Below are positions 1 to 64,000 of a DNA stretch of 64,000 nucleotides, one piece after another. The notes below the pieces were generated by a model. It had not been told where the DNA came from. It was given only the letters and a program-made list of their open reading frames with translations, and did not search any database. Numbering within the stretch: the stretch's first letter is position 1; every line of letters begins with the position of its first letter. The position numbers and the translations under genes are program-made. This DNA is from Schmidtea nova (Eukaryota), in contig CM097883.1 in assembly GCA_044892505.1 (NCBI GenBank), forward strand, positions 152,582,001 to 152,646,000, given 5' to 3'.

Positions 1-1509
1 GGCGGAATAAATAAAAATTAAAAAAATAAACGAACATTGCAGGAATCTATAAAGTTATTAAAATTCGATTGAACTACATTTTAATTATAAAACTTTATTT
101 TAATCTTTATCAACAGTATTCCAAAAATTTATGCGGTAATGATCTTATCCTCTTTATATTGTGGACTTTGTTTTTTTCGATTACTATTTAAGTCCATAAC
201 ACATTTGCTATTTTAGATAAATAACATATAATTGCATACAAATATTAGAATTCTTTATTACAAAAAGACACAACTGATCAAGGAGTGGGCGGTGAGAGGG
301 TGCCGTTGGTGTAATAATATTTTTACATCTGTTGCGTGACATAAACATGATGATTATCACTATAACTCAAAAATTATTAGAAAAACAAATTCAATATAAA
401 AATATGACATGCTCAAAAATAAAATAATTTAAACCAAAAACTTATAATAATTCTTTTTAAAATGCTCTAATTGTTATTGTTTAATACCAATCGTATTTTT
501 GTTATTTTTGCTAGAAAATTTTAGTGATGATTGTTCAGTTGTAGTAGAAACTATTATTAACTAATATTTAAAAGGAAGTCATTTAAATGAATGTGACCCC
601 ATCAAAATAATCAGTGAAAATATAACACGATGATTTTATCCGGTTTGAACAGTAATACACCATTTCGAAAATAACTTCTCTTTATATAGACATCAAAATT
701 TTAATTTTCTTCAATATAGCAACAATCAATTTCTACTTTTTGCCATTCTAGTCTCATTTAGTATGATTAATTTTTTATAATTTTTAAAAAGTTGTGAATA
801 ATTCCTGACAAATACTTTAACAATTTATGAGCTGATATCAGTATTCAAATTTGGAAACAATTTCAACCGATATTTGTCAACAACTCTTAAAACAGATTTT
901 ATTCAAACAAATTCTTAAATAACTTGTTTGTTTTCTTATTAGTCATTTCGTCCTGAATTTCTTACTATATGTTGCTGGTAATTTATTTTGTTGACATGTT
1001 GCGTACATTTAGAAATTGTGCTTTTCATTATCACGTGTTTTTTTCTGTTTGTCTATCATTCAACGGAACTTATTTCCAATTTTTAGTTCGATTAAATAAG
1101 TTCATTTTATTTGCTATATAAAATTTCTAATGATGTGTTTAAAGAATTTCAGAATTTGTAGATTTCTCTGTCAGTTTTAAAATATAAGTAAGGAGGAATT
1201 GAAAATCAATATTAAATTTTTTATTGAGACTAATACTGGGAATTTAATTTATATTTCAGTGTTTTTTTCCGCAACATTTTTGCAAAATATTTCAAATGTT
1301 TCGAGGAACTATTTGTTGTATTATCATTCTTTTTTTACTAAAAAATATTTGTTAATGTTTATAGTTTGATTTGTAGTTTCATGGTAAAAAGTAACTGTCA
1401 AATTTTGAAATTTAATATTAATTATACATATTCAAAATAAGACTTCAAACGTTTTATACATCAACGTTTATTAATTGAAATTGAATATTTGTTTTTTATT
1501 TAATTCAAA

Positions 1510-2780
1510 TTGTGATTATACTTTCCATTAATAAACGCGTAAAAATAGTTTTTGTTTACGGAGAAGTTTGAATTAGAAACTTTGGTTAGAAGACATTTAC
1601 AAGAGTTGGGAAAGAAAACATACCAACAGAAAACACTAAGAATAATCTTCACAGTTTATAGAAACTATCAGTTTTTGTAATCCTGAGAAATCGAGAAGAC
1701 CATCAATTATTGATGAAAAAATTGAAAAAATTTGAAAAATATAAGAAAACAGTCTTAACACATCGGTAAGAAATGATGCTAAGGAAATTGGATATAGTTT
1801 TAAAATAGTACACAATGTATTAAAGAAAAAACGTCTAAGGTACAAAATTAAATTAAAAGATTATGCTAAAAATCGTAATGTATCAAGCTTTAATTAATCA
1901 AATCTATAGTGTTCAGTCTTATCTTGAAAAGCTAATTTGCACTAATGAATATATTTTTTCATTTTAACGATTTTAGTAATCGACACAGCTGTAGAATTTT
2001 GGACATTAAAATTTTTAATGAAATTATCTCACAATCTCACTCTAGTCCATTGTTTTCCTGAGAATTTGAATTGAAAAAACTGGCTTTGGGAAATAATACC
2101 AATTTGTAAATAATACCAATTTGAAAATAATACCAACTGGAAAAAATACCAACCGGGAAAAAATACCAACTATAAAAAATACCAACTGGGTATTATAATT
2201 AAAAGGCCTTATTTTTCGGCTTTGGGAAATAATACCAATTGGAAGAATACCAACTAAAGAGGAATGCTAGAAACATTCGTGTTGGTGCTCGTTCTCATTT
2301 TCCAAAGGTTTCTGATCTATTTTTTGAATTTGCTGAAGAATATGAGTTTGTGACGGTTCGCGACGGAGGGTAGTCTCAAATATTTCTGCAGTTTCTGCAG
2401 TCCAAAGCGTTTTCCCAGTTGGTATTTTTTCCTGTTGGTATTATTTTCTTGAATTGAAAAAACTATTTAAAAATTTAAATATTGCCTTATACCAAATTGG
2501 CCGTAGCACGATCTCAAAAAAAATTATCCAACAAGTTAGAGTTCTTGCTCATTATGTATGTCAAATAATGGAACTTTTGAAAAAAATTCCTGAAATATCA
2601 ATTTGTAGAGTAGAACCATTTATTTGAGATGCCAAGTCATCTAATCTATCACTTCTTGACTTTTTTGATGGATAAGTATACCCAAGAAAATCAAAGAATC
2701 CACAAGACCTAACAGATGATATTTGAGCTGAGGTAGCTCAAATATCATCAAAGATGTCATGAATTATTTTTATTATCGAA
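1510..2780 (+). pseudogene. Degenerate Tc1/mariner-superfamily transposase (DUF4817/rosa-like), interrupted by a foldback insertion
   Basis: Broken frames give ...EKSRRPS... near 1690, SVRNDAKEIGYSFKIVHNVLRKKRLRYKIKL near 1765-1860, and AKSSNLSLLDFF..VY...NPQDL at 2630-2720 (decayed WPxRSPDLTPLDFFLWG). Many stops. Confidence 0.55.
2082..2455. mobile_element. Mutator-like/foldback non-autonomous insertion
   Basis: Starts GGCTTTGGGAAATAATACCAA with tandem AATACCAA subrepeats; inverted TTGGTATT copies at 2418-2445; flanking 9-bp direct repeat GAAAAAACT at 2073-2081 and 2456-2464. Confidence 0.55.
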
Positions 2781-2880
2781 TACACATGTTCATTAAATTT
2801 TAGTTAATAAATGTTACTATCTAAATATTTTTCAGTTTTATTATAAACATGAATATTAAAAATATTACATTTCAAAATAT

Positions 2881-4200
2881 TATGTCGTAATATGATAAGT
2901 TGGGATATTCAAAGAGAAAGAAAAATTGTTTTTTTAATTCAAATACTCATTTAATTCATCAAGATATGCACCATTAACATGTTTATATTTCTGCCAACGC
3001 TTTTACAACAAAGAAATTCTTTTTTCCAAAAAGTCTTCGTCTTTTGTGGTTACAGTCTCTTTCGATTTCATCCATATTACAAAAAGTCTTATTTCGCATA
3101 TGGTGTTCCAAACTGTGAAATAAATAGTAGTCCACTTGCGAGAGATCTGGTAAGTATGGAAGATGTGGTAGGATCTCGTAGCCCAAATCGTTAAACTTTT
3201 GTAAGGTTATAAATGCTATATCTGGCCTTGCATTATCACAAAGGAAAATAGGTCTATAATTATTGCTTAATGAAGGGCCCATTTGAAAAAGTTTTCTATG
3301 CATTACATCAATTCCTTGACAAGATGATTCAAAATTTATTGTTTATACAGGCTTTAAGAATGGATAATAAAAGAAACCATTCATAGTCTAATATAATCTT
3401 TTGACGATGTAGAGGTGACTGCGGTGCGTGTTTTGAATTTTCAACTGGATTAATCTATTGTCTTGATCATTTTCTATTTCTGTATGTGATCCATTTTTCG
3501 TCAAAGATCACAATTCTTTTCAAAAAAGGTGTTGTATTATTCCTCAAAAAAGTGAACTTCAAATTTGAAACATTCGGTCATTCTGCTGATCATTTAAATC
3601 ATGCAGAACCAATCTATCAAACTTCTTAACCTTTCCCATGTTTTTTAGATGGTTGCTGATGGTTTTGCAATACGTCCCAAGTTTATCTGCGAGGGATGAC
3701 AATGTTTGATGAGAATTAGTTGTTACTAGTGCTTGGAGAATGTCGTCATTAATAACAACAGATGATTGTCTACGGGGATTATTCTCTAACTTATTTTCTT
3801 TCCAACTGGATATTTAACCATTTATATACGTTAATTACTGATACCATCGACAAATGGAGTATTGATACTGAATGGCATTGGTTACACTAACGCAGTTTAA
3901 ACTTGTACAAAAAATCATCCCATAATTCAATGGTTGACACTATAATTAAAATTTTCTTCAAATTTATTATCATAAAAATTCTATAAAAATACAATGCTAT
4001 CTTACTGAGAATATGAATTTCAAATCAAGACAAAAGATTAACTTAAAGCAAATTACCAAACTTGTGGAACGATCAACTACAAATAGTCTAAAATCCGAGA
4101 TTTCAAACTACACTATCCTAAAACATGAGTGAATATGACTATTTGTTAGCCTACTTGCTGTTGATAAATCTGCTCAGAATCAAAACTATAATATATTACA
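2881..4200 (-). mobile_element. Degenerate mariner (DD34D) element
   Basis: ORF 2983-3303 has CDNARP and LPHLPYLPDLSQVDYYLF (HDNARPH and YSPDLAPSDY motifs); upstream part decayed; boundaries approximate. Confidence 0.8.
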
Positions 4201-5167
4201 TTCTTGTTAATATTTTATAAAATAAATTTAAAACATAAAAATGTTTCATATTCAATTCAATCCTTAAAATCGCATAACATAATGGCTGTGTCATTAATAA
4301 ACGTCGGAATGCAAGTCTTGATGATTATCATTATATCACTCCCACACAATAGCATTATGCCAATACTGAGTCATCGTTTTTTCTAAACTAAATTCTCATT
4401 GGTAATCAAATAAACCATTTACAATTTAAAATACAAAATATTTCCGTTATGTCGTTCCATTCAAATAGGCAATATAAACTTATCTTGTATATAGTTATTG
4501 GAATCAACAAGCGTTGATTATTTAACACATTTTTAGTTTATTATATTTAATTATAATGGGTTATCTAATTACCTATGACTTGTGTATTTTGTATTTTTCA
4601 CATGTGTTTTGTATGAATTTATCGTGTTCATTGATTGTGGAGTGCTTAAAATATTTTGAATTTTATATTTACGTTATTTTCATTCTCTCAAATAATACTG
4701 GAAACAGGCAGTGTCGAAATTTGTATCAAATTGAAAAGGTTTTTATCTATATTCCAAAAGAGTGAAAATATACGAAATCGTAAATAAAAATCACAGATTA
4801 CAGATTTTTAAGAATGTTATATTGTCAAATTATAATCAGTGGTAGAAAAAAATGATGGACAGGTAAGAAGGAAATAGTGATTTAAGTATTTTGATGGTCG
4901 AAGCAATTTAGAAATTATATTCTCTTACTGTAAGTTGACTCATAGGAATATAATTATTAGGCTAATTAAAATAAATTTAAAATATTAAAATTTCGTTGAT
5001 CCNNNNNNNNNNNNNNNNNNNNNNNNNNNNNNNNNNNNNNNNNNNNNNNNNNNNNNNNNNNNNNNNNNNNNNNNNNNNNNNNNNNNNNNNNNNNNNNNNN
5101 NNNNNNNNNNNNNNNNNNNNNNNNNNNNNNNNNNNNNNNNNNNNNNNNNNNNNNNNNNNNNNNNNNN

Positions 5168-6400
5168 TATTATTAGTTAATTTGTTTAGATTTGGCATAT
5201 TTTCTATTTTATTATTGATTATCCTGATTGCTGCCTGACGAAGATTGTTATACAATGTAAATGTATCGCGTTTATGTTGAATTTACTGAGTTGGCGTTTT
5301 TCTATTATTAAATCATTGCCACGTGCATTTTTCTCTTTTTGCCATTATTAAAACAACTCTTTNNNNNNNNNNNNNNNNNNNNNNNNNNNNNNNNNNNNNN
5401 NNNNNNNNNNNNNNNNNNNNNNNNNNNNNNNNNNNNNNNNNNNNNNNNNNNNNNNNNNNNNNNNNNNNNNNNNNNNNNNNNNNNNNNNNNNNNGTAAATA
5501 AATAAATTTATATATATATATATATATATTTACACTTTAAATAATTTTTAAATATTATATTATATATATATATATATAATAATCACGATAATAATCATCT
5601 CCATACTATATCAAAATTTTAATTAAAAAATTTTAAAAACGTCTTGCGAAGTTAGCAGTATGTTCACTAATAAATGTCCAACGCCATTTGGTTTATGTTC
5701 TGAGCTCGTGTATCAATTTTCATGTAATGGGTGTAATGCCACATACATTGGAGAGACTGCCCGTCATCTCTGCACCCGAGTTCTTGAGCATTGCCGACCA
5801 AAAGGATTGACTAATATTAGTGATCATTTTAGGAAATGTGTCAGTAAAAATAGGTATCTCTGATTTTAAAATTATTTCAAAAGGTTTAAGTAATTATTGG
5901 GAGCAAGTAACTTGTGAGGCATTGTTGATTAGATATTTAAATCCAAAAATAAATAATCAAGTTGCCCGTTCCACAGATATTTTGAATGTGTTTAAGTAAC
6001 TGAATGTTGTATGTTGAGAATTGTGTTTGTGGTATAATTATGTTTGTTTTTTGAACATTTTAATTTTTTGTTAAATTTGTAAATTTTATGTTGAATGTTA
6101 AAATTTTATTAAATTTTATTTTATTTTTAAAATAATTTGTATGTTGTTTTATGTAAAATGTTGTTTGTTTTTTAATTAATTTTTAAAATTTTATGTAATA
6201 AAATAAAATAAATAAAATTTTAAAATTAAAATTTTGATATAGTATGGAGATGATTATTATTAGTTAATTGGTTTAGATTTGGCATATTTTCTATTTTATT
6301 ATTGATTATCCTGATTGCTGTCTGACGAAGATTGTTATACAATCGAAATATATCGCGTTTATGTTGAATTTACTGAGCTTGCGTTTTTCTATTATTAATC
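5168..6400 (+). mobile_element. Penelope-like retroelement 3' remnant (GIY-YIG endonuclease) with direct pseudo-LTR repeats
   Basis: ORF 5660-5863 LVYQFSCNGCNATYIGETARHLCTRVLEH matches PLE GIY-YIG; frameshifted tail ...EALLIRYLNPKINNQ; ~150-bp direct repeats at 5168-5318 and ~6254-6399. Confidence 0.85.
6318..6357 (+). ncRNA. Minimal type-I hammerhead ribozyme in the Penelope pLTR
   Basis: CTGACGA (6322-6328), stem II GATTG/TTATA/CAATC, GAAA (6345-6348), palindromic ATATAT stem III and C at 6354; the second copy near 5235 has a mutated GAAA. Confidence 0.7.
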
Positions 6401-7067
6401 CAAATAGTAAATTAATTGTAATTTTTAATCAAAAGTTTATTTAGAATCCTTTTAATCTTGTATTTCTAAGAATTCTAAATAAGATATTTTGGTAAAATTT
6501 AAATAAATGTTTCCTAAATAATATTATTTTAATCTTTTTATGAACTGACGAATTTGATTTTTTATATCTGTTTTTCAATTATTATTTTGGTCATATCTAA
6601 ATTCTTTCATAGTTGAACTACTTCAACTGTCACTTTGTTTACATAATTTTTGAAATTAATTCGAATTTCATAGTTAATTAAAATGTTAAACACCAATAAC
6701 TTTTACATAATAGCTAACCTGTTAAATTCATTTAATGAAAATTCGATTATTTATTTGCATAGATTAAGGTTTTTCAACCTGGGTTACACAAGAAGTAGTT
6801 ATAAATAATCTAATCGTATGTAATTATATTGTAAATTTTTTCAGTTTTTGCAGTTACAATAAACTGCAGAAATATAATGTTATCTTATGAACTCTGAATT
6901 TTTAAAAAGAAGAAATTTTAATAAAAATATATTAATAATTTTATGTATAACTTCTCTAAAATATAATTATTTTTCAATGGATCCAATGAGTTTTAAAAGT
7001 TTAAAAATCCTACCATATGTTATAAGGGATTTAATTGCTTCCTCTTTAAACATTTATTGCATAATTT

Positions 7068-7380
7068 GGATCAGGTAAAAAAGCAGTGGGACTTTTTTAC
7101 CTGTATTTTTATTCAACCCTGAATCTGGAGTTTTCATCCAGTAGCAGAACCTTGTGATGGTTTTTATCTGCAAAAGCTTCATATTGTATTTTCACTGATA
7201 TACCAATATTGTGACATTTTCATCAATTTTATCCAGTAGCAGATAAATAAATAAATAATAATAATACATTAATTTAGGCTTTATATTGTTTTTAGCACTT
7301 TGCTTTATTTTATTTTATCCTTATTTTATTTTCTGGGAATTTTTTATCTGATACCTCCTGGAGCTTTTTTCACCTGATCC
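7068..7380. mobile_element. MITE with TIRs and 8-bp TSD
   Basis: TIR GGATCAGGT(A/G)AAAAA...GC / GCTTTTTTCACCTGATCC; TSD CATAATTT at 7060-7067 and 7381-7388. Confidence 0.8.
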
Positions 7381-9403
7381 CATAATTTTTACAAAAATTT
7401 ATTCAGCATTTATTTTAACTTGTACTATTTTCCCTCAAAAGTAACATTATTGAATTTACCATGTCAAAGTTATGTAACCAATTCCGTATCTTGTGTATTA
7501 TGTGCCAGAGGAAACCCTAACTCGGTTCTCCCTGGGAAATTAACTGCAAGTAATTTTAAATTAAAAAACTAATTTTAAATATTTATTTTTTAAAATAAGT
7601 TATTGTAACAATTATATATTTTTAATTACAATGGACAAAAAATACCTTATTACTGACTAAAAATTACTAAATAATTAAAATTAGTAAATATTTGGTTAAT
7701 TTATCAAAATTTATTTTGTTCAACTCTTTTTTCTCTATGCTCATAAGTGCCAAATCATAGTCTATTCTAAATCGACAGTAGACCTCAAATAATTTAGTAT
7801 TTATTGAGTTTGTTAACATCCCTTTGTACTAATGTGCCAATAAACCCTAAGCTTATAAGAATGTCAATGAAAATGTGTCGGACGGAAAATTTCCCAAGTT
7901 TTTTTAAGAAAGTATTCTGTGATATGATTTACACAATTGAAAAAAATTCACATAATTCGGTAAATTTGAATGTTGCAGTATTAGTACAACTCTGGTCAAT
8001 AACCGTAAATTACTCCAAATCTCTCTCACACACACAAATGCGGATATTTACGTCATATGAACGTTCTCACATTCTTAGAAAGGTAGTAGATTTCAAGGCA
8101 TATATTTATGTTGCAATAGTACCTAAATTGTTTTTTTCTGTACAGTTCATTTTTGCCGGGTTGTAGTAAGAATTCAAAGTAGAAATCACGTATCTGTATA
8201 CATTTATTCTCCTTTCAAAAACCTGCTTTTGTATGCGGCTGCGTTAGTATTTTTCATAGTTTGTTTTCTATTTGAATTCATGATATCTAAAACCTATTTT
8301 TTGCTCTGCTACCATATTCACTTTGGAACTTTGTGGGACTCTTGTGTTTGGATGTATATTTGTACAAAGAGGATATTTCTTTCTCAAATTGCAATCAACA
8401 CTGTTATCAGTATTTGGAGAGCAGTTCTCAGATTAAGTATTTCATTCACATAAATTTGAGAAGTTCAATTTAAATGGTTTTATTCTCAGAAATGAAAAAA
8501 AAACATCCTTCAATTTTCTAGTTTAAGGCTTTTCCATTTAAACTAAAGTGACCAGATATTTTTTATTGGAATGTGGGACATGTTCAAATCAAAATTAAAA
8601 AAATGCTTAACACATTAGAGGACAGAATTTTCTTAGACTATTTATTCGTACGTTAATATAATGCATTGATTACTCTAAAAATTGAAAAAAAATATTTGTA
8701 GTAAATTAATATTTTTATTCCTGTTGCCATAACAAAACTTAAGTTCAAAACAGGATAATAAATTTCCATAACAAAAATCTTTAAAAATATTGATCTTAAT
8801 ACAAAAAATTAGGAAGAAATAACTATATAAATAAATTATTTATTAAGTGCATATTTTTCCGCCGAGTGAATTGTTTTTATTAAATTTTATTACTTGAAAA
8901 GTTCTTATAAAATTCTTCACAGTTTATTGAAAAATTATACTTAACTTGCAATATTGTAATATTGTGAAAATGTTAAAAGATTTAATAAGATTTAATGGTG
9001 AAAATGTTAAAAGTGATGCATGTTTAATGCGGAACATTTTCCGGGATAATTTCAGTGAGGGACAAACAACTCAAATCCGGGACAGTCCCGCATAATCCAT
9101 GATGTCTAGTTATTGTAATTTAAGCTAATATCTGAATTTTGAGAAGTAATTACATCCTTCACAACTAATATTCCCGTTTATCTTTTGCAAGCATTTATAT
9201 ATAAATTGAAGTACCATTCAGAGCCTTCTGATAATGTTTTACATTACCCTGGAGATTTATTACATAAATTAAAATATATACTCAAACAAGCATTAAATAA
9301 CATTATCTTATTAGGGCTTCAACATCAATTTGTTTTCTCACACTATAACTCCAAATCTAATTTTTCCAAGATTTTTTAAAGAAATTTACGTTTCATAGTG
9401 GTG

Positions 9404-10142
9404 TACGTTAATAAAAGCGATCACAAAACAGCGATCATCAAAACAGCGATTACAAAACAGCGATTACAAAAATAGCGAGTGCTTTAAAATAGCGGATATC
9501 AAAACAGCGACAATAAATACCATTAAATAATGGCAATAAAAAAATTCTATTTAGCAGTAATCTATCGCTCGTATTTGAGAAGTAATAAAAGAAAATCTAA
9601 ACTATATAAACCAATAAAAATCAATTTTAAAAAGCGTAATATTAGATGTCTGGAAATTAATCGATGCACTAAAGACGGAACAGTATATAAACGAGATGAA
9701 GATCGAACAGTACATAAACCAATAAAAATCAATTTTAAAAAGCGTAATATTAGATGTCTGGAAATTAATCGATGCACTAAAGACGGAACAGTATATAAAC
9801 GAGATGAAGATCGAACAGTACATAAACCAATAAAAATCAATTTTAAAAAGCGTAATATTAGATGTCTGGAAATTAATCGATGCACTAAAGACGGAACAGA
9901 ATATAAACGAGATGAAGTTCGAACAGTACATCGCAGGCCAACGACCAATTCCATCTTGATGAATCTACAAGGAAACAGCAGACAGAATAAAAAATATTAT
10001 TCATTCAATGCATTATAACTTAGTCAATTATATACTATAAATCTAAATTGAAAAATTATATATTAAATCGCTGTTTTGAAGGTCGCTATTTTGTGGTCGC
10101 GGCTTTGGTGATCGCTGTTTTCTGATCGCTATTATTATCGTA
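9404..10142. mobile_element. Foldback/MULE-like non-autonomous element with an internal 108-bp tandem repeat
   Basis: Ends TACGTTAATAAAAGCGATC / GATCGCTATTATTATCGTA with tandem AAAACAGCGAT subrepeats in inverted orientation; no TSD identified. Confidence 0.7.
9606..9930. repeat. 3 x 108-bp tandem repeat
   Basis: CCAATAAAAATC recurs at 9611, 9719 and 9827; gives 36-aa repeats in the ORF track. Confidence 0.95.
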
Positions 10143-11287
10143 AATATTCATACTTCCTATCATATTATGTAAAAAGACTAATAAAAAATTTCCTAATTTT
10201 ATAATATTTTGTAGAATAAATAATTTACAACATTGGTATTATAAGTATAAGTTCTTATAAATTTTATATACAAAACCATAATTTAATATTTGCATTGATA
10301 CCAGTTAAAATTATTCTCTTTTTTTGTTCTTTTATATTTTTAACATTGCTTGTTAAAAGTACTTAAATATTTTAAAACTCTTTCATCCAGAAAAAATGAA
10401 CTAGTCTATTTTAAAATTTCTTTTTTTTAAAGAGATATGATTTCCTTACAAATTTTATGCTGAGAATAGAACAGCATTATGATAATCCTTATTTATTAAT
10501 TATTTATAGTTGTATGGCTTTTTTTATAAGATTATTCAAGTACATATTATTATTTTTCAATTTAAAATGCTCTTGAAATGGAAAAAAATTATTAAAAACA
10601 AATGTTTACAAAATATTTCTGTACATTTTTATTTTAGAAAATGAATATTATAGTACTGCAAATTGAAGCAGTTTATTAGAAAATGGTCCGACATTATAAA
10701 AAGCCAAAATTAGCTCGCATCCAGATTTATTTGCCTTTTTCTTATATAGCATAATATTTGTAACACTTACAAGTTACAACAAGTTCATAAGAACATGTTT
10801 AATAAAATTAATATTTTAGATCAATTATCTAAGGGTTTTTGTTAAATTTTCATCTAAAATTAATCATAACGCTATTTATCTTACTATTTAAAAATATTCA
10901 AAATTAAAAATAAATTCAAAAATAATGCTGAAAGAATTGAAAAATTATTGATTTGTTAGAAATAGTGACAGAATCTTAAAGTTTACTCTATTCTATTGTC
11001 GAGTATTTTGAAAAACTTTTAAAACTTCTATTTTTAAGAAATTACAAGCATTATATAATTTGAAAATGTGTATATTATTAAAACGTGCATTTTATCTATA
11101 ATTCATTTGATTTATTCTATTTTATAAATTTAATTGTAATTTTTTTATAACAATTCAATGACAATTCTTACGAAGATATCTATATATCATTAGAATTGTT
11201 TCAATAATATTTTTCTAATATATTTTCGGCTTTTAATTATGGTCTTGTAAACTGTGAATGTGTTAATATTATTCTTGTTTTATTCAG

Positions 11288-12185
11288 TCATTTAGGCTTC
11301 AATCCTAATATGCAACATAATGTTGGTAATGCCATGAGATCAATGTCACCGTCAATTACACAAAGCCCTATTTTTCTTCAAAGTTACCTCCCTCAAAATT
11401 TTGTTCAGCCCAATTATACATATCAAACATATCCAACTTCATATCCCCACCAGTTCAATTATCAAGAAATACAGCCTAACCCTGTTAAACCTGTTGTGAA
11501 TGCACAACCTACAAGAAAACTTAACCCTCTTATTGTGATAGATCCTAAAAGCAATACCGACGTCGATTTAAGCAGATTTAGTGTTGATAGAACATTAACA
11601 ATTTCAGATCCATTAGTGACTAAACATAAAACATCTAAAACTGACAACATAGAGCAAAAAGATATAGAGAAAGTTGATGCGCAACTAAAATCAGAAAATA
11701 TTGTAGAACCGCGTACAATACCAATGGATACAGAAAAAGAATGCAGTTTTGAAAAAGAAAATTTTGAAAATACAATTAAAGAATCGAATATTATTTGTGA
11801 TGACCAACAACCGGAACAATCGAAAAAAGAAGACATTTTAATTGAATCAGAAGCCCCTTCCTCACTCAAATCATTTGAAAAAATGGAATTTGAAGAATTT
11901 GATTTAGAGAAAAAAGTTCCGGAAAGCTCAATTAAATTGAACAACGAAGAAGAGGCTGCTACATGCAGTAGTGAAGATGAAATCCTTATTCTCGATTCAA
12001 AACTCTCTTCATCAAACTATCATTTGCCGGTTAATATAAAAGAGTCCGATGAAACAATTCTAAAACGAAAACTAATCTATGATCGACATTATTTGATAAA
12101 AATGAAAGACAATCAAAAAAGTCGCCAGAAACCATTAAATATGCCTGCGACTACAGAATTTTCAGAAGATATAATATCTAATCAA
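11288..12185 (+). CDS. eIF4G: eIF4G N-terminal exon with eIF4E-binding motif
   Basis: P/Q-rich N-terminus; [14 protein letters not shown] (YDRHYLI at 12078-12098); donor GT at 12186; 5' boundary uncertain. Confidence 0.8.
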
Positions 12186-15100
12186 GTTTATTTATAGTTT
12201 TGTTATTATTGTGTATTTGTTATTTGCAAATAATATAGCCTAGAATCATTTCTTGCCAATTACCAGAATCATCGACTAGTCAGGTTAATAACGAAAAAAT
12301 TAACAAAAAACAGGTAATTTATTGATGCTTTCACTCATTGGGTGATATTTTTAATTAAATAAACAAAACCTCGTAAATTTATTAAGAAAGTAATTTATTT
12401 ATTGCTCAAATCATTTTAATAATGTAGTTTATTAATTACTTTAATACATCTTCAACAAAATACAACTAACCCCAAGTTATCAGTGTAAAAATTGAAAGAA
12501 ATTCAATTTAACCTTAGATTTATATATTTAAAAAACTACGCCAATAGGTTTATTTCCCGACCAAAATGCGCCAATAAAGATTAATCTGTAAACTACACTT
12601 TAAAAATAAGTATTTTCAAGAGAATTATTTTTATTTAGTTAAGTATTTAATGAAATTCTAGTATTTTCTAGTTGTTAATTTTGAGAATGACTTCAGTTTT
12701 ATTGATTTGGCTCTAGCTTTTCAGACAATAATTATCTATTTTTTGCATTTTATCTGTCTCATTCATTGGAAAGCTATAAATAATAGCAGTTAATATTATA
12801 CTCTTTATAAACTATTATCGTACTGCATATTATTTATTTTATAGAATATAATACATTCTCTTCGGACTTTTTACAAAATTAATTAATTTTGCACATTTGT
12901 TTAGTTATCATTTATAGTTGGTGGTAATTCATAACCTGTGCAACAATTGTTGATGCCATACGAAATTATCGCTAAGATCCTGCTTAAACTATCCAAATTA
13001 TTTTGTTACGCATGTGGGGAATATACTATTGTACAAAACATGATAAATATAACTGATTGCGTAAAGCAATCATATCATGTATATTTTGGTATTCATCTTG
13101 GTGACCAAGACAAGCCCTGAACTGCCCATAAAGTTTACAAGACCTGTGTAAAATTCCTACAATTCAGCTAATTGAAAAAAATTACCATCTTAGTATTTAC
13201 TTCATTTCCTGATTTGACAGATACAGAAGGAAGAAGTGATTAGCATAGACGATGCGAATGGAAGTGAATATGGAGGCAGTTTATCACCTTCGCCAATTTC
13301 CCAACGTGAGTTTAATGACCAAATACGAGACCTTAGTTTATTGAAGGAGACCTCTAAACCTTTAGAGTCAAGGTTGAATGAAAAAACGACCTAATTCCGA
13401 AGTTAGTATAACAGCCTATATGACCAGAGAACAAAAGTTTCTACGATATTTCAGTCAAGTATAAGCTCTTATTTATTGTCATAATGTTTCTGGATTTCTT
13501 CTCGGATTACGCAAATATCGCCGAGAGGATTGGCGACTATTCATTGATGGGTCAACCAAGAGTTTGAAGTGTGTCTTACTTCACAATGGTAGTTTATATG
13601 TCTCTATCCATTTGCTCATTAAATCACACTAAAAGAAGAGTAATACAACATCAGATGGAAAAGTGGATATACCAAACACCCATGTTTCATGTGGGTGTGG
13701 GATGTAAGGTATAAGAGACTACTGGGTGAAAGGATATTGCAAGCGAAAACATGATTGCCGACTAGGCTAACCATCATCAATGATACACTTATTGACTGAC
13801 GGAAAATCATTTTACCACGACTTCAAAACATGGTTTGTTTAAAACAGTTCGTGAAGGTTTTGAAAAGGTTGGCGACTACTTCAAATACGTATGTAAAACA
13901 TTCCCCGGACTCAGCAATCAAAAATTGAAAGCAAATTTGCAAGTTCATCAATGATTTTGGTTTCAACACTTCCATGAACATTGGCGAGGTTTCCGCTTAG
14001 CAGAATTACTTAGTTGCGGTGAAGAATTTTTTTGGTAATTATCGAGCTGATATTTATAATGAATTGGTGAAAAGCACTCTCTCACTTTAATACTCTTGAA
14101 TGCAATATAAGCATAAGGATACACTTTCTTCACATTTATTTAGAGTGATTTCCAGAAAATCTAGGCCATTTTCGCAAAAAACAAGAAAGATTTCATTAGG
14201 ATATAAAGACAACGGAAGAAATATATCAAGACCGTTGGGACAGGCATTTGATTGCAGTTTACTGTTGGACTCTGCAACACAAATCTCATACTGCAGCACA
14301 TAATTTTTAATGTAAAACAACAATATATCATTCTTGACTTAGTAAATCTCAAAAAGGTAAATGATTCTGGAAACCTATTGTTGCTCTTCGACACAAATAT
14401 TATTTAGCTACAGCTCAACAGTTTTTTAGTTTCATTAATGATAATCGTACAATCTTTTTAGAAACCAAAAGGAGTAATATTTTTAGGCAACATTATTTTA
14501 AAGACAGGCTAACTACGCGTAAAATAATTCTGAATTGTAATGTAAGTTAAAACTCTTCAAAGTAAAAATATATTCATCATGAATGGAACACTTGTTATTG
14601 GCCTAAGTGTGTGGTGAGAGTCGTTATTCCAATTTAATTACCTAAAGAAAAATTTTGGTTTAATGTTGCAAGTCAATGTTAAAGAAAATTTATGGTTTTT
14701 AAAGTTAGAATTCATAACTGTTTTAAATGTTTGCTAGAAATGCTCTTATGTAAATTTGAATATCACCCATAACATATTATAACATATTGAATATTATAAA
14801 TAACAGTTTGGAAACCTTAGTTTTTTACACACAGTTGCAATTTTACACGAGGTTTAAATAGTAGATAATGTTTTTAGCGAAACAACTAATTTTCTTAGAA
14901 TTTTTTCCATCAAACAATTATTGATCGTTATTATTTATTATATCCAAGAATACTCAGCGAAATTCTCGTCTAATATTTTTTAGTTTTTTAGAATTATCAA
15001 TTTAACCCTTTGATTGGCAGTATTTTTGGGAAAATATTGAGTTTCAGTTATTAAATCGCTTTCATATTCAAATTTTTATTAGAAATGATTCCAGAATGAA

Positions 15101-18100
15101 AATACATTAATGAAAATTTAGTCGGCTGGAGTAAATTAAAATCAATCATATTTTTTACAAGAATTAATTAAATTAAATTATTTACTCGCTTTCAACAGAG
15201 TTAATTATGTTTCTTTAGAGTATAACTGAGTATAATTATAATTATTTGATAGCCTCCTAACAGACAATATTCGAAATTTAAAAATTATAACCACAGACAA
15301 ACTGAACGAAAACAGATAAATTTAGAAATTTCTGAAAATCAAGTGTTTATTCGCTCAAAATCCGGATATTTGCCTCCTCAATTAAGAGATAAACAGAAAA
15401 TATCTGATTCACTAGAAGAATTGAAACGCATTATCAAAAGTAATCTAAATAAAATTACGCCTCAAAACTTTCCGGAATGTGTAAAAGAAATCGAAAAATT
15501 GAATATCGAAAACAAAGAAGAAGTGTCATGCCTTATCAATGAAATATTTATCAAAGTTGGATGAGCTTTTCATTTCTGAATTCAATTTACTTTTTAGGCA
15601 GTTAAAGAAGAAGCTTACAGTGTTACTTACGCTCAATTTTGTTATAAATTAGCCATCACATACGCTGATAATCCAGCATTTAAAGGCCAATTGCTCAAAA
15701 AATGCCAAGATATGTTCGAAACTCCATTACAAGTTAGTGGATTTGATTATTTGAATATTTTAATACTCAATTATTTCATGTAAAATTCATTTAATTTTCC
15801 TGTTTTTGAAATTTTCAAAATTGACGGATCAGATTTAGCAAAAGGATATAATAATGAGATAATTGACTTGCCTTTTAACGGGTTTATTCCTCTAGATCAA
15901 AGCTTCTTAAACTATGGGTCGCGGCCCAAAACGGGGTCGCTTATCAAAATCCTGGCGTCGCAAGATTTAAATGTAAAATATTTAAATACACGAATTTAAA
16001 ATAAAATTTAAATGTTTTATTACCAAAACTGAAATTTTAATGAAAAATGCAGCATGTACACGTAATTTTTGTGACTATAATAAATACAATTTAACAACTT
16101 TTTGTTCAATTTTTAATTTTATAATTTTATATCTTTCTAAACAAATTCTAAACCTAATCAATAAATCATCATAAAATATTTATATATCTTTATTTTATTT
16201 ATTTATATGGGGTCACCAAAAAAATCCAATTCATTATTGCTTGCCATTAGTGTTGCGAGTCACTCATTTTATTTAACATTTTCATTTGTCATGTGCATTC
16301 ATTCACGCTTAAAATATGTATGTATAGAGAGTTTGATGTGGTCAATACTATATTTAGTGATAAGTTGTGTCTCCTTGAACCAAGAAAACATTAAATATTT
16401 ATATGGTGTGTGTTAACCAATAGTTTAGAAAATGTATTCTTTATTACATTAAGAATTAACGTTGTATTAATTACCTATAGATGAATGCATTATTTACTCT
16501 TTGAAAATGATCTACCTATTTATGTCATGTTGAAATTAACTGAATTTATTACAACCAATAAATTTCTTATCTGTAGTAAGTTCTTCCTAATAAGCCTATG
16601 TATTAATTATTTGTACCCAATAATACGATTATTATCCGACTTGTTAGAGATATTTTGACAACTTCCTCATTGAGTGACAGATAAAGATAAAAATATTTTA
16701 TCTAATAGAGAAAGTATTGTAATTGCGCCATAACTGCGCTCAAAATCTCATGCTCATGTATCATGTATAAACAATACAAGTGAATAAAAATCTTTTTTTC
16801 TTCTTGAACTGAGCTTATTCAGTTAGTGAAATTTAAAATGATATTTTAAAATAAAACCTCACATTAAACAGAATTACCGTAACAAATAATTTGCATGTCT
16901 TCTAAACTTAACGATTATAGACAAATAAACAGCTAAACTAGAAAGAATCGACGAAAAGAAATAATTATTTCTAAGATATATATTTGTAAGTAACTTACGC
17001 AGATATCAAATTAATTTCAAGTAAAATACATGAATCGAACGATATTTCGTGCTTTTTAAAATGATGGCTTTTAGAGTAAAACAGATTCATAATTTCATCA
17101 TCAATGAAAAATTAGACTTTCAGAATATGGTAAAAAGATTCTGAATTATTTATGGACAATCATAGATACCTCAATCTACTGTCACTCTAGAAGTTCATAT
17201 AACTTCTGTATTTGGTTTTTTGATTTTATTATAGGATTCTTCAAAAAGAAAGAATCTCACTCAAAACAAATGTCAAGTTTTTCACATGCGATTCAAGGTG
17301 TTTAGGTATTGCAAACACCCCAAACACCATCTAACGGTTAATTCAAATAATTTAAACCTTAAAAAGTAAATACTAAAATGCATTTTTTGCAATTTTTTCG
17401 GAATAACTCATCGATGGGACTATAATAGACCCCTAATTTTACTCAATAATATGACAATGAAACTCAATGGGTTAAATTGAAAATATTTTGATTTATTATC
17501 TAAAAGGATGAATACAAAATCGCAAATAAAAGAGGAAAGGAGAAGATAATTAAAGCTTATAACAAAATTCCTTTTATGAATAGTAATTGGAATAAAACGA
17601 CAACGATTTACCAATAAACTTAAAATTACGTACCTTTTATAAAGGTTTACTTTTTATGAATATACTATATAGAAGTTCTATTGTAATATATTTGTTAATT
17701 AAATCTTTCACTTAAATAAATATTGTATTGATATATTTCTATTATTGAATGTCTTAATTTCCAGGATCAATTAGAAAATGTTCGCAACGAATGGAAAGAA
17801 AAAGTATTAAATGAAACAGATTCTAAAATGAAAGCATTATATGAATCAGATCTTGATGAACAAGTTAAAAAGGCAAAAGATAAATATTTTGGCAATATCA
17901 GGTTTGAAAGAATAATATCTTAATTCATGAAATAAACAAGTGATTAAACAGGTTTATTGGTGAATTGTTTTTGCATAGCTTGTTGGCTGGAAAGGTTATT
18001 TTAAATTGCATTGTTGAGTTGCTGAGAGACAGTTATGACTCAGATGCAATGTTAGCTTTGTGCAAACTTTTAGAAACTTGTGGCAAGCAAATAGATGTGA

Positions 18101-21100
18101 AACATAAAGATTCGATGAATAAATATATATTTGAAATTAATAGGCTGTCACAATTAAATGATTTAGAGAAAAGAATTAGATTTAAATTAAGAGATATAAT
18201 CGATATGCGAGAAAGGAATTGGGCACTTCGTCATGTACAACAAGAAAAACAAATCAATCCTAAAACAATAGAAGAACAAAAGGCAGAAGCAGCTGCTGAA
18301 GCAAACGCAGCTGCAATTAAATTCAACTTAATGACAAAGAAAAAAAATGTTCCAAATCCACAAATAATTAATTGTTAATTAATTTTTCAGTTTTTTAATT
18401 TTCACTATTTTTATCCAGCTCGGCGAAATACAAATAAAAATGTTTCAATTAAAAATTTGAGTTGCAATAGTCACAAACTAGATGAAAAAACTGTTCTTGG
18501 TCCAGTTCTAGGTAACTGGGCCACTGGAAGTGGATCAAAAGCTAAATCTCATGAAGCTGAAGGTTGGACATCCGNNNNNNNNNNNNNNNNNNNNNNNNNN
18601 NNNNNNNNNNNNNNNNNNNNNNNNNNNNNNNNNNNNNNNNNNNNNNNNNNNNNNNNNNNNNNNNNNNNNNNNNNNNNNNNNNNNNNNNNNNNNNNNNNNN
18701 NNNNNNNNNNNNNNNNNNNNNNNNNNNNNNNNNNNNNNNNNNNNNNNNNNNNNNNCAATTATAACCCGCGACGTATTCCGTTTCCTTACTCTCGACCTCT
18801 GAGAGTAGATATTTCTGAGACAATTTATGTTGCAATCTATTATAATAATTGGTTAACGATATATATATATATATATGTGTATATGTCTGTAAACTCTTCA
18901 CAGCAGAGCTGATTTTGAGAAAAAAAAACAAAAACAACATATTATCATAACTGTCAGATTCAGAATGACGTTAAATAAATTAATGCATGTTTTTACTCTA
19001 TGTATTAATGATGGTTAATTAAAAATAACAAAAATTTAATAGAAAGTGTCGTAAGTATATCTAATTAATATAATCTATTATAATAATTTTATAAATTTAT
19101 AAATTTATATATTAATATAGTATTATAGTAAACTTTTCACGTATATTGATATCAAATATATTTTATTTTAGATTCAAATCATAATTTTTATATCCGTCAT
19201 GGAAAAAAATATTATGGATATTAAACAGGAGAAGCGAAGAGAATATATGGAAAAATATCAGAGAAGAAGACGAGAACAAGAAACTGCTGCGCAGAGAAAC
19301 GTGAGGCTAGAAATGGATTCAGATAGAAAAAGTGTAAGACGGTCACAAGAAACTCCGGAGGATCGGCACCAAAGGCTGGAAAATTTATCACAAGCCCAAC
19401 GTGCACGGTTGGCACAAGAAACGCCAGAAGAACGGCAAGAGCGTTTACAGATTAAGACTCAAAATCGACGTACACAATTAATTCAGGAAACTGAAGAAGA
19501 TAGAGAAAGGAGATTAAGAGCCCTTTTTTTTCAGAATTTTGCTTAAAATATTACTGTGGGCCTGTTGTATCAAGTACAACGGGCTTTTTTTCTAGTTCTT
19601 TATAATAGATATTCAAATCTTTACAAAGCACAACGACTGGATCCAAGTAATCACGACCAGGAATTGTCTAAATCATTTTGATATACTCATCACAATTCAC
19701 AGCTCGACAACAGGACTGAACAACTGTAAAATGATCAATCAACCGATCAATATCCTGAGATAATAGATTAAATTTCGATGAGAATTTCAATTCGGAAAAG
19801 ATTTTCGAAAGCATTCGAAACATATTTCGAGGCAACTCAGTGATTCGTTTGTAAGAAATTAGCATTGATTGTTTTTCTTGTAATCTGGATTTTGCTATGA
19901 TATTTAACAAATTTGCAGCAAGATAATTCTCCAATTTTTCCATGCTCTGTTGTTGAACACCTTTGTATTTTTTCTGATAGTCTTTGCTTAAATTCACTGG
20001 AGTCATATCATTCCAAATGGCGCTGACAGTGTCCTTACAGAGCGGTATATCCAAACAATACTGATACGGAACATCTTGGAAGTCGAGAATGTTAAGTAAA
20101 TAAATTCTTTCTGTATCACCAACTTGAAATCCAATTGAAATCCAACTTGGAGTCCGATCTGTAGGGCATAGATTGGAATTAAGAGATTCGGCAGATGGAG
20201 AATCAGAAGCTGTCATGTTTTCAGCAACATAACTGTCGTTAGTCTTATTCACACTCAATTAATGTTCAAATGAATCTTCAATCTCACTGAGATTTTCCAA
20301 CTGACTCCATTTGGAACAAACATATTCAATGATGAATCTCAAACACAAATTATTATCAAAAAATGCAAATAACCATCATATTTTTATTATCCATAATAAA
20401 TTACAATGTAATTGTTGTGTACTCACCAAATATGTTATAATTGTTTATTTTTATCGTTGGCTGTGTCCGTATGGACAGTTTGGATTAACCCCTTTATATT
20501 ATTCCCCTTTTTGTTTATTGTGTAGAAGGGGTTGGGTGGGGAATCGGTGATAATTGTATTTTTATAGTAAAAATAATAATATTATAATAAGCCGAAACAA
20601 TTCAGATTGAAACAAAACATGGGATAACCCACACAGACACAGACACAGACACAAAACAAAATTATTGTTATTTTCACAATAAATTTGGTAAAAAAGCACA
20701 GAAATGCGACAAACCTTGCTCTTTTGACATATAAAGTCACCAATGATGGCATCGACAATTGGTGACAGCCAAACATTCACGGTGCATAGCAACAATATTG
20801 ATTTTTTTAGTGGACTCAGGTTCATTAATTTCATTATTGCCGAACCATCTATACAAAAATTTAAAAACCAACTCTATCAGTTTGTGCGCAGCCAACGGCA
20901 ACGCAATCGAAACATATGGTAAACAAAACATTAACATCACCGTCAACAAAATACAATACAACTGGCAATTCACTGTCGCGGAAGTCAAACAAGCGATTTT
21001 AGGATCAAATTTCCTTTCAAAGTTTAACCTATTAGTTGACTGCAAAAGCAAAAAAATTATCCCAAACAACTTCAACAACTCAGTCAACAAAAGTAAACAA

Positions 21101-22380
21101 TCAAACATACAAATCAATTGCGATATTGGAGTAATAACCACCCAGCACGGTGAAACAAAAACAAATGAACAAAACCTAAAAACAGAAAACAAAATTTTGA
21201 ACATATCTAATGAAATTATAAAAATACAGCAAACGGTACTGAACATAACTAATAAACTAACGGCAAACGACGAAATAAAATGCATAGTCGAACACACAAT
21301 AATTAGCAACGGATATCCAGTTCACGCAAATGTTAGGCAGCTAGACAAAAGAAAACTAGAAATAACTAAAGATATATTCGACGAACTGTTAGAAAACAAA
21401 ATCGTCAGACATTCAAATTCAAATCGGTCTTCAGTGCTGATGCTCAAAGAAAAAGCTAAAGGTGAATGGCGTGCTTGCGGAGATTACAGAGCTTTAAATA
21501 GAATTACAACTACCGATAAATACCCAATAACAATTATAAATGATATCATCAACAGGTTCATCAAACCAACGCTATTCAGCAAAATTGACCTAGGAAAAGC
21601 ATATCATCAAATTTCAGTCAGAACAGAGGACATTAGGAAAACAGCAATCATCACACTATATACCGAAATGTAGCGAATTGTTAGCCCCGCTGATTGAATT
21701 AAACAAAATGAAGAAAAAACATTAAAATAAATTGGAATGAGGAACTAATAACAGCTTTTGAACAAGCAAAAGAAACGCTGAAAAATGCAAGTATCTTAAG
21801 TTACCCTAACCAGGAATTGCCGTTCATAGTCAACACAGACTGCTCAGGATCAGAAATGGGTGGAACAATATTCCAAGAAGAAAACAATGGGAAAAAACCC
21901 ATAGCTTTTTTTCAAAGAAACTAAAACCACTTCAAATGAGATACTACACATTTAATAGAAAATTATTAGCGTTACACGATACGATCAGACACTTCCAATA
22001 TCTACTTGAAGGAAAGAATTCGAGGTGTTCACTGATCACAAACCCTTAATAAACGCTATGAACATGAAAACCCTTCACCGAGACAAATATGACAATTAAA
22101 TTACATCTCACAATTTAATTGCAAAATAAAATACATAGCGGGTTCAGCCAACATAAGCGCAGACGCATTATCAAGGATCGAAACCAATATCAATGCACTG
22201 CATTTACTACCAATCATCGAGATAGAAAAACTAAAATCAAAACAAAAGAATAACAGAGTTTCTAAAGATGAACTCACTTAACTGGAAGAAGTAGACAGGA
22301 TCTGGTACGACACATCAAACGACAACAACAAAAGAATTATCGTACCACCAGAATTCCGCGACTATTACATACAAAAATAC

Positions 22381-22417
<37 letters not shown>

Positions 22418-24679
22418 ACCCAGGAAACAAAGCCACATACAAACTTTTACATACAAAATTCGTTTGGCGGTATATGATAAGGGACGTAAAAAAGTTCGTA
22501 AAAACTGTTCACTTTGTCAAAATAACAAAAAAACAATTTAAAACAACGATTGTAAAATTTCCAAGTGCGGAACCGTTCGAAACAATACACATCAACATCT
22601 TCGGTCCTCTACCCCCAAACAACAAGCACAAATACCTGCTGACAATAATTGATTGTGAAACAAATTGGTTTGAAGCCATACCCATAAAAGAAATTTCTGC
22701 AGCAAAGATATGCAGAAAATTAGAACTAAATTGGTTCGCACGGTATGGTTCCCGAAAACACTAATCAGCGATCAAGGTAGACAATTTGAATCCGACCTTT
22801 TTAAAGGACTTTGCAACAAATACAATATCACAAAAATTAGAACAATCTACAATCAAACGGAAAAGTGGAAAGATTGCATTGTTCAATAAAACAAGCAATC
22901 AGAACAAAAACGGACAATATCAACAACTAGTTGGAAAAGTTACCAGAAATTTTAATAGGATTACGTAACAATCCTTCCAGCACAAACAATAAAAGTCCTA
23001 GCCAATCAATTTTCGGACACAACACAAATCTACCAAACCTAAAAAATAAGTGAAAACACAATTAAAACAAATAATAAAGTAAATAAACCCCAAATACTAA
23101 AACAAAAAAGCATTTTAAAAAACAAATACACTGAACAAAACGAAATTAATAGTAGATACAGTTTTAGTAAAGAAACCATTCACAAGCGGATTCGAAACGA
23201 AATACGAAGGTCCATACAAACTGATAGAATTTCACAAAAACTTTGGAACAATAATAAAATACAACAAACAGATTAAAATAAATATCTGCAGACTTAAACC
23301 ATGCCACAAAAACAAACCATGCACACCCAAAGAGCGAAACAACGAAACGCAAACCAAGAAAAAAACATTTCATTCAGCAACCATAACACGGTAAAAGAAT
23401 TTGATAAGAATACAATCATCGATTCACACAAAAAGCTATACAGCGAATGCCTCAAGTAACACAACACTACATAGCATGCAAACATAGTTCTATGTAAAAT
23501 GTATATTTTTGTTTTATTGAGATTTTGGATTTTACCCACCATGTAAAAAAAGTTGTAAAAATCAAATTTGGTTTGGACTTGTAACCTCCGGTTTTAAAGG
23601 GGAAAGTTAACAATTGGTGTCAGAAGTGGGAAGTTCAACTATTACTAATAATAGTGTTAGGGTCAGGCCCTTGGCCTTAAAGAATAAAAAGATAAAGTTT
23701 TAATAATAGCAATACTTAATTACTTAAAATAGATTAAAATAATAAATAATTACTATAAATATAAAATTAGAGAAAACAATTACTTAAAATAGAATAAGGC
23801 TATTTTTGGTAATTATTAATATAGAAATAGTTTAAAAAAATATTAAATTTTAAAATACCAAATATAGAACTTTTATTTTGAGTTAAGTATATAAGCCGAA
23901 GAAAATCATAGGCTGAGGACGGAAAATACTTAGGACGATAATTGAAGGAAAGGGATAAAACAATAATTTGACAGACGTTAATTTTCAACTCTAAAAATCA
24001 TTGCTTGAGATTATTAGAATCAAAGGGAAAATACATTCTATCATTCTAAGGGAATTTGTTGGAATATTTACATCAAGGGAGTATTAAAAAGAAAAGTCTT
24101 TTTAATCGCCGGAGCGGATTTGTTTGAATTAAAGAGAAAATTTATTTGATCTCCTGAGTAGATTTGGTTGAATATCTACATCAGAGAAGAATTAAAAGGA
24201 AAAATCTGATTACCTACACGTACGGGAGAAAGAGTATAAATACTATCAAGATTTTCATTATCGGGAGAGAATAATTGGAGTCGCAAGAAAATATTGATTG
24301 AGGGAAAAAGATAAATCTTTCAAGTAATTATTATTATTTTTTGTAAAAGAGATAAGGGAAAAATAGTGAAGAATAAATTATTATTCTTTTGGTTTTTCGT
24401 AAATTTAGAATAAAAAGCGAATACAAAGTAAAGAGATATTACTTTAGTATTCATACCCTCTTGCTTGCCCATCTTTTGTTAAAACTCTTAGCGATCGTTG
24501 TGCTACACAGGAGCCAACGATTTCTTGCAGATTGTCACAAACAGCAAGGATTAATTCCATCCGTAATCTTAATTGTTCTTTTGTACAAACATTTGATTGA
24601 TAAAATATCTTTGTAAATTATTTAAATAAAAGTATTTGAAAGCAAAGTTGAGTTTTTCCTTTGTTGTTATACGCAACCA

Positions 24680-24729
<50 letters not shown>

Positions 24730-26360
24730 TATATATATATATATATATTTATTTATTTATTTATTCATTCATATACTTATTTATCTATTGGAGTCAATTT
24801 GTGTTGAGATCAGTCACCCCCATCTTTCTGATCTTAACAATAGTAAGGGTTGTGCGAATTTTTAGGTAACTTGTTATGAATATTAATTGTAATGTGGTAT
24901 TGATGAGAAGGATTGAAGAGCCCAACAGAGTCACCAGTAAAACTTGTGCCGGGACTGTTGGGGTGCGTGTTATGTATATTTTGATATGTGATGCTTGTAG
25001 GTGTATTTGTTTACAACAATAATAAATAAAGAACTAACAATAGATAATTTTTACAAAATTTATTATATCCAAACAAACAATAAAATATAAATTTGAACAC
25101 GTACTCACGTAATCAGGAATTTCTTTGTAAATTTTCTCTAAAATTTGTTTCTTTTGTTTATATTTTTAATCAATTTCTTCTATTTTCGTTTATTTGAGCC
25201 TTAGCAATTCCTATAGTTAACTATTGATTTTAATTTAATTTTTAAATTATTATTATTTTTACTATAAAAATACAATTATCACAGATTCCCCACTCAACCC
25301 TTCTACACAGTGAAGAAAAATTGGAATAATATAAATAGGGGAATCCAAACTGCCCATACGGACATAGTCAACGATAAAAATAAACAATTATAACATATCT
25401 GATGAGTACACTGCAGTAATCAGCGACGAGATAAAACTCGATACAAAGAAATTCGAAAAAAACCCAACTCAATCCCTTAGTAAAACAAACTCTGAAATTT
25501 TATTGAAAACCCATAATTCCATTTCTTAATTAATTTTTTAAACCACAAAAAAACTCAAATTCATTAATTTGATATAAATAAAAACCAAATCCAAAAAAAT
25601 GTTTTTTAAACCAAAATAATCAAAATTTCTTTACAATTTTAATATCCTTTTTCTCTTTTTTATCAAATTCCTATTTTTATTTAATTACAGATATTCGATA
25701 AACAATAAAAATATTTCACTTAAAAACAAAGTCAAAGGGGACTCCAGACAAGTAAACAGTTCAATTTTGTATTTGCCTCACATTTAATTGCTTTTATATC
25801 AATTTTTCATTTAATATATTTGTCGAGATTTATTTTGCCCCTCTGTTCAAAGTGATTAGTTACTGGCTGGTGATATTCCATAATTATCGCATATAATATT
25901 TATATAGATTTCGACAAGACCGTCTAACAGCTTCAGACTTCCAGGCTCGACCCACAATCTCTCACACCAATCAAGCCCCACTGTTATTTATTTTTTTTTA
26001 TTTTAATTTCTTTTTAAAATATTTTATGAAGCGGGCGCGACCAATTATTATTATTAAATTATTATTAATGTTCAAAAATTTTATAACGATGGTTTCTTGG
26101 TAGCATATAATTAATAAATAACATTATAATCTTTCGCTGAAAATGTTAATGATATTTCAGAAAATAACTGGCATCTTCAACGTGCACTACTTTTACTTTC
26201 AAATAAATTGTATCTGCACCGAAAATTATTATCAAACTTATATTTTTTTAATATTTATATATAAAAATGAACTTAACAAACAAAATTTAATATATTTAGT
26301 TTATATTTTTGAAGGCAACTTTTCAATTAATTGTAAAGTAATTAGAAAAATAAACAAATA

Positions 26361-26426
<66 letters not shown>

Positions 26427-29400
26427 CAAGGGTCTTCAATATCTTTTAATCTAGTCCAAGAAAATTAGTTTAATGCCGATTTTGAATTCTTCAAACAATT
26501 TAAATCCAATTTAGTTTTATAATTTATTAACCTGAAAAAACAACAATTTTACATAAATCGTTCTTAATCTGATCACTGGTGTAAGTCTTCAGGTAAGTAA
26601 AATAAATGTCCTAAATCTCTTCTAGAAATATCGAGATTGCTTTCTTGTTTTCATTTTCATCCTAGGGTCCAAACAAGCTTTGCTAGTTCTACAAGTGTAC
26701 AATATTGTCTCTGATATAGTTAATGAATAAGCAAAAATGGTTTCAAATAAACTTTTTATATAACGGTTCATTGAGGTTAATTCAATAGGATATTAATTTA
26801 CTGTGAATGGAGTTATTAATTATACTTTAAATACAAAGCACATGGAATAATTTTAAATATGCACTTTAGTGTACGCAGCTTATTTTTTATTATTTTTATA
26901 GACCACAATATAAAATCATTCAATGATAATAGAGAAGAATAAAATAAAATGAGGAAGTCCTGAAACATTACTATAAGAGACAAGTTTTTGCTTACTTTGA
27001 ATACTTAAAATATTGAATAACAATAAATTATTTTTTAGTAATTAATATTATGAAATTAGGGATTCTTTAGATAAGATTATTATAATGAACCGTATCGAAG
27101 GCAGTCTTCAGGCGTATTAAGATAATTTTAAATATTACTGCTTCTAGTGCACATTTTGAATTGTTTTTAGGAAATAAAACATTATTGGCCTAAAATTTCA
27201 TCCAGCTTTTTCTGAATGGGCGTCAACTGAAGGGGGCCCGAAAAAGTGCCTAACGTAAATATACGCAAATGAAAATAAAAAAATATTTTTATAGATATAA
27301 ATATGTGTATTGAAAAATTGCGTAGGAGAAAGCACTCATTCGTTTTTCGTTTGTTTGTCCATGTTCTCTATGCCTCTAGCTCTCTTTCTCTCTACAAATG
27401 TGATTTTGTATTTGAAAAAAAGAAATGCAGAATAGTAGCATGTGTTGTAATTAACCTATCGTGGGGGAGGGGCGCAAGATCGGTGTTTGCCATAGGCGCC
27501 TTTTACCCTAGGTACGCCTCTGCCTGTATCTTAATTATCCAAAATGTTGGCCAGACTATTGAAACTAATTTAAAATTTAAAGAAAAATATACTATAGTAT
27601 GACTTTTAAATTTACTAGATAAATTACACTATATGATGATTATTAAATACACAACACGATTATTTTTTAAAATATTTTTTATTCATTTTTATAATCTCCC
27701 GAATGATATATATTTTATTGTAATTATAAAGAAGACCAAAAAGTTCAGCTATGAAATATACTAGCAATTCTCGGTCTAGAGAACAATCTCCACAGGTGAT
27801 CTTGGCTAACAAATATCGAAATTTGGAGTCATCCGCTGAAGCTAGCGGTGCAGACAGTAGATCAAGTACACCTCCTATGAATAGACCGATAACAAAAGCC
27901 TATCGAGTGATTGAACAAGAAGTGACTGACGATGACATGGCAGAAATTATATTCAATGATTTATTATTAACTGGGAATTTCGACGTAAGAATCAATTCAT
28001 TATATTCATTAATAGAATATTTAATTTAGTTTATAAGGGCACCTTGATTTTGATCATTTGTCTATATTTGTTAAATCAAATAAATTTCATAATAATATCT
28101 TCTGAGTATTTTAATAAATTCGAAATTATATCCTGAGCAATATCATCATTCAATTTATATACTACAAACACATTCGAATATTTAAATATTATAAATGCAT
28201 TTTACAACACCTTGAAAATATTCTCCTGCTTTTAAGAGTAGTAGGATGTGTCCCCGTCATATATAGGTCAACCCCCCACCCCCTAGAAAATTTTTTATGT
28301 AGGTCATTTTAAGGTCAAATTTTTCGCTTAAGGTGAATTTAAGGTCATATTTTTGGTTTTAGGACACTTTTAGGACAAAAAAGTAGAGCTAGGGCGATTT
28401 AAGGACACTTTAGGGTCATTTTAAAGGAGAATTTAAGGTCAAATAAAGTAGGTCATATATTTAAGGACAATTTAAGGTTAAATAAAGTAGGTCATATATC
28501 TAAATATTTAATTTTAAGTAAAATTAGGTACTTTTTGTATGAAAATTAGATATTATTTAAATTAAATTAAGTAGGTCATATATGAAAATATTTTTGAATA
28601 AAGTAGGTCATATATGAAAGTCGTATTATTTAATTTAAAATAAGTAGGTCATATATGAGAAATTAAATATTTATTATCAAATAAAGTAGGTCATATATGA
28701 AATATTTTTATTTAATTTAAAATAAAGTAGGTCATATATGAAAATCTTATTATTTAATTTAAATTAAGTTGGTCATATATGAAAATATTTTTAAATAAAG
28801 TAGGTCATATATGAAAGTCGTATTATTTAATTTAAATAATATCTAATTTTCATACAAAAGTACCTTATTTTAGTTTAAATTCAATATTTAAATATATGAC
28901 CTACTTAATTTCATATATGACCTACTTAATTTAATTTAAATAATATCTAATTTTCGTATAAAAAGTACCTAATTTTACTTTAAATTAAATATTTAAATAT
29001 ATGACCTACTTTATTTGACCTTAAATTCACCTTTAAAAATGACCCTAATGTGTCCTTAAATCGACCTAGATCTACTTTTTTGTCCTTAAAGTGCCCTAAA
29101 ACCATAAATTTGACCTTAAAGTGTCATAAAACCACAAATTTGACCTTAAATTCACCTTAAGCGAAAAATTTGACCTTAAAATGACCTACATAAAAAAAAT
29201 TTTTTTCTAAGGGGGGGATGGGGGGTTGACCTATATATGACGGGGACACATCCTACTACTTTTAAGCAATTATGTATTTCAAGATTTTATTTATAAAAAC
29301 TGTAATTTTTATTATATAAAATATAATTATATAATTTTTTATTTACGTTTTTATAACAAAGCTTCGATAATGTAGTTCCCCTATTTCCCTTGAACAATCA

Positions 29401-32400
29401 TATCTATTATACTTTCCGTTACAATTTTTCCCATTAAAAAATTTTATATTTTAGATATTATACGAGGTGTATGAAAAGTAACTACCGAATTTTTTAATTT
29501 AATTTTTTAAACATCCAAATTAAAACTGAAAGATTTAAGATTTAAAACAGTTTTTGTCATCTACATTTTAATTGTTTAATCCTGCGAACCTTTTGTGTAA
29601 AGGTGTAGAGACAGCTTATTGCATTTCAAATTCAAAATCAAGAGCGAAATATAATAGTTTTTCTTTAATATTTCTGAAAAATTCTCTCTTGGCTGTAGTT
29701 ATAAAACTGTGTTCCTTCTCCGCCATAATTTTCATTAGATAAACAGTTAAGTCTCCTGTTAAAACAATTCCAATAATAGCATGAGGTAAAGAATATACAT
29801 CGTAAATAGGAACTACATGGGCCACACCATCTCCGGGATATAAAAAAATTAACATAGCTTGAACAAAAGAGACACATATAGTTAAAGCATTGGAAGTTTC
29901 AAATATGGGAAGAGTCTTCTTTTCTCTGTTGGCATTTGGACTGAAAGGAGCTGTAATCAACGATAATATGCGTTCGAGAACTACTCTCAATTTATTGTAT
30001 AAGAATGATGCCGGATCTTTTCCATATTATCCCAGTCTGTAACGATATTGTATTCGATTGGTTATTTCAAAATAAGAATACCTCTCTTCAAGTGATCTTC
30101 ATCAATGGAATAATTATCTTTCTGTCCCATACCAACTATAACACCTTGATAACGAGGTCGGTAAACGATAGAGGGGAACACGACCCATCGAGCATCATCT
30201 TTAATAAAACTGGCTTTCCACATGCCAAATTCATTGCAATTAATGATTCATTTTATGATTTGATTTGAAAATAAAATTTTATTGTCCTGGAAAACTGAGA
30301 AGATAAAAATAAAAAAGCGATTCCAGAAAATATTTATAGTTTCAAAACAACTCTTTTTTTTCTAAAATTTTAAAAACAATTAAATACAATTCAAATTCCA
30401 CACTCCACACTCAAAACCCAAATACCAAATACCAAAAAACCAATTGAAAAAAGATAAACAACAACTTTATTAACTCATTAAGTTATAAAATAACAATAAA
30501 ATCTAAAAGATTTTATTTTAATTCAAATATTTATTTTTGGATTGAGCACTAATTAACAAAGAATAAATACATCTACAGCTGTATAGGTTAACTAAACCAT
30601 TTAAATGAGAAGTTAATTCAAATATTTCAAGAAAAGATTGATCTGATTTGAGTATTCAAAGTTTAATACATTTTGATTCTTTCAGTATAATCCGTTCATG
30701 TAGCTGATGGAGCAATTTTTTTACGATTTTGTTTATTTTCATTCTTTAATTAATAAATCAAAATGTTTTTAATTTAACAAAGAATATTAGCAGTCTTTTT
30801 CAAGTGTTATTTTCATTTTGATCTATAGTTTGTGTAAGAAGAATAAATAGCAATAATTTTGATAAAATCTTTCCAATATAAATAGGCTATACACCAAATT
30901 TGCGTGTACAGTACATGTATTATCATATATCATTGGGATAAAAAATAAATAATTGTATTTACACAACATAAGAAATCAAATATCTCATTACAATTACTTT
31001 ACAGTTTTCATGAATGAAAATGAAAAAAATCACAAATAAAATATTCCAAGACGAAGAAAATAAAATATTATAATTATCAAATCACAAGCTTTCAAATATT
31101 AGAATATTTATAAATAAATGTTGTAATTTATAATTATTATTATCATTTTATTATGCCAGACCAAAAAATGGTTAACGTTGCGCAAGGTACAGCCAGTCAT
31201 TGAAAAGTGGATCGATGATATGCTGGAAAAAGATGCTTCATGTCGTCGTCAAATCGGCGATAGTTTCAATAGATTATTAATAGATAAAAAAATCACTAGT
31301 GAGCAAATTGTTGAAGGGTTAGTGTGATATAGTAATTTTTCATCAAATTTGAAAAATTAAATCTTCAGTACTCAAGTGTTTGTATCATCCATTGACGATT
31401 TAATTTGTGATATTCCTAAACTCTGGGAATTTTTCGCTCAGTTTCTAGAAAGATTTATTTATGACAAAAATTCAAATATCACATTTTTCGAGAATATATT
31501 CAAATCAATTTTACCAAATAACGACGTGGCCTTATGTTTATCCACAGCTCTGCATGAGGCTAGTTCAAGATTGGGACATAAAATCGTTGGTCAAGTGTTC
31601 CATAAATCATTGAAATGGGAAAGAATTGTGCCAAATCACTGGGAAACGTTTTTAAAAGATAATAACTTAGAATTCACTGTAGATTTGCCGGGATTATCTC
31701 TGTGTGGTGGAGATCCATTGAATTTTATTGCTGAAGAATTGGATGACATGCTATCAAACAATTTATCGAATGAAAAGATTTTCGAGTTTCTAGAATCGCA
31801 TGTCGATAAGCCGACTTGGAAAAAAAGCGAATGTACGAAAACAATTACTAGTTCCATATTAAAAGCATTAAGAAGTTAATAGCAAATTTTCATTTAATTT
31901 TGTTTAGATTTGGTTTTTAGAAATACCAGAAACTTTAGTTCCAGAATATTTGAAAAACAAAAAAGAAATTATTAAAAGAATTTCAAATCACAAGCTGGAA
32001 AACGAAATTGAAATTTTGAAATCCGTTTTAAATATCGCTTCTGAATTAAATAAAGGTAATCACTGCACAATTGGATATATTCTATTTTTCTTAATTCAAT
32101 TAAAATCTAATGAATTTGATAATTGATCTATTATACAACATTTATTCTCTCATTAACGTATTTTATTTTTACCTTTGATATTTTCTGTTCTATTTTGGAA
32201 ATTTTCGTTTTTAGAGACTAGATCAAATTTTTTAAAAGTACACGAATTTTATTTTTTCAAGCGTGTAAAAATACACACTTAAAAACATTTTGTCGGAAAT
32301 TCGTGTATTTTAAAAAGAAATTTAATTTAGTCTATAAATTATTTTATATATTTATTCTATTTTCATCATTTGAAGTAATATGATACACGATTTTTCCAAT

Positions 32401-35400
32401 AACAAAAATCTTAGAAAAATCCTGAAAAATCGACAAAGATACTTAAAAATCGATAAAAGAAAAACGTACTAAGCGAGGGATGGGTGTATTTCATTATTGC
32501 AGAAATTTTCATTTTATATGAAAATTAGCTAACAAATATTTTTTAAGTACATGAATTTGGTCTTTATTTATAAAAAGGGAAATTTCTGAACTAAAATAGA
32601 ATTTTGTTTAATAATACTCAAGTAATTTTTAATATGATTAGAAATTAAATGCAATAGCATCTAGATTATTTGGCCTAAAACTTTGGTCTAAAAACTACTA
32701 TTGGGTTGTCCGGAATGAAATGTACGAATAATATATTATAATTTTAAATCATCATAACTTTTATATATACAGTAGTTGCGATATTTAGGGCACAAAAATA
32801 GACCGTAAATGTTAAATTTTTAAAGCATTTATCTTGTAAGAAAAGAATTTCACTATTAAAATTTTGTATGATGTCAAAAAGAATAAAATAAATTTATATA
32901 TCGTTTATTTTTTATTTTTTAAAAGCAATATTTTCGAGCAATTCTGCAATTTATAATAAAAATTTAGGGCATGTTAAAAATTTAAGGCATTATTTTACTT
33001 AAATTTAATATTTACCTATAAAAAATCAATTTTGGTTAAAAATTTAAGGAAATCTTCATTATGAACTTAAATAAGAAAAAAAGAAAAACTTACACCAAAA
33101 GAATAAAATGTGAAATTGCCAAAGCATATAAAAAGGATAAAAAGGCTTTGTGTAACATCGAAAAAGAATTTATGTATCACAAAAGGTTATTAGAACAGCA
33201 ATCAAATCTTCGGAGGAGCTTTTAAACCTGGAAAGTGATGATCCAACATTGGATACTTTTAATTTATGTAAAGCTCTAGAAATAAAGCTATTGAACATTG
33301 ATCAATACATGCTTAATGGTATCAGGCAGATTAGAAATGCAGGTGGCAATGTTTTAATGGGGAACTTAATATCATTGTCAAAAAAATATAAATCAATAAC
33401 ACCATCTTGCCGTGTGAACATCACACCATACTTTATAAGAGGTTTTAAAAAGCAATATAATGTGGTATTTAAATCCCTTTGCGGAGAGGCAAAATCTGCT
33501 ATGGCAGACAAGATTCATGACTTTTTTGATGAATTTGAAGCTATAAAGAAATCTTATGATGAAAAAGATATTTACAATTTAGATGAGACTGGTCTATATA
33601 TCAAGAACTTTGGTAGAAGAAGTTACATTCTGAGGTATGAAGATGATAGAAAAAGTATAAAAACCGATAAAACAAGAATTACTCTTTTATTGTGTTTTAA
33701 TAAATACGGCGATGAGATTACGCCATTAATCATAGGAAAAAGCAAAAACACCAGGGCTTTTAAAAACGAGAAACCAGATAATTACAACCTCAAATATGCT
33801 GACAACACATCTTCGTGGCTTACCAAAGATCAAACAGGATAGAAAAATCCTAATATTATGCGATAATTTTAAAGGTCACGAGGTTGGTGTATTTTCGAAC
33901 GTGAAACTGTTATTTTTGCCACCTAATACTACATCGATCTTACAACGTCTAGATCTAGGCATAATTAACGATATCAAGTCTAAGTATTCTGAATATGTCA
34001 ATAACTTTGTTACAAATATGATAATTGATAATAGTGCGGATATAAAATCTTGTTTTAGTGCTTTGACATTGCTATCAATAAGGTTCTTCCCAGGACGTAT
34101 TTGAATTGTCGGGAAAAGTTTGAAAAAATGAAAGAGAAGCTTCAGAATGCAGATTTAGAAAAAGACGAAAATGAAGTTTTGTTTGATACTTTAATTGATC
34201 CAGACTGTGTGGTGAAAGTTGATCCTATTTATGATGAATCCTTATTTTGTCTCGATGAAATCATTTGCGAAGTTTTGTTTGAGTCTTTAATTGATCCAGA
34301 CTGTGTGGTGAAAGATGATCCTATTTATGATGAATCCTTATTTTGTCTCGATGAAATCATTCACGATATATCGGAAGCATCTAGGATTGAATCTGTAAAT
34401 TACCATTTAAAAAACTGGATAATTTGTTGCATTTTGAAGAAATTGATGTTAGAAAGTCGTACACTGAGTTTAAAAGTAAGTACTATGAAAGTAGATCCAG
34501 AAGATCTACGGTGACTTACATTATCGATTAAAGGCTATTTGTAATTTTTATAGCTATATCTTTATAAAATGTTTAAAGAATTTTATCATAAAAAACTAAA
34601 TTTATTTTTTCCTTATAAATAATTATTTTAGTATTGGAATTCGGTTTAAAGCATCTTTTAACTGGATGTAATTATATTTTTTTCGATCAAAACTGTATAT
34701 TAAAAACTGCGCAGTGCTGTATTCAATTATAAAGAAACCAACAGATTTTTATAGCGAATATCGCGCAAAATGTTCATGCTTCATTTTTATAATCAATTAA
34801 TAAAATTTTTTATATGTAATTAGAATTTATTCTGTGAATTGTCTTACCGCAATTCATGTTAATGAATTACACCTTTTAAAGTAAAAAAATCGTATATACA
34901 TAAATAATAATAATTTTAAATAATGATTTAATGTAATTTTAAACAAAATATTTTTTTTCGAAATTTAGGGCAAATAAGATTTTTAGGACATATTTGTGCC
35001 CTAAATTTCACACACTACTGTATAAGTATTTCTTTATTTTAAAGTTCATTAGAAAGCGCTTATTTCAAATTCAAATATTAAGTAAGATTTATAATAATTT
35101 AATTACTATAAATTTCATTTTCAATTAGAAATCATGATTTGAGACTTTTTTATTTATATGAGGGGAAATCGAAGAACAATTCAGGTGAGGTGGAGAGGAA
35201 TATTAATAATGCTTTTGGGAGCGATATAGTTAATGAAAGAACTATTAGGCGTTGGTTTAAAAATGTGATGACGGAGAAATTGATCTCGAAAATATGCCTC
35301 ATGGTAGGCCCAATATCAAGTGGTAGGAGGAAGATTTACGTGAATCTGTTGCTCAAAATTCAACAAAATTTGTTCGAGAACTTGCTATAGGTCTGTCTGT

Positions 35401-38400
35401 CTCAAAAACAACAGTTCATGACAATTTAAAGACAATCAGTATAGTCTAAAAGCCTAAAAAAGGGCCCCACGTGAATTGACTGGATTGCAGAAATTAAACA
35501 GATTACAAACTTGCTTAGCTCTTCAAGCACGACATCGAAGGTCATCTTTTCTTAATAATATTATTACCTATGATGAAATATGGATTCAATATGATAATTG
35601 TAAGCGGACAGTTTCCAAAATAGGAACTTCACCAAAAGAAAGTCATGCTTTCAGTCTGTTGTAATACATTATTGATTTCTGAAAATGGGTACAGCAATCA
35701 ATTCTGAACGATACTGTGCAGAATTAGGTAAAATGCATGAAAAACTCACCATTATTGTCACCATGCAATTGTTATATGGAAAATATCTAATTATCCTGCA
35801 TGATTACGCTAGGCCTCACGTATTGAAAGTCATTGTAAAAAATACACGACTTAAGATTTGAAGTTTTACCACATCCGCCTTACTCACCTGATCTATCACC
35901 ATCTGATTCCTACTTATTTAGACATTTAAGTCTTTATATCAAAAGCAGGAGGTTCAAAGATTAGTAGGAGATAAAATTTACAGTTATCACTTGGACTGCA
36001 GACATGAGACATTTTTAAAGAAGATATAGAAAAGCTCCCGCAACGATGGGAAGAGTGTAATAATGTTGATGACTTATATTTGTACGTCGTTTGAATTATA
36101 AACCATTTAGCGAGCATTTCATTCAGGACAACCGAATATAATACATTGTTTTTCTATTTGTTAGGAGAAACTAGATTAATTACAATTAACTAAATTAATA
36201 AATATTAATAAAATTAACCAATTATGTAATAATATGTCAAAATCGTAGTTTCAAGGTTAGAGGTTATTTATGATGCTTGAAAGTTGGTATGCATGTGTGT
36301 ACACAGGTAATTCGTATCAATGAAGAGTAAACCAACTAACTGCTTTTTTAAATGCTATACAATTAAGTGATTTTTTGTCTTAAAAATATATTTTTGTATC
36401 TATGTCTCTTTTCAGCAATATGCTCGAAAATATTTTAGCAAATGTAAAGTTACTCCAAAAAAATTTTTTAAATATTAATAGAGTGAACAAAATAATTCTG
36501 AAAATTTACAAAAATATCTTTTATATTAATTGTTGTTAAAATTACTTTGATTGTTTGTTTAATTATTTATTATTCTTCGGAGACATTACTGTCATTTTAT
36601 ACATACAACCCCGGTGAAAAGTAACCGTGAATTGAAGGAAAAATTAATTTAGGTATACTTACAACATAAATAAATTCCCCTAAGTCTATTATCTCAATGT
36701 AAACATTCTTCGGAGACATTACTGTCATTTTATACATACAACCCCGGTGAAAAGTAACCGTGAATTGAAGGAAAAATTAATTTAGGTATACTTACAACAT
36801 AAATAAATTCCCCTAAGTCTATTATCTCAATGTAAACATTTGAAGACGTACTAATACTCATACTTCTGTGATCAAAATGTTTCCTGAAAACACGTCTTTT
36901 AATAGTAGCTTGCATTATATTAACAAGCATCTATCAATTATATGTTTTCACTGTTATATCCCAAATAATACATTTAGGTAGTTGATTGAAATCATTTAAA
37001 ATTAATATTTTTTTTACCGATTTTTATAATAAATTGCAAATTTTATCAATTTTTTTGGCAAAACATATTTTATTGATCAAGCTTCGAATTCTCTAGATCA
37101 GGGGTTTTTGTTTATAATGATTGTCATGTTCTGATGCTCAAAACAACGCAAGAATTATGGAAAGTTAAGACTGAACTATCACATTTCAAACCTATATTTT
37201 AACTAGTAAATCAAAAAAAAATTCTTTTTTCAAATCCATGCTTTATGCGAGCAGAACTCCACTTGGCTGAGAAATTTTTTTTGCAATTTATATTACATTT
37301 ACACGCAAAATTTCTCTGAAGACACCAACACATTTACCTCTCGTCCATTGTTAAATGTATGGGGAAATTCAAATTGTTATTTAGTTAACTTAATTAACTT
37401 TTTTGGTCAAATTTATCAATTTCCATGTATTGTCACCGGAAGTGAGCAAGTGTGCAAAATTTGAAGTGAATCGGTTGAGAGAAAAGCACTAAAAATTGAT
37501 TTGTAATTATGTGGCACACACATATATATAGAAAGCATCTTTATATAAAGCATGGAAAAAGGGGTTATAAAAAGTGTGTAACTCTACAAGAAAACAAGGT
37601 TGTTTTAATTAAGCTTTTCCTTTTGTTTTCTTATTAGTGTGGGTTGATATGAAATAATTTATAACCAATAAAACCGGGTCAGATAGTGAAGGATATTGAA
37701 CCTTAGAGAGGACAATAAATGAGTTTCAAAAAAGATTTTTAAAATATATAAAGAGTGGGAAGAGTAACGAATAATAATAAAATAAATAAAAGATTTAACA
37801 TTTTAAAATTAAACCTGAGAGGAGCGCCTCCAATGTCAAGCATGAGACCGGGTATAGCATATATGATTATTGATATCAATGTAAAATACGTGTCAATACG
37901 GTGAGTTGTGCTGATGCGGCCTACTTTGCATAGAACAGATAACAATGCGGCACTCCTTTAAAAAAGTTTGACCATTTATGCGCTAGATGAAGTACCCTGT
38001 AATTTTTTTCTATTTCCAAAGTTCAAATTGCAACTTTGTGGCTATCGTTTTCATTCGACTGAAATATAACAGAAAAGTCTAAGTTCTCATTATTTTTTCT
38101 CATTTTTGTAAATGACGTTTCATTTGGTGTTTCACTGTTGTGAGGCAAATTATAAAACTCAATATGGTTTCTAAATTTTTATTTATTCACTGTAATATAA
38201 CAAACATAAAACATTACAAATCTTTTTTACACAACATTATTCCAAACTGCAAACTATTGCCCTTTTCATATTAATCTTTATTTTTAAAGTAAATTATATT
38301 ATTTTTAAATAAATTTATAATAATCAAATTTAATACAAAATCTCATTTGGCTATAATTCTTGAAATCGCAAAACATTAGTATGACTGAAATTTAGTAAAA

Positions 38401-39183
38401 ATTTTAATAAAACAACTTTTTAATAAGATTAGTTTGTATTTTTTATTTATATCAATTCCGGAAAATTTGATTTCACTCACATCCCATTTTAGCGCATCCC
38501 TCAAGAGTTTCAGACTTCAAAACATTTATGGATTGTTTAAGTTAAGAGCTAATTACCTTTCTTAAATTTATCTTTCATTATCTTCTGGGTTTCGAGGTAT
38601 TTCTCTCATTGGGGATATTGACATTTTAATTCTACTTTCTGTCTAGATTTTAACCCTTGCTCAGTAAACACGCGTTTGACTCCTGTAAACTTAAATCTGC
38701 TTTGTGAAACAATCACGAGTCTGGCTTGTATTATTTTTGTTTATTTTTCACTTTAATATTTAATAAATAAATTTTGATTTAATAGTCATTTCATGCACAT
38801 AGTTTATTTAAATAAGTAAAACTAGAAGGGGTTAAACTGAATTTCGGAAAATTTTATAGGAAACATATCTTTACAGATATCAGTTTAAAAATATGCCTAT
38901 ATCAAATGAAAATAATATCTTTGAATTATTTCCAATTTACATATGACATAGTATCTAATTGTGTTTCCATAACAATAAATATTAGCTATTCATATTATTT
39001 TAATTCATATTATCATTTTCAGATACATTAACCCGTATTTATGATTTGTTGTTCACAGAAAATATTGTATCTCATCAAGCACTCACAATGTATTGTGATA
39101 ATGAATCATTAAAATCAGAAAGTAATTTCAAATTGACTAATTCACTTTTGTCTAACATTTTGTTCGTGAATGATAAACCGTAG
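11288..39183 (+). CDS. eIF4G: Eukaryotic translation initiation factor 4G (multi-exon gene)
   Basis: Exons inferred from GT-AG sites and frame continuity: 11288-12185, 12239-12313, 15253-15555, 15598-15732, 17765-17901, 17952-18373, 18419-gap, 27732-27984, 31160-31317, 31369-31874, 31921-32055, 39023-39183. YxxxxLphi motif, MIF4G, MA3 and W2 appear in the expected order. The 5' start and the part in or after the 18575-18755 gap are uncertain. Confidence 0.9.
12239..12313 (+). CDS. eIF4G: eIF4G small exon
   Basis: 53-bp intron 12186-12238, then 25 open codons [12 protein letters not shown]...KKQ and a GTAATT donor. Confidence 0.6.
12940..14420 (+). mobile_element. Degenerate CMC/Chapaev3-type DNA transposon in an eIF4G intron
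   Basis: Fragments [57 protein letters not shown]...YQDRWD and YCWTL. Confidence 0.75.
15253..15732 (+). CDS. eIF4G: eIF4G MIF4G exons (15253-15555, 15598-15732)
   Basis: [16 protein letters not shown]...LINEIFIK | [15 protein letters not shown]...[10 protein letters not shown]; 42-bp intron. Confidence 0.9.
15898..16230 (+). mobile_element. hAT-type MITE fragment
   Basis: Begins CAAAGCTTCTTAAACTATGGGTCGCGGCCC; GGGGTCAC subterminal motif near 16209; right end decayed. Confidence 0.45.
17765..18574 (+). CDS. eIF4G: eIF4G MIF4G C-terminal exons (17765-17901, 17952-18373, 18419-gap)
   Basis: KYFGNIR|FIGELF...[13 protein letters not shown]...[17 protein letters not shown]...PKTIEE; then [15 protein letters not shown]; introns of 50 and 45 bp. 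Confidence 0.9.
18945..19595 (+). mobile_element. Internally deleted Helitron with an STPR-like repeat ORF
   Basis: ORF 19199-19546 has QETxExRxxRL repeats typical of RepHel N-termini; hairpin GCCTGTTGTA-TCAAG-TACAACGGGC (19560-19584) followed by CTAG|T at 19592-19596; 5' TC end tentative. Confidence 0.75.
19590..20400 (-). pseudogene. Unidentified decayed coding sequence
   Basis: 196-codon ORF 19668-20258 continues in frame through single stops on both sides ([21 protein letters not shown]; [14 protein letters not shown]); no family recognised. Confidence 0.4.
20413..23606 (+). mobile_element. Degenerate Ty3/Gypsy element (CsRN1-like): partial LTR, gag C-terminus, pol, PPT
   Basis: [20 protein letters not shown] gag motif near 20665; protease FLVDSG; [13 protein letters not shown] and [13 protein letters not shown]; RNaseH and integrase fragments with frameshifts; YEGPYKL near 23210; PPT AAAGGGGAAAG at 23596-23606. 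Confidence 0.9.
23615..23631 (+). promoter_or_regulatory. Primer-binding site (tRNA-Leu CAA type)
   Basis: TGGTGTCAGAAGTGGGA is complementary to the 3' end of eukaryotic tRNA-Leu(CAA), as recalled. Confidence 0.8.
23655..24839 (+). mobile_element. Solo LTR (~1.18 kb)
   Basis: TGTTAGGG...CTTAACA termini; 4-bp TSD ATAG at 23651-23654 and 24840-24843; AATAAA and (TA)n inside. Confidence 0.85.
24888..25415 (-). mobile_element. LTR copy inverted relative to the 20413 LTR fragment
   Basis: 25255-25415 is the reverse complement of 20413-20580; 24900-25070 resembles 44640-44800. Confidence 0.7.
26362..26423. repeat. (TA)n microsatellite
   Basis: About 30 TA units; other tracts near 22385-22412 and 24683-24745. 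Confidence 0.95.
27732..27984 (+). CDS. eIF4G: eIF4G linker / MA3-start exon
   Basis: S/R-rich linker SRSREQSP...SRSSTPP, then [15 protein letters not shown] and a GTAAGA donor at 27985. Confidence 0.7.
28237..29260. mobile_element. Non-autonomous Polinton/Maverick-type element (1024 bp, nearly all TIR)
   Basis: AGTAGTAGG...CCTACTACT termini, ~330-bp TIRs, tandem AAGTAGGTCATATATG units, 6-bp TSD TTTAAG at 28231-28236 and 29261-29266. Confidence 0.85.
29461..29615 (+). mobile_element. Mariner-like terminal fragment
   Basis: TACGAGGTGTATGAAAAGTAA resembles mariner TIRs; no ORF. Confidence 0.35.
29616..30260 (-). pseudogene. Processed, 3'-truncated actin pseudogene
   Basis: Intronless GMWKAS...[22 protein letters not shown]...[11 protein letters not shown]...WDNMEKI, frameshift, then [13 protein letters not shown]...[11 protein letters not shown]...[12 protein letters not shown]. 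Confidence 0.92.
31160..32055 (+). CDS. eIF4G: eIF4G MA3 and W2 exons (31160-31317, 31369-31874, 31921-32055)
   Basis: [13 protein letters not shown]...G|[24 protein letters not shown] (MA3); [11 protein letters not shown]...EIEILKSVL (W2/HEAT3); introns of 51 and 46 bp keep the frame. Confidence 0.85.
32701..36136 (+). mobile_element. Degenerate mariner element carrying a nested pogo
   Basis: TIRs TTGGGTTGTCCGGAATGAAAT / ATTTCATTCAGGACAACCGAA with TA on both sides; remnants [20 protein letters not shown] and [13 protein letters not shown] at 35130-36090. Confidence 0.88.
32770..35020 (+). mobile_element. pogo/Tigger-family transposon (disabled transposase 33061-34514)
   Basis: TIRs CAGTAG...ATTTAGGGCACAAA with TA TSD; motifs [45 protein letters not shown]; internal 96-bp duplication at 34173 and 34269. 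Confidence 0.92.
36572..36840. repeat. 2 x 133-bp tandem duplication
   Basis: ATTCTTCGGAGACATTAC at 36572 and 36705; units appear identical. Confidence 0.95.
39023..39183 (+). CDS. eIF4G: eIF4G terminal exon (W2 end)
   Basis: Acceptor TTTTCAG; phase-compatible [21 protein letters not shown]...KP-TAG resembles the W2 FFDALYDEDVV region. Confidence 0.7.
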
Positions 39184-39811
39184 CTTGCGAATTGTTTTTT
39201 ATTATCCCATATATCTTTCACATTTTTATTTTTATGGGAACTTGCATTGTTATTTTTGATTGTGTCATGATGTGATCGATAACATTTTTGCCTAATTGAA
39301 TAATTGGTTTCGTTTGTTGTTGTTGTTATTGCTGTGCGTGTGTGTGTGCGTGCGTGTTGTGTTGTGTTTATGTACTTTTCAAGAAATGTAGAAGAAAAAT
39401 ATCTGTACAGGTATATAAAATACTATTTTTATTGCATTTTCGGCGTTAATTTAGGAACAAATATGTATAAACTGGATGATAATGTCAACCAATGAGTAAC
39501 ATTGATTATGTATTAAAGAAGTTATTAGTGGATTATTATTATTATGTAAAATTTTCAATTGATACAAAGTTTGTAACAGTATATCCCAAACTCTTGTAAT
39601 CAGTCACATTGATTTATTTGCTTCTTTTTTACCCATTTAGACCTATATTTATACTGAATCTTATTGGTCTAATATAAAATATCTGTAAAATATACATATA
39701 TAAATATTTATTGAAATTTCCTTCTCTTGTATAAAATTTGAAATAAAGCTAATAATGTGGTTTGGCTTTTCTTCTTCTTTTTATTATTATAGAGATTATT
39801 ATACACTAGCC

Positions 39812-40386
39812 CAGTGATTCCCAACTTATTTTGGCTTAGGGCCACTTTTGTTTAGTTGGAGGGCACGAAGGGCCTAAAGGTTAAAATAACTAAAAATTAC
39901 GAAGATAAAATCTCTATGATGAGTCTATACTCTATATCAGTGATTCCCAACCTATTTTTTAAGGATACTTTTTTTACATGACACAATTTACAATAATATT
40001 TTACAATAGACAAATTCCTGATTAATAACTTTAGTTTAGTTATTAAATTGCCAGTGATAATTATTGGTGTTTAACTTTGATAAAGAAATTGTGGATTCAA
40101 TGGAACGTCAATAAAGTCCAGAGATAGTGATTTCTGGAATAAACCATTTTTGTAGTTAAAAGATGTTTTTATTCTTCAATAAATATATTCCCAGGCATTT
40201 GGATTTAATGTGAATTTTGTGGTTGAATATTAGAAGCCAGTTTTTCAATGTCAGGTTGAAGTTTAGTTGTTGCCAGAATCAACGTTTTCCATGGAAGGTG
40301 TAATTGTGATATATTTTTAGTGTTCTTTGTTGAGAAACCGAGGGCCACTTTTTTATGTCCGGCGGGCCACAGGTTGGGAACCACTG
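39812..40386 (-). mobile_element. hAT (Buster/Charlie-like) deletion derivative
   Basis: TIR CAGTGATTCCCAAC / GTTGGGAACCACTG; 8-bp TSD CACTAGCC; minus-strand transposase C-terminus LQPDIEKLASNIQPQNSH*; extra TIR copy near 39938. Confidence 0.9.
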
Positions 40387-41049
40387 CACTAGCCTATAAA
40401 AAGAAGAAAAATAAGAAAATGAAAATTCAGAAGTTAGAAACAAAAAATTTATGAAATTAAGTTGATCCATTTTTTACTGTGAGCCACGTTTGGAGTTCAC
40501 TTCATTTTATTTTGCTAGAAACACTACTTTTACAGATGTCATATTTTTGAGGTTAAGTGTTTTTTAGAAATTGTATTAATTTCTTTTCGTTTTGTGAATA
40601 TTTGAGAAAAATATTAATTGAAAAAAATTGAAAAATTAAATACATCATTGTTTTTTGAGGCCACCCTAATTTTTCATAACAGCTTCCATCCTGCGTAGCA
40701 TTGATTTAGTCAAGTTGGATAAAAAATTTATGATACATTGAATGCTATATCTAAAGCTTGGCAGATTGTTTAAACAGATACAGATTATATAAGAATTTTA
40801 ATTTTTAAACATTGCTTTGATTTTTGTGTGTTCAGGCCAATCACTGCTGACAGACTACTAATCCATGAGGCTTATTTACTAATAGGCTAGCATTTAAAAC
40901 TTTAGTCACTATCATTATTCAGAATGTACAATAGCACTGTATTTTATTTTGACGTTTTTTACAAATATTCAAATAATTTTTTTTCTCAAAAAATATTTGT
41001 TTTAAAAATTGGTATTTTGTTGTCCAGTCAGAGTAAATTCCTGATTTTT

Positions 41050-41620
41050 AACAATCGGTATCGAACGGTCGGGCGATTGTTACGATTGTCCTAATAATCG
41101 GCCCGATTGTGAATGCTTCTGATTAAACGACCAAGCTCTTCATATATCTGCTGAATTCGTTTGAGAAGGATTGTTTTTGATGTTATAGATACTTTATCTA
41201 ATAGTTTCTTTAATCCAGCTCACAAATTCTCAATAGAATTGCGTTCTGGAGATTGAGAAACTATTCCACTATTCCGACATTTTGTTTTATGCAATCTGTT
41301 GCAAAATAAATTCCCGCATGTAATCTTTCAATAGGAAAATTATTATTTCGAAAATTTGTGTATGCATCACTTTTCATTCTTAATATCTCTACTAAAGAAC
41401 AAACTCTATCACCTAAAAAGTAAATTCATTACATAAATTTGCGCCTACCCGATTAACCACTTGGGGACGGATGCTGTACATATACGCCAAATCGATGTGT
41501 GCCAATTTGCCGGATGACGCAGGTCACTTTCTAAACACACACTTAAACGTGTAATATTTCAAACATTATATGCCTACATATGTGAATTATTTCAACAAAG
41601 TGTTGTGACAAGTACTTATG
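41050..41620 (-). pseudogene. Tc1 transposase C-terminal remnant
   Basis: Decayed, frameshifted SQSPERNSIENL*AGLKKLL corresponds to WPSQSPDLNPIENLW. Confidence 0.6.
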
Positions 41621-41689
41621 TATTACGGAACTTTTCAGTGCAATAATGTCTCATGAATCAATGAATGAACAATAACTGAAATTGCCAAC

Positions 41690-41960
41690 TGCCCTCTTTT
41701 CTTGATAGAGGCCGACCTCATAGTTTACCTACTGCAAGATTACAAGGTTGTCACTTTCTTGAAAGAATCCCACTTTCTGAAAAGAAGGCGAAGACACAGA
41801 AGAGATGTTTGGTGTATGCTGGGCATATTTCCCCGAAAGGAGACAACCTATCAATGTCACAGCTGTCAAGTTCCTTTGTGTACAATACCCTGTTTCATAC
41901 TAGGGCAAATTTATGAAAAAATACTTTGCATCTGCAAATAATTGCTAACTAATCATTGCT
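41690..41960 (+). pseudogene. piggyBac transposase C-terminal cysteine-rich remnant
   Basis: ARLQGCHFLERIP, then RKETTYQCHSCQVPLCTIPCF. Confidence 0.7.
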
Positions 41961-44618
41961 CATAAAAATACTACAATACTACAAATTATGATTTAAGATA
42001 TACGTACTATAATAGGTTGCGCTCACTATAGAAAGATAGAATTAAAAAGAAACTCCTCTCTTTAAATATTTTTATTAAACAACAGTGTGTACAGATAATT
42101 TTACAGATATAACTAAGATCGTGATCAACTGATCAATCCCTCAATGATCCACAAGCTTTACGATATTTCTATTGACAGGTCACCGTTGAATAAATATACA
42201 TAAGAGTGGGCAAGAAGCAAATAATTTTGGGGATACACAGATATAATAAGACGGACTATGATCTTGTATACATTATTATACACTTTAGCTAAAATCTTTT
42301 TTCTAAAACTTGTTTGATTGAACTGGAAAAAATATCTTACTACTGCTCTAACTGATTGAACTCCTTTCTTTTATAATCGACTTCTTCCACTTAACGATTG
42401 CTTACTCCTTGTTCTGTGAACACAAATAACTCTTAGCAAACAAAACAGATGTTGTTTTGAGTTAAATCCAAAACACAATCTGGTTTTTAAATTGATAATA
42501 TTTTCTCGCAAATATTGATTTTATTAAACCCAAAAGTACTTTTCTAAAATTGATTTACCGGATAATTTATATATCAAGGGTTGATGTCTATATATTATTT
42601 AAACCATCTTTTCTATGTTTAATTATATTTTTTGATTTTTTTGTTTAAGTGACTGTTATTATTATAAGTATTATTACTATTGTTTGGCCCACCAAATAAC
42701 CTAAAAATACATAAAACAACTTAACAATTAAAACAAAATAATTAAAATAATGTTACCAAAACCTAGAAAAATCTAGATAAAAGAATAAAAATAAATAGAT
42801 AAACCAACAATAAATAACTTACAAGTAGGAAAATAATCCAAATTACGCAACAAAGCGACCAACAAGGAACCTGAAATAGAAAAATGGAAAATTATGAATA
42901 AATTAACAAAAATAAAAGTCCAAGTAACTAAATAATTACCTGACAAAATTAGGACCACCAAACGAGAAACCTAACACGGAAACAAAATATGATTTAGATA
43001 AATTAAAAATGATTGATTTACTTTGAAGGACGGTCTGATCCTGATTGGTCAATCTGACCAGCTGGATCAGTATAAATACCGATCCGAAAATCACAAAAGG
43101 ACTACAATTTTCATTTTTGAGACTCAACACGATTTAACTGTTTTGAGCCTTCACTTAATAGTTGACAAATTTATTTTTCAAGAAGCACATTAATTTCTGG
43201 ACGAAGTAAACATTATTTTTATTTTTAATTTTCTATGGATTGTTCTCATGATTTTATTGTATAAAATACAACTTATTTTAACCAAATTATTCATTATTTT
43301 TCCGGTTTATTATTATCATTATCATTATGCCAAAAGATACTCTTCCTCCGTAGCTTACGCCGCGAGGGAGCAAGCCGTCGTTGTGGGACTTCGTAGCTCC
43401 ACAAGATGGTGAGCGAGTGGACGGATGGGGAATTTTATTTCAGGCTTTTGTGCTTTTAGAATTTTAATTTCATGAGATTACATTTATGAGGTTGCACATG
43501 GGGCGTTTTATACTATGTTGCGGGGTAGACATCTAGCACAATATAGTCGAGTCTTCACTGAGGAGCTTTACACAACGAGTCGAAATACGCAGGAACATTT
43601 TTAGCATGATGCGTTCGGATCACATATTATTTTTCACAATGCGTTGAAATTACATATATATGTTCGTGATACCATAAGTATGAAATACGTTTTTCTTTTA
43701 TCTCAATTAAACCATAGGAACAGTTTATATTGGTTAGTTCACCCAAAGTCGCTAAACATCGATTTAGAAAAATTTGTAATTGTGGGTTATACTAGTAAAC
43801 ACAGTTAGGCATTGATTTATAATTGAACCAAACCGAACTGAATCAGTCGTTACGAGTGGTTTATTATTCGGAGCAAAGTACAGGAATTTTCAAACAATTG
43901 GACTTGGGTCTATAAGAAAGGTAGCTCTCCAATTTGTGTCTAGTGAGCGAGTTTTATTGAGGGTTCTTCAAATTACACATGCATAAAGATTGACTATGAT
44001 GATTTGTGTGATTCTAGATAGTGATCATGTCTGTTCAAATCCTGGTAATTACCCATATGGTGCAATAAGAGGGCATAACACAGTACTGAGTGTTAGATCA
44101 AACCAATCGATTAAATCAATAACATATAATATGTGATTAAATTAAAGTTCTGTTTTGGTAAATTAGATAACCATTTCTTAGTCCTGATCGCTGTAGATAG
44201 CGCAGGAGAACCATGAATTTAAATAATGATTTATTCTGATCGCTGTAGATAGCGACAGTGTTTAATGATTATTAGGCACCTATTGTTTGATTTTCTTAAG
44301 AAAATTTTAACGTATCGATAGGAAGTAGATCCACTCCAACCGGGTATAATAGGCGAAATATTATCAGCCCTAAAATTGTACGGCTCTGAATTCAATTACA
44401 AGTCATAAAGCGGGATGGGGATTCCTTAGGGGAGATCAGGTTAATGAAATTTCTAATTTGTCCAATTAATAGAAACGATGGAAAATAAATCAATCGAGCA
44501 ATTTGTGGCCATACAGAGGGAGTTATCTATTTCCCTCAACGTGACTATTATGGAAATAGATTTGATTGTTGACGTTTGTTAGTGATTTTAATTGTTTGTT
44601 AAATAATATTATTTATTA

Positions 44619-45320
44619 TGTAGTTTTGTGTACCAGAGAAAATTATTGACGAGCCCGAGAGAGTCACCGATTTGTGTTGGGACACTCGGGGTGTATGCGT
44701 ATATTCTTTGGTGTGAGTGCGTGCGTAATAAGTGCTGTTTAGATACAATATTAACACAAATAAATAAATAACTTAACAAAATAAATATTATGCAAATTAT
44801 ATTTAATAGAAAATGTTTCTAAAAGAAAAACTTTAGAACCACGAAAAGTTACTTGTATTAAATTGTTTGGATTTAAGATAGTTGTTAAAATTTGGCAATA
44901 GGGAGTTTCTGCAACTTGTTTTTAATAGTTCTTCTTTAAGATGGATTTAAGATTGTTGTTTGGTTTGACAAATGGGAAGTTTCTGCAACTCGTTTTCCTT
45001 TAAAAATGGATTTGAGATTGTTGTTAGATTTGACAAAAGGGAAATTTCTGTAACTCGTTTTCAATAGTTCTTCTCTAAGATGAGTTTAAGATGTTCTAAC
45101 TCCTGCGCGAGTAGATAATTGGGATTTTATTCTAATAATCGATTTTTTTTTTAAATTGTCAATTTGCCTTCTATAGTTATTTACTATAGAAAGCAAAATT
45201 TAAACTTTTAAATTAAATTTTAATAAAACTGTAATATAACAGAAAACAAAAAGGGGGGGGGACAAAATATAAGGGAAAATAAGACACACGCATTGAGAAC
45301 ATTACACAACTTCCCCCTTT
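44619..45320 (-). mobile_element. 3' LTR plus PPT of a Gypsy element related to the 20413 family
   Basis: Minus-strand AACCTCCGGTTTTAAAGGGGGAAG (shared with 23583-23606) followed by TGTAATG at 45306; similar to 24888-25415; left boundary inferred. Confidence 0.6.
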
Positions 45321-45656
45321 AAAACCGGAGGTTGACATGAAAATAAAAAGTTTACATTTGTACGACCCTTACAACCTATTAAATCATTGTTAACTATTAT
45401 TTACAATTCACACCAAATTTACATTTTTACGTTAACGGTTAACCTAAAACCATTTTATTTGTTTTTTATTTTGTTTTGTTTTTGTTTTGTTTTATGTTTT
45501 ACAACGATTTAACCAAAAAAAATAAAAAATGTACAATAAACTTTGTTTGTGCATCTGTTTTGCTTGTGTATGTTTGTGTTTTTTTTTATTTGAAGCAGTC
45601 GCTGAATCGTTTTTGTTCTGGTGTGATTGCTGTGTGATGTGCTGCTGTCCATCTAG

Positions 45657-45899
45657 GACACTGGCAAAGACCTTGTACTATATCGAGGAGGCCCAGAGTG
45701 GCCGATCAAAGCCAACAAGAGCTATTCTTCGAAATTCGGGCGATTAATTATTGTTCTCACCGATCCTGACCGAAGGCCATCCCGAGTAATTTATTGGGGA
45801 CATATCCCTCAAGGCGAGCTCGCAGGATTAGGATTTCAGTTATTCTCCTCGCCCAGACCCCTCGGAAAGGAATATAAGATTGGCCAGCCGGATTTCTGA
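45657..45899 (+). CDS. Candidate GC-rich terminal exon, unknown product
   Basis: CCATCTAG acceptor, then 80 open codons (DTGKDLVLYRGGPEWPI...GQPDF) and TGA; GC much higher than the flanks. Confidence 0.35.
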   Translation, partial: DTGKDLVLYRGGPEWPIKANKSYSSKFGRLIIVLTDPDRRPSRVIYWGHIPQGELAGLGFQLFSSPRPLGKEYKIGQPDF

Positions 45900-47230
45900 C
45901 TAGAAAGGATTCGACGAGCACCCACCAATCAGGGTCTCCATATCGCTCAAGTTTTTAGCAACCAGTGAAACGATCCGAATTATTATGTGCTGTAAACTCC
46001 AATAAATTTTTGTTTCCGTTCTGAATTTGGTCTTGTTGATTGTGTTAGAGACAGGGAAAATAGTAGAAACATTTGAGTTAGATGAAGACTATAGCATAGG
46101 AACAAATAGATATAGGCTAAACATACACATAGACACATCATCTAACAAGATCACTCCCGATGAAAAGATGGAATTCAGACAATAATCTATTTTATCTTTA
46201 GACAATCCTATTATGGCACAAACTCATTCAGCCTCGTAATTCAAATAACAATCTATTCTATCTCTTGACAATTTTATTATGTGACAAATTTATTATATCT
46301 TTTCTTTATTCAATCTATTTTAACTTTTGAAAATCCTATTTGTGTGACAAATTCATTCAGTTTTGTGATGTATATAACAATCTATTTTATCTTTTGACAA
46401 TTTATCATTTGTGATCTTGCAAACTTTTATTGACATTTTTTATGGCGATAGACAAAATTTTAAATAATTTTGAAAGAATATTTTGTTTTGAAAATATTTT
46501 ATGTAAAAATAATTTTTTAGCTATTTGGAAAATGGATTATATTTTCATTTATATTTCAATATTTTAATTCAATAAATTATAATAATAATAATAAAATAAA
46601 TAAATAATACAGATTGTTTAAATAAATTAAAAAATAAATAAATTACTGTTTGTTTAAATAAATTATATTTATGACCTTCAAAGGTCAGAAAAATGAAATA
46701 ATATCCCAAGGTTAAAAAATAATTTTGGAAACAACTCTGTTTTGAAAACAACTATTTTCAAAATAATTTCAATCAACTCAAGAGGCAAAATAACAATCAT
46801 TATTGACAGATTAAGTGCCTTAAAATTTAGTATATAAACTGACTGATTTTTTAGTCAAACCACCATAAAAATCTTATACAGTAAGAAGAGTTACAAATTC
46901 GGTAAACGATTTGTAAATTAAAATCGAGCATTCAAAATTTTTACATCCGAGCTCAGGAAACTGCAAGCACTTACACACACATACATATACATACAAAATA
47001 ACTAAAAATTATTATCCTTGAGGTAATTGTTTATTTTCATCAAATTTGTAATTGTTAGAAATAAATAAAGTCTTTGAAAAGAACCAGTCTTGTTTTTTAT
47101 TTATATAAGAAACATCAAGTTGAGATTCTCGGAACCTCAACAATTGTATAAATTCCCGATTTTAATAAACTTGAATATTCTCTCATAATTTTTACTATAA
47201 ACGATATTTTTAAATCAAACTCCATTCAGA

Positions 47231-47827
47231 ATGAGTCAAGAAATAAAACATCAGAGCGAGATAGACAAGATGTGGAGAATCTGACGAGCTCTCGAGAAGG
47301 AGATGGAACAAATAAAGGGCCAACTGTCAAAGGCTGAAGCTCAAGTCCAATATCTGAGGAAAAGTTGGTTCGCCCCTGTGCGAATGATGGAACAGATAAC
47401 CCGTACCGAAAGGGCCCAAAGAACGGCCGACGAATACCGAATAGAGTGGGAAGCCACGAAGATGGAATTACGAAAGTGCCTCCAATCTGTAACAACATCG
47501 TTTATTGAGAAGGAGTTGAAAGATCAGATCAGGCCAGTCACTTTCCAGAACTGGGTAGCCGAAAAGAAACCCGCCTGTTTCGTAGGAACAGACGTCGATG
47601 GATTGGAGCCGATCAAAGTAGCGAGTCCCGTACCGTCACCAAAAATCATTCAAGTCGCCAACCCCGTTAAGAAAACAAAAATGATTGGGTCAAATCGTCG
47701 TAGGCAGAAACGATTATTCGCCCAACAGTTACAGGCTCAGATTGATATGACCGAAATGACGGAAGTAGACTTACTGGCAGAGATATTTCCACACAAGGGT
47801 AATTTTCTCAATTTTTGTATGGATTAA
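47231..47827 (+). CDS. Coiled-coil ORF of unknown function with one in-frame stop
   Basis: Acceptor CCATTCAG at 47229, ATG at 47231, in-frame TGA at 47282-47284, then the 174-aa ORF 47303-47827; possible donor AAG|GTAATT near 47798. Confidence 0.45.
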
Positions 47828-48153
47828 ATAAACTCCTGACATTTACACAACTTCGTTTTGGTTTCTCTATGATTAAGGCACATAGTAATTAAATTAACTT
47901 AGACCTATTATTTGTTATTATAAGCGTTCAACTAATCTCGTTTAGATAATTGCGAAAGTTAGCATAAGACCTTCTAACGGCAGCATGAACCCGTGAAAAT
48001 AAATGGGGAGTAGTTTCAGCAATGAAGCTCACCTGCCCATCATTTTTCAATCAACCTGCGCATTTCTAACTTGACTATATAGGGAATGGTCAAGGGCCCT
48101 CGTGTGAAACAGAGTGTATTTCTGCATGATCATGGATGGGGTATCCCTAGTTC

Positions 48154-48575
48154 CAGGCCCGGCCCAAGGGCCAGGCGACCTAGGCCATAGCCTAGGGTGC
48201 CTTTTTTTTAGAGGGCGCCAAAATTTATTATAAACAATCAAAGAAAATTATAAAATAAGCCTCCAAAACTTTATATTTTGATAGATAGGTTGAATAATTT
48301 GGCCATTATTTCAATTGAAAATAATGTTGTAGCAAACCTAAATTTGGAGGCAGCAATAGAAAAATTTGCAGACATGAAAGCCAGGAAAAATTCATTCTTA
48401 TAAATTCTGTTTTTTTATATATATGTAAATCAATCGAAAAAAATGAAATGAAGTAATAAATAGATTTTTTTTGTTAATCTTTTTTATTTTATCATAATTT
48501 TTGTACCTAATTTTTAAAATAGGGCGCTTTTTATAATTTTCGCCTGGGGCGTATAATTATCTCGAACCGGCGCTG
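48154..48575 (+). mobile_element. hAT MITE/deletion derivative
   Basis: CAGGCCCGGC...ACCGGCGCTG ends; 8-bp TSD CCTAGTTC; contains hAT C-terminal IENNVVANLNLEAAIEKFADMKARK. Confidence 0.85.
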
Positions 48576-48922
48576 CCTAGTTCCTATTAGTAATTTTAGC
48601 TTTAACCCTTCCATGAACCCAGCACTATCATCTTTCTTCCTATAATAATGATGCAACTATACTTATAATTATATTATAATTATATTTTTTGATTTTTTGT
48701 TTATATAAGTGTTATTGTTATTGTTATTATTAATATCAATAATTCTCAATAATTCTCATAATCAAGTGTGTAATATCAGGAAGATTTCTGTTATTAATAA
48801 TGTTGATTTTGCGAGATTAAGTGGGAAAACTTTGTCACGCAGTTCCCTGTGGCCTAAATCAATTTTATTATTATTATTGGGACACATTTCTTTTTATTAA
48901 TTAATTTTTGCAATTTCCATAT

Positions 48923-49724
48923 CGTTGGGGTTGTTAAACTAAACAGAAAATAAATGCAAAAACATAAAATCTATGTGCAAGTCAATAAAAAAATCAAAAT
49001 TGGGAAAATAATAATTAAAGCGCAAACATTACTAAAAAATTTATAAAATTCAAAAATAAAGATTTAGAAGAGGAAACGGGTATGCAAGGATGACAAATGA
49101 TGAGACGAATTCAAATATGGTTATATAAAATTGAAAAGGGGCCCCCAGAATGAAATATTAAGAAAATACAAATTAATTAAAAATAATGAATTGACTAATG
49201 GGAAACTCGGGGTATCAACAAAATCATTTAATTATCCAAATAAATTAGATGAGCAAAGGATGCCCCGGGAAAGCCGCAAACCCAGTTTCAGCAAAATTCT
49301 ATTAGGCAGTGGCAAAACCAATCTAATTATTTTATTTTTATAGATCCAATTAAAGTAACAGGATGAAAGGAAAAAGGCACTATATAAACGGAGAGTAATT
49401 TTCCGATATTATCAGAGTGGTCGAAGATAAATTTTGAAATTGTAAATTGAGCGAACTATTATAAGCGAGAGAAGGAAACTATAAGAAAAAACTAAAAGTA
49501 GAATTCGGATTTATGAATTTTCCTGCTTAACAGAAAAGGAGATCTCCCACTGGGTCTTCTACTCTAACGCAAGAGTGCAGATAACAGTTATAACTTTTCG
49601 TGATTCATATTTTTGTGATTGAATTGAAGAAATAAAAATTTATTGTGCTGCGTCTAATTTATTGTTTTGAAAGAAAGAACACATGAGTCAGATACCAACA
49701 GACTATTCATTAATAACCCAACAC
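48923..49724 (+). mobile_element. Solo LTR (~800 bp)
   Basis: (C)GTTGGGGTTGTTAA ... TTAATAACCCCAACA inverted termini; TATATAAA near 49381 and AATAAA near 49631; flanks ATAT/CTAT (3 of 4 match). Confidence 0.65.
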
Positions 49725-51134
49725 TATTTTGCCTGTGACTGGGATATATTTATTTGGACATAATTCTTGAGTGATGGACCAAACTGCTCGCCTTTTGTTC
49801 AAAATTATTAGTTTTGTTTTAATAATAAAATTTTACTGATTTAATTGATTATTTATTTGTCTGTCATAACTTATTAATGGAGAAGATAGTCATTAAGTTC
49901 GTTTCAAGTAAACTTTTGTAGGGAACATAATGAATAGTGGTAGGTTGCTTAACTAGTAGGGGACTAAAATGCGCAAAAGAAACCTTCTATCGGTCGCACT
50001 TGAACCCACTGTGATGTTTGGTCATTCATAGTTTCGAGATTTTCGACGCTTACTGTTTGCGAACATCCACCCATTTGTATCATTACCAATGTTGCATCGT
50101 ATCGGGCAACAAAAAGGTTAAATAATATTTTATGTGTTGAGTTGTTGATGTGAAATCCTAGCAACGCCAAAGCCATATTGACAGTCAACAACCCACCAAC
50201 TGAATAGAATAAAAATGGAAGCGTAAAGGAAAACAATAGGAAAAAGTGGTAGTGAGAGTGTTTAGGAGTAAATAGTTAAATGATTGAGGCAGATAAGAGT
50301 TAGAGGGTAAAAATCTATATAATAAACCTGATTTTAGTGAATTAATTTATGCTCAATATTGAACATCCACATAGGAAGAAGAATATAAATGGGCAATATT
50401 CCTTCTATTGGTCTTCTTGACCCCAAATGTTATATTCGGTATATTACAGATCTGGAAACAGCGTTCACTTTATGCGGATATCCACCCATTTGTTACAGGG
50501 ACAATAAGAGCTAGGTCAGCCAGTAACACACCAAAAATACTATTTAACATTTTGTAGGAATATTTATTTTGAGTCAGTTTCTTCTCTGAATCCTATATTG
50601 AAAATCCTTAAAACCCAAAACAACAAATTCTATTGAATTCCACAATTTACAAACGATAAATAAATACAATTTCTAATTTCTGCAAAACACAGCACTCTTC
50701 TTTATTCCAGCGATAGGGGTAGGTCTACCAAAGATAAATTACCATTTCTGATAAGCTTTTAATTTGTTAATATTAAGTTTCTGACAATCTCACTCTTTTT
50801 ACTTTTCAAATGTATCGTACAACCGACTAATAATTTTACTTCGACCAAACTGGGAATTTTCTGTCTTTTTGCTATTCCTTTTATAATAATTCTATTGTGC
50901 CAAAATATTAATTAAATTTACAGAATGGAGACATAATGGGGACATCTTTTTTTACAATTGTATTTTTGCAGAATTGAAACGACTGCTGTTTTTTATAATT
51001 TTATCATTTCGGCGTACGACTCCGATAATTTGATTTTATGTCGGGTTTCTCTTTTGTTCGGGTTTCACATTGACTCGGGTTTTCAACATAAGTAATAAAT
51101 TATTCATTAATCGTTAATTAATCTTTATTTATTA

Positions 51135-52158
51135 TGTTCGGTTCGTATCAGTGGTTTACGACGAACACAGAAAATATATATATATATATATAGATATATT
51201 TGATTTGATTATCGGACTCCAAACGATAATCCGCTTATATAATTATAAATAAAATATATGTTTTAGGTTGTGTGTAAGGAAAACAAAACTAATTCTTTTT
51301 ATTAAGATTTATTGTGAAATATGTATAACAATGTACAATATAATAAAATAGCTGCTAAGCAAAAGTTAGAAAATCGGTTATTCAAACCGTCCTCAGAGTT
51401 AAGAACGAAAGCTGGACCTAAAAGGCTCAACAGCTCCGACTAAATGAAAGGTCAAAAGATGAGGGATTCCCTGTAGTTTAACCGCGATAGTGACAACCCA
51501 GAAATGGTTGTCACTGTGACCTAATAATATCCCTTCTAATAATTTATTATTTAACGACTTTACTGAAGGGGAAAAATAGTAATACAACTATTTCCCCGTG
51601 ATCGATTTATAAGATTTAAAAACAAACTAGGAAAATTACCAGCTAATAAAGATTATTCCAATTTTCGGGAAATTATCGCAAATGAAATTCAAGCTAAACT
51701 TGTCGTAATACTTCTGCCGTAAAAATTAATTTCTCCAATTCACAAATCTGTAAAACTTAGATTCACTTCTGTAAAATTTATGTTCTGTCTTGACTGATTT
51801 GACAATCAGTTTATATACAAATTATTTTCTCTCATGTAGGTCTAGACGACCACCTATTACTAACTACGTGTAGGTCGAAATTGACCTTACAAAATATTAA
51901 CTTTAAAGTAATTTATTATTACTATATATATCTTATTATTACTATTTAAATTTCTCATGTATTTATTTATTACTATATTTATTATATATTATTTAATTGT
52001 TACTATATTTAATCTATATTTATTTATAGTAATTATTTATTTACTATTACTATTTATATATTTATTTATAGTAATTCTTAATTGCTATTTATATTTATTT
52101 ATTTACTTATAATATTTAATTACAAAAACCCGAGATCCCTTGATCTCGAACCCTAACA
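51135..52158 (-). repeat. 3' LTR (~1024 bp)
   Basis: Starts TGTTAGGGTTCG 2 nt after the PPT; ends CGAACCGAACA (imperfect inverted terminus); AATAAA near 51300; (TA)n near the end. The 5' LTR is not in the window to confirm. Confidence 0.75.
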
Positions 52159-52450
52159 TGTCTTCCCCCTAACAAGATTTTCGTCCCGAAAATTAAAGCG
52201 GAAAAGACAAGAAGGTTACGCAGCCATAAAATAAAAAATAAAATAACAACACATGCATATATATACATTGAATGCTCCTGGTCAATAAAAATCACACAAA
52301 ACAAATAAGTCATAATGTTGATCACAATCAATATCAAATAACAATTGTCTGTAAACGTTGGATTGTTGATCACATAGCCGAAGTGCTAATTGTTTGATTG
52401 ATAGTTGTCATAGCTTATAGCTAGACCTTGGATTGAACGTAGCAGAAATG

Positions 52451-54415
52451 CTAGTTATCCTTTGCGAATAGGTTTTGAGCTGCTCTCTTGCGTATATGCG
52501 CTTGTTCGTTCTTGATGCGATCTTCCACTATATCTGGTCTATAGCTGACCACCAATGTTTCGCGTGTTTCGACTTCCTTATATACCAAAGACGAAATCAC
52601 GTATGATTTTCCGTTGGCCTCCAATACGCCATAGTAAGGGAAGTTTGAGACTGATGATTGGTGTACCGGTTTCCCGTCGTATTCTTTTATCCTAGGTACC
52701 CAATTTCTCTCTGGTCGCTGCCAAAAACTAGGGTCTTCATTGTCCAAATCCTGGGGTATCTTTGCTGAATTTCCCGTTCCAACGAAATCCCCTTCTCTTA
52801 TAATAATAGGTTCGCCCTTAACCTCAGGAATCTGTTCCATATCGGGTGGAACGAATGCTGTTTCGATTAAATCTTTGTCTTCCGTCGAGAGGAGATTTGG
52901 TACTTTCTTCTTGATCTTTAGATCTTGTAACCTTACAACAGGTTCTTGACTTTTCGTTGGGGGTGACTTTTCTACTGAAGTCAATTTTTTAAAAGTCTTA
53001 GTAACTTTTTCCAAGAGCTTGTTCTCTTTCTTTGGTGGATTTTCTGGCACGATCTTTGTAATTGTACGGCTGTCTCCGTGTAAAGTTAAACGCATCTCTG
53101 TTTGCTCCTCACCCTCGCTTTCGCAGGTGGCATAATCGTCTTCATCAGCTAATGATATAGCTGGAGGAGATAGTGATTCTTCCTCAACTATCTTTTGCAA
53201 TTTGGTTGATAATGGTTGTTCCTGGGGTAAGCTCTCAATAGCTTTCCTTTTACTCGTTTCTTGTGGCTGTATTGTATGAACCATTTTGACTTCTGATGTA
53301 ATCGTCCCACTACGATTACCTGGGGTGATGTCATCTACCCAAACTTCTCTCAGTTTGAGGTAAATATTACGTGTCGTTTCCACGTCATTTTCCGTTTTCA
53401 GATCTGAACGGTTTAGTTCTTCCTTTTCGAGAATTGACTTTGATAAATACGCGAGTCGATAATGTCCGTTACATTTCTTTAGTTCTCTCGCTTCCAGACA
53501 TTTTGCTGCTCCTAGTTCTCTAATTCCCAAAACTCGTTGAGGGTGTAACTGAACTGCTTCCAAGAAATCATTGACTTGGAGACCTATTAGGATTTTCCCA
53601 TCACATAATTTTCTAATACGGTCTGCGCAATCCTCTCCGTCAAATTGTCCGATAATTTCTTTTTCGGTCATACCATGCGCGTGCGATTGGTAATGTTTGA
53701 CCTGGTTTCTGGGTGTAACCACCGTGTTTAATATTAAATCACCACAGTAGTTTGCTATCAAAACAGCCACCAAAGCTGGCTTTAAATAATCTCGCAAAGT
53801 TGCGTAATGCGCTGCAATAAATATTGACAATCTATCTTCTTGATTGGGGTGCAGATTCATCCGAACAAAGGATTTGAATGACTTGAGATCGTTCTCATTC
53901 ACATTATAGGTCCAGGCAGGTTCGTTTTTCCACAATGATTGCACTGCCTTGCTGGGTTCCAAAATCTCTAATACCACAATAGTATTATATCCGTCACATT
54001 GGATGGAGATATTCTTTTCTCTGCTATCTCCGTTACTAATTTCTAGAGTTGATTCTGGTTGAAGTAGGATGGGTCCTGTGGCTCCTGCCATGAAGATTGT
54101 AAAGGGTTTATTGATCGCGTGAATCAGGAGATGGTGAGTAAATGTTGATCTGTTAAATTCCGCCATGTGTTCAGTCAACCGGGTGTTCTCACGGCTGGTG
54201 ATTGTGACTATGCACATTTGTCTCTTAGGCGATCCGAGAAACTTAAAATTGTTCGGGATGCCGGTGCAGTGCCCGTAATACCAATAGCGACGACCTTTCC
54301 GTGCTTCTGCGGATATCGCTTTTTCGATGTTTCGATAAATCAGTTTTTCCTTCTGTACTGTTTGCACATCGATAGTGCTATAACGCTGCTTGTATTGTGA
54401 CACTTGATGCTTCAT
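52451..54415 (-). CDS. Accessory ORF3 with a degenerate DEDDh (REX4/ISG20-like) exonuclease domain
   Basis: LVAVLIANYCGDLILNTVVTP..QVKHYQSHAHGM...LCDGKILIG...RLAYLSKSIL...ENDVETTRNIY (53340-53830); acceptor TTTTTCTTTCAG at 54418, 2 nt before ATG 54415. Confidence 0.75.
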   Translation of the reverse strand: MKHQVSQYKQRYSTIDVQTVQKEKLIYRNIEKAISAEARKGRRYWYYGHCTGIPNNFKFLGSPKRQMCIVTITSRENTRLTEHMAEFNRSTFTHHLLIHAINKPFTIFMAGATGPILLQPESTLEISNGDSREKNISIQCDGYNTIVVLEILEPSKAVQSLWKNEPAWTYNVNENDLKSFKSFVRMNLHPNQEDRLSIFIAAHYATLRDYLKPALVAVLIANYCGDLILNTVVTPRNQVKHYQSHAHGMTEKEIIGQFDGEDCADRIRKLCDGKILIGLQVNDFLEAVQLHPQRVLGIRELGAAKCLEARELKKCNGHYRLAYLSKSILEKEELNRSDLKTENDVETTRNIYLKLREVWVDDITPGNRSGTITSEVKMVHTIQPQETSKRKAIESLPQEQPLSTKLQKIVEEESLSPPAISLADEDDYATCESEGEEQTEMRLTLHGDSRTITKIVPENPPKKENKLLEKVTKTFKKLTSVEKSPPTKSQEPVVRLQDLKIKKKVPNLLSTEDKDLIETAFVPPDMEQIPEVKGEPIIIREGDFVGTGNSAKIPQDLDNEDPSFWQRPERNWVPRIKEYDGKPVHQSSVSNFPYYGVLEANGKSYVISSLVYKEVETRETLVVSYRPDIVEDRIKNEQAHIRKRAAQNLFAKDN

Positions 54416-54601
54416 ATCTGAAAGAAAAATAATTAACGTTAATATCAGATATACTGATATGCCAATATTGGCTAAAAAGAAATGCATAAATCTCGATTTA
54501 CGGGATCTACTTATGCTGTAAGTTAATGCTACTCGGAGCTCAACAAGATTATAGATTTTAATATATATATAAATACAAATATGTGATTTTATCTGTAATT
54601 G

Positions 54602-57600
54602 TCATAATCTCGTCATCATAATCCCATCAACCGACTCAATAGCCTGGCTGAAGAATAATTTCATCCAAACTCCCATTGCTATCAATGTAGTGATCATAGC
54701 TAATACTGCTGACGTAATAATCCATACCCCAACGGGTAATTTTCCCAAGTGAGTAATGGGGTTTACTTCATTAATTTCACACTGACAACTTTTAATATAG
54801 CTTTCTGTTGATACTGTTGGTTTTACCATTTTCAATCCTTTCAATCTCTGCCATATTGCAGGATGAATGACGTAACTCTCTTTCCGTATTAAGGATGTAA
54901 CCGATTTCGTTGTCGTCGATGATTGAGGTAATTTCAAAGGTATTACTTCGTAAAATACCTCATTCCATTCATCGACTCCGGGCTTTTGTTTATTATTCAT
55001 ATAAGTGATATGAGCTTCCCACTCCACTGAGTTGTTCCACTTGAGATTTTGTTTCTCAACATCTTCATTTAGCCACAATTCTTGTACAATTTCCTTGTCG
55101 GAATGGATTTCTATCTTTACTCTATCCACTCCTTGTTTTGGTTGGCTGAAGGTAATCATACCTTGTTGGATATTTATTCTAGCTTTCCTTTTGAAATCTG
55201 CTGTCTTCAGCTTCCATTGTGACTTTGAAAAATCTGACCATCGTCCAAACATAAAATGTTGAACAAGTATATCTAATAAATATTCCTTTTCTGCTCGTAA
55301 GTCCTTTATGACTTTCACTCTTGTGTTTGAATCCAATGTAAAATGGAAACAACGTCGTTCACAAAACGAGAACTTGAATTTTGTATCATTTTCAGCCAAT
55401 GATATTATCCTAAATTCCTGGAAAGATCTTCTGAATGCGAGATCTTGGATTTGAACCGCTGTTGGAACAAATGTCTTTACACAGGATATGAGGCAACTTA
55501 TTATTACCAAAAATGTAACTGATTTTGGCACGCCTCTTGATCGTAATGGATATCTGTCTGAGACTGGTTCTGACCCTTTATCCTCCTTTTTCTTAATCGG
55601 ATCTTTCTCCGTGACCGCAACCTTCTTGCATCTGTTAGCATGTACCATTATTGGTTCAGCTTTTCTATTTGCTACTAATTGCAAGATTAAATTCGTGTCT
55701 GTTGTTCTTAAAACCTCATACGGTCCTTTGAAGTTTCTCATTAATTTAGGTGATAAGCCCTTTTTATTATAATGGCTTTCCAACATCACCTTGTCTCCAA
55801 CTAACATGCCATGTCCTTTGGCTTTCTTGTCATGATAATCTTTCGAGGCTTCCTGACTGAATTTTATACTAAGACCTGCTTTTGTCCATGCTTCTTGCAT
55901 TCTTTCTCTCATTTCCATGAGGTAATCCTCTTGGTCTAGATACTGTGTTGCTTTTGGGAAGAACAACAAATCTATAGGCATTTTACTTTGCCTTAAATAC
56001 ATGAGATAGAACGGCGTTTGTCCCGTACCCTCATGAACAGCATTTCTGTATGCGAATAGGCATGATGGAATATGTATATCCCAATCCGTTTGCCCTGAAT
56101 TTACGTATGATGCTAGCATATTTGCGAGCGTTCCGTTAAATCTCTCTACCAATCCGTCTGTTTGTGGATGATACGGAGAGGTATTCAATTTTAAAATGTC
56201 GAAATAATCATTTATTCCTTTTAACAGATTACTCATGAAATCTGCTCCTCTATCTGTTAGTAGTTTTGTAGGTACTCCATACCTAAAAACAATTTGCTCT
56301 ACGAAAATCCTGGCTATCGTATCTGCCTTGTGATTCGGTATCGGATAAGCCTCCGGCCATTTCGTCAAGTAATCGCAAAATACCAATATGTATTTGTTAC
56401 CACTATTTGATTCTTTGAATGGCCCTAAAACATCCATTGCCGTCATTTCCATCGGTGTGGATGGTACTGGCATTGGTTTCATTGGCACATGCGGTTTCTT
56501 CCCCGTATTTCTCCTGGTGATACAGATCTTACATGTCTGACACCATTCCTGTACGTCTTGTTTGATTGTCGGCCAGAAATATTTCTGCTTCAACCTTGAC
56601 AATGTTTTCCTGGAAGACAAATGCCCTCCCAGTGCTCCATCATGATATTGTAACATCAAGGCTTCCCGATATTTCTTAGGGACCATTATGACATTATCCC
56701 TTACATCCACATATTTGACTAATCCTTCTTCTAGGATAAATTTGTCTCGATTTTTCTCCCAATATTTATTAAATTCCGTCGGTATGAACTTTGCTTCTAA
56801 AGCCTGTCTGATTTGGTTTATCTCTTCATCCGATTGTTGTGCTGCCATTAAATCCGCGAGTCTGTTTGCTTCTCTTGTAAGTGCGAAGATTGTTCCTTCT
56901 AATCTTCCTTCCTTAACGTCTTCTGCTTCATCACCCTGGTCCATTCGAGAAAATGCATCCGCATTACCATTTTGGTGTCCTTTTCGGTAATGTATTTCGA
57001 TGTCGTATGGCTGCAAGATCAATGCCCATCTAACCAATTTTGATGTATCCATAGTATGCTTGGTTAACCACTGTAATGGTCTATGATCCGTATACACAAT
57101 GATCTTTCGACCCCATAAATATGTCCTGAATTGGTGTATAGCATACACAATTGCTAATGCTTCTAATTCGATAACTGCATAATTCTTTTCATGTGGTTTT
57201 AATCCTCTGCTAGCATACGCTATGGCATATTCGTCTCCTAGGTCATCTCTTTGACCTAACACAGCACCAATACCCCGAGTGCTGGCGTCTGTCATGACCA
57301 AAAATTGTTTCTCAAAATCTGGAAACCGTAATATAGGAGGTTCCACGAGCATCCTCTTTAGCATATCAAATGCTTCCTGTTGCTCTTTTCCCCATACAAA
57401 TTTGACATTTTTGCCCTCTAATTGTGTCAGAGGAAATGCTATTGCCGAAAAGTTCCTGATGAACTTCCTGTAATATCCCACTAAGCCCAAAAACCCTTTT
57501 ATATGTTTGACAGTCTTTGGCTCTGGAAAATTCTTTGCTTTCTCAACATTTGCTGGATCTGGCTTTACTCCATCCTTCGAGATAATGTGACCGACATAGA

Positions 57601-60214
57601 CTACCTCTGATTCGGCCCATTTACATTTCGATGGTTTTACCTTAAGATTTGCATTAATTAACCTTTTGAATACGTCCTCTAAATGTTCTAAATGTTTTTC
57701 CAAATCAGGAGAAAATACTATGATGTCATCTATGTATACCATTGCATGATGAACATCCATTAACATTAGATTCATTGCTCTTTGAAACGTTGCCGGCGCT
57801 CCTGTGAGACCAAATGGCATTACTGTATATTCGAAGTGTCCAAGGCTTGTGGAAAAAGCCGTAATTGGTATTGTCTCCTCTTTTAACTTGATTTGGTAAA
57901 ATCCCTTCTGAGCATCCATCACTGAGAAATATTTTGAATTTCTCATACGACCGTAGATGTAATCCAGTAATGGTAATGGGTGACTATCCTTGCAAGTTGC
58001 TTCGTTTACCATTCGATAATCGTTGCATAGTCGTACTGTTCCATCCTTTTTTGCCACTACTATCATTGGTGACTGGTATGGTGATTTACTATGCCTGATG
58101 ATGTTATGTTTTAACATCAGTTTTACCTGCTTATCGACAGGTTCTTCCAAGCTAAACGGAATTCGATACGGTCTCAGCTTTATTGGTTTAATGTTGTTAA
58201 GAACAATTTCATGTTCCAACAAGTTCGTCTTTCCCAGATCATATTCGTGCTTGGCGAATACTTGATCATATTTTCTTAACAACATGTTTACTTGAATATT
58301 CTCTCTTCGTGAAAGAGCTTTACTATTTGCCGTTGGCGCATCATAGTACTCGATGTCTGGTTCTCTATTCTCTGCCTTCACTGTCAGGACGGATCCCCCA
58401 ATCGGTAATTGATCCGACTTTGATACTCTCCCTACTCTTGTATCTGGATACAATTTTAATGGTTTTATATCTAAATTGGCTACCCGAATTGGTATTCTGC
58501 CATTTTCAACTTTACCAACGCTATGCGTAATTGGTAGATCATATTTTGCTGAGAACCTTTCATCTGGTTCGAATACAACTTCTCCTTCCCACTGTTCGCT
58601 AGTGGACACGAAACATACTGTTTCTGCTCTAGGTGGTATTATCATCGTATGGTCGATGAAAACTGTATCATCATTATAAACTTTTCTTTTCTTACCGATT
58701 GATCTGACTAACAATCCGGTAGCACAATCGAACACAACTCCTTTTAATCTTCTTAAAAGATCCATTCCTAGTAGACATTCTACTGGACAAGTTCTCATGA
58801 CTATAATATCATGACGAAATTCTTGGCCACATAGCTTGATGTTACAAGCTAGAGTACCGATAATATTCAATGATGTGCCTGTAGCACCTGTTAGCGAAAC
58901 TCTTGAGGTTTCCATTGATTCCAATTCTTTTTGATTTAATAGTGTTGCCTCTATGATGGTGCCGTCTGCTCCTGAATCTATCACTGCATTAACTGTGTGT
59001 CTGTTTATTTTTATCTTTATCATGGGTTTCTTATCCAAGTTCACCCCATTTGCCATCAAAATAGTAGCATGCGTTATCCCGATGGTATTTGCTCTGAATT
59101 TCTCTGCTTCATCTTGTTCGGTATCACTCAATTTTGGATTATATTCCTTGAATTTAGCTTTTATTGCTTCTAACGACTCGATAGGATACAGTTTCCCTTC
59201 ATTTTCTAACGATAATGATATGCTTTTACCTGTTTCTCGAGCATCTTTGTCGAGAATTTGTTGATGTTTAGAAGTGTACATTTTGTTCCTTGGTAAAGTT
59301 AAAGCATAACTTGGCTTGCCTTCTCCTGATGTCTTTTGAAACTCTGGCGATTCTCCCTTTGGCGCTGTTGGTAAGCTTCTAAGATATGGCAATTGCATAT
59401 ATCTTGGGCTTCTTTTCAATCTAGGCGATGCTGTATTGATTGCAAATTTCTGGTCTGCACTATCGTATTCATCTTCTGAAATCATACTTTTGTCGAAAAT
59501 CTGTTTTGTCGCTTCGTAAGGTGGTTGATAATCCCGATATTTCATTTTCCTTAATTGATGATTCGGTTTTTTATTGTAGTTTCTTTTTCGACTTCTACTT
59601 TGCCTCTGAACTGTATTAAGAGAGTCTCCATTACCTCCTCCTTCCGAATTGTTATCGTCCCGATAACTTGTATTACCCTCCATTTCGATTCCAATAATCT
59701 CGTGTTTTACCAAGCTTCTCTGTTTGATTGTCTTTATTTCTTTACGATGATGTTTAAACAATGCAAATTCCGCACACATAGGACATAATCCTAGTATCAA
59801 CTTCCAAGACCATCCACCGATTTTGAATATACTGTATGTGGAAATTAATTGTGTTATTATTAACTTTAGAATTACGAATATTGCATATATTCCTGAGCAG
59901 CCTGCCACGAAAATACCAAAATTGGTAAACCTTCCCCATATTTTCATCATTACATTTTTTGCTGCTTCTTTATAATGATCTGGACCAAATAATAAATTGT
60001 AATCTGGTCTCATTTCGTTTGCTTGGTAAATTGTTCTTATGATTTCGGTGATACCTCTTTCTCTTACTTGAGGGAATAGCAATGTCTGTCTTGCCTCCTC
60101 AATGTCTGCTGGAGTGTAAATTCCTCCTTGTGATAATTCATCGAGTGATTTAAATTCCATGTTTTCCTCGAGTTTCGTGACTTCCAATGTTTCCACCTTT
60201 CTATTAGATGGTTT
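54602..60214 (-). CDS. pol: Polyprotein: env C-terminus/TM, protease, RT, RNase H, integrase, type-I membrane protein
   Basis: VIDSGA (DSG 58970-58978); YIDD (57725-57736); TDAS, ELE and TDH in RNase H; HHCC plus MDVLG, TDRG, VERFN in integrase; GPY; RYPLRSR; then a hydrophobic segment and a C-terminal TM. Confidence 0.95.
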   Translation of the reverse strand, partial: KPSNRKVETLEVTKLEENMEFKSLDELSQGGIYTPADIEEARQTLLFPQVRERGITEIIRTIYQANEMRPDYNLLFGPDHYKEAAKNVMMKIWGRFTNFGIFVAGCSGIYAIFVILKLIITQLISTYSIFKIGGWSWKLILGLCPMCAEFALFKHHRKEIKTIKQRSLVKHEIIGIEMEGNTSYRDDNNSEGGGNGDSLNTVQRQSRSRKRNYNKKPNHQLRKMKYRDYQPPYEATKQIFDKSMISEDEYDSADQKFAINTASPRLKRSPRYMQLPYLRSLPTAPKGESPEFQKTSGEGKPSYALTLPRNKMYTSKHQQILDKDARETGKSISLSLENEGKLYPIESLEAIKAKFKEYNPKLSDTEQDEAEKFRANTIGITHATILMANGVNLDKKPMIKIKINRHTVNAVIDSGADGTIIEATLLNQKELESMETSRVSLTGATGTSLNIIGTLACNIKLCGQEFRHDIIVMRTCPVECLLGMDLLRRLKGVVFDCATGLLVRSIGKKRKVYNDDTVFIDHTMIIPPRAETVCFVSTSEQWEGEVVFEPDERFSAKYDLPITHSVGKVENGRIPIRVANLDIKPLKLYPDTRVGRVSKSDQLPIGGSVLTVKAENREPDIEYYDAPTANSKALSRRENIQVNMLLRKYDQVFAKHEYDLGKTNLLEHEIVLNNIKPIKLRPYRIPFSLEEPVDKQVKLMLKHNIIRHSKSPYQSPMIVVAKKDGTVRLCNDYRMVNEATCKDSHPLPLLDYIYGRMRNSKYFSVMDAQKGFYQIKLKEETIPITAFSTSLGHFEYTVMPFGLTGAPATFQRAMNLMLMDVHHAMVYIDDIIVFSPDLEKHLEHLEDVFKRLINANLKVKPSKCKWAESEVVYVGHIISKDGVKPDPANVEKAKNFPEPKTVKHIKGFLGLVGYYRKFIRNFSAIAFPLTQLEGKNVKFVWGKEQQEAFDMLKRMLVEPPILRFPDFEKQFLVMTDASTRGIGAVLGQRDDLGDEYAIAYASRGLKPHEKNYAVIELEALAIVYAIHQFRTYLWGRKIIVYTDHRPLQWLTKHTMDTSKLVRWALILQPYDIEIHYRKGHQNGNADAFSRMDQGDEAEDVKEGRLEGTIFALTREANRLADLMAAQQSDEEINQIRQALEAKFIPTEFNKYWEKNRDKFILEEGLVKYVDVRDNVIMVPKKYREALMLQYHDGALGGHLSSRKTLSRLKQKYFWPTIKQDVQEWCQTCKICITRRNTGKKPHVPMKPMPVPSTPMEMTAMDVLGPFKESNSGNKYILVFCDYLTKWPEAYPIPNHKADTIARIFVEQIVFRYGVPTKLLTDRGADFMSNLLKGINDYFDILKLNTSPYHPQTDGLVERFNGTLANMLASYVNSGQTDWDIHIPSCLFAYRNAVHEGTGQTPFYLMYLRQSKMPIDLLFFPKATQYLDQEDYLMEMRERMQEAWTKAGLSIKFSQEASKDYHDKKAKGHGMLVGDKVMLESHYNKKGLSPKLMRNFKGPYEVLRTTDTNLILQLVANRKAEPIMVHANRCKKVAVTEKDPIKKKEDKGSEPVSDRYPLRSRGVPKSVTFLVIISCLISCVKTFVPTAVQIQDLAFRRSFQEFRIISLAENDTKFKFSFCERRCFHFTLDSNTRVKVIKDLRAEKEYLLDILVQHFMFGRWSDFSKSQWKLKTADFKRKARINIQQGMITFSQPKQGVDRVKIEIHSDKEIVQELWLNEDVEKQNLKWNNSVEWEAHITYMNNKQKPGVDEWNEVFYEVIPLKLPQSSTTTKSVTSLIRKESYVIHPAIWQRLKGLKMVKPTVSTESYIKSCQCEINEVNPITHLGKLPVGVWIITSAVLAMITTLIAMGVWMKLFFSQAIESVDGIMMTRL

Positions 60215-62779
60215 TCAGTCAGGTAATGAGATCCATCTATCATTTACTTTGTATAACGGTGATATTGCTGGATTGCAAATTGAAGGTTGAGGCTTTTGTT
60301 TTTCATCCAAAAGTCTCCTCGTTACTGGCATTACAAATCGTATTCTGTTTTGATATGACACTGGTAATTCTAGAGTACATTCGTTATACCTAGTTAATTG
60401 TACCTCTATGGGTTGACATTGATAGCTGTATATAGCTTCCCCCATAATTCTGCCAAACATTCCATCTTCTAGCGACATAGGTGTCACTAGATCCGGATTC
60501 ACGATTGATATCGCTAATCGATTTCGAACTATTTCGCGATTTAGTTTGCAATCATTGAGTATTACTTCCTGATACATTTCCTGCATTTGTCCTTGCAGAT
60601 CATGATATAAATAATCTATTTTATTATTTATATAGTTCGTGATTTTGATATCCTGGCTGTGAATATTCTTGGCTTTTTGGATAATTGTTTTTGACAAATA
60701 TAATCCTTTATAGTTGGTCTCGTACACCACTTTTCCGCATTTTGTCTTCTTATCTTTTCTGACAAATCTGATTGCATCTTTCTTATCTTCTGATACTAAT
60801 ACTAGAGGTGTAATTTCCTCACTAATATCCTCTTTTTGCTGTTTGTTGATCCTTTTCAACGTCTTTTCTTTATCCCAAATTCTTTCTCTTTTGGGTAAAT
60901 CTCGATACTTTGTCCCGTTCAACTTATGGAAATTAATTTTCTTTAGTAATGACAATTCGCAATGGTCTAGTATTTGATCGTATAATAATGTGCTGACCCC
61001 TGTTCTGCAGCTTCCAAATTTCGCAAGGCACTGAGGGTGTGCCATTAATCTTCCTGATAATACATCGAACGTCCCTTCGTATTCTCTTAATTCGATTGAA
61101 TAGTCCTCGATATCTACGACAAAGCTTACCAACTCCGATCCGCGAGTTTTCTTTCTTCCCGTACAGGTACCATCTGATCCGATTGATCCTCCTCGTGTAA
61201 TGGTTACTCCCAGTGTTTTTCCTACTTCCGCGGCGATGGTTACCTCGTTATCGATTCTTAAAGTACCTTTTCGAAAGGCGTCTAGACAATCCTCTGGCAA
61301 TATGTTGACAGGTCTAGGTATTAGAGTGGCTGATAGAAAAGCCGTATAGCTGTGTGAACCACAATAATATTCAAATGTCGCTCTTTGGACTCTACATTCT
61401 CTTATCTTAGTTCTGAAGAATTCACTTTCTTGATAGACATAGTATTCGACCTTTTCTCCTGTTTGGACTTTCTCTGGATATGCCTCTTTGCACTCAATTG
61501 CATCCACGAGCGAGTATATCCGAGCTAACTTTGGATCACTGCAATCGAACGCTGTCATTGTGTTTGTCTGTTTCATTATCCCCATCATTACTAAAAACAT
61601 TAATATCATATTCGTCATATTCCCCATTCCTCCATTTCCGAGGTGGTTGTTATTCATAGCTTCTTCCACAAATTCATATCGTGGTTTATGTTTCTCCTCT
61701 TCCCAGAAGTTATTTTCACTCATCCACGTTCCGAGATAATGCTCCGTTATCTCCGTGATCTGATCTATTTCTCGATTAATAAACTTCTTCTCATTGCCTG
61801 CGCGGGCTAAAGCATCTTGAATCAACATAGATAATGCTGTCACTATTTTTCCTTTAGATAACCCATCTTGTATGAGCGTCTCTACCATACTCTGTATCTC
61901 GTTTTGCGGTACCCCTCTAGGTAATCTCCTCATAGTCTTCGCGATTGACTGTGTCACTTTATCCACTTGAATTCCTTTAATCCGAGTGATCTGCCATTCT
62001 GGCTTTAATATTCCTATGATCTGTTTTAATCTCTTCCATGTCAGAGATTTTTCTGGTATATGTACTCCCTCGTCTCTCATATCAACATCCCTGGCTATTC
62101 CTGACAGGGTTTTCATCTGAACCTGTTTAATGGTTTCTTGGTTTAATTGCTCCGTTGGGGGAGGTTTCATTTGATCTTTCCTAGGCCTTCCTCGCCTATC
62201 TTTCTTTGTCTGCCATGCTGGCCTGATAGTTTCTACCGCCTGAGAAGTTGAAGCTCCCACGTTAGTTTCCTCATTATTGAGTCTGATTTCCTCTTCTCCG
62301 TGATTATCGGCATCGATATCTACATTAAATGGATGTGTTTCGACGTTACCAGTGACCATTTCATCTGGTAACCGTAATGCTGACCATTGAGATTCAGGTG
62401 GCTCTACGGGAATGATTGCTACCGTTGTAGTTTCAAAAGGTAGACATCCCACATCTACTAAATATTCATCATCATCTACTTGCCCTCCATGAATCATAAT
62501 CAAGAATATACCGGTAGTCTGCCCAGTATCTATTAAATCCTTTCTCAACGTTATCACTTTGCTAAAACAACGATATAACCTCGTCATGGGTTCTTTTCCC
62601 GATATTCGAATGTCTAAAGTTATCATGCCTTGTCGGTGTGCTTGATGACGTATTGCTGTTCCATTTTTTCTCATTAACATTTTTATTTCTGTTTGAAAAG
62701 AACTAGTTTCTTTTACTACAGGTAGTAATATAGGAATTATACTCTCCAATGATTCTACTGGTATGCGCAATACCAACAT
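60215..62779 (-). CDS. env: AT-hook-containing spacer, signal peptide and chuvirus/gB-like glycoprotein ectodomain
   Basis: RRGRPRK; MILMFLVMMGIM...TA|FDC; C-x(9)-YYCGSHS; Cys-rich ectodomain; continues in frame past one TGA into GGIYT...WGRFTNFG and the TM. Confidence 0.85.
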   Translation of the reverse strand: MLVLRIPVESLESIIPILLPVVKETSSFQTEIKMLMRKNGTAIRHQAHRQGMITLDIRISGKEPMTRLYRCFSKVITLRKDLIDTGQTTGIFLIMIHGGQVDDDEYLVDVGCLPFETTTVAIIPVEPPESQWSALRLPDEMVTGNVETHPFNVDIDADNHGEEEIRLNNEETNVGASTSQAVETIRPAWQTKKDRRGRPRKDQMKPPPTEQLNQETIKQVQMKTLSGIARDVDMRDEGVHIPEKSLTWKRLKQIIGILKPEWQITRIKGIQVDKVTQSIAKTMRRLPRGVPQNEIQSMVETLIQDGLSKGKIVTALSMLIQDALARAGNEKKFINREIDQITEITEHYLGTWMSENNFWEEEKHKPRYEFVEEAMNNNHLGNGGMGNMTNMILMFLVMMGIMKQTNTMTAFDCSDPKLARIYSLVDAIECKEAYPEKVQTGEKVEYYVYQESEFFRTKIRECRVQRATFEYYCGSHSYTAFLSATLIPRPVNILPEDCLDAFRKGTLRIDNEVTIAAEVGKTLGVTITRGGSIGSDGTCTGRKKTRGSELVSFVVDIEDYSIELREYEGTFDVLSGRLMAHPQCLAKFGSCRTGVSTLLYDQILDHCELSLLKKINFHKLNGTKYRDLPKRERIWDKEKTLKRINKQQKEDISEEITPLVLVSEDKKDAIRFVRKDKKTKCGKVVYETNYKGLYLSKTIIQKAKNIHSQDIKITNYINNKIDYLYHDLQGQMQEMYQEVILNDCKLNREIVRNRLAISIVNPDLVTPMSLEDGMFGRIMGEAIYSYQCQPIEVQLTRYNECTLELPVSYQNRIRFVMPVTRRLLDEKQKPQPSICNPAISPLYKVNDRWISLPD

Positions 62780-62784
62780 CCAGT

Positions 62785-64000
62785 CTAATATTTCCTTGAT
62801 TGTTTCTCCATCCTCGGAGATTTCTGCAACTCTATCTTCAGACGTTGCTCTATTTGTTGGACTTCTTCCAACTGTGCAATTTCCATTTGTGTGAGTAGAA
62901 ACACACTGTCTTGATCCACTACTGGGACCGATATTCCTGTCAGTTTCGTTGTGAGTTTCGTTACCTTTCCTGGTAATACACCATTTTGTAGTAGTGTTTC
63001 TCCAACTACTAACTTTTCTCCATATAAATAAAAATCATATCTATTATGTTTCAATTTCATCATTGTATCTGACAACTTGTCTGTTCGACATCTTACATTC
63101 ATGTCGATGTTAAACTCCTGCTCATGAGGAAGTTTTATGTTTAAATGTGAATCCTGAAGATCCCATTCATGTTCCATTGCTGTCCCTATCTTTCGTAGGA
63201 TTCTATGTATGTCGCTATGATACCTTGGATCATCTTCGACCTGAGATATTAACTGTAATATCTTTCCAATTTCACTATTCTTGATATCACCTTGTGATAA
63301 TTTCTCTAATTCTCTAGTCAGTCTCTGCTGATACTCATATCTGGAATCCACCAGTTTTAAACATTTTGCTAGGGTATCTGACCCTTTCTTGGCCTTTGTT
63401 TCCTTGAACAAAGCCTGGTCGAACTCGCTCAGTATGGTACTCATACTGGGTTCGTCATCATTATCAGAATTTGTTTCTGATTCTATTACCTCATGATTCT
63501 CGCTGCTGGAATCCATGGGTTCACTATTTCCTTGCTCATCTGTGTAAGCATCATGATTTTTCTCAGCTGAAATCATCAAAACTGTTCCTTGCCCAACTGT
63601 GTGAGCATCATCGCTTTCCTCAATGGGGTTCATTATAACTGTTCCTCGCCCATCCATGTGAGCATGATTTTTCTCAGCTGAAATCATAAAAACTGTCTCT
63701 TGCCCAACTGTGTGAGTCTCATTTATTTCTTCAATTGTATTCATCAAAACTGTTCCTCGCTCATCTGTGTGAGCATGATTTTTCTCAGCTGAAATCATAA
63801 AAACTGTATCATATCGATCCATTAGCCGTGCTAATCGATTTTTCTCCTCCTGGATTTCCATTTCCAGTTGTTGCAAATACGTCAATTCTTTATCGTGATT
63901 GACCATGAACGTAGTTTTTGGCTTGCTGACATTACCACTATTGGTAGTCCTATTATTCGTATTATTACTCTGATTTTGAGGACACGACCTCAGAATATGC
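62785..64000 (-). CDS. gag: Gag C-terminal part (frame open to the window edge)
   Basis: The frame of ORF 62785-63906 stays open for 31 more codons to 63999, reading HILRSCPQNQ (H-x4-C end of a CCHC knuckle). Confidence 0.8.
   Translation of the reverse strand, partial: HILRSCPQNQSNNTNNRTTNSGNVSKPKTTFMVNHDKELTYLQQLEMEIQEEKNRLARLMDRYDTVFMISAEKNHAHTDERGTVLMNTIEEINETHTVGQETVFMISAEKNHAHMDGRGTVIMNPIEESDDAHTVGQGTVLMISAEKNHDAYTDEQGNSEPMDSSSENHEVIESETNSDNDDEPSMSTILSEFDQALFKETKAKKGSDTLAKCLKLVDSRYEYQQRLTRELEKLSQGDIKNSEIGKILQLISQVEDDPRYHSDIHRILRKIGTAMEHEWDLQDSHLNIKLPHEQEFNIDMNVRCRTDKLSDTMMKLKHNRYDFYLYGEKLVVGETLLQNGVLPGKVTKLTTKLTGISVPVVDQDSVFLLTQMEIAQLEEVQQIEQRLKIELQKSPRMEKQSRKY
63520..63820 (-). repeat. 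~3 x 111-bp in-frame repeat (37 aa) in gag
   Basis: GCTGAAATCAT at 63566, 63677 and 63788. Confidence 0.95.

Follow-up and report, generated by a model that had tools for sequence, protein, structure and literature searches.

We have found that ORF 52451-54415, on the minus strand of a 64,000-nucleotide stretch of Schmidtea nova DNA (hereafter the window), is an accessory gene at the 3' end of a young Ty3/gypsy element of the gag-env-pol type, and that this gene is under purifying selection instead of decaying. Its product is predicted to consist, in this order, of an AlkB-like fold, a dead DEDDh exonuclease domain, an acidic linker and a small conserved C-terminal domain. By analogy, we give a probability of roughly 0.5 that the protein acts as an RNA binder with no cleavage activity, and in this way shields the RNA of the element or soaks up host small RNAs. 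The features are as follows.

52451-54415, minus strand: accessory ORF (ORF2) of the LTR element, ATG at 54415, 654 aa (ORF list and translation)
53948-54415, minus strand: residues 1-156, double-stranded beta-helix of AlkB/2OG-Fe(II) oxygenase type (fold match, column counts)
53324-53842, minus strand: residues 192-364, ISG20/REX4-type DEDDh fold (sequence and structure matches)
52766-53323, minus strand: residues ~365-550, acidic/charged linker, poorly conserved (variable length, weak alignment in subfamilies)
52496-52753, minus strand: residues ~555-640, small domain kept in subfamilies (separate tblastn blocks, 36-42% identity)
54418-54434, minus strand: predicted 3' splice acceptor, T-rich tract and CAG, two bases before the ATG (T/C-tract score)
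54602-60214, minus strand: 3' part of the polyprotein, with the fusion glycoprotein end, protease, RT, RNase H, integrase and tail (Pfam)
60215-63034, minus strand: middle part of the polyprotein, Monjiviricetes-type fusion glycoprotein (PF24664, E 2e-59)
62785-63999, minus strand: gag part of the polyprotein, zinc knuckles just outside the window (ORF reading)
52161-52170, minus strand: polypurine tract (sequence)
51134-52158, minus strand: 3' LTR, TG...CA (sequence)

All features expected of a Ty3/gypsy element are present, namely LTRs, a primer site (matching host tRNA-Trp), a polypurine tract, a target duplication and the order protease, RT, RNase H, integrase; in 54602-60214, Pfam finds PF24664, RVP, RVT_1, RT_RNaseH, Integrase_H2C2 and rve. 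The 5' LTR lies just outside the window (L021:2961-3981) and is identical to the 3' LTR at 1019 of 1025 positions. Since a 4-bp target duplication, TAAT, also stands on both sides, the element is 14.8 kb long and young. The env part lies in frame between gag and pol, that is, in the layout of Burro/GYPSM1. In this copy, an in-frame stop at 60215-60217 ends the middle part and a frameshift near 62.8 kb puts the gag part out of frame with it; a single open frame of at least 3279 aa is found in five of eight sister stretches. The integrase is followed by a tail of ~300 aa (54602-55560, minus strand) in which one stretch resembles a signal and another, at the C-terminus, a transmembrane segment, and very divergent tails of this sort also end the polyproteins of related elements; the tail may represent a membrane protein additional to env. 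In addition, imperfect 111-bp repeats with a recurring motif FMISAEKNHAH are located in the gag-proximal polyprotein (63495-63773, minus strand).

According to the available part of PMC6431247, planarian Burro/GYPSM1 encodes a gag-env-pol polyprotein with a mononegavirus-like fusion glycoprotein, plus accessory ORFs, and GAG-ENV-POL errantiviruses are described from flatworms (Platyhelminthes), nematodes and bryozoans in the available part of PMC13524379. Compared by description only, our element resembles Burro in the fusion glycoprotein placed in frame between gag and pol and in having accessory ORFs, but Burro is larger than 30 kb and has MATH, BIR, BCL2 and ankyrin domains, whereas the present element has 14.8 kb and none of these Pfam families. 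The ankyrin domains of Burro have a counterpart in ankyrin repeats of the polyprotein of a related metagenome contig, L052. Among the domains that the available part of PMC6431247 gives for Burro there is neither an exonuclease nor an AlkB domain, and the main text of PMC13524379 contains neither the word exonuclease nor the word AlkB. The domains described below supply a likely identity for an accessory gene of Burro-like elements, whose layout by itself makes a planarian host probable.

A Pfam scan of ORF 52451-54415 gives zero matches. The earlier note, made from the sequence alone, had nevertheless read in it a degenerate REX4/ISG20-like domain, and this reading is borne out. The top PDB sequence match of the exonuclease domain is ISG20L2 (E 4.4e-5 with the single domain; E 2.4e-32 with the family profile). 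We have also built a structure model of residues 1-372 from a 93-row alignment (pLDDT 94, pTM 0.90; the single-sequence fold of the protein has pLDDT 29). The structure search, which had been named as a check, recovers the DEDD fold: residues 192-364 (to ~366) match ISG20L2 at Z 18.4 (rmsd 2.4, 158 aligned) and ISG20 at Z 18.2, while Pan2, Pol III epsilon and SDN1, at Z 13-14, fall well below. Exuperantia, an RNA-binding DEDD pseudonuclease, is also among the fold matches (Z 10.1). This fold match is partly built in, since the model alignment holds 11 cellular-type exonucleases; the PDB sequence match with E 4.4e-5 is independent of that alignment. Overall, the RNase H-like DnaQ fold with the ExoI-III layout is found in both the predicted structure and the sequence, and the top sequence and structure matches are proteins of the ISG20L2/ISG20/REX4 type (PDB 7yw5, 1wlj) and SDN1 (5z9x). 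The full set of four acids and the ExoIII histidine of the ISG20/REX4 exonucleases is not retained.

In the alignment with intact relatives, the catalytic positions of this protein read A201 and H203 (ExoI), F284 (ExoII), L339 (ExoIII His) and D344, that is, one of the five DEDDh residues is left. It had been noticed before that the ExoI DxE is replaced by AAH, that the ExoII GH is GL, and that the ExoIII His is absent with the Asp kept, and the alignment agrees on each point; what had been overlooked is the loss of the ExoII acid, whose column is F284, with the Asp of QVNDF off by one position. The AlkB-like domain and the split of the family into intact and dead forms had also gone unseen. 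A look at other copies, likewise named as a check, gives the same degenerate set: A201, H203, F284, L339 and D344 are identical in 20 of 20, and the position of D344 is Glu in four of five local subfamily rows. The protein differs from the ISG20/REX4 types not only in keeping 1/5 catalytic residues, but also in being element-borne and in its fusion to an AlkB-like domain on the N-terminal side. The Tyr-Arg-Thr substrate motif of REX4-like exonucleases, present in the cellular REX4-like rows, is missing here and in most intact relatives. As to charge, the exonuclease domain has a net charge of 0 in this protein, and the mean shifts from +1.7 in intact rows to +3.8 in dead rows, which is about what the loss of acids alone gives and therefore does not directly support RNA binding.

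The two flanking domains had been called unknown, and for the N-terminal one this no longer holds. Residues 1-156 match OsALKBH1 at Z 11.1 (rmsd 3.4, 139 aligned), followed by prolyl-4-hydroxylase (Z 10.7), ALKBH6 (10.4), ALKBH3 (9.9) and E. coli AlkB (9.7), and the viral structure library gives weak matches to viral AlkB-bearing replicases and cupins. The predicted model contains the AlkB/2OG double-stranded beta-helix core with an N-terminal extension, at ~10% identity to AlkB structures. As prolyl hydroxylases tie with the AlkB family at Z 9-11, these matches indicate the fold, not a function or subfamily. ESM Atlas with residues 1-180 gave no usable match. The iron triad of 2OG-Fe(II) oxygenases is His-x-Asp...His. 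It is absent family-wide in 64 rows, as judged from alignment columns and not from superposition: the sole column with His in at least 40% of these rows is H99 (88%), and no conserved acid follows two residues later. Because a second conserved His is missing, the AlkB-like domain is likely non-catalytic in the whole family. Other residues are family-conserved, i.e., Y27, P54, N55, K58, R65, H99 and E150. The domain is found in 34 of the 43 intact rows, in 25 of the 29 dead ones and in none of the 11 rows of cellular type.

It could be argued that enzymatic activity persists, either at a remodelled site, as has been proposed for Maelstrom, or in a conserved polar pocket of the AlkB-like domain. 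The 15 local rows all share H245, C263, C271 and N343 and have an acid at position 344, and Y27, N55, K58, H99 and E150 are kept in 88-91% of the 64 rows. However, dead rows at a greater distance have Met, Arg, Gln or Leu in place of the acid at 344, and the second His needed for an iron triad is not conserved; we regard continued enzymatic activity as quite improbable.

The C-terminal flanking domain, on the other hand, has stayed as it had been described. The small domain at residues ~555-640 has no match in Pfam, and its ESM Atlas matches are all below 0.9. A SET-domain identity for residues 545-654 was considered and rejected, as the ESM Atlas clusters lie at 0.87, under the 0.9 line. The linker at residues ~365-550 is likely disordered.

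A full HMMER scan of 1.84 billion representatives has yielded 87 relatives, while word-index protein searches with the protein or the alignment returned zero. Pfam RNase_T matches 45 of the 87, and none of ten relatives looked up carries a name. Together with this protein and 13 local or metagenome ORFs, they form an alignment of 101 rows, from which 21 rows incomplete at the four acidic columns were left out. We have scored the remaining 80 for the five catalytic residues, accepting D or E as the third acid and counting the His within a 7-residue window. All five residues are present in 51 rows and at most two in 29, and no row of the 80 has three or four. By our own labelling, eight of the 51 intact rows are of the cellular REX4-like type, without the N-terminal domain; thus, among 72 element-type homologues, 43 keep five residues and 29 at most two. 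Two of the dead database rows look frameshifted. From the intact (43) to the dead (29) rows, the catalytic and pocket columns drop from 95-100% to 0-21%, yet P235, R236, D259, G297, R299, Y352 and D361 remain at 79-97%. According to these columns, the loss of residues is targeted to the active site, and the same catalytic loss is found in subfamilies down to ~40% identity. The genomic context of homologues, where seen, is a gypsy element. Viral contigs gave 0 relatives among 64 pattern matches.

The intact form is also carried by elements of this genome. An intact relative has 137 matches in it, and of 15 surrounding stretches, 13 have pol upstream and 11 have all five residues. In the integrase tree, the dead-gene elements (4 rows) and the intact-gene elements (7 rows) are sister clades, each with support of 100/99, and the outgroup to both is L052, a contig on which two paralogues, one dead and one intact, follow pol in tandem. 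On the same contig (L052:3-11517), an in-frame second protease-like domain and ankyrin repeats stand between the gypsy pol and the two exonuclease ORFs, and the end of the last ORF looks ubiquitin-like by eye, with no Pfam match. The exonuclease tree requires four changes between the intact and dead states, yet a single origin of the dead forms is not rejected (p-AU 0.38 with 78 rows; 0.57 without two rows), so repeated independent loss of catalysis is not claimed. One homologue with two of five residues (L071:3409-5211, minus strand) is nested among intact rows and has no pol within 4.8 kb upstream; it is possibly a separate loss or a host-retained copy.

These data bear on the idea that the dead protein regulates an active sibling, pairing or competing with the intact exonuclease of the same or of sister elements. 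The tandem arrangement behind gypsy pol in L052/L053, the outgroup position of L052 on integrase, the single origin that the test allows and the abundance of intact forms in the same genome all agree with such a role. However, the tandem layout is known from one element type only (two of four loci searched, nearly the same in sequence), and its dead copy does not group with this protein in the free exonuclease tree. Moreover, this element and its subfamilies have the dead gene without an intact copy on board and are still amplifying. We therefore consider regulation of a sibling a rather unlikely role.

We have further examined whether the gene is maintained. Among 150 scored matches to the exonuclease domain, at least 86 are at 95% identity or more, and further subfamilies are found at 40-57% identity. 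In residues 1-175, the part not used in picking the sequences, 19 sister copies differ from this copy by 28 synonymous and 13 non-synonymous variants, a ratio of 0.13. In the exonuclease domain of the same copies, 36 synonymous variants and one non-synonymous variant are counted; this ratio, 0.009, is biased low because the copies were picked by the exonuclease domain itself. Over longer distances, pairs of dead subfamilies have saturated synonymous sites and exonuclease domains 73-79% identical, the corresponding identity in intact pairs being 68-73%. That some genomic copies and the two frameshifted database rows are broken might suggest a decaying passenger gene without function. Against this stand the strong synonymous excess, the all-or-none loss of catalytic residues and the open frames of 650-700 codons in subfamilies at ~40% identity; the selection counts largely refute the idea, which we hold to be extremely improbable.

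The accessory gene may have a history partly of its own. In two elements the polyprotein DNA is 96% identical, while the accessory domains are only 56% and 79% identical. In the loci concerned (L028/L045 compared with L029/L047 and L030/L049), the accessory gene and the sequence beyond it are sharply different, with synonymous sites saturated. Near-identical polyproteins with diverged accessory genes suggest that the accessory cassette may have been exchanged between elements by recombination. As a side observation, the LTR region of one dead-gene subfamily (L046, L050) holds kilobases of AAT/TAT microsatellite.

A gene that changes faster than pol, as a host-facing and exchanged cassette is expected to do, could also encode a protein whose two domains are scaffolds for host proteins, e.g., partners of REX4/ISG20- or AlkB-type enzymes, with no RNA binding; the neutral charge and the lost pocket residues would fit this as well. 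But both folds stem from nucleic-acid enzymes, and R236 and R299 stay conserved in the dead rows, which makes pure scaffolds unlikely.

The start of ORF2 lies 187 bases past the polyprotein stop, and we predict that the accessory ORF is probably made from a spliced RNA. A strong acceptor in front of ATG 54415 had been pointed out previously, and it has been found again: with its AG ending at 54418 and the exon starting at base 54417, it ranks first among 408 YAG sites on the internal minus strand of the element, and a second candidate AG ending at 54472 ranks second, by a crude T/C-tract score of our own. The CAG is present in 76 of 76 exact matches to the ORF start. Most homologues have acceptor-like sites 0-16 bases before the first ATG, and their phases differ, which fits a non-coding leader exon. 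No acceptor lies within 45 bases of any of the first three ATGs of the dead tandem homologue L052:7268-8740. A search for spliced genomic copies with three alternative upstream contexts gave 0 matches, compared with 76 with the acceptor, although it would miss a donor exon that ends in TCAG. A splice donor for ORF2 was looked for in the element and not found; a GTGAG in the primer site was discarded as a donor, being simply the tRNA-Trp complement. Four contig sets, which look like DNA from their tagmentation adapters and even cover, contain no joint or loose end at 54417 among those listed. A joint 54582-63297 was seen in one contig run.

Returning to RNA binding without cutting, the preferred reading would run as follows. 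A non-coding leader would be joined by splicing to the acceptor at 54418. In its ancestral state, the gene may have encoded a working 3'-5' RNase, with the non-catalytic AlkB-like module picking its substrates, and the present lineage would have lost cutting and kept binding. The dead protein could then cap or sequester RNA 3' ends, of the element RNA or of host small RNAs, and weaken RNA surveillance by the host. By analogy with the arenavirus exonuclease, which suppresses innate signalling according to the available part of PMC7968707, the intact relatives may degrade RNA.

Several known systems resemble parts of this arrangement. Maelstrom, EXD1, Exuperantia and PML PXL share a DEDD fold without catalytic residues; Maelstrom and EXD1 are given as RNA-binding dead DEDD domains in the available text of PMC5408684, and so is PML PXL in that of PMC13659232. 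However, these pseudonucleases are host proteins, several of them in anti-transposon defence, whereas the present one is transposon-encoded and its RNA binding is predicted only. For DEDD capture by LTR elements, the earlier note had cited bdelloid rotifers, and the precedent stands in part. In the available text of PMC5408684, Vesta and Juno carry an ORF3 of the DEDDy type, RNase D-like and with intact residues, and these ORF3s are said to be typically spliced. What the two cases share is a DEDD-family domain in an additional ORF at the 3' end of a gypsy-type element, and a D-E-E-D variant is common to Vesta/Juno ORF3 and many intact relatives here (PMC5408684). But the present domain is of the DEDDh type, is part of a fusion and occurs in intact and dead forms, so the rotifer case is an analogy and not the same capture. 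It is the only DEDD-in-LTR capture given in the available part of PMC6338049. On the other side of the protein, an orchid Ty3/gypsy element has an AlkB ORF, recent and active as an m6A demethylase (available part of PMC9289625), and it too is an accessory gene with an AlkB/2OG fold; the present domain differs in lacking the conserved iron triad and in being fused to an exonuclease. A fusion of an AlkB fold with a DEDDh domain in intact and dead states did not come up in our full-text literature searches, with Repbase, subscription journals and supplements, which may annotate it, outside their scope. PIWI control of such elements has been studied in planarians (PMC8532177), with no mention of an exonuclease in the available part of that paper.

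More tentatively, and at a lower probability than RNA binding itself, the family might be a two-state anti-surveillance module of env-bearing LTR elements, in which an AlkB-fold RNA reader, possibly of modified bases, is joined to an ISG20-like nuclease. An old duplication would have given a cutting and a non-cutting form, elements would keep one or both and swap the cassette, and the dead form would shield element RNA or tune an active form supplied by sister elements. If such a module exists, an animal retrotransposon would encode a suppressor of small-RNA or exonuclease defence that is built from two pseudo-enzyme folds. Accessory genes with which retrotransposons act on the RNA defence of the host are rare and for the most part untested. 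As intact and dead versions coexist in one genome and are both selected, they offer a clean comparison of cutting and holding RNA.

Some observations concern the surrounding genome. A tandem tRNA-Trp gene array with ~282-bp spacing starts at ~128.02 Mb of G000:C3 (L086); ARAGORN finds two tRNA-Trp in L086, and the same tRNA matches the primer site of the element. Genome-wide, the tRNA-Trp pattern has 1984 matches, of which the first 100 listed are all in this array. Elsewhere in the window, a MIF4G exon (17944-18378, plus strand) and an MA3 exon (31361-31879, plus strand) lie ~13 kb apart and likely belong to one host gene. The interval between them contains decayed remnants of retroelements (20747-22764) and an inverted-repeat element (28287-29197), and a DDE_1 transposase piece is found at 33156-33842.

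Follow-up and report, generated by a model that had tools for sequence, protein, structure and literature searches.

A Ty3/gypsy retroelement family of Schmidtea nova with gag, a chuvirus-type env and pol in one frame

In the Ty3/gypsy family described here, gag, env and pol form a single frame of about 3,450 codons, and the encoded chain is likely threaded four times through the ER membrane in the style of a flavivirus polyprotein, a reading to which we assign a probability of roughly three in four. Because the three genes share one frame in the family, Pol is joined to Gag through Env. The window, the whole stretch of 64,000 nucleotides of Schmidtea nova DNA that was analysed, holds most of one 14,847-bp LTR element, the further part of which lies beyond it and is given in extended coordinates. 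This copy is a disabled member of the recently amplified family.

Architecture of the element

The following features were found (minus strand, −):

51131–51134 (−): 4-bp target-site duplication (TSD), TAAT on the element strand; the matching copy precedes the 5′ LTR, outside the window
51135–52158 (−): 3′ LTR, 1,024 bp, TG...CA
52159–52174 (−): polypurine tract adjoining the 3′ LTR (from sequence)
52451–54415 (−): ORF4, separate from the polyprotein frame; an exonuclease-like domain of ISG20/REXO type (DEDDh) occupies about 53860–53345
54418–54430 (−): putative splice acceptor (pyrimidine tract and AG) just ahead of the ORF4 ATG
54602–54604 (−): conserved TGA, the true end of the polyprotein; all 25 copies that cover it have a stop here
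54662–54739 (−): predicted TM2, of a second membrane protein (hydropathy)
54740–55474 (−): predicted ectodomain of this second membrane protein (type I), probably folded as one or two FN3-like beta-sandwiches, with two N-glycosylation sequons
55463–55534 (−): predicted internal signal sequence 2, after the integrase (hydropathy; same place in relatives)
55600–56700 (−): integrase, with H2C2 zinc finger, rve core and GPY-type motif (Pfam and sequence)
57005–57394 (−): RNase H (Pfam)
57581–58054 (−): reverse transcriptase, YIDD at 57736 (Pfam)
58739–59035 (−): aspartic protease, DSGA at 58978 (Pfam)
59040–59755 (−): Env tail and linker to the protease, about 238 codons, open in frame
59756–59920 (−): Env TM1 (59920–59834) and a short second hydrophobic stretch (59800–59756)
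59921–61552 (−): Env ectodomain, a Monjiviricetes/chuvirus-type glycoprotein (HSV/gB type of PMC13524379), Cys-rich, with AFDC at 61552–61541 and GGIYT at 60127
60215–60217 (−): premature env stop, TGA, private to the window copy
61574–61618 (−): predicted internal signal sequence 1, where a Bcl-2 protein would have its tail anchor
61700–62040 (−): Bcl-2-like domain with BH1- and BH2-like motifs
62432–62722 (−): possible ubiquitin-like domain (weak)
62805–62815 (−): frameshifting indel private to the window copy
62820–64000 (−): C-terminal part of Gag, with a 111-bp repeat
64962–65981 (extended coordinates, outside the window): 5′ LTR, 99.8% identical to the 3′ LTR

A tRNA-Trp primer-binding site follows the 5′ LTR. 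Just outside the window, up to extended coordinate 64869, are the capsid domain of Gag, its start codon and four CCHC knuckles. Pfam matches on the ORFs of the window (RVP, RVT_1, RT_RNaseH, Integrase_H2C2 and rve) follow the gypsy order; the spacer of about 230 aa between protease and reverse transcriptase (RT) gave no dUTPase match in the Pfam scan. By its protease (PR)-RT-RNase H (RH)-integrase (IN) order, TG...CA LTRs, TSD, primer site and polypurine tract, the element belongs with the Ty3/gypsy LTR retroelements, and the LTRs, TSD, primer site, domain order and continuity of the frame in the family are established. The Bcl-2-like domain, directly ahead of the env signal, falls below the Pfam cut-off and matches Bcl-xL in a profile search (E 3.9e-4), all 60 among the matches listed belonging to the Bcl-2 family. 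The three top matches of the ubiquitin-like region are ubiquitin-like, the best of them weak (E 0.15).

One frame in the family, private breaks in the window copy

On the minus strand, one frame runs from a signal-like stretch through the Env ectodomain, the TM and the linker into PR, RT, RH and IN, with a single internal TGA; the signal, AFDC, GGIYT and pol domains described in the original prediction were all confirmed from the sequence. The original prediction overlooked that this frame extends about 490 codons upstream of signal 1, that it goes on for about 300 codons after the integrase to encode a second membrane unit, and that it is joined to gag in other copies. The env TGA is a sense codon in all 64 copies that cover it (30/30 and 34/34 in two sets), and the change of frame between gag and env near 62810 is an indel at which 28 of 28 covering copies differ from the window. 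Since both sites are private to the window copy, we reject both a programmed frameshift between gag and env and read-through at the TGA in env.

Among 30 copies fetched in a first set, out of 39 junction matches other than the window, 10 have an unbroken gag-env-pol frame of 3,411–3,449 codons. Two sister families, A and B, have the same layout at about 43% identity in env and 55% in RT, with one frame of 3,393–3,401 codons in six of 10 fetched loci. Env is followed by the protease in the same chain in nine of 14 scanned outside relatives, as well as in P0001 and P0151. The original prediction held that Gag is made from a separate ORF and that Pol, lying behind the Env TM, is recruited to the budding membrane by an Env-Pol chain that takes the place of a Gag-Pol fusion. 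Pol does lie in frame after the TM, and this part of the claim stands as a predicted topology; moreover, gag and env-pol lie in different frames in the window, and a Met occurs shortly ahead of signal 1 in four of 12 proteins, the window's included. However, the apparent separate gag ORF results from the private indel, the frame reads through from gag in the 10 unbroken copies and in both sister families, and six outside relatives (P0002, P0006, P0007, P0012, P0015 and P0016) carry Gag knuckles or capsid in the env chain. A separate Gag is thus contradicted at the DNA level, and we consider it very unlikely. The other eight of the 12 proteins have no Met within 15 residues upstream of signal 1, which fits an internal signal and not a separate start.

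The two breaks near env in the window copy could also suggest a nested insertion or an assembly chimera within an ordinary gag-pol element. This is refuted. The junction between the env TM and the protease is matched end to end at 98–100% identity in 40 of 40 scored places (from 254 candidates, the window being one), so the fusion of env to the protease is not a chance event, and the junction search that the original prediction had proposed instead reveals env as an old, fixed part of the element. In addition, a search of the extended window showed no internal LTR, and one contig from a sequencing run spans the 3′ part of env, the TM and the start of the linker. Among 40 copies chosen regardless of env, env is complete in 32 and partial in two; the remaining six, as far as the fetched stretch goes, are missing gag or RT as well.

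Whole copies are about 95–98% identical to the window, slightly under the 98% counting rule of PMC13524379. The LTR pairs are 99.5–100% identical in 23 of 23 copies, and a 4-bp TSD is present in 21 of the 23 copies with both LTR ends found, the other two being tandem neighbours. The ratios of shared nonsynonymous to synonymous polymorphisms (N/S) are 0.00–0.15 over 11 coding regions; for the Env ectodomain, dN/dS is 0.03 between families A and B and shared N/S is 0.03 within the window family. Every part of the element, including the Bcl-2-like domain, the second membrane unit and ORF4, is under purifying selection.

Two predicted surface proteins and ORF4

By sequence, the glycoprotein ahead of the protease is a mononega/chuvirus-type fusogen, presumably gB-like (class III), as originally proposed: PF24664 (Monjiviricetes_fusion) matches on both sides of the env TGA (E 2e-59 and 2.2e-23). 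Envs embedded in polyproteins form one clade, separate from nine mostly stand-alone glycoproteins (SH-aLRT 100, in a quick tree), and the env tree is roughly congruent with an RT tree made of the element's relatives, without named gypsy references. The proposed gB-like fold has homology at the sequence level behind it. An AlphaFold model from a three-row alignment is poor (pLDDT 34); its beta-rich start and a central helix of 43 residues would fit a five-domain class III (gB) fold without proving it. Foldseek returned no match with the model, and a PDB profile search with env gave nothing relevant. That the fold was not recovered would suit an Env that serves solely as an internal membrane anchor or an aid to budding at the ER, without entry into other cells. 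Against this, the whole Env ectodomain is as constrained as the integrase and retains full-length homology to viral fusion glycoproteins, which makes a role as anchor alone improbable.

Signals and TMs were called by a simple hydropathy scan. The stretch at 59800–59756 behind TM1 probably does not cross the membrane; if it did, the predicted topology would be upset. The polyprotein is predicted to end in a second signal-ectodomain-TM unit after the integrase, and a signal-like and then a TM-like stretch occur past the integrase in all four outside relatives that extend beyond it. The second ectodomain is likely FN3-like: FN3 chains are the top structural matches of its low-confidence model (pLDDT 44), at Z 7.1 and rmsd 2.6 over 81 residues; this Z is under 8, glycosidase beta-sandwiches score almost level, and the lead from the Atlas is weak. 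No Pfam match was found for it, PDB sequence searches gave matches at chance level alone (interferon receptor 1 at E 0.1), and the second ectodomains of distant relatives show no significant alignment to each other. That of P0014 looks unrelated.

We propose that Gag and its ubiquitin-like and Bcl-2-like cargo would be synthesized in the cytosol, until internal signal 1 directs the gB-type ectodomain into the lumen; after cleavage by signal peptidase, this signal may stay behind as a membrane anchor for Gag-Bcl-2. TM1 would halt transfer, and PR-RT-RH-IN would therefore be cytosolic. A further ectodomain, probably of FN3 type, would then enter the lumen behind signal 2, and the chain would end with TM2. 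Such a four-pass chain would thus place both surface proteins, together with Gag and Pol, at a single membrane patch from which to bud, and the element's own protease would release them. The second membrane protein probably works with the fusogen, for attachment or as a mimic of a host receptor. More tentatively, the family may represent a flatworm lineage of flavivirus-like enveloped retroelements, in which a four-pass polyprotein uses a Bcl-2 tail anchor as the signal of a class III fusogen and has a surface protein on either side of Pol. The second of these, of FN3 type, would serve in attachment or mimic a receptor as a partner of the fusogen, in the way that herpes gB needs partners; a separate (pseudo)exonuclease would act against host RNA defence, and the elements would spread between cells, for example into stem cells. 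We hold this wider picture to be rather less than an even bet.

In ORF4 of the window family, neither the ExoI D/E nor the ExoIII H is kept (the motifs being ExoI D-x-E, ExoII D and ExoIII H...D); window ORF4 has no Pfam match and no homologue among 1,757 candidates. ORF4 of families A and B keeps the catalytic acids and matches ISG20L2 (E 4.6e-7). Acceptor-like sites precede ORF4 in six of six relatives read, and an AG similar to the window's is found in families A and B and in three other relatives. ORF4 itself probably comes from a spliced or trans-spliced RNA. Read-through into ORF4 is disfavoured, since the corresponding gap in families A and B, about 400 nt long, is filled with stops.

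A 1:1:1 yield of Gag, Env and Pol is unusual, and a further source of Gag is probably needed. Single-ORF copia and plant elements obtain excess Gag from spliced or early-ended RNAs. By this precedent, and given the acceptor-like sites, the single frame could be real and yet shorter RNAs supply most Gag or skip env, the full chain being a minor product. Reverse-transcribed spliced forms were not seen, however: GT-AG ends occur in none of five internal deletions examined, nor in two clean ones from another set, and none of 40 copies picked by the post-integrase region has gag and pol with env alone missing. We regard such RNAs as possible, if not the favoured case; they are compatible with the four-pass chain and would alter proportions alone.

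Comparison with known elements

The original prediction took the layout to be undescribed. Env between gag and pol is, however, published in PMC6431247 and PMC13524379, and since the headline layout is already in print the finding overturns nothing. In the available portion of their article, Chary and Hayashi report the GAG-ENV-POL order with an HSV/gB-type env for flatworms, nematodes and bryozoans, handle GAG, ENV and POL as ORFs, and state that such elements are not one clade; in the same portion, the words 'fused', 'polyprotein', 'Bcl', 'fibronectin', 'exonuclease' and 'Burro' are absent (PMC13524379). The Platyhelminthes GAG-ENV-POL errantiviruses share with the window family the gag-env-pol order, a gypsy pol and many copies. 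As far as that portion goes, the closest known element is Smed_errantivirus_4, with 67 of the first 100 Env residues the same as the window's (by eye, supplement row); the listed span of 14.9 kb, which includes search flanks, is of similar scale, and no primer tRNA is listed for the Smed elements, whereas the window element has tRNA-Trp.

The planarian Burro likewise has env in frame between gag and pol (Arkhipova and Yushenova, PMC6431247). As section 7 of that article describes it, Burro/GYPSM1 encodes one polyprotein in which Gag is followed by SUMO/ubiquitin-like and BCL2-like parts and a mononegavirus-like env before the protease, the ubiquitin-like match being weak here; a second membrane protein and an exonuclease ORF go unmentioned in that section. 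Burro exceeds 30 kb, with an ORF of 4,873–5,140 aa, as against 14.8 kb and about 3,450 aa. Its BIR, ankyrin and MATH cargo was not detected by Pfam in the four ORFs of the window, which hold gag by its C-terminal part. In three loci that bear BIR and in one more locus, the elements gave a match to the protease and none to env or RT.

Certain nematode ERVs reportedly have a continuous gag-env-pro-pol ORF, and the Anakin elements are said to carry env 3′ of pol. The non-canonical nematode ERVs, with env before pol (Sacco et al., 2022, as cited in PMC13524379), differ in host from the window family and resemble it in their described layout. The Anakin glycoprotein is of the same family as the window's (PF24664) and the pol is of BEL/Pao type (Dezordi et al.). 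The rotifer LTR elements Vesta and Juno also have an accessory 3′ ORF of an exonuclease family after pol; their ORF3 is RNase D-like (DEDDy) with intact residues (PMC5408684), whereas ORF4 here is of the ISG20/REXO type and degenerate in the window family. We found no published account of a post-integrase membrane protein; Sacco (2022) and Grohme (2018) may describe such a protein or ORF4.

To these systems the window family adds a compact and young case, present in many copies, from which the rules of a Gag-Env-Pol polyprotein can be read. Analysis of the private breaks shows one frame; the primer is tRNA-Trp; the tail of the Bcl-2 domain would serve as the env signal; a predicted second membrane protein is conserved after the integrase; and ORF4 is under selection despite its lost catalytic acids. 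Should the model with two surface proteins hold, the family would be an enveloped retroelement constructed differently from both retroviruses and errantiviruses, with a bearing on the route by which elements of this kind reach the stem cells of planarians.

The Gag-Env-Pol frame in the window and across its family

With the next 19 kb added to the window, the element measures 14,847 bp, its LTRs about 1,020 bp and its TSD 4 bp; it lies in an AT-rich animal genome of 1.25 Gb. The similarity of env to that of Schmidtea elements makes a planarian host probable. The primer site, directly 3' of the 5' LTR, matches the genome's own tRNA-Trp. LTRs range from 947 to 1,143 bp among copies (the window 3' LTR is 51135-52158), a variation that stems from an AT-rich variable region, and both LTRs of one copy agree. 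The primer tRNA, called as tRNA-Trp(CCA) by ARAGORN at L083, occurs in a tandem array (G000:C3 from ~128.02 Mb, L083-L085) with 1,984 exact tRNA-Trp 3'-pattern matches, spaced by ~282 bp where listed.

In the window a minus-strand frame runs from 63034 to 54605, interrupted by a lone TGA (60217-60215). The original prediction described this env-to-Pol frame accurately, its motifs, TM and linker all being recovered:

61618-61574, minus strand, hydrophobic stretch, predicted signal 1 (sequence/hydropathy)
61552, minus strand, AFDC motif of env (sequence)
60127, minus strand, GGIYT motif of env (sequence)
59920-59834, minus strand, env TM, TM1 (sequence/hydropathy)
~238 codons, minus strand, linker from TM1 to protease (sequence)
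58978, minus strand, DSGA of protease (sequence)
57736, minus strand, YIDD of RT (sequence)

Pfam Monjiviricetes_fusion matches flank the env TGA on both sides (E 2e-59 and 2.2e-23), and protease, RT, RNase H and integrase are arranged in gypsy order. Env is a putative gB-type fusogen.

The env-TM/protease junction, on which the original prediction had proposed a genome search, has end-to-end matches of 98-100% identity in 40/40 scored places, and the post-integrase part has at least ~90 full-length matches at >90% identity among 150 matches listed. LTR pairs are 99.5-100% identical in all 23 copies with both ends found, 21 of which have a 4-bp TSD; the family is young. Of the other 39 junction matches, 30 formed a first set of copies. 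In ten of these 30 a single open frame of 3,411-3,449 codons begins upstream of the gag start and closes at the 54604 stop, which is kept in 25/25 covering copies; the env TGA position is a sense codon in 30/30, and the gag/env frame change near 62810 results from an indel that 28/28 covering copies lack. A second set of 40 more was picked by post-integrase match, without regard to env because an env-based choice was to be avoided, and mostly among shorter-frame copies because an env-less form would hide there. Env was whole in 32, partial in two and missing in six. The loss of env from other copies, which the original prediction had named as a refutation, was confined in this set to copies that also lose gag (five, in the fetched 10 kb) or part of RT (one, by a deletion). 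The env TGA position is sense in 34/34 covering copies of this set. Because the stop and the indel are private to the window copy, while ten other copies are open throughout and most retain env, the copy in the window is a defective member of a family predicted from its sequences to make one Gag-Env-Pol chain. The suggestion that Pol is tethered in place of a Gag-Pol fusion is not supported, since the family frame joins Pol to Gag through Env.

Elsewhere in the window, exon-sized plus-strand frames (11208-12197 and 31361-31879) resemble a host eIF4G gene, with a YxxxxL motif and a weak MA3 match under cut-off (E 0.002). Also present are a decayed gypsy-type PR-RT-IN (20747-22764, plus strand) within a segment flanked by 114-bp inverted repeats (20417-25411), a unit of foldback or MITE-like type that has internal repeats and is bounded by 52-bp terminal inverted repeats (28232-29265), and a DDE_1 (pogo/Tigger-type) transposase fragment (33156-33842, plus strand).

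Relatives, age and selection

An env-family search of the genome gave 95 matches (68 of 3,413 candidates scored), many of them in frames of some 3,400 codons. The ten loci fetched sort into sister families A and B, env being ~43% and RT ~55% identical to the window's, with a single frame in six. Among 1.84 billion proteins, a profile search returned 1,848 matches; long polyproteins make up the best of the full-length ones, and most others are stand-alone glycoproteins of ~650 aa. Protease lies behind env in the same chain in 9 of 14 scanned outside relatives, and in P0006 and P0015 the chain spans Gag knuckle, env and integrase. In a quick midpoint-rooted tree, 12 polyprotein-embedded envs group in a single clade (SH-aLRT 100), apart from nine mostly stand-alone proteins, and the env tree shape roughly tracks the RT tree (unnamed relatives only, midpoint root). 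Judged from these sequences, the Gag-Env-Pol layout is old. All element parts are under purifying selection: shared-change N/S is 0.03 for env, 0.05 for Bcl-2, 0.07 for the second ectodomain, 0.03 for the dead exonuclease domain and 0.15 for the linker, and dN/dS between families A and B is 0.02-0.41 in regions without dS saturation.

P0006, with Gag knuckle, Env, Pol and a second membrane protein, has its NCBI entry in a metagenome bin assigned to Flavobacteriaceae and is probably animal DNA in that bin. The outside proteins P0001, P0002 and P0151 carry three to seven aspartic-protease-like domains per chain, some beyond integrase, and P0151 an additional signal-like stretch ahead of its last pre-RT protease. 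Abundant BIR-carrying LTR elements (L090-L101) combine a protease match with a series of small ORFs further downstream, some of which contain TM stretches; env, RT and integrase matches were not found in them, and they are likely non-autonomous elements of the type of Burro, the giant planarian gypsy elements.

Flanking domains, ORF4 and a proposed topology

Directly upstream of signal 1, which occupies the place expected of a Bcl-2 tail anchor, lies a Bcl-2-like domain (Bcl-xL match, E 3.9e-4, three-row profile) in which BH1- and BH2-like motifs align; its Pfam score is under cut-off. The domain preceding it, doubled in families A and B, is possibly ubiquitin-like (weak match, E 0.15).

Integrase is followed by another signal-like stretch, then by a domain of 245 aa and a TM. 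This unit recurs in families A and B, in three decayed relatives (28-33% identity) and, by hydropathy, in 4/4 outside relatives reaching past integrase. The second ectodomain is likely to be FN3: a loose FN3-like motif occurs in 5/7, the Atlas lead is FN3 (weak), and a low-confidence model (pLDDT 44) has fibronectin and CD45 FN3 as top matches (Z 7.1, rmsd 2.6, 81 residues), other beta-sandwiches scoring nearly as well.

Past the polyprotein stop lies ORF4. Its family A version resembles ISG20L2 (E 4.6e-7) and keeps the catalytic motifs; the window family, like two nearer relatives, has lost the ExoI acids and the ExoIII His. In 6/6 relatives read, the start of ORF4 is preceded by an acceptor-like AG. 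L064/L065 (families A and B) have a TATA-like word inside the 400-nt gap upstream, so that ORF4 could be expressed from an internal promoter rather than by splicing.

The domain order, the single frame and the four main hydrophobic segments with their conservation are observed; the mechanism is drawn from what is generally known about signal and stop-transfer sequences and about flavivirus polyproteins. In it, Gag with its cargo would stay cytosolic; signal 1 would start translocation of the fusogen and then remain as an anchor on Gag-Bcl-2; TM1 would bring the chain back to the cytosol for Pol; and signal 2 with TM2 would yield a second type I protein, the chain being cut by signal peptidase and the element's own protease. 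An internal signal is favoured since a Met is absent from the 15 residues upstream of signal 1 in eight of 12 proteins, the window's being among the four that have one. Two weak points are that a further hydrophobic stretch, a short one behind TM1, would have to stay out of the membrane and that equal Gag and Pol yield is implied.

Comparison with known systems

Sacco 2022 reportedly describes a continuous gag-env-pro-pol ORF. The headline Gag-Env-Pol layout, which the original prediction thought undescribed, is already known: excerpts of PMC13524379, which cite Sacco 2022, report flatworm, nematode and bryozoan elements of GAG-ENV-POL order whose env is of the HSV/gB type. Excerpts of PMC4402516 and PMC12440569 add nothing further on gene order. 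For the second membrane protein, the Bcl-2 tail as signal and the degenerate exonuclease, no match was found in the literature excerpts covered, PMC13524379 text included; exonuclease ORFs occur in rotifer LTR elements (PMC5408684, in part). The window element works like a small version of Burro but fails its size and cargo tests. In contrast, it falls within the flatworm GAG-ENV-POL group on all conclusive tests of membership available from the PMC13524379 excerpts, and 67 of the first 100 listed env residues of Smed_errantivirus_4, the nearest published flatworm element, agree with its own when counted by eye (PMC13524379 supplement, in part).
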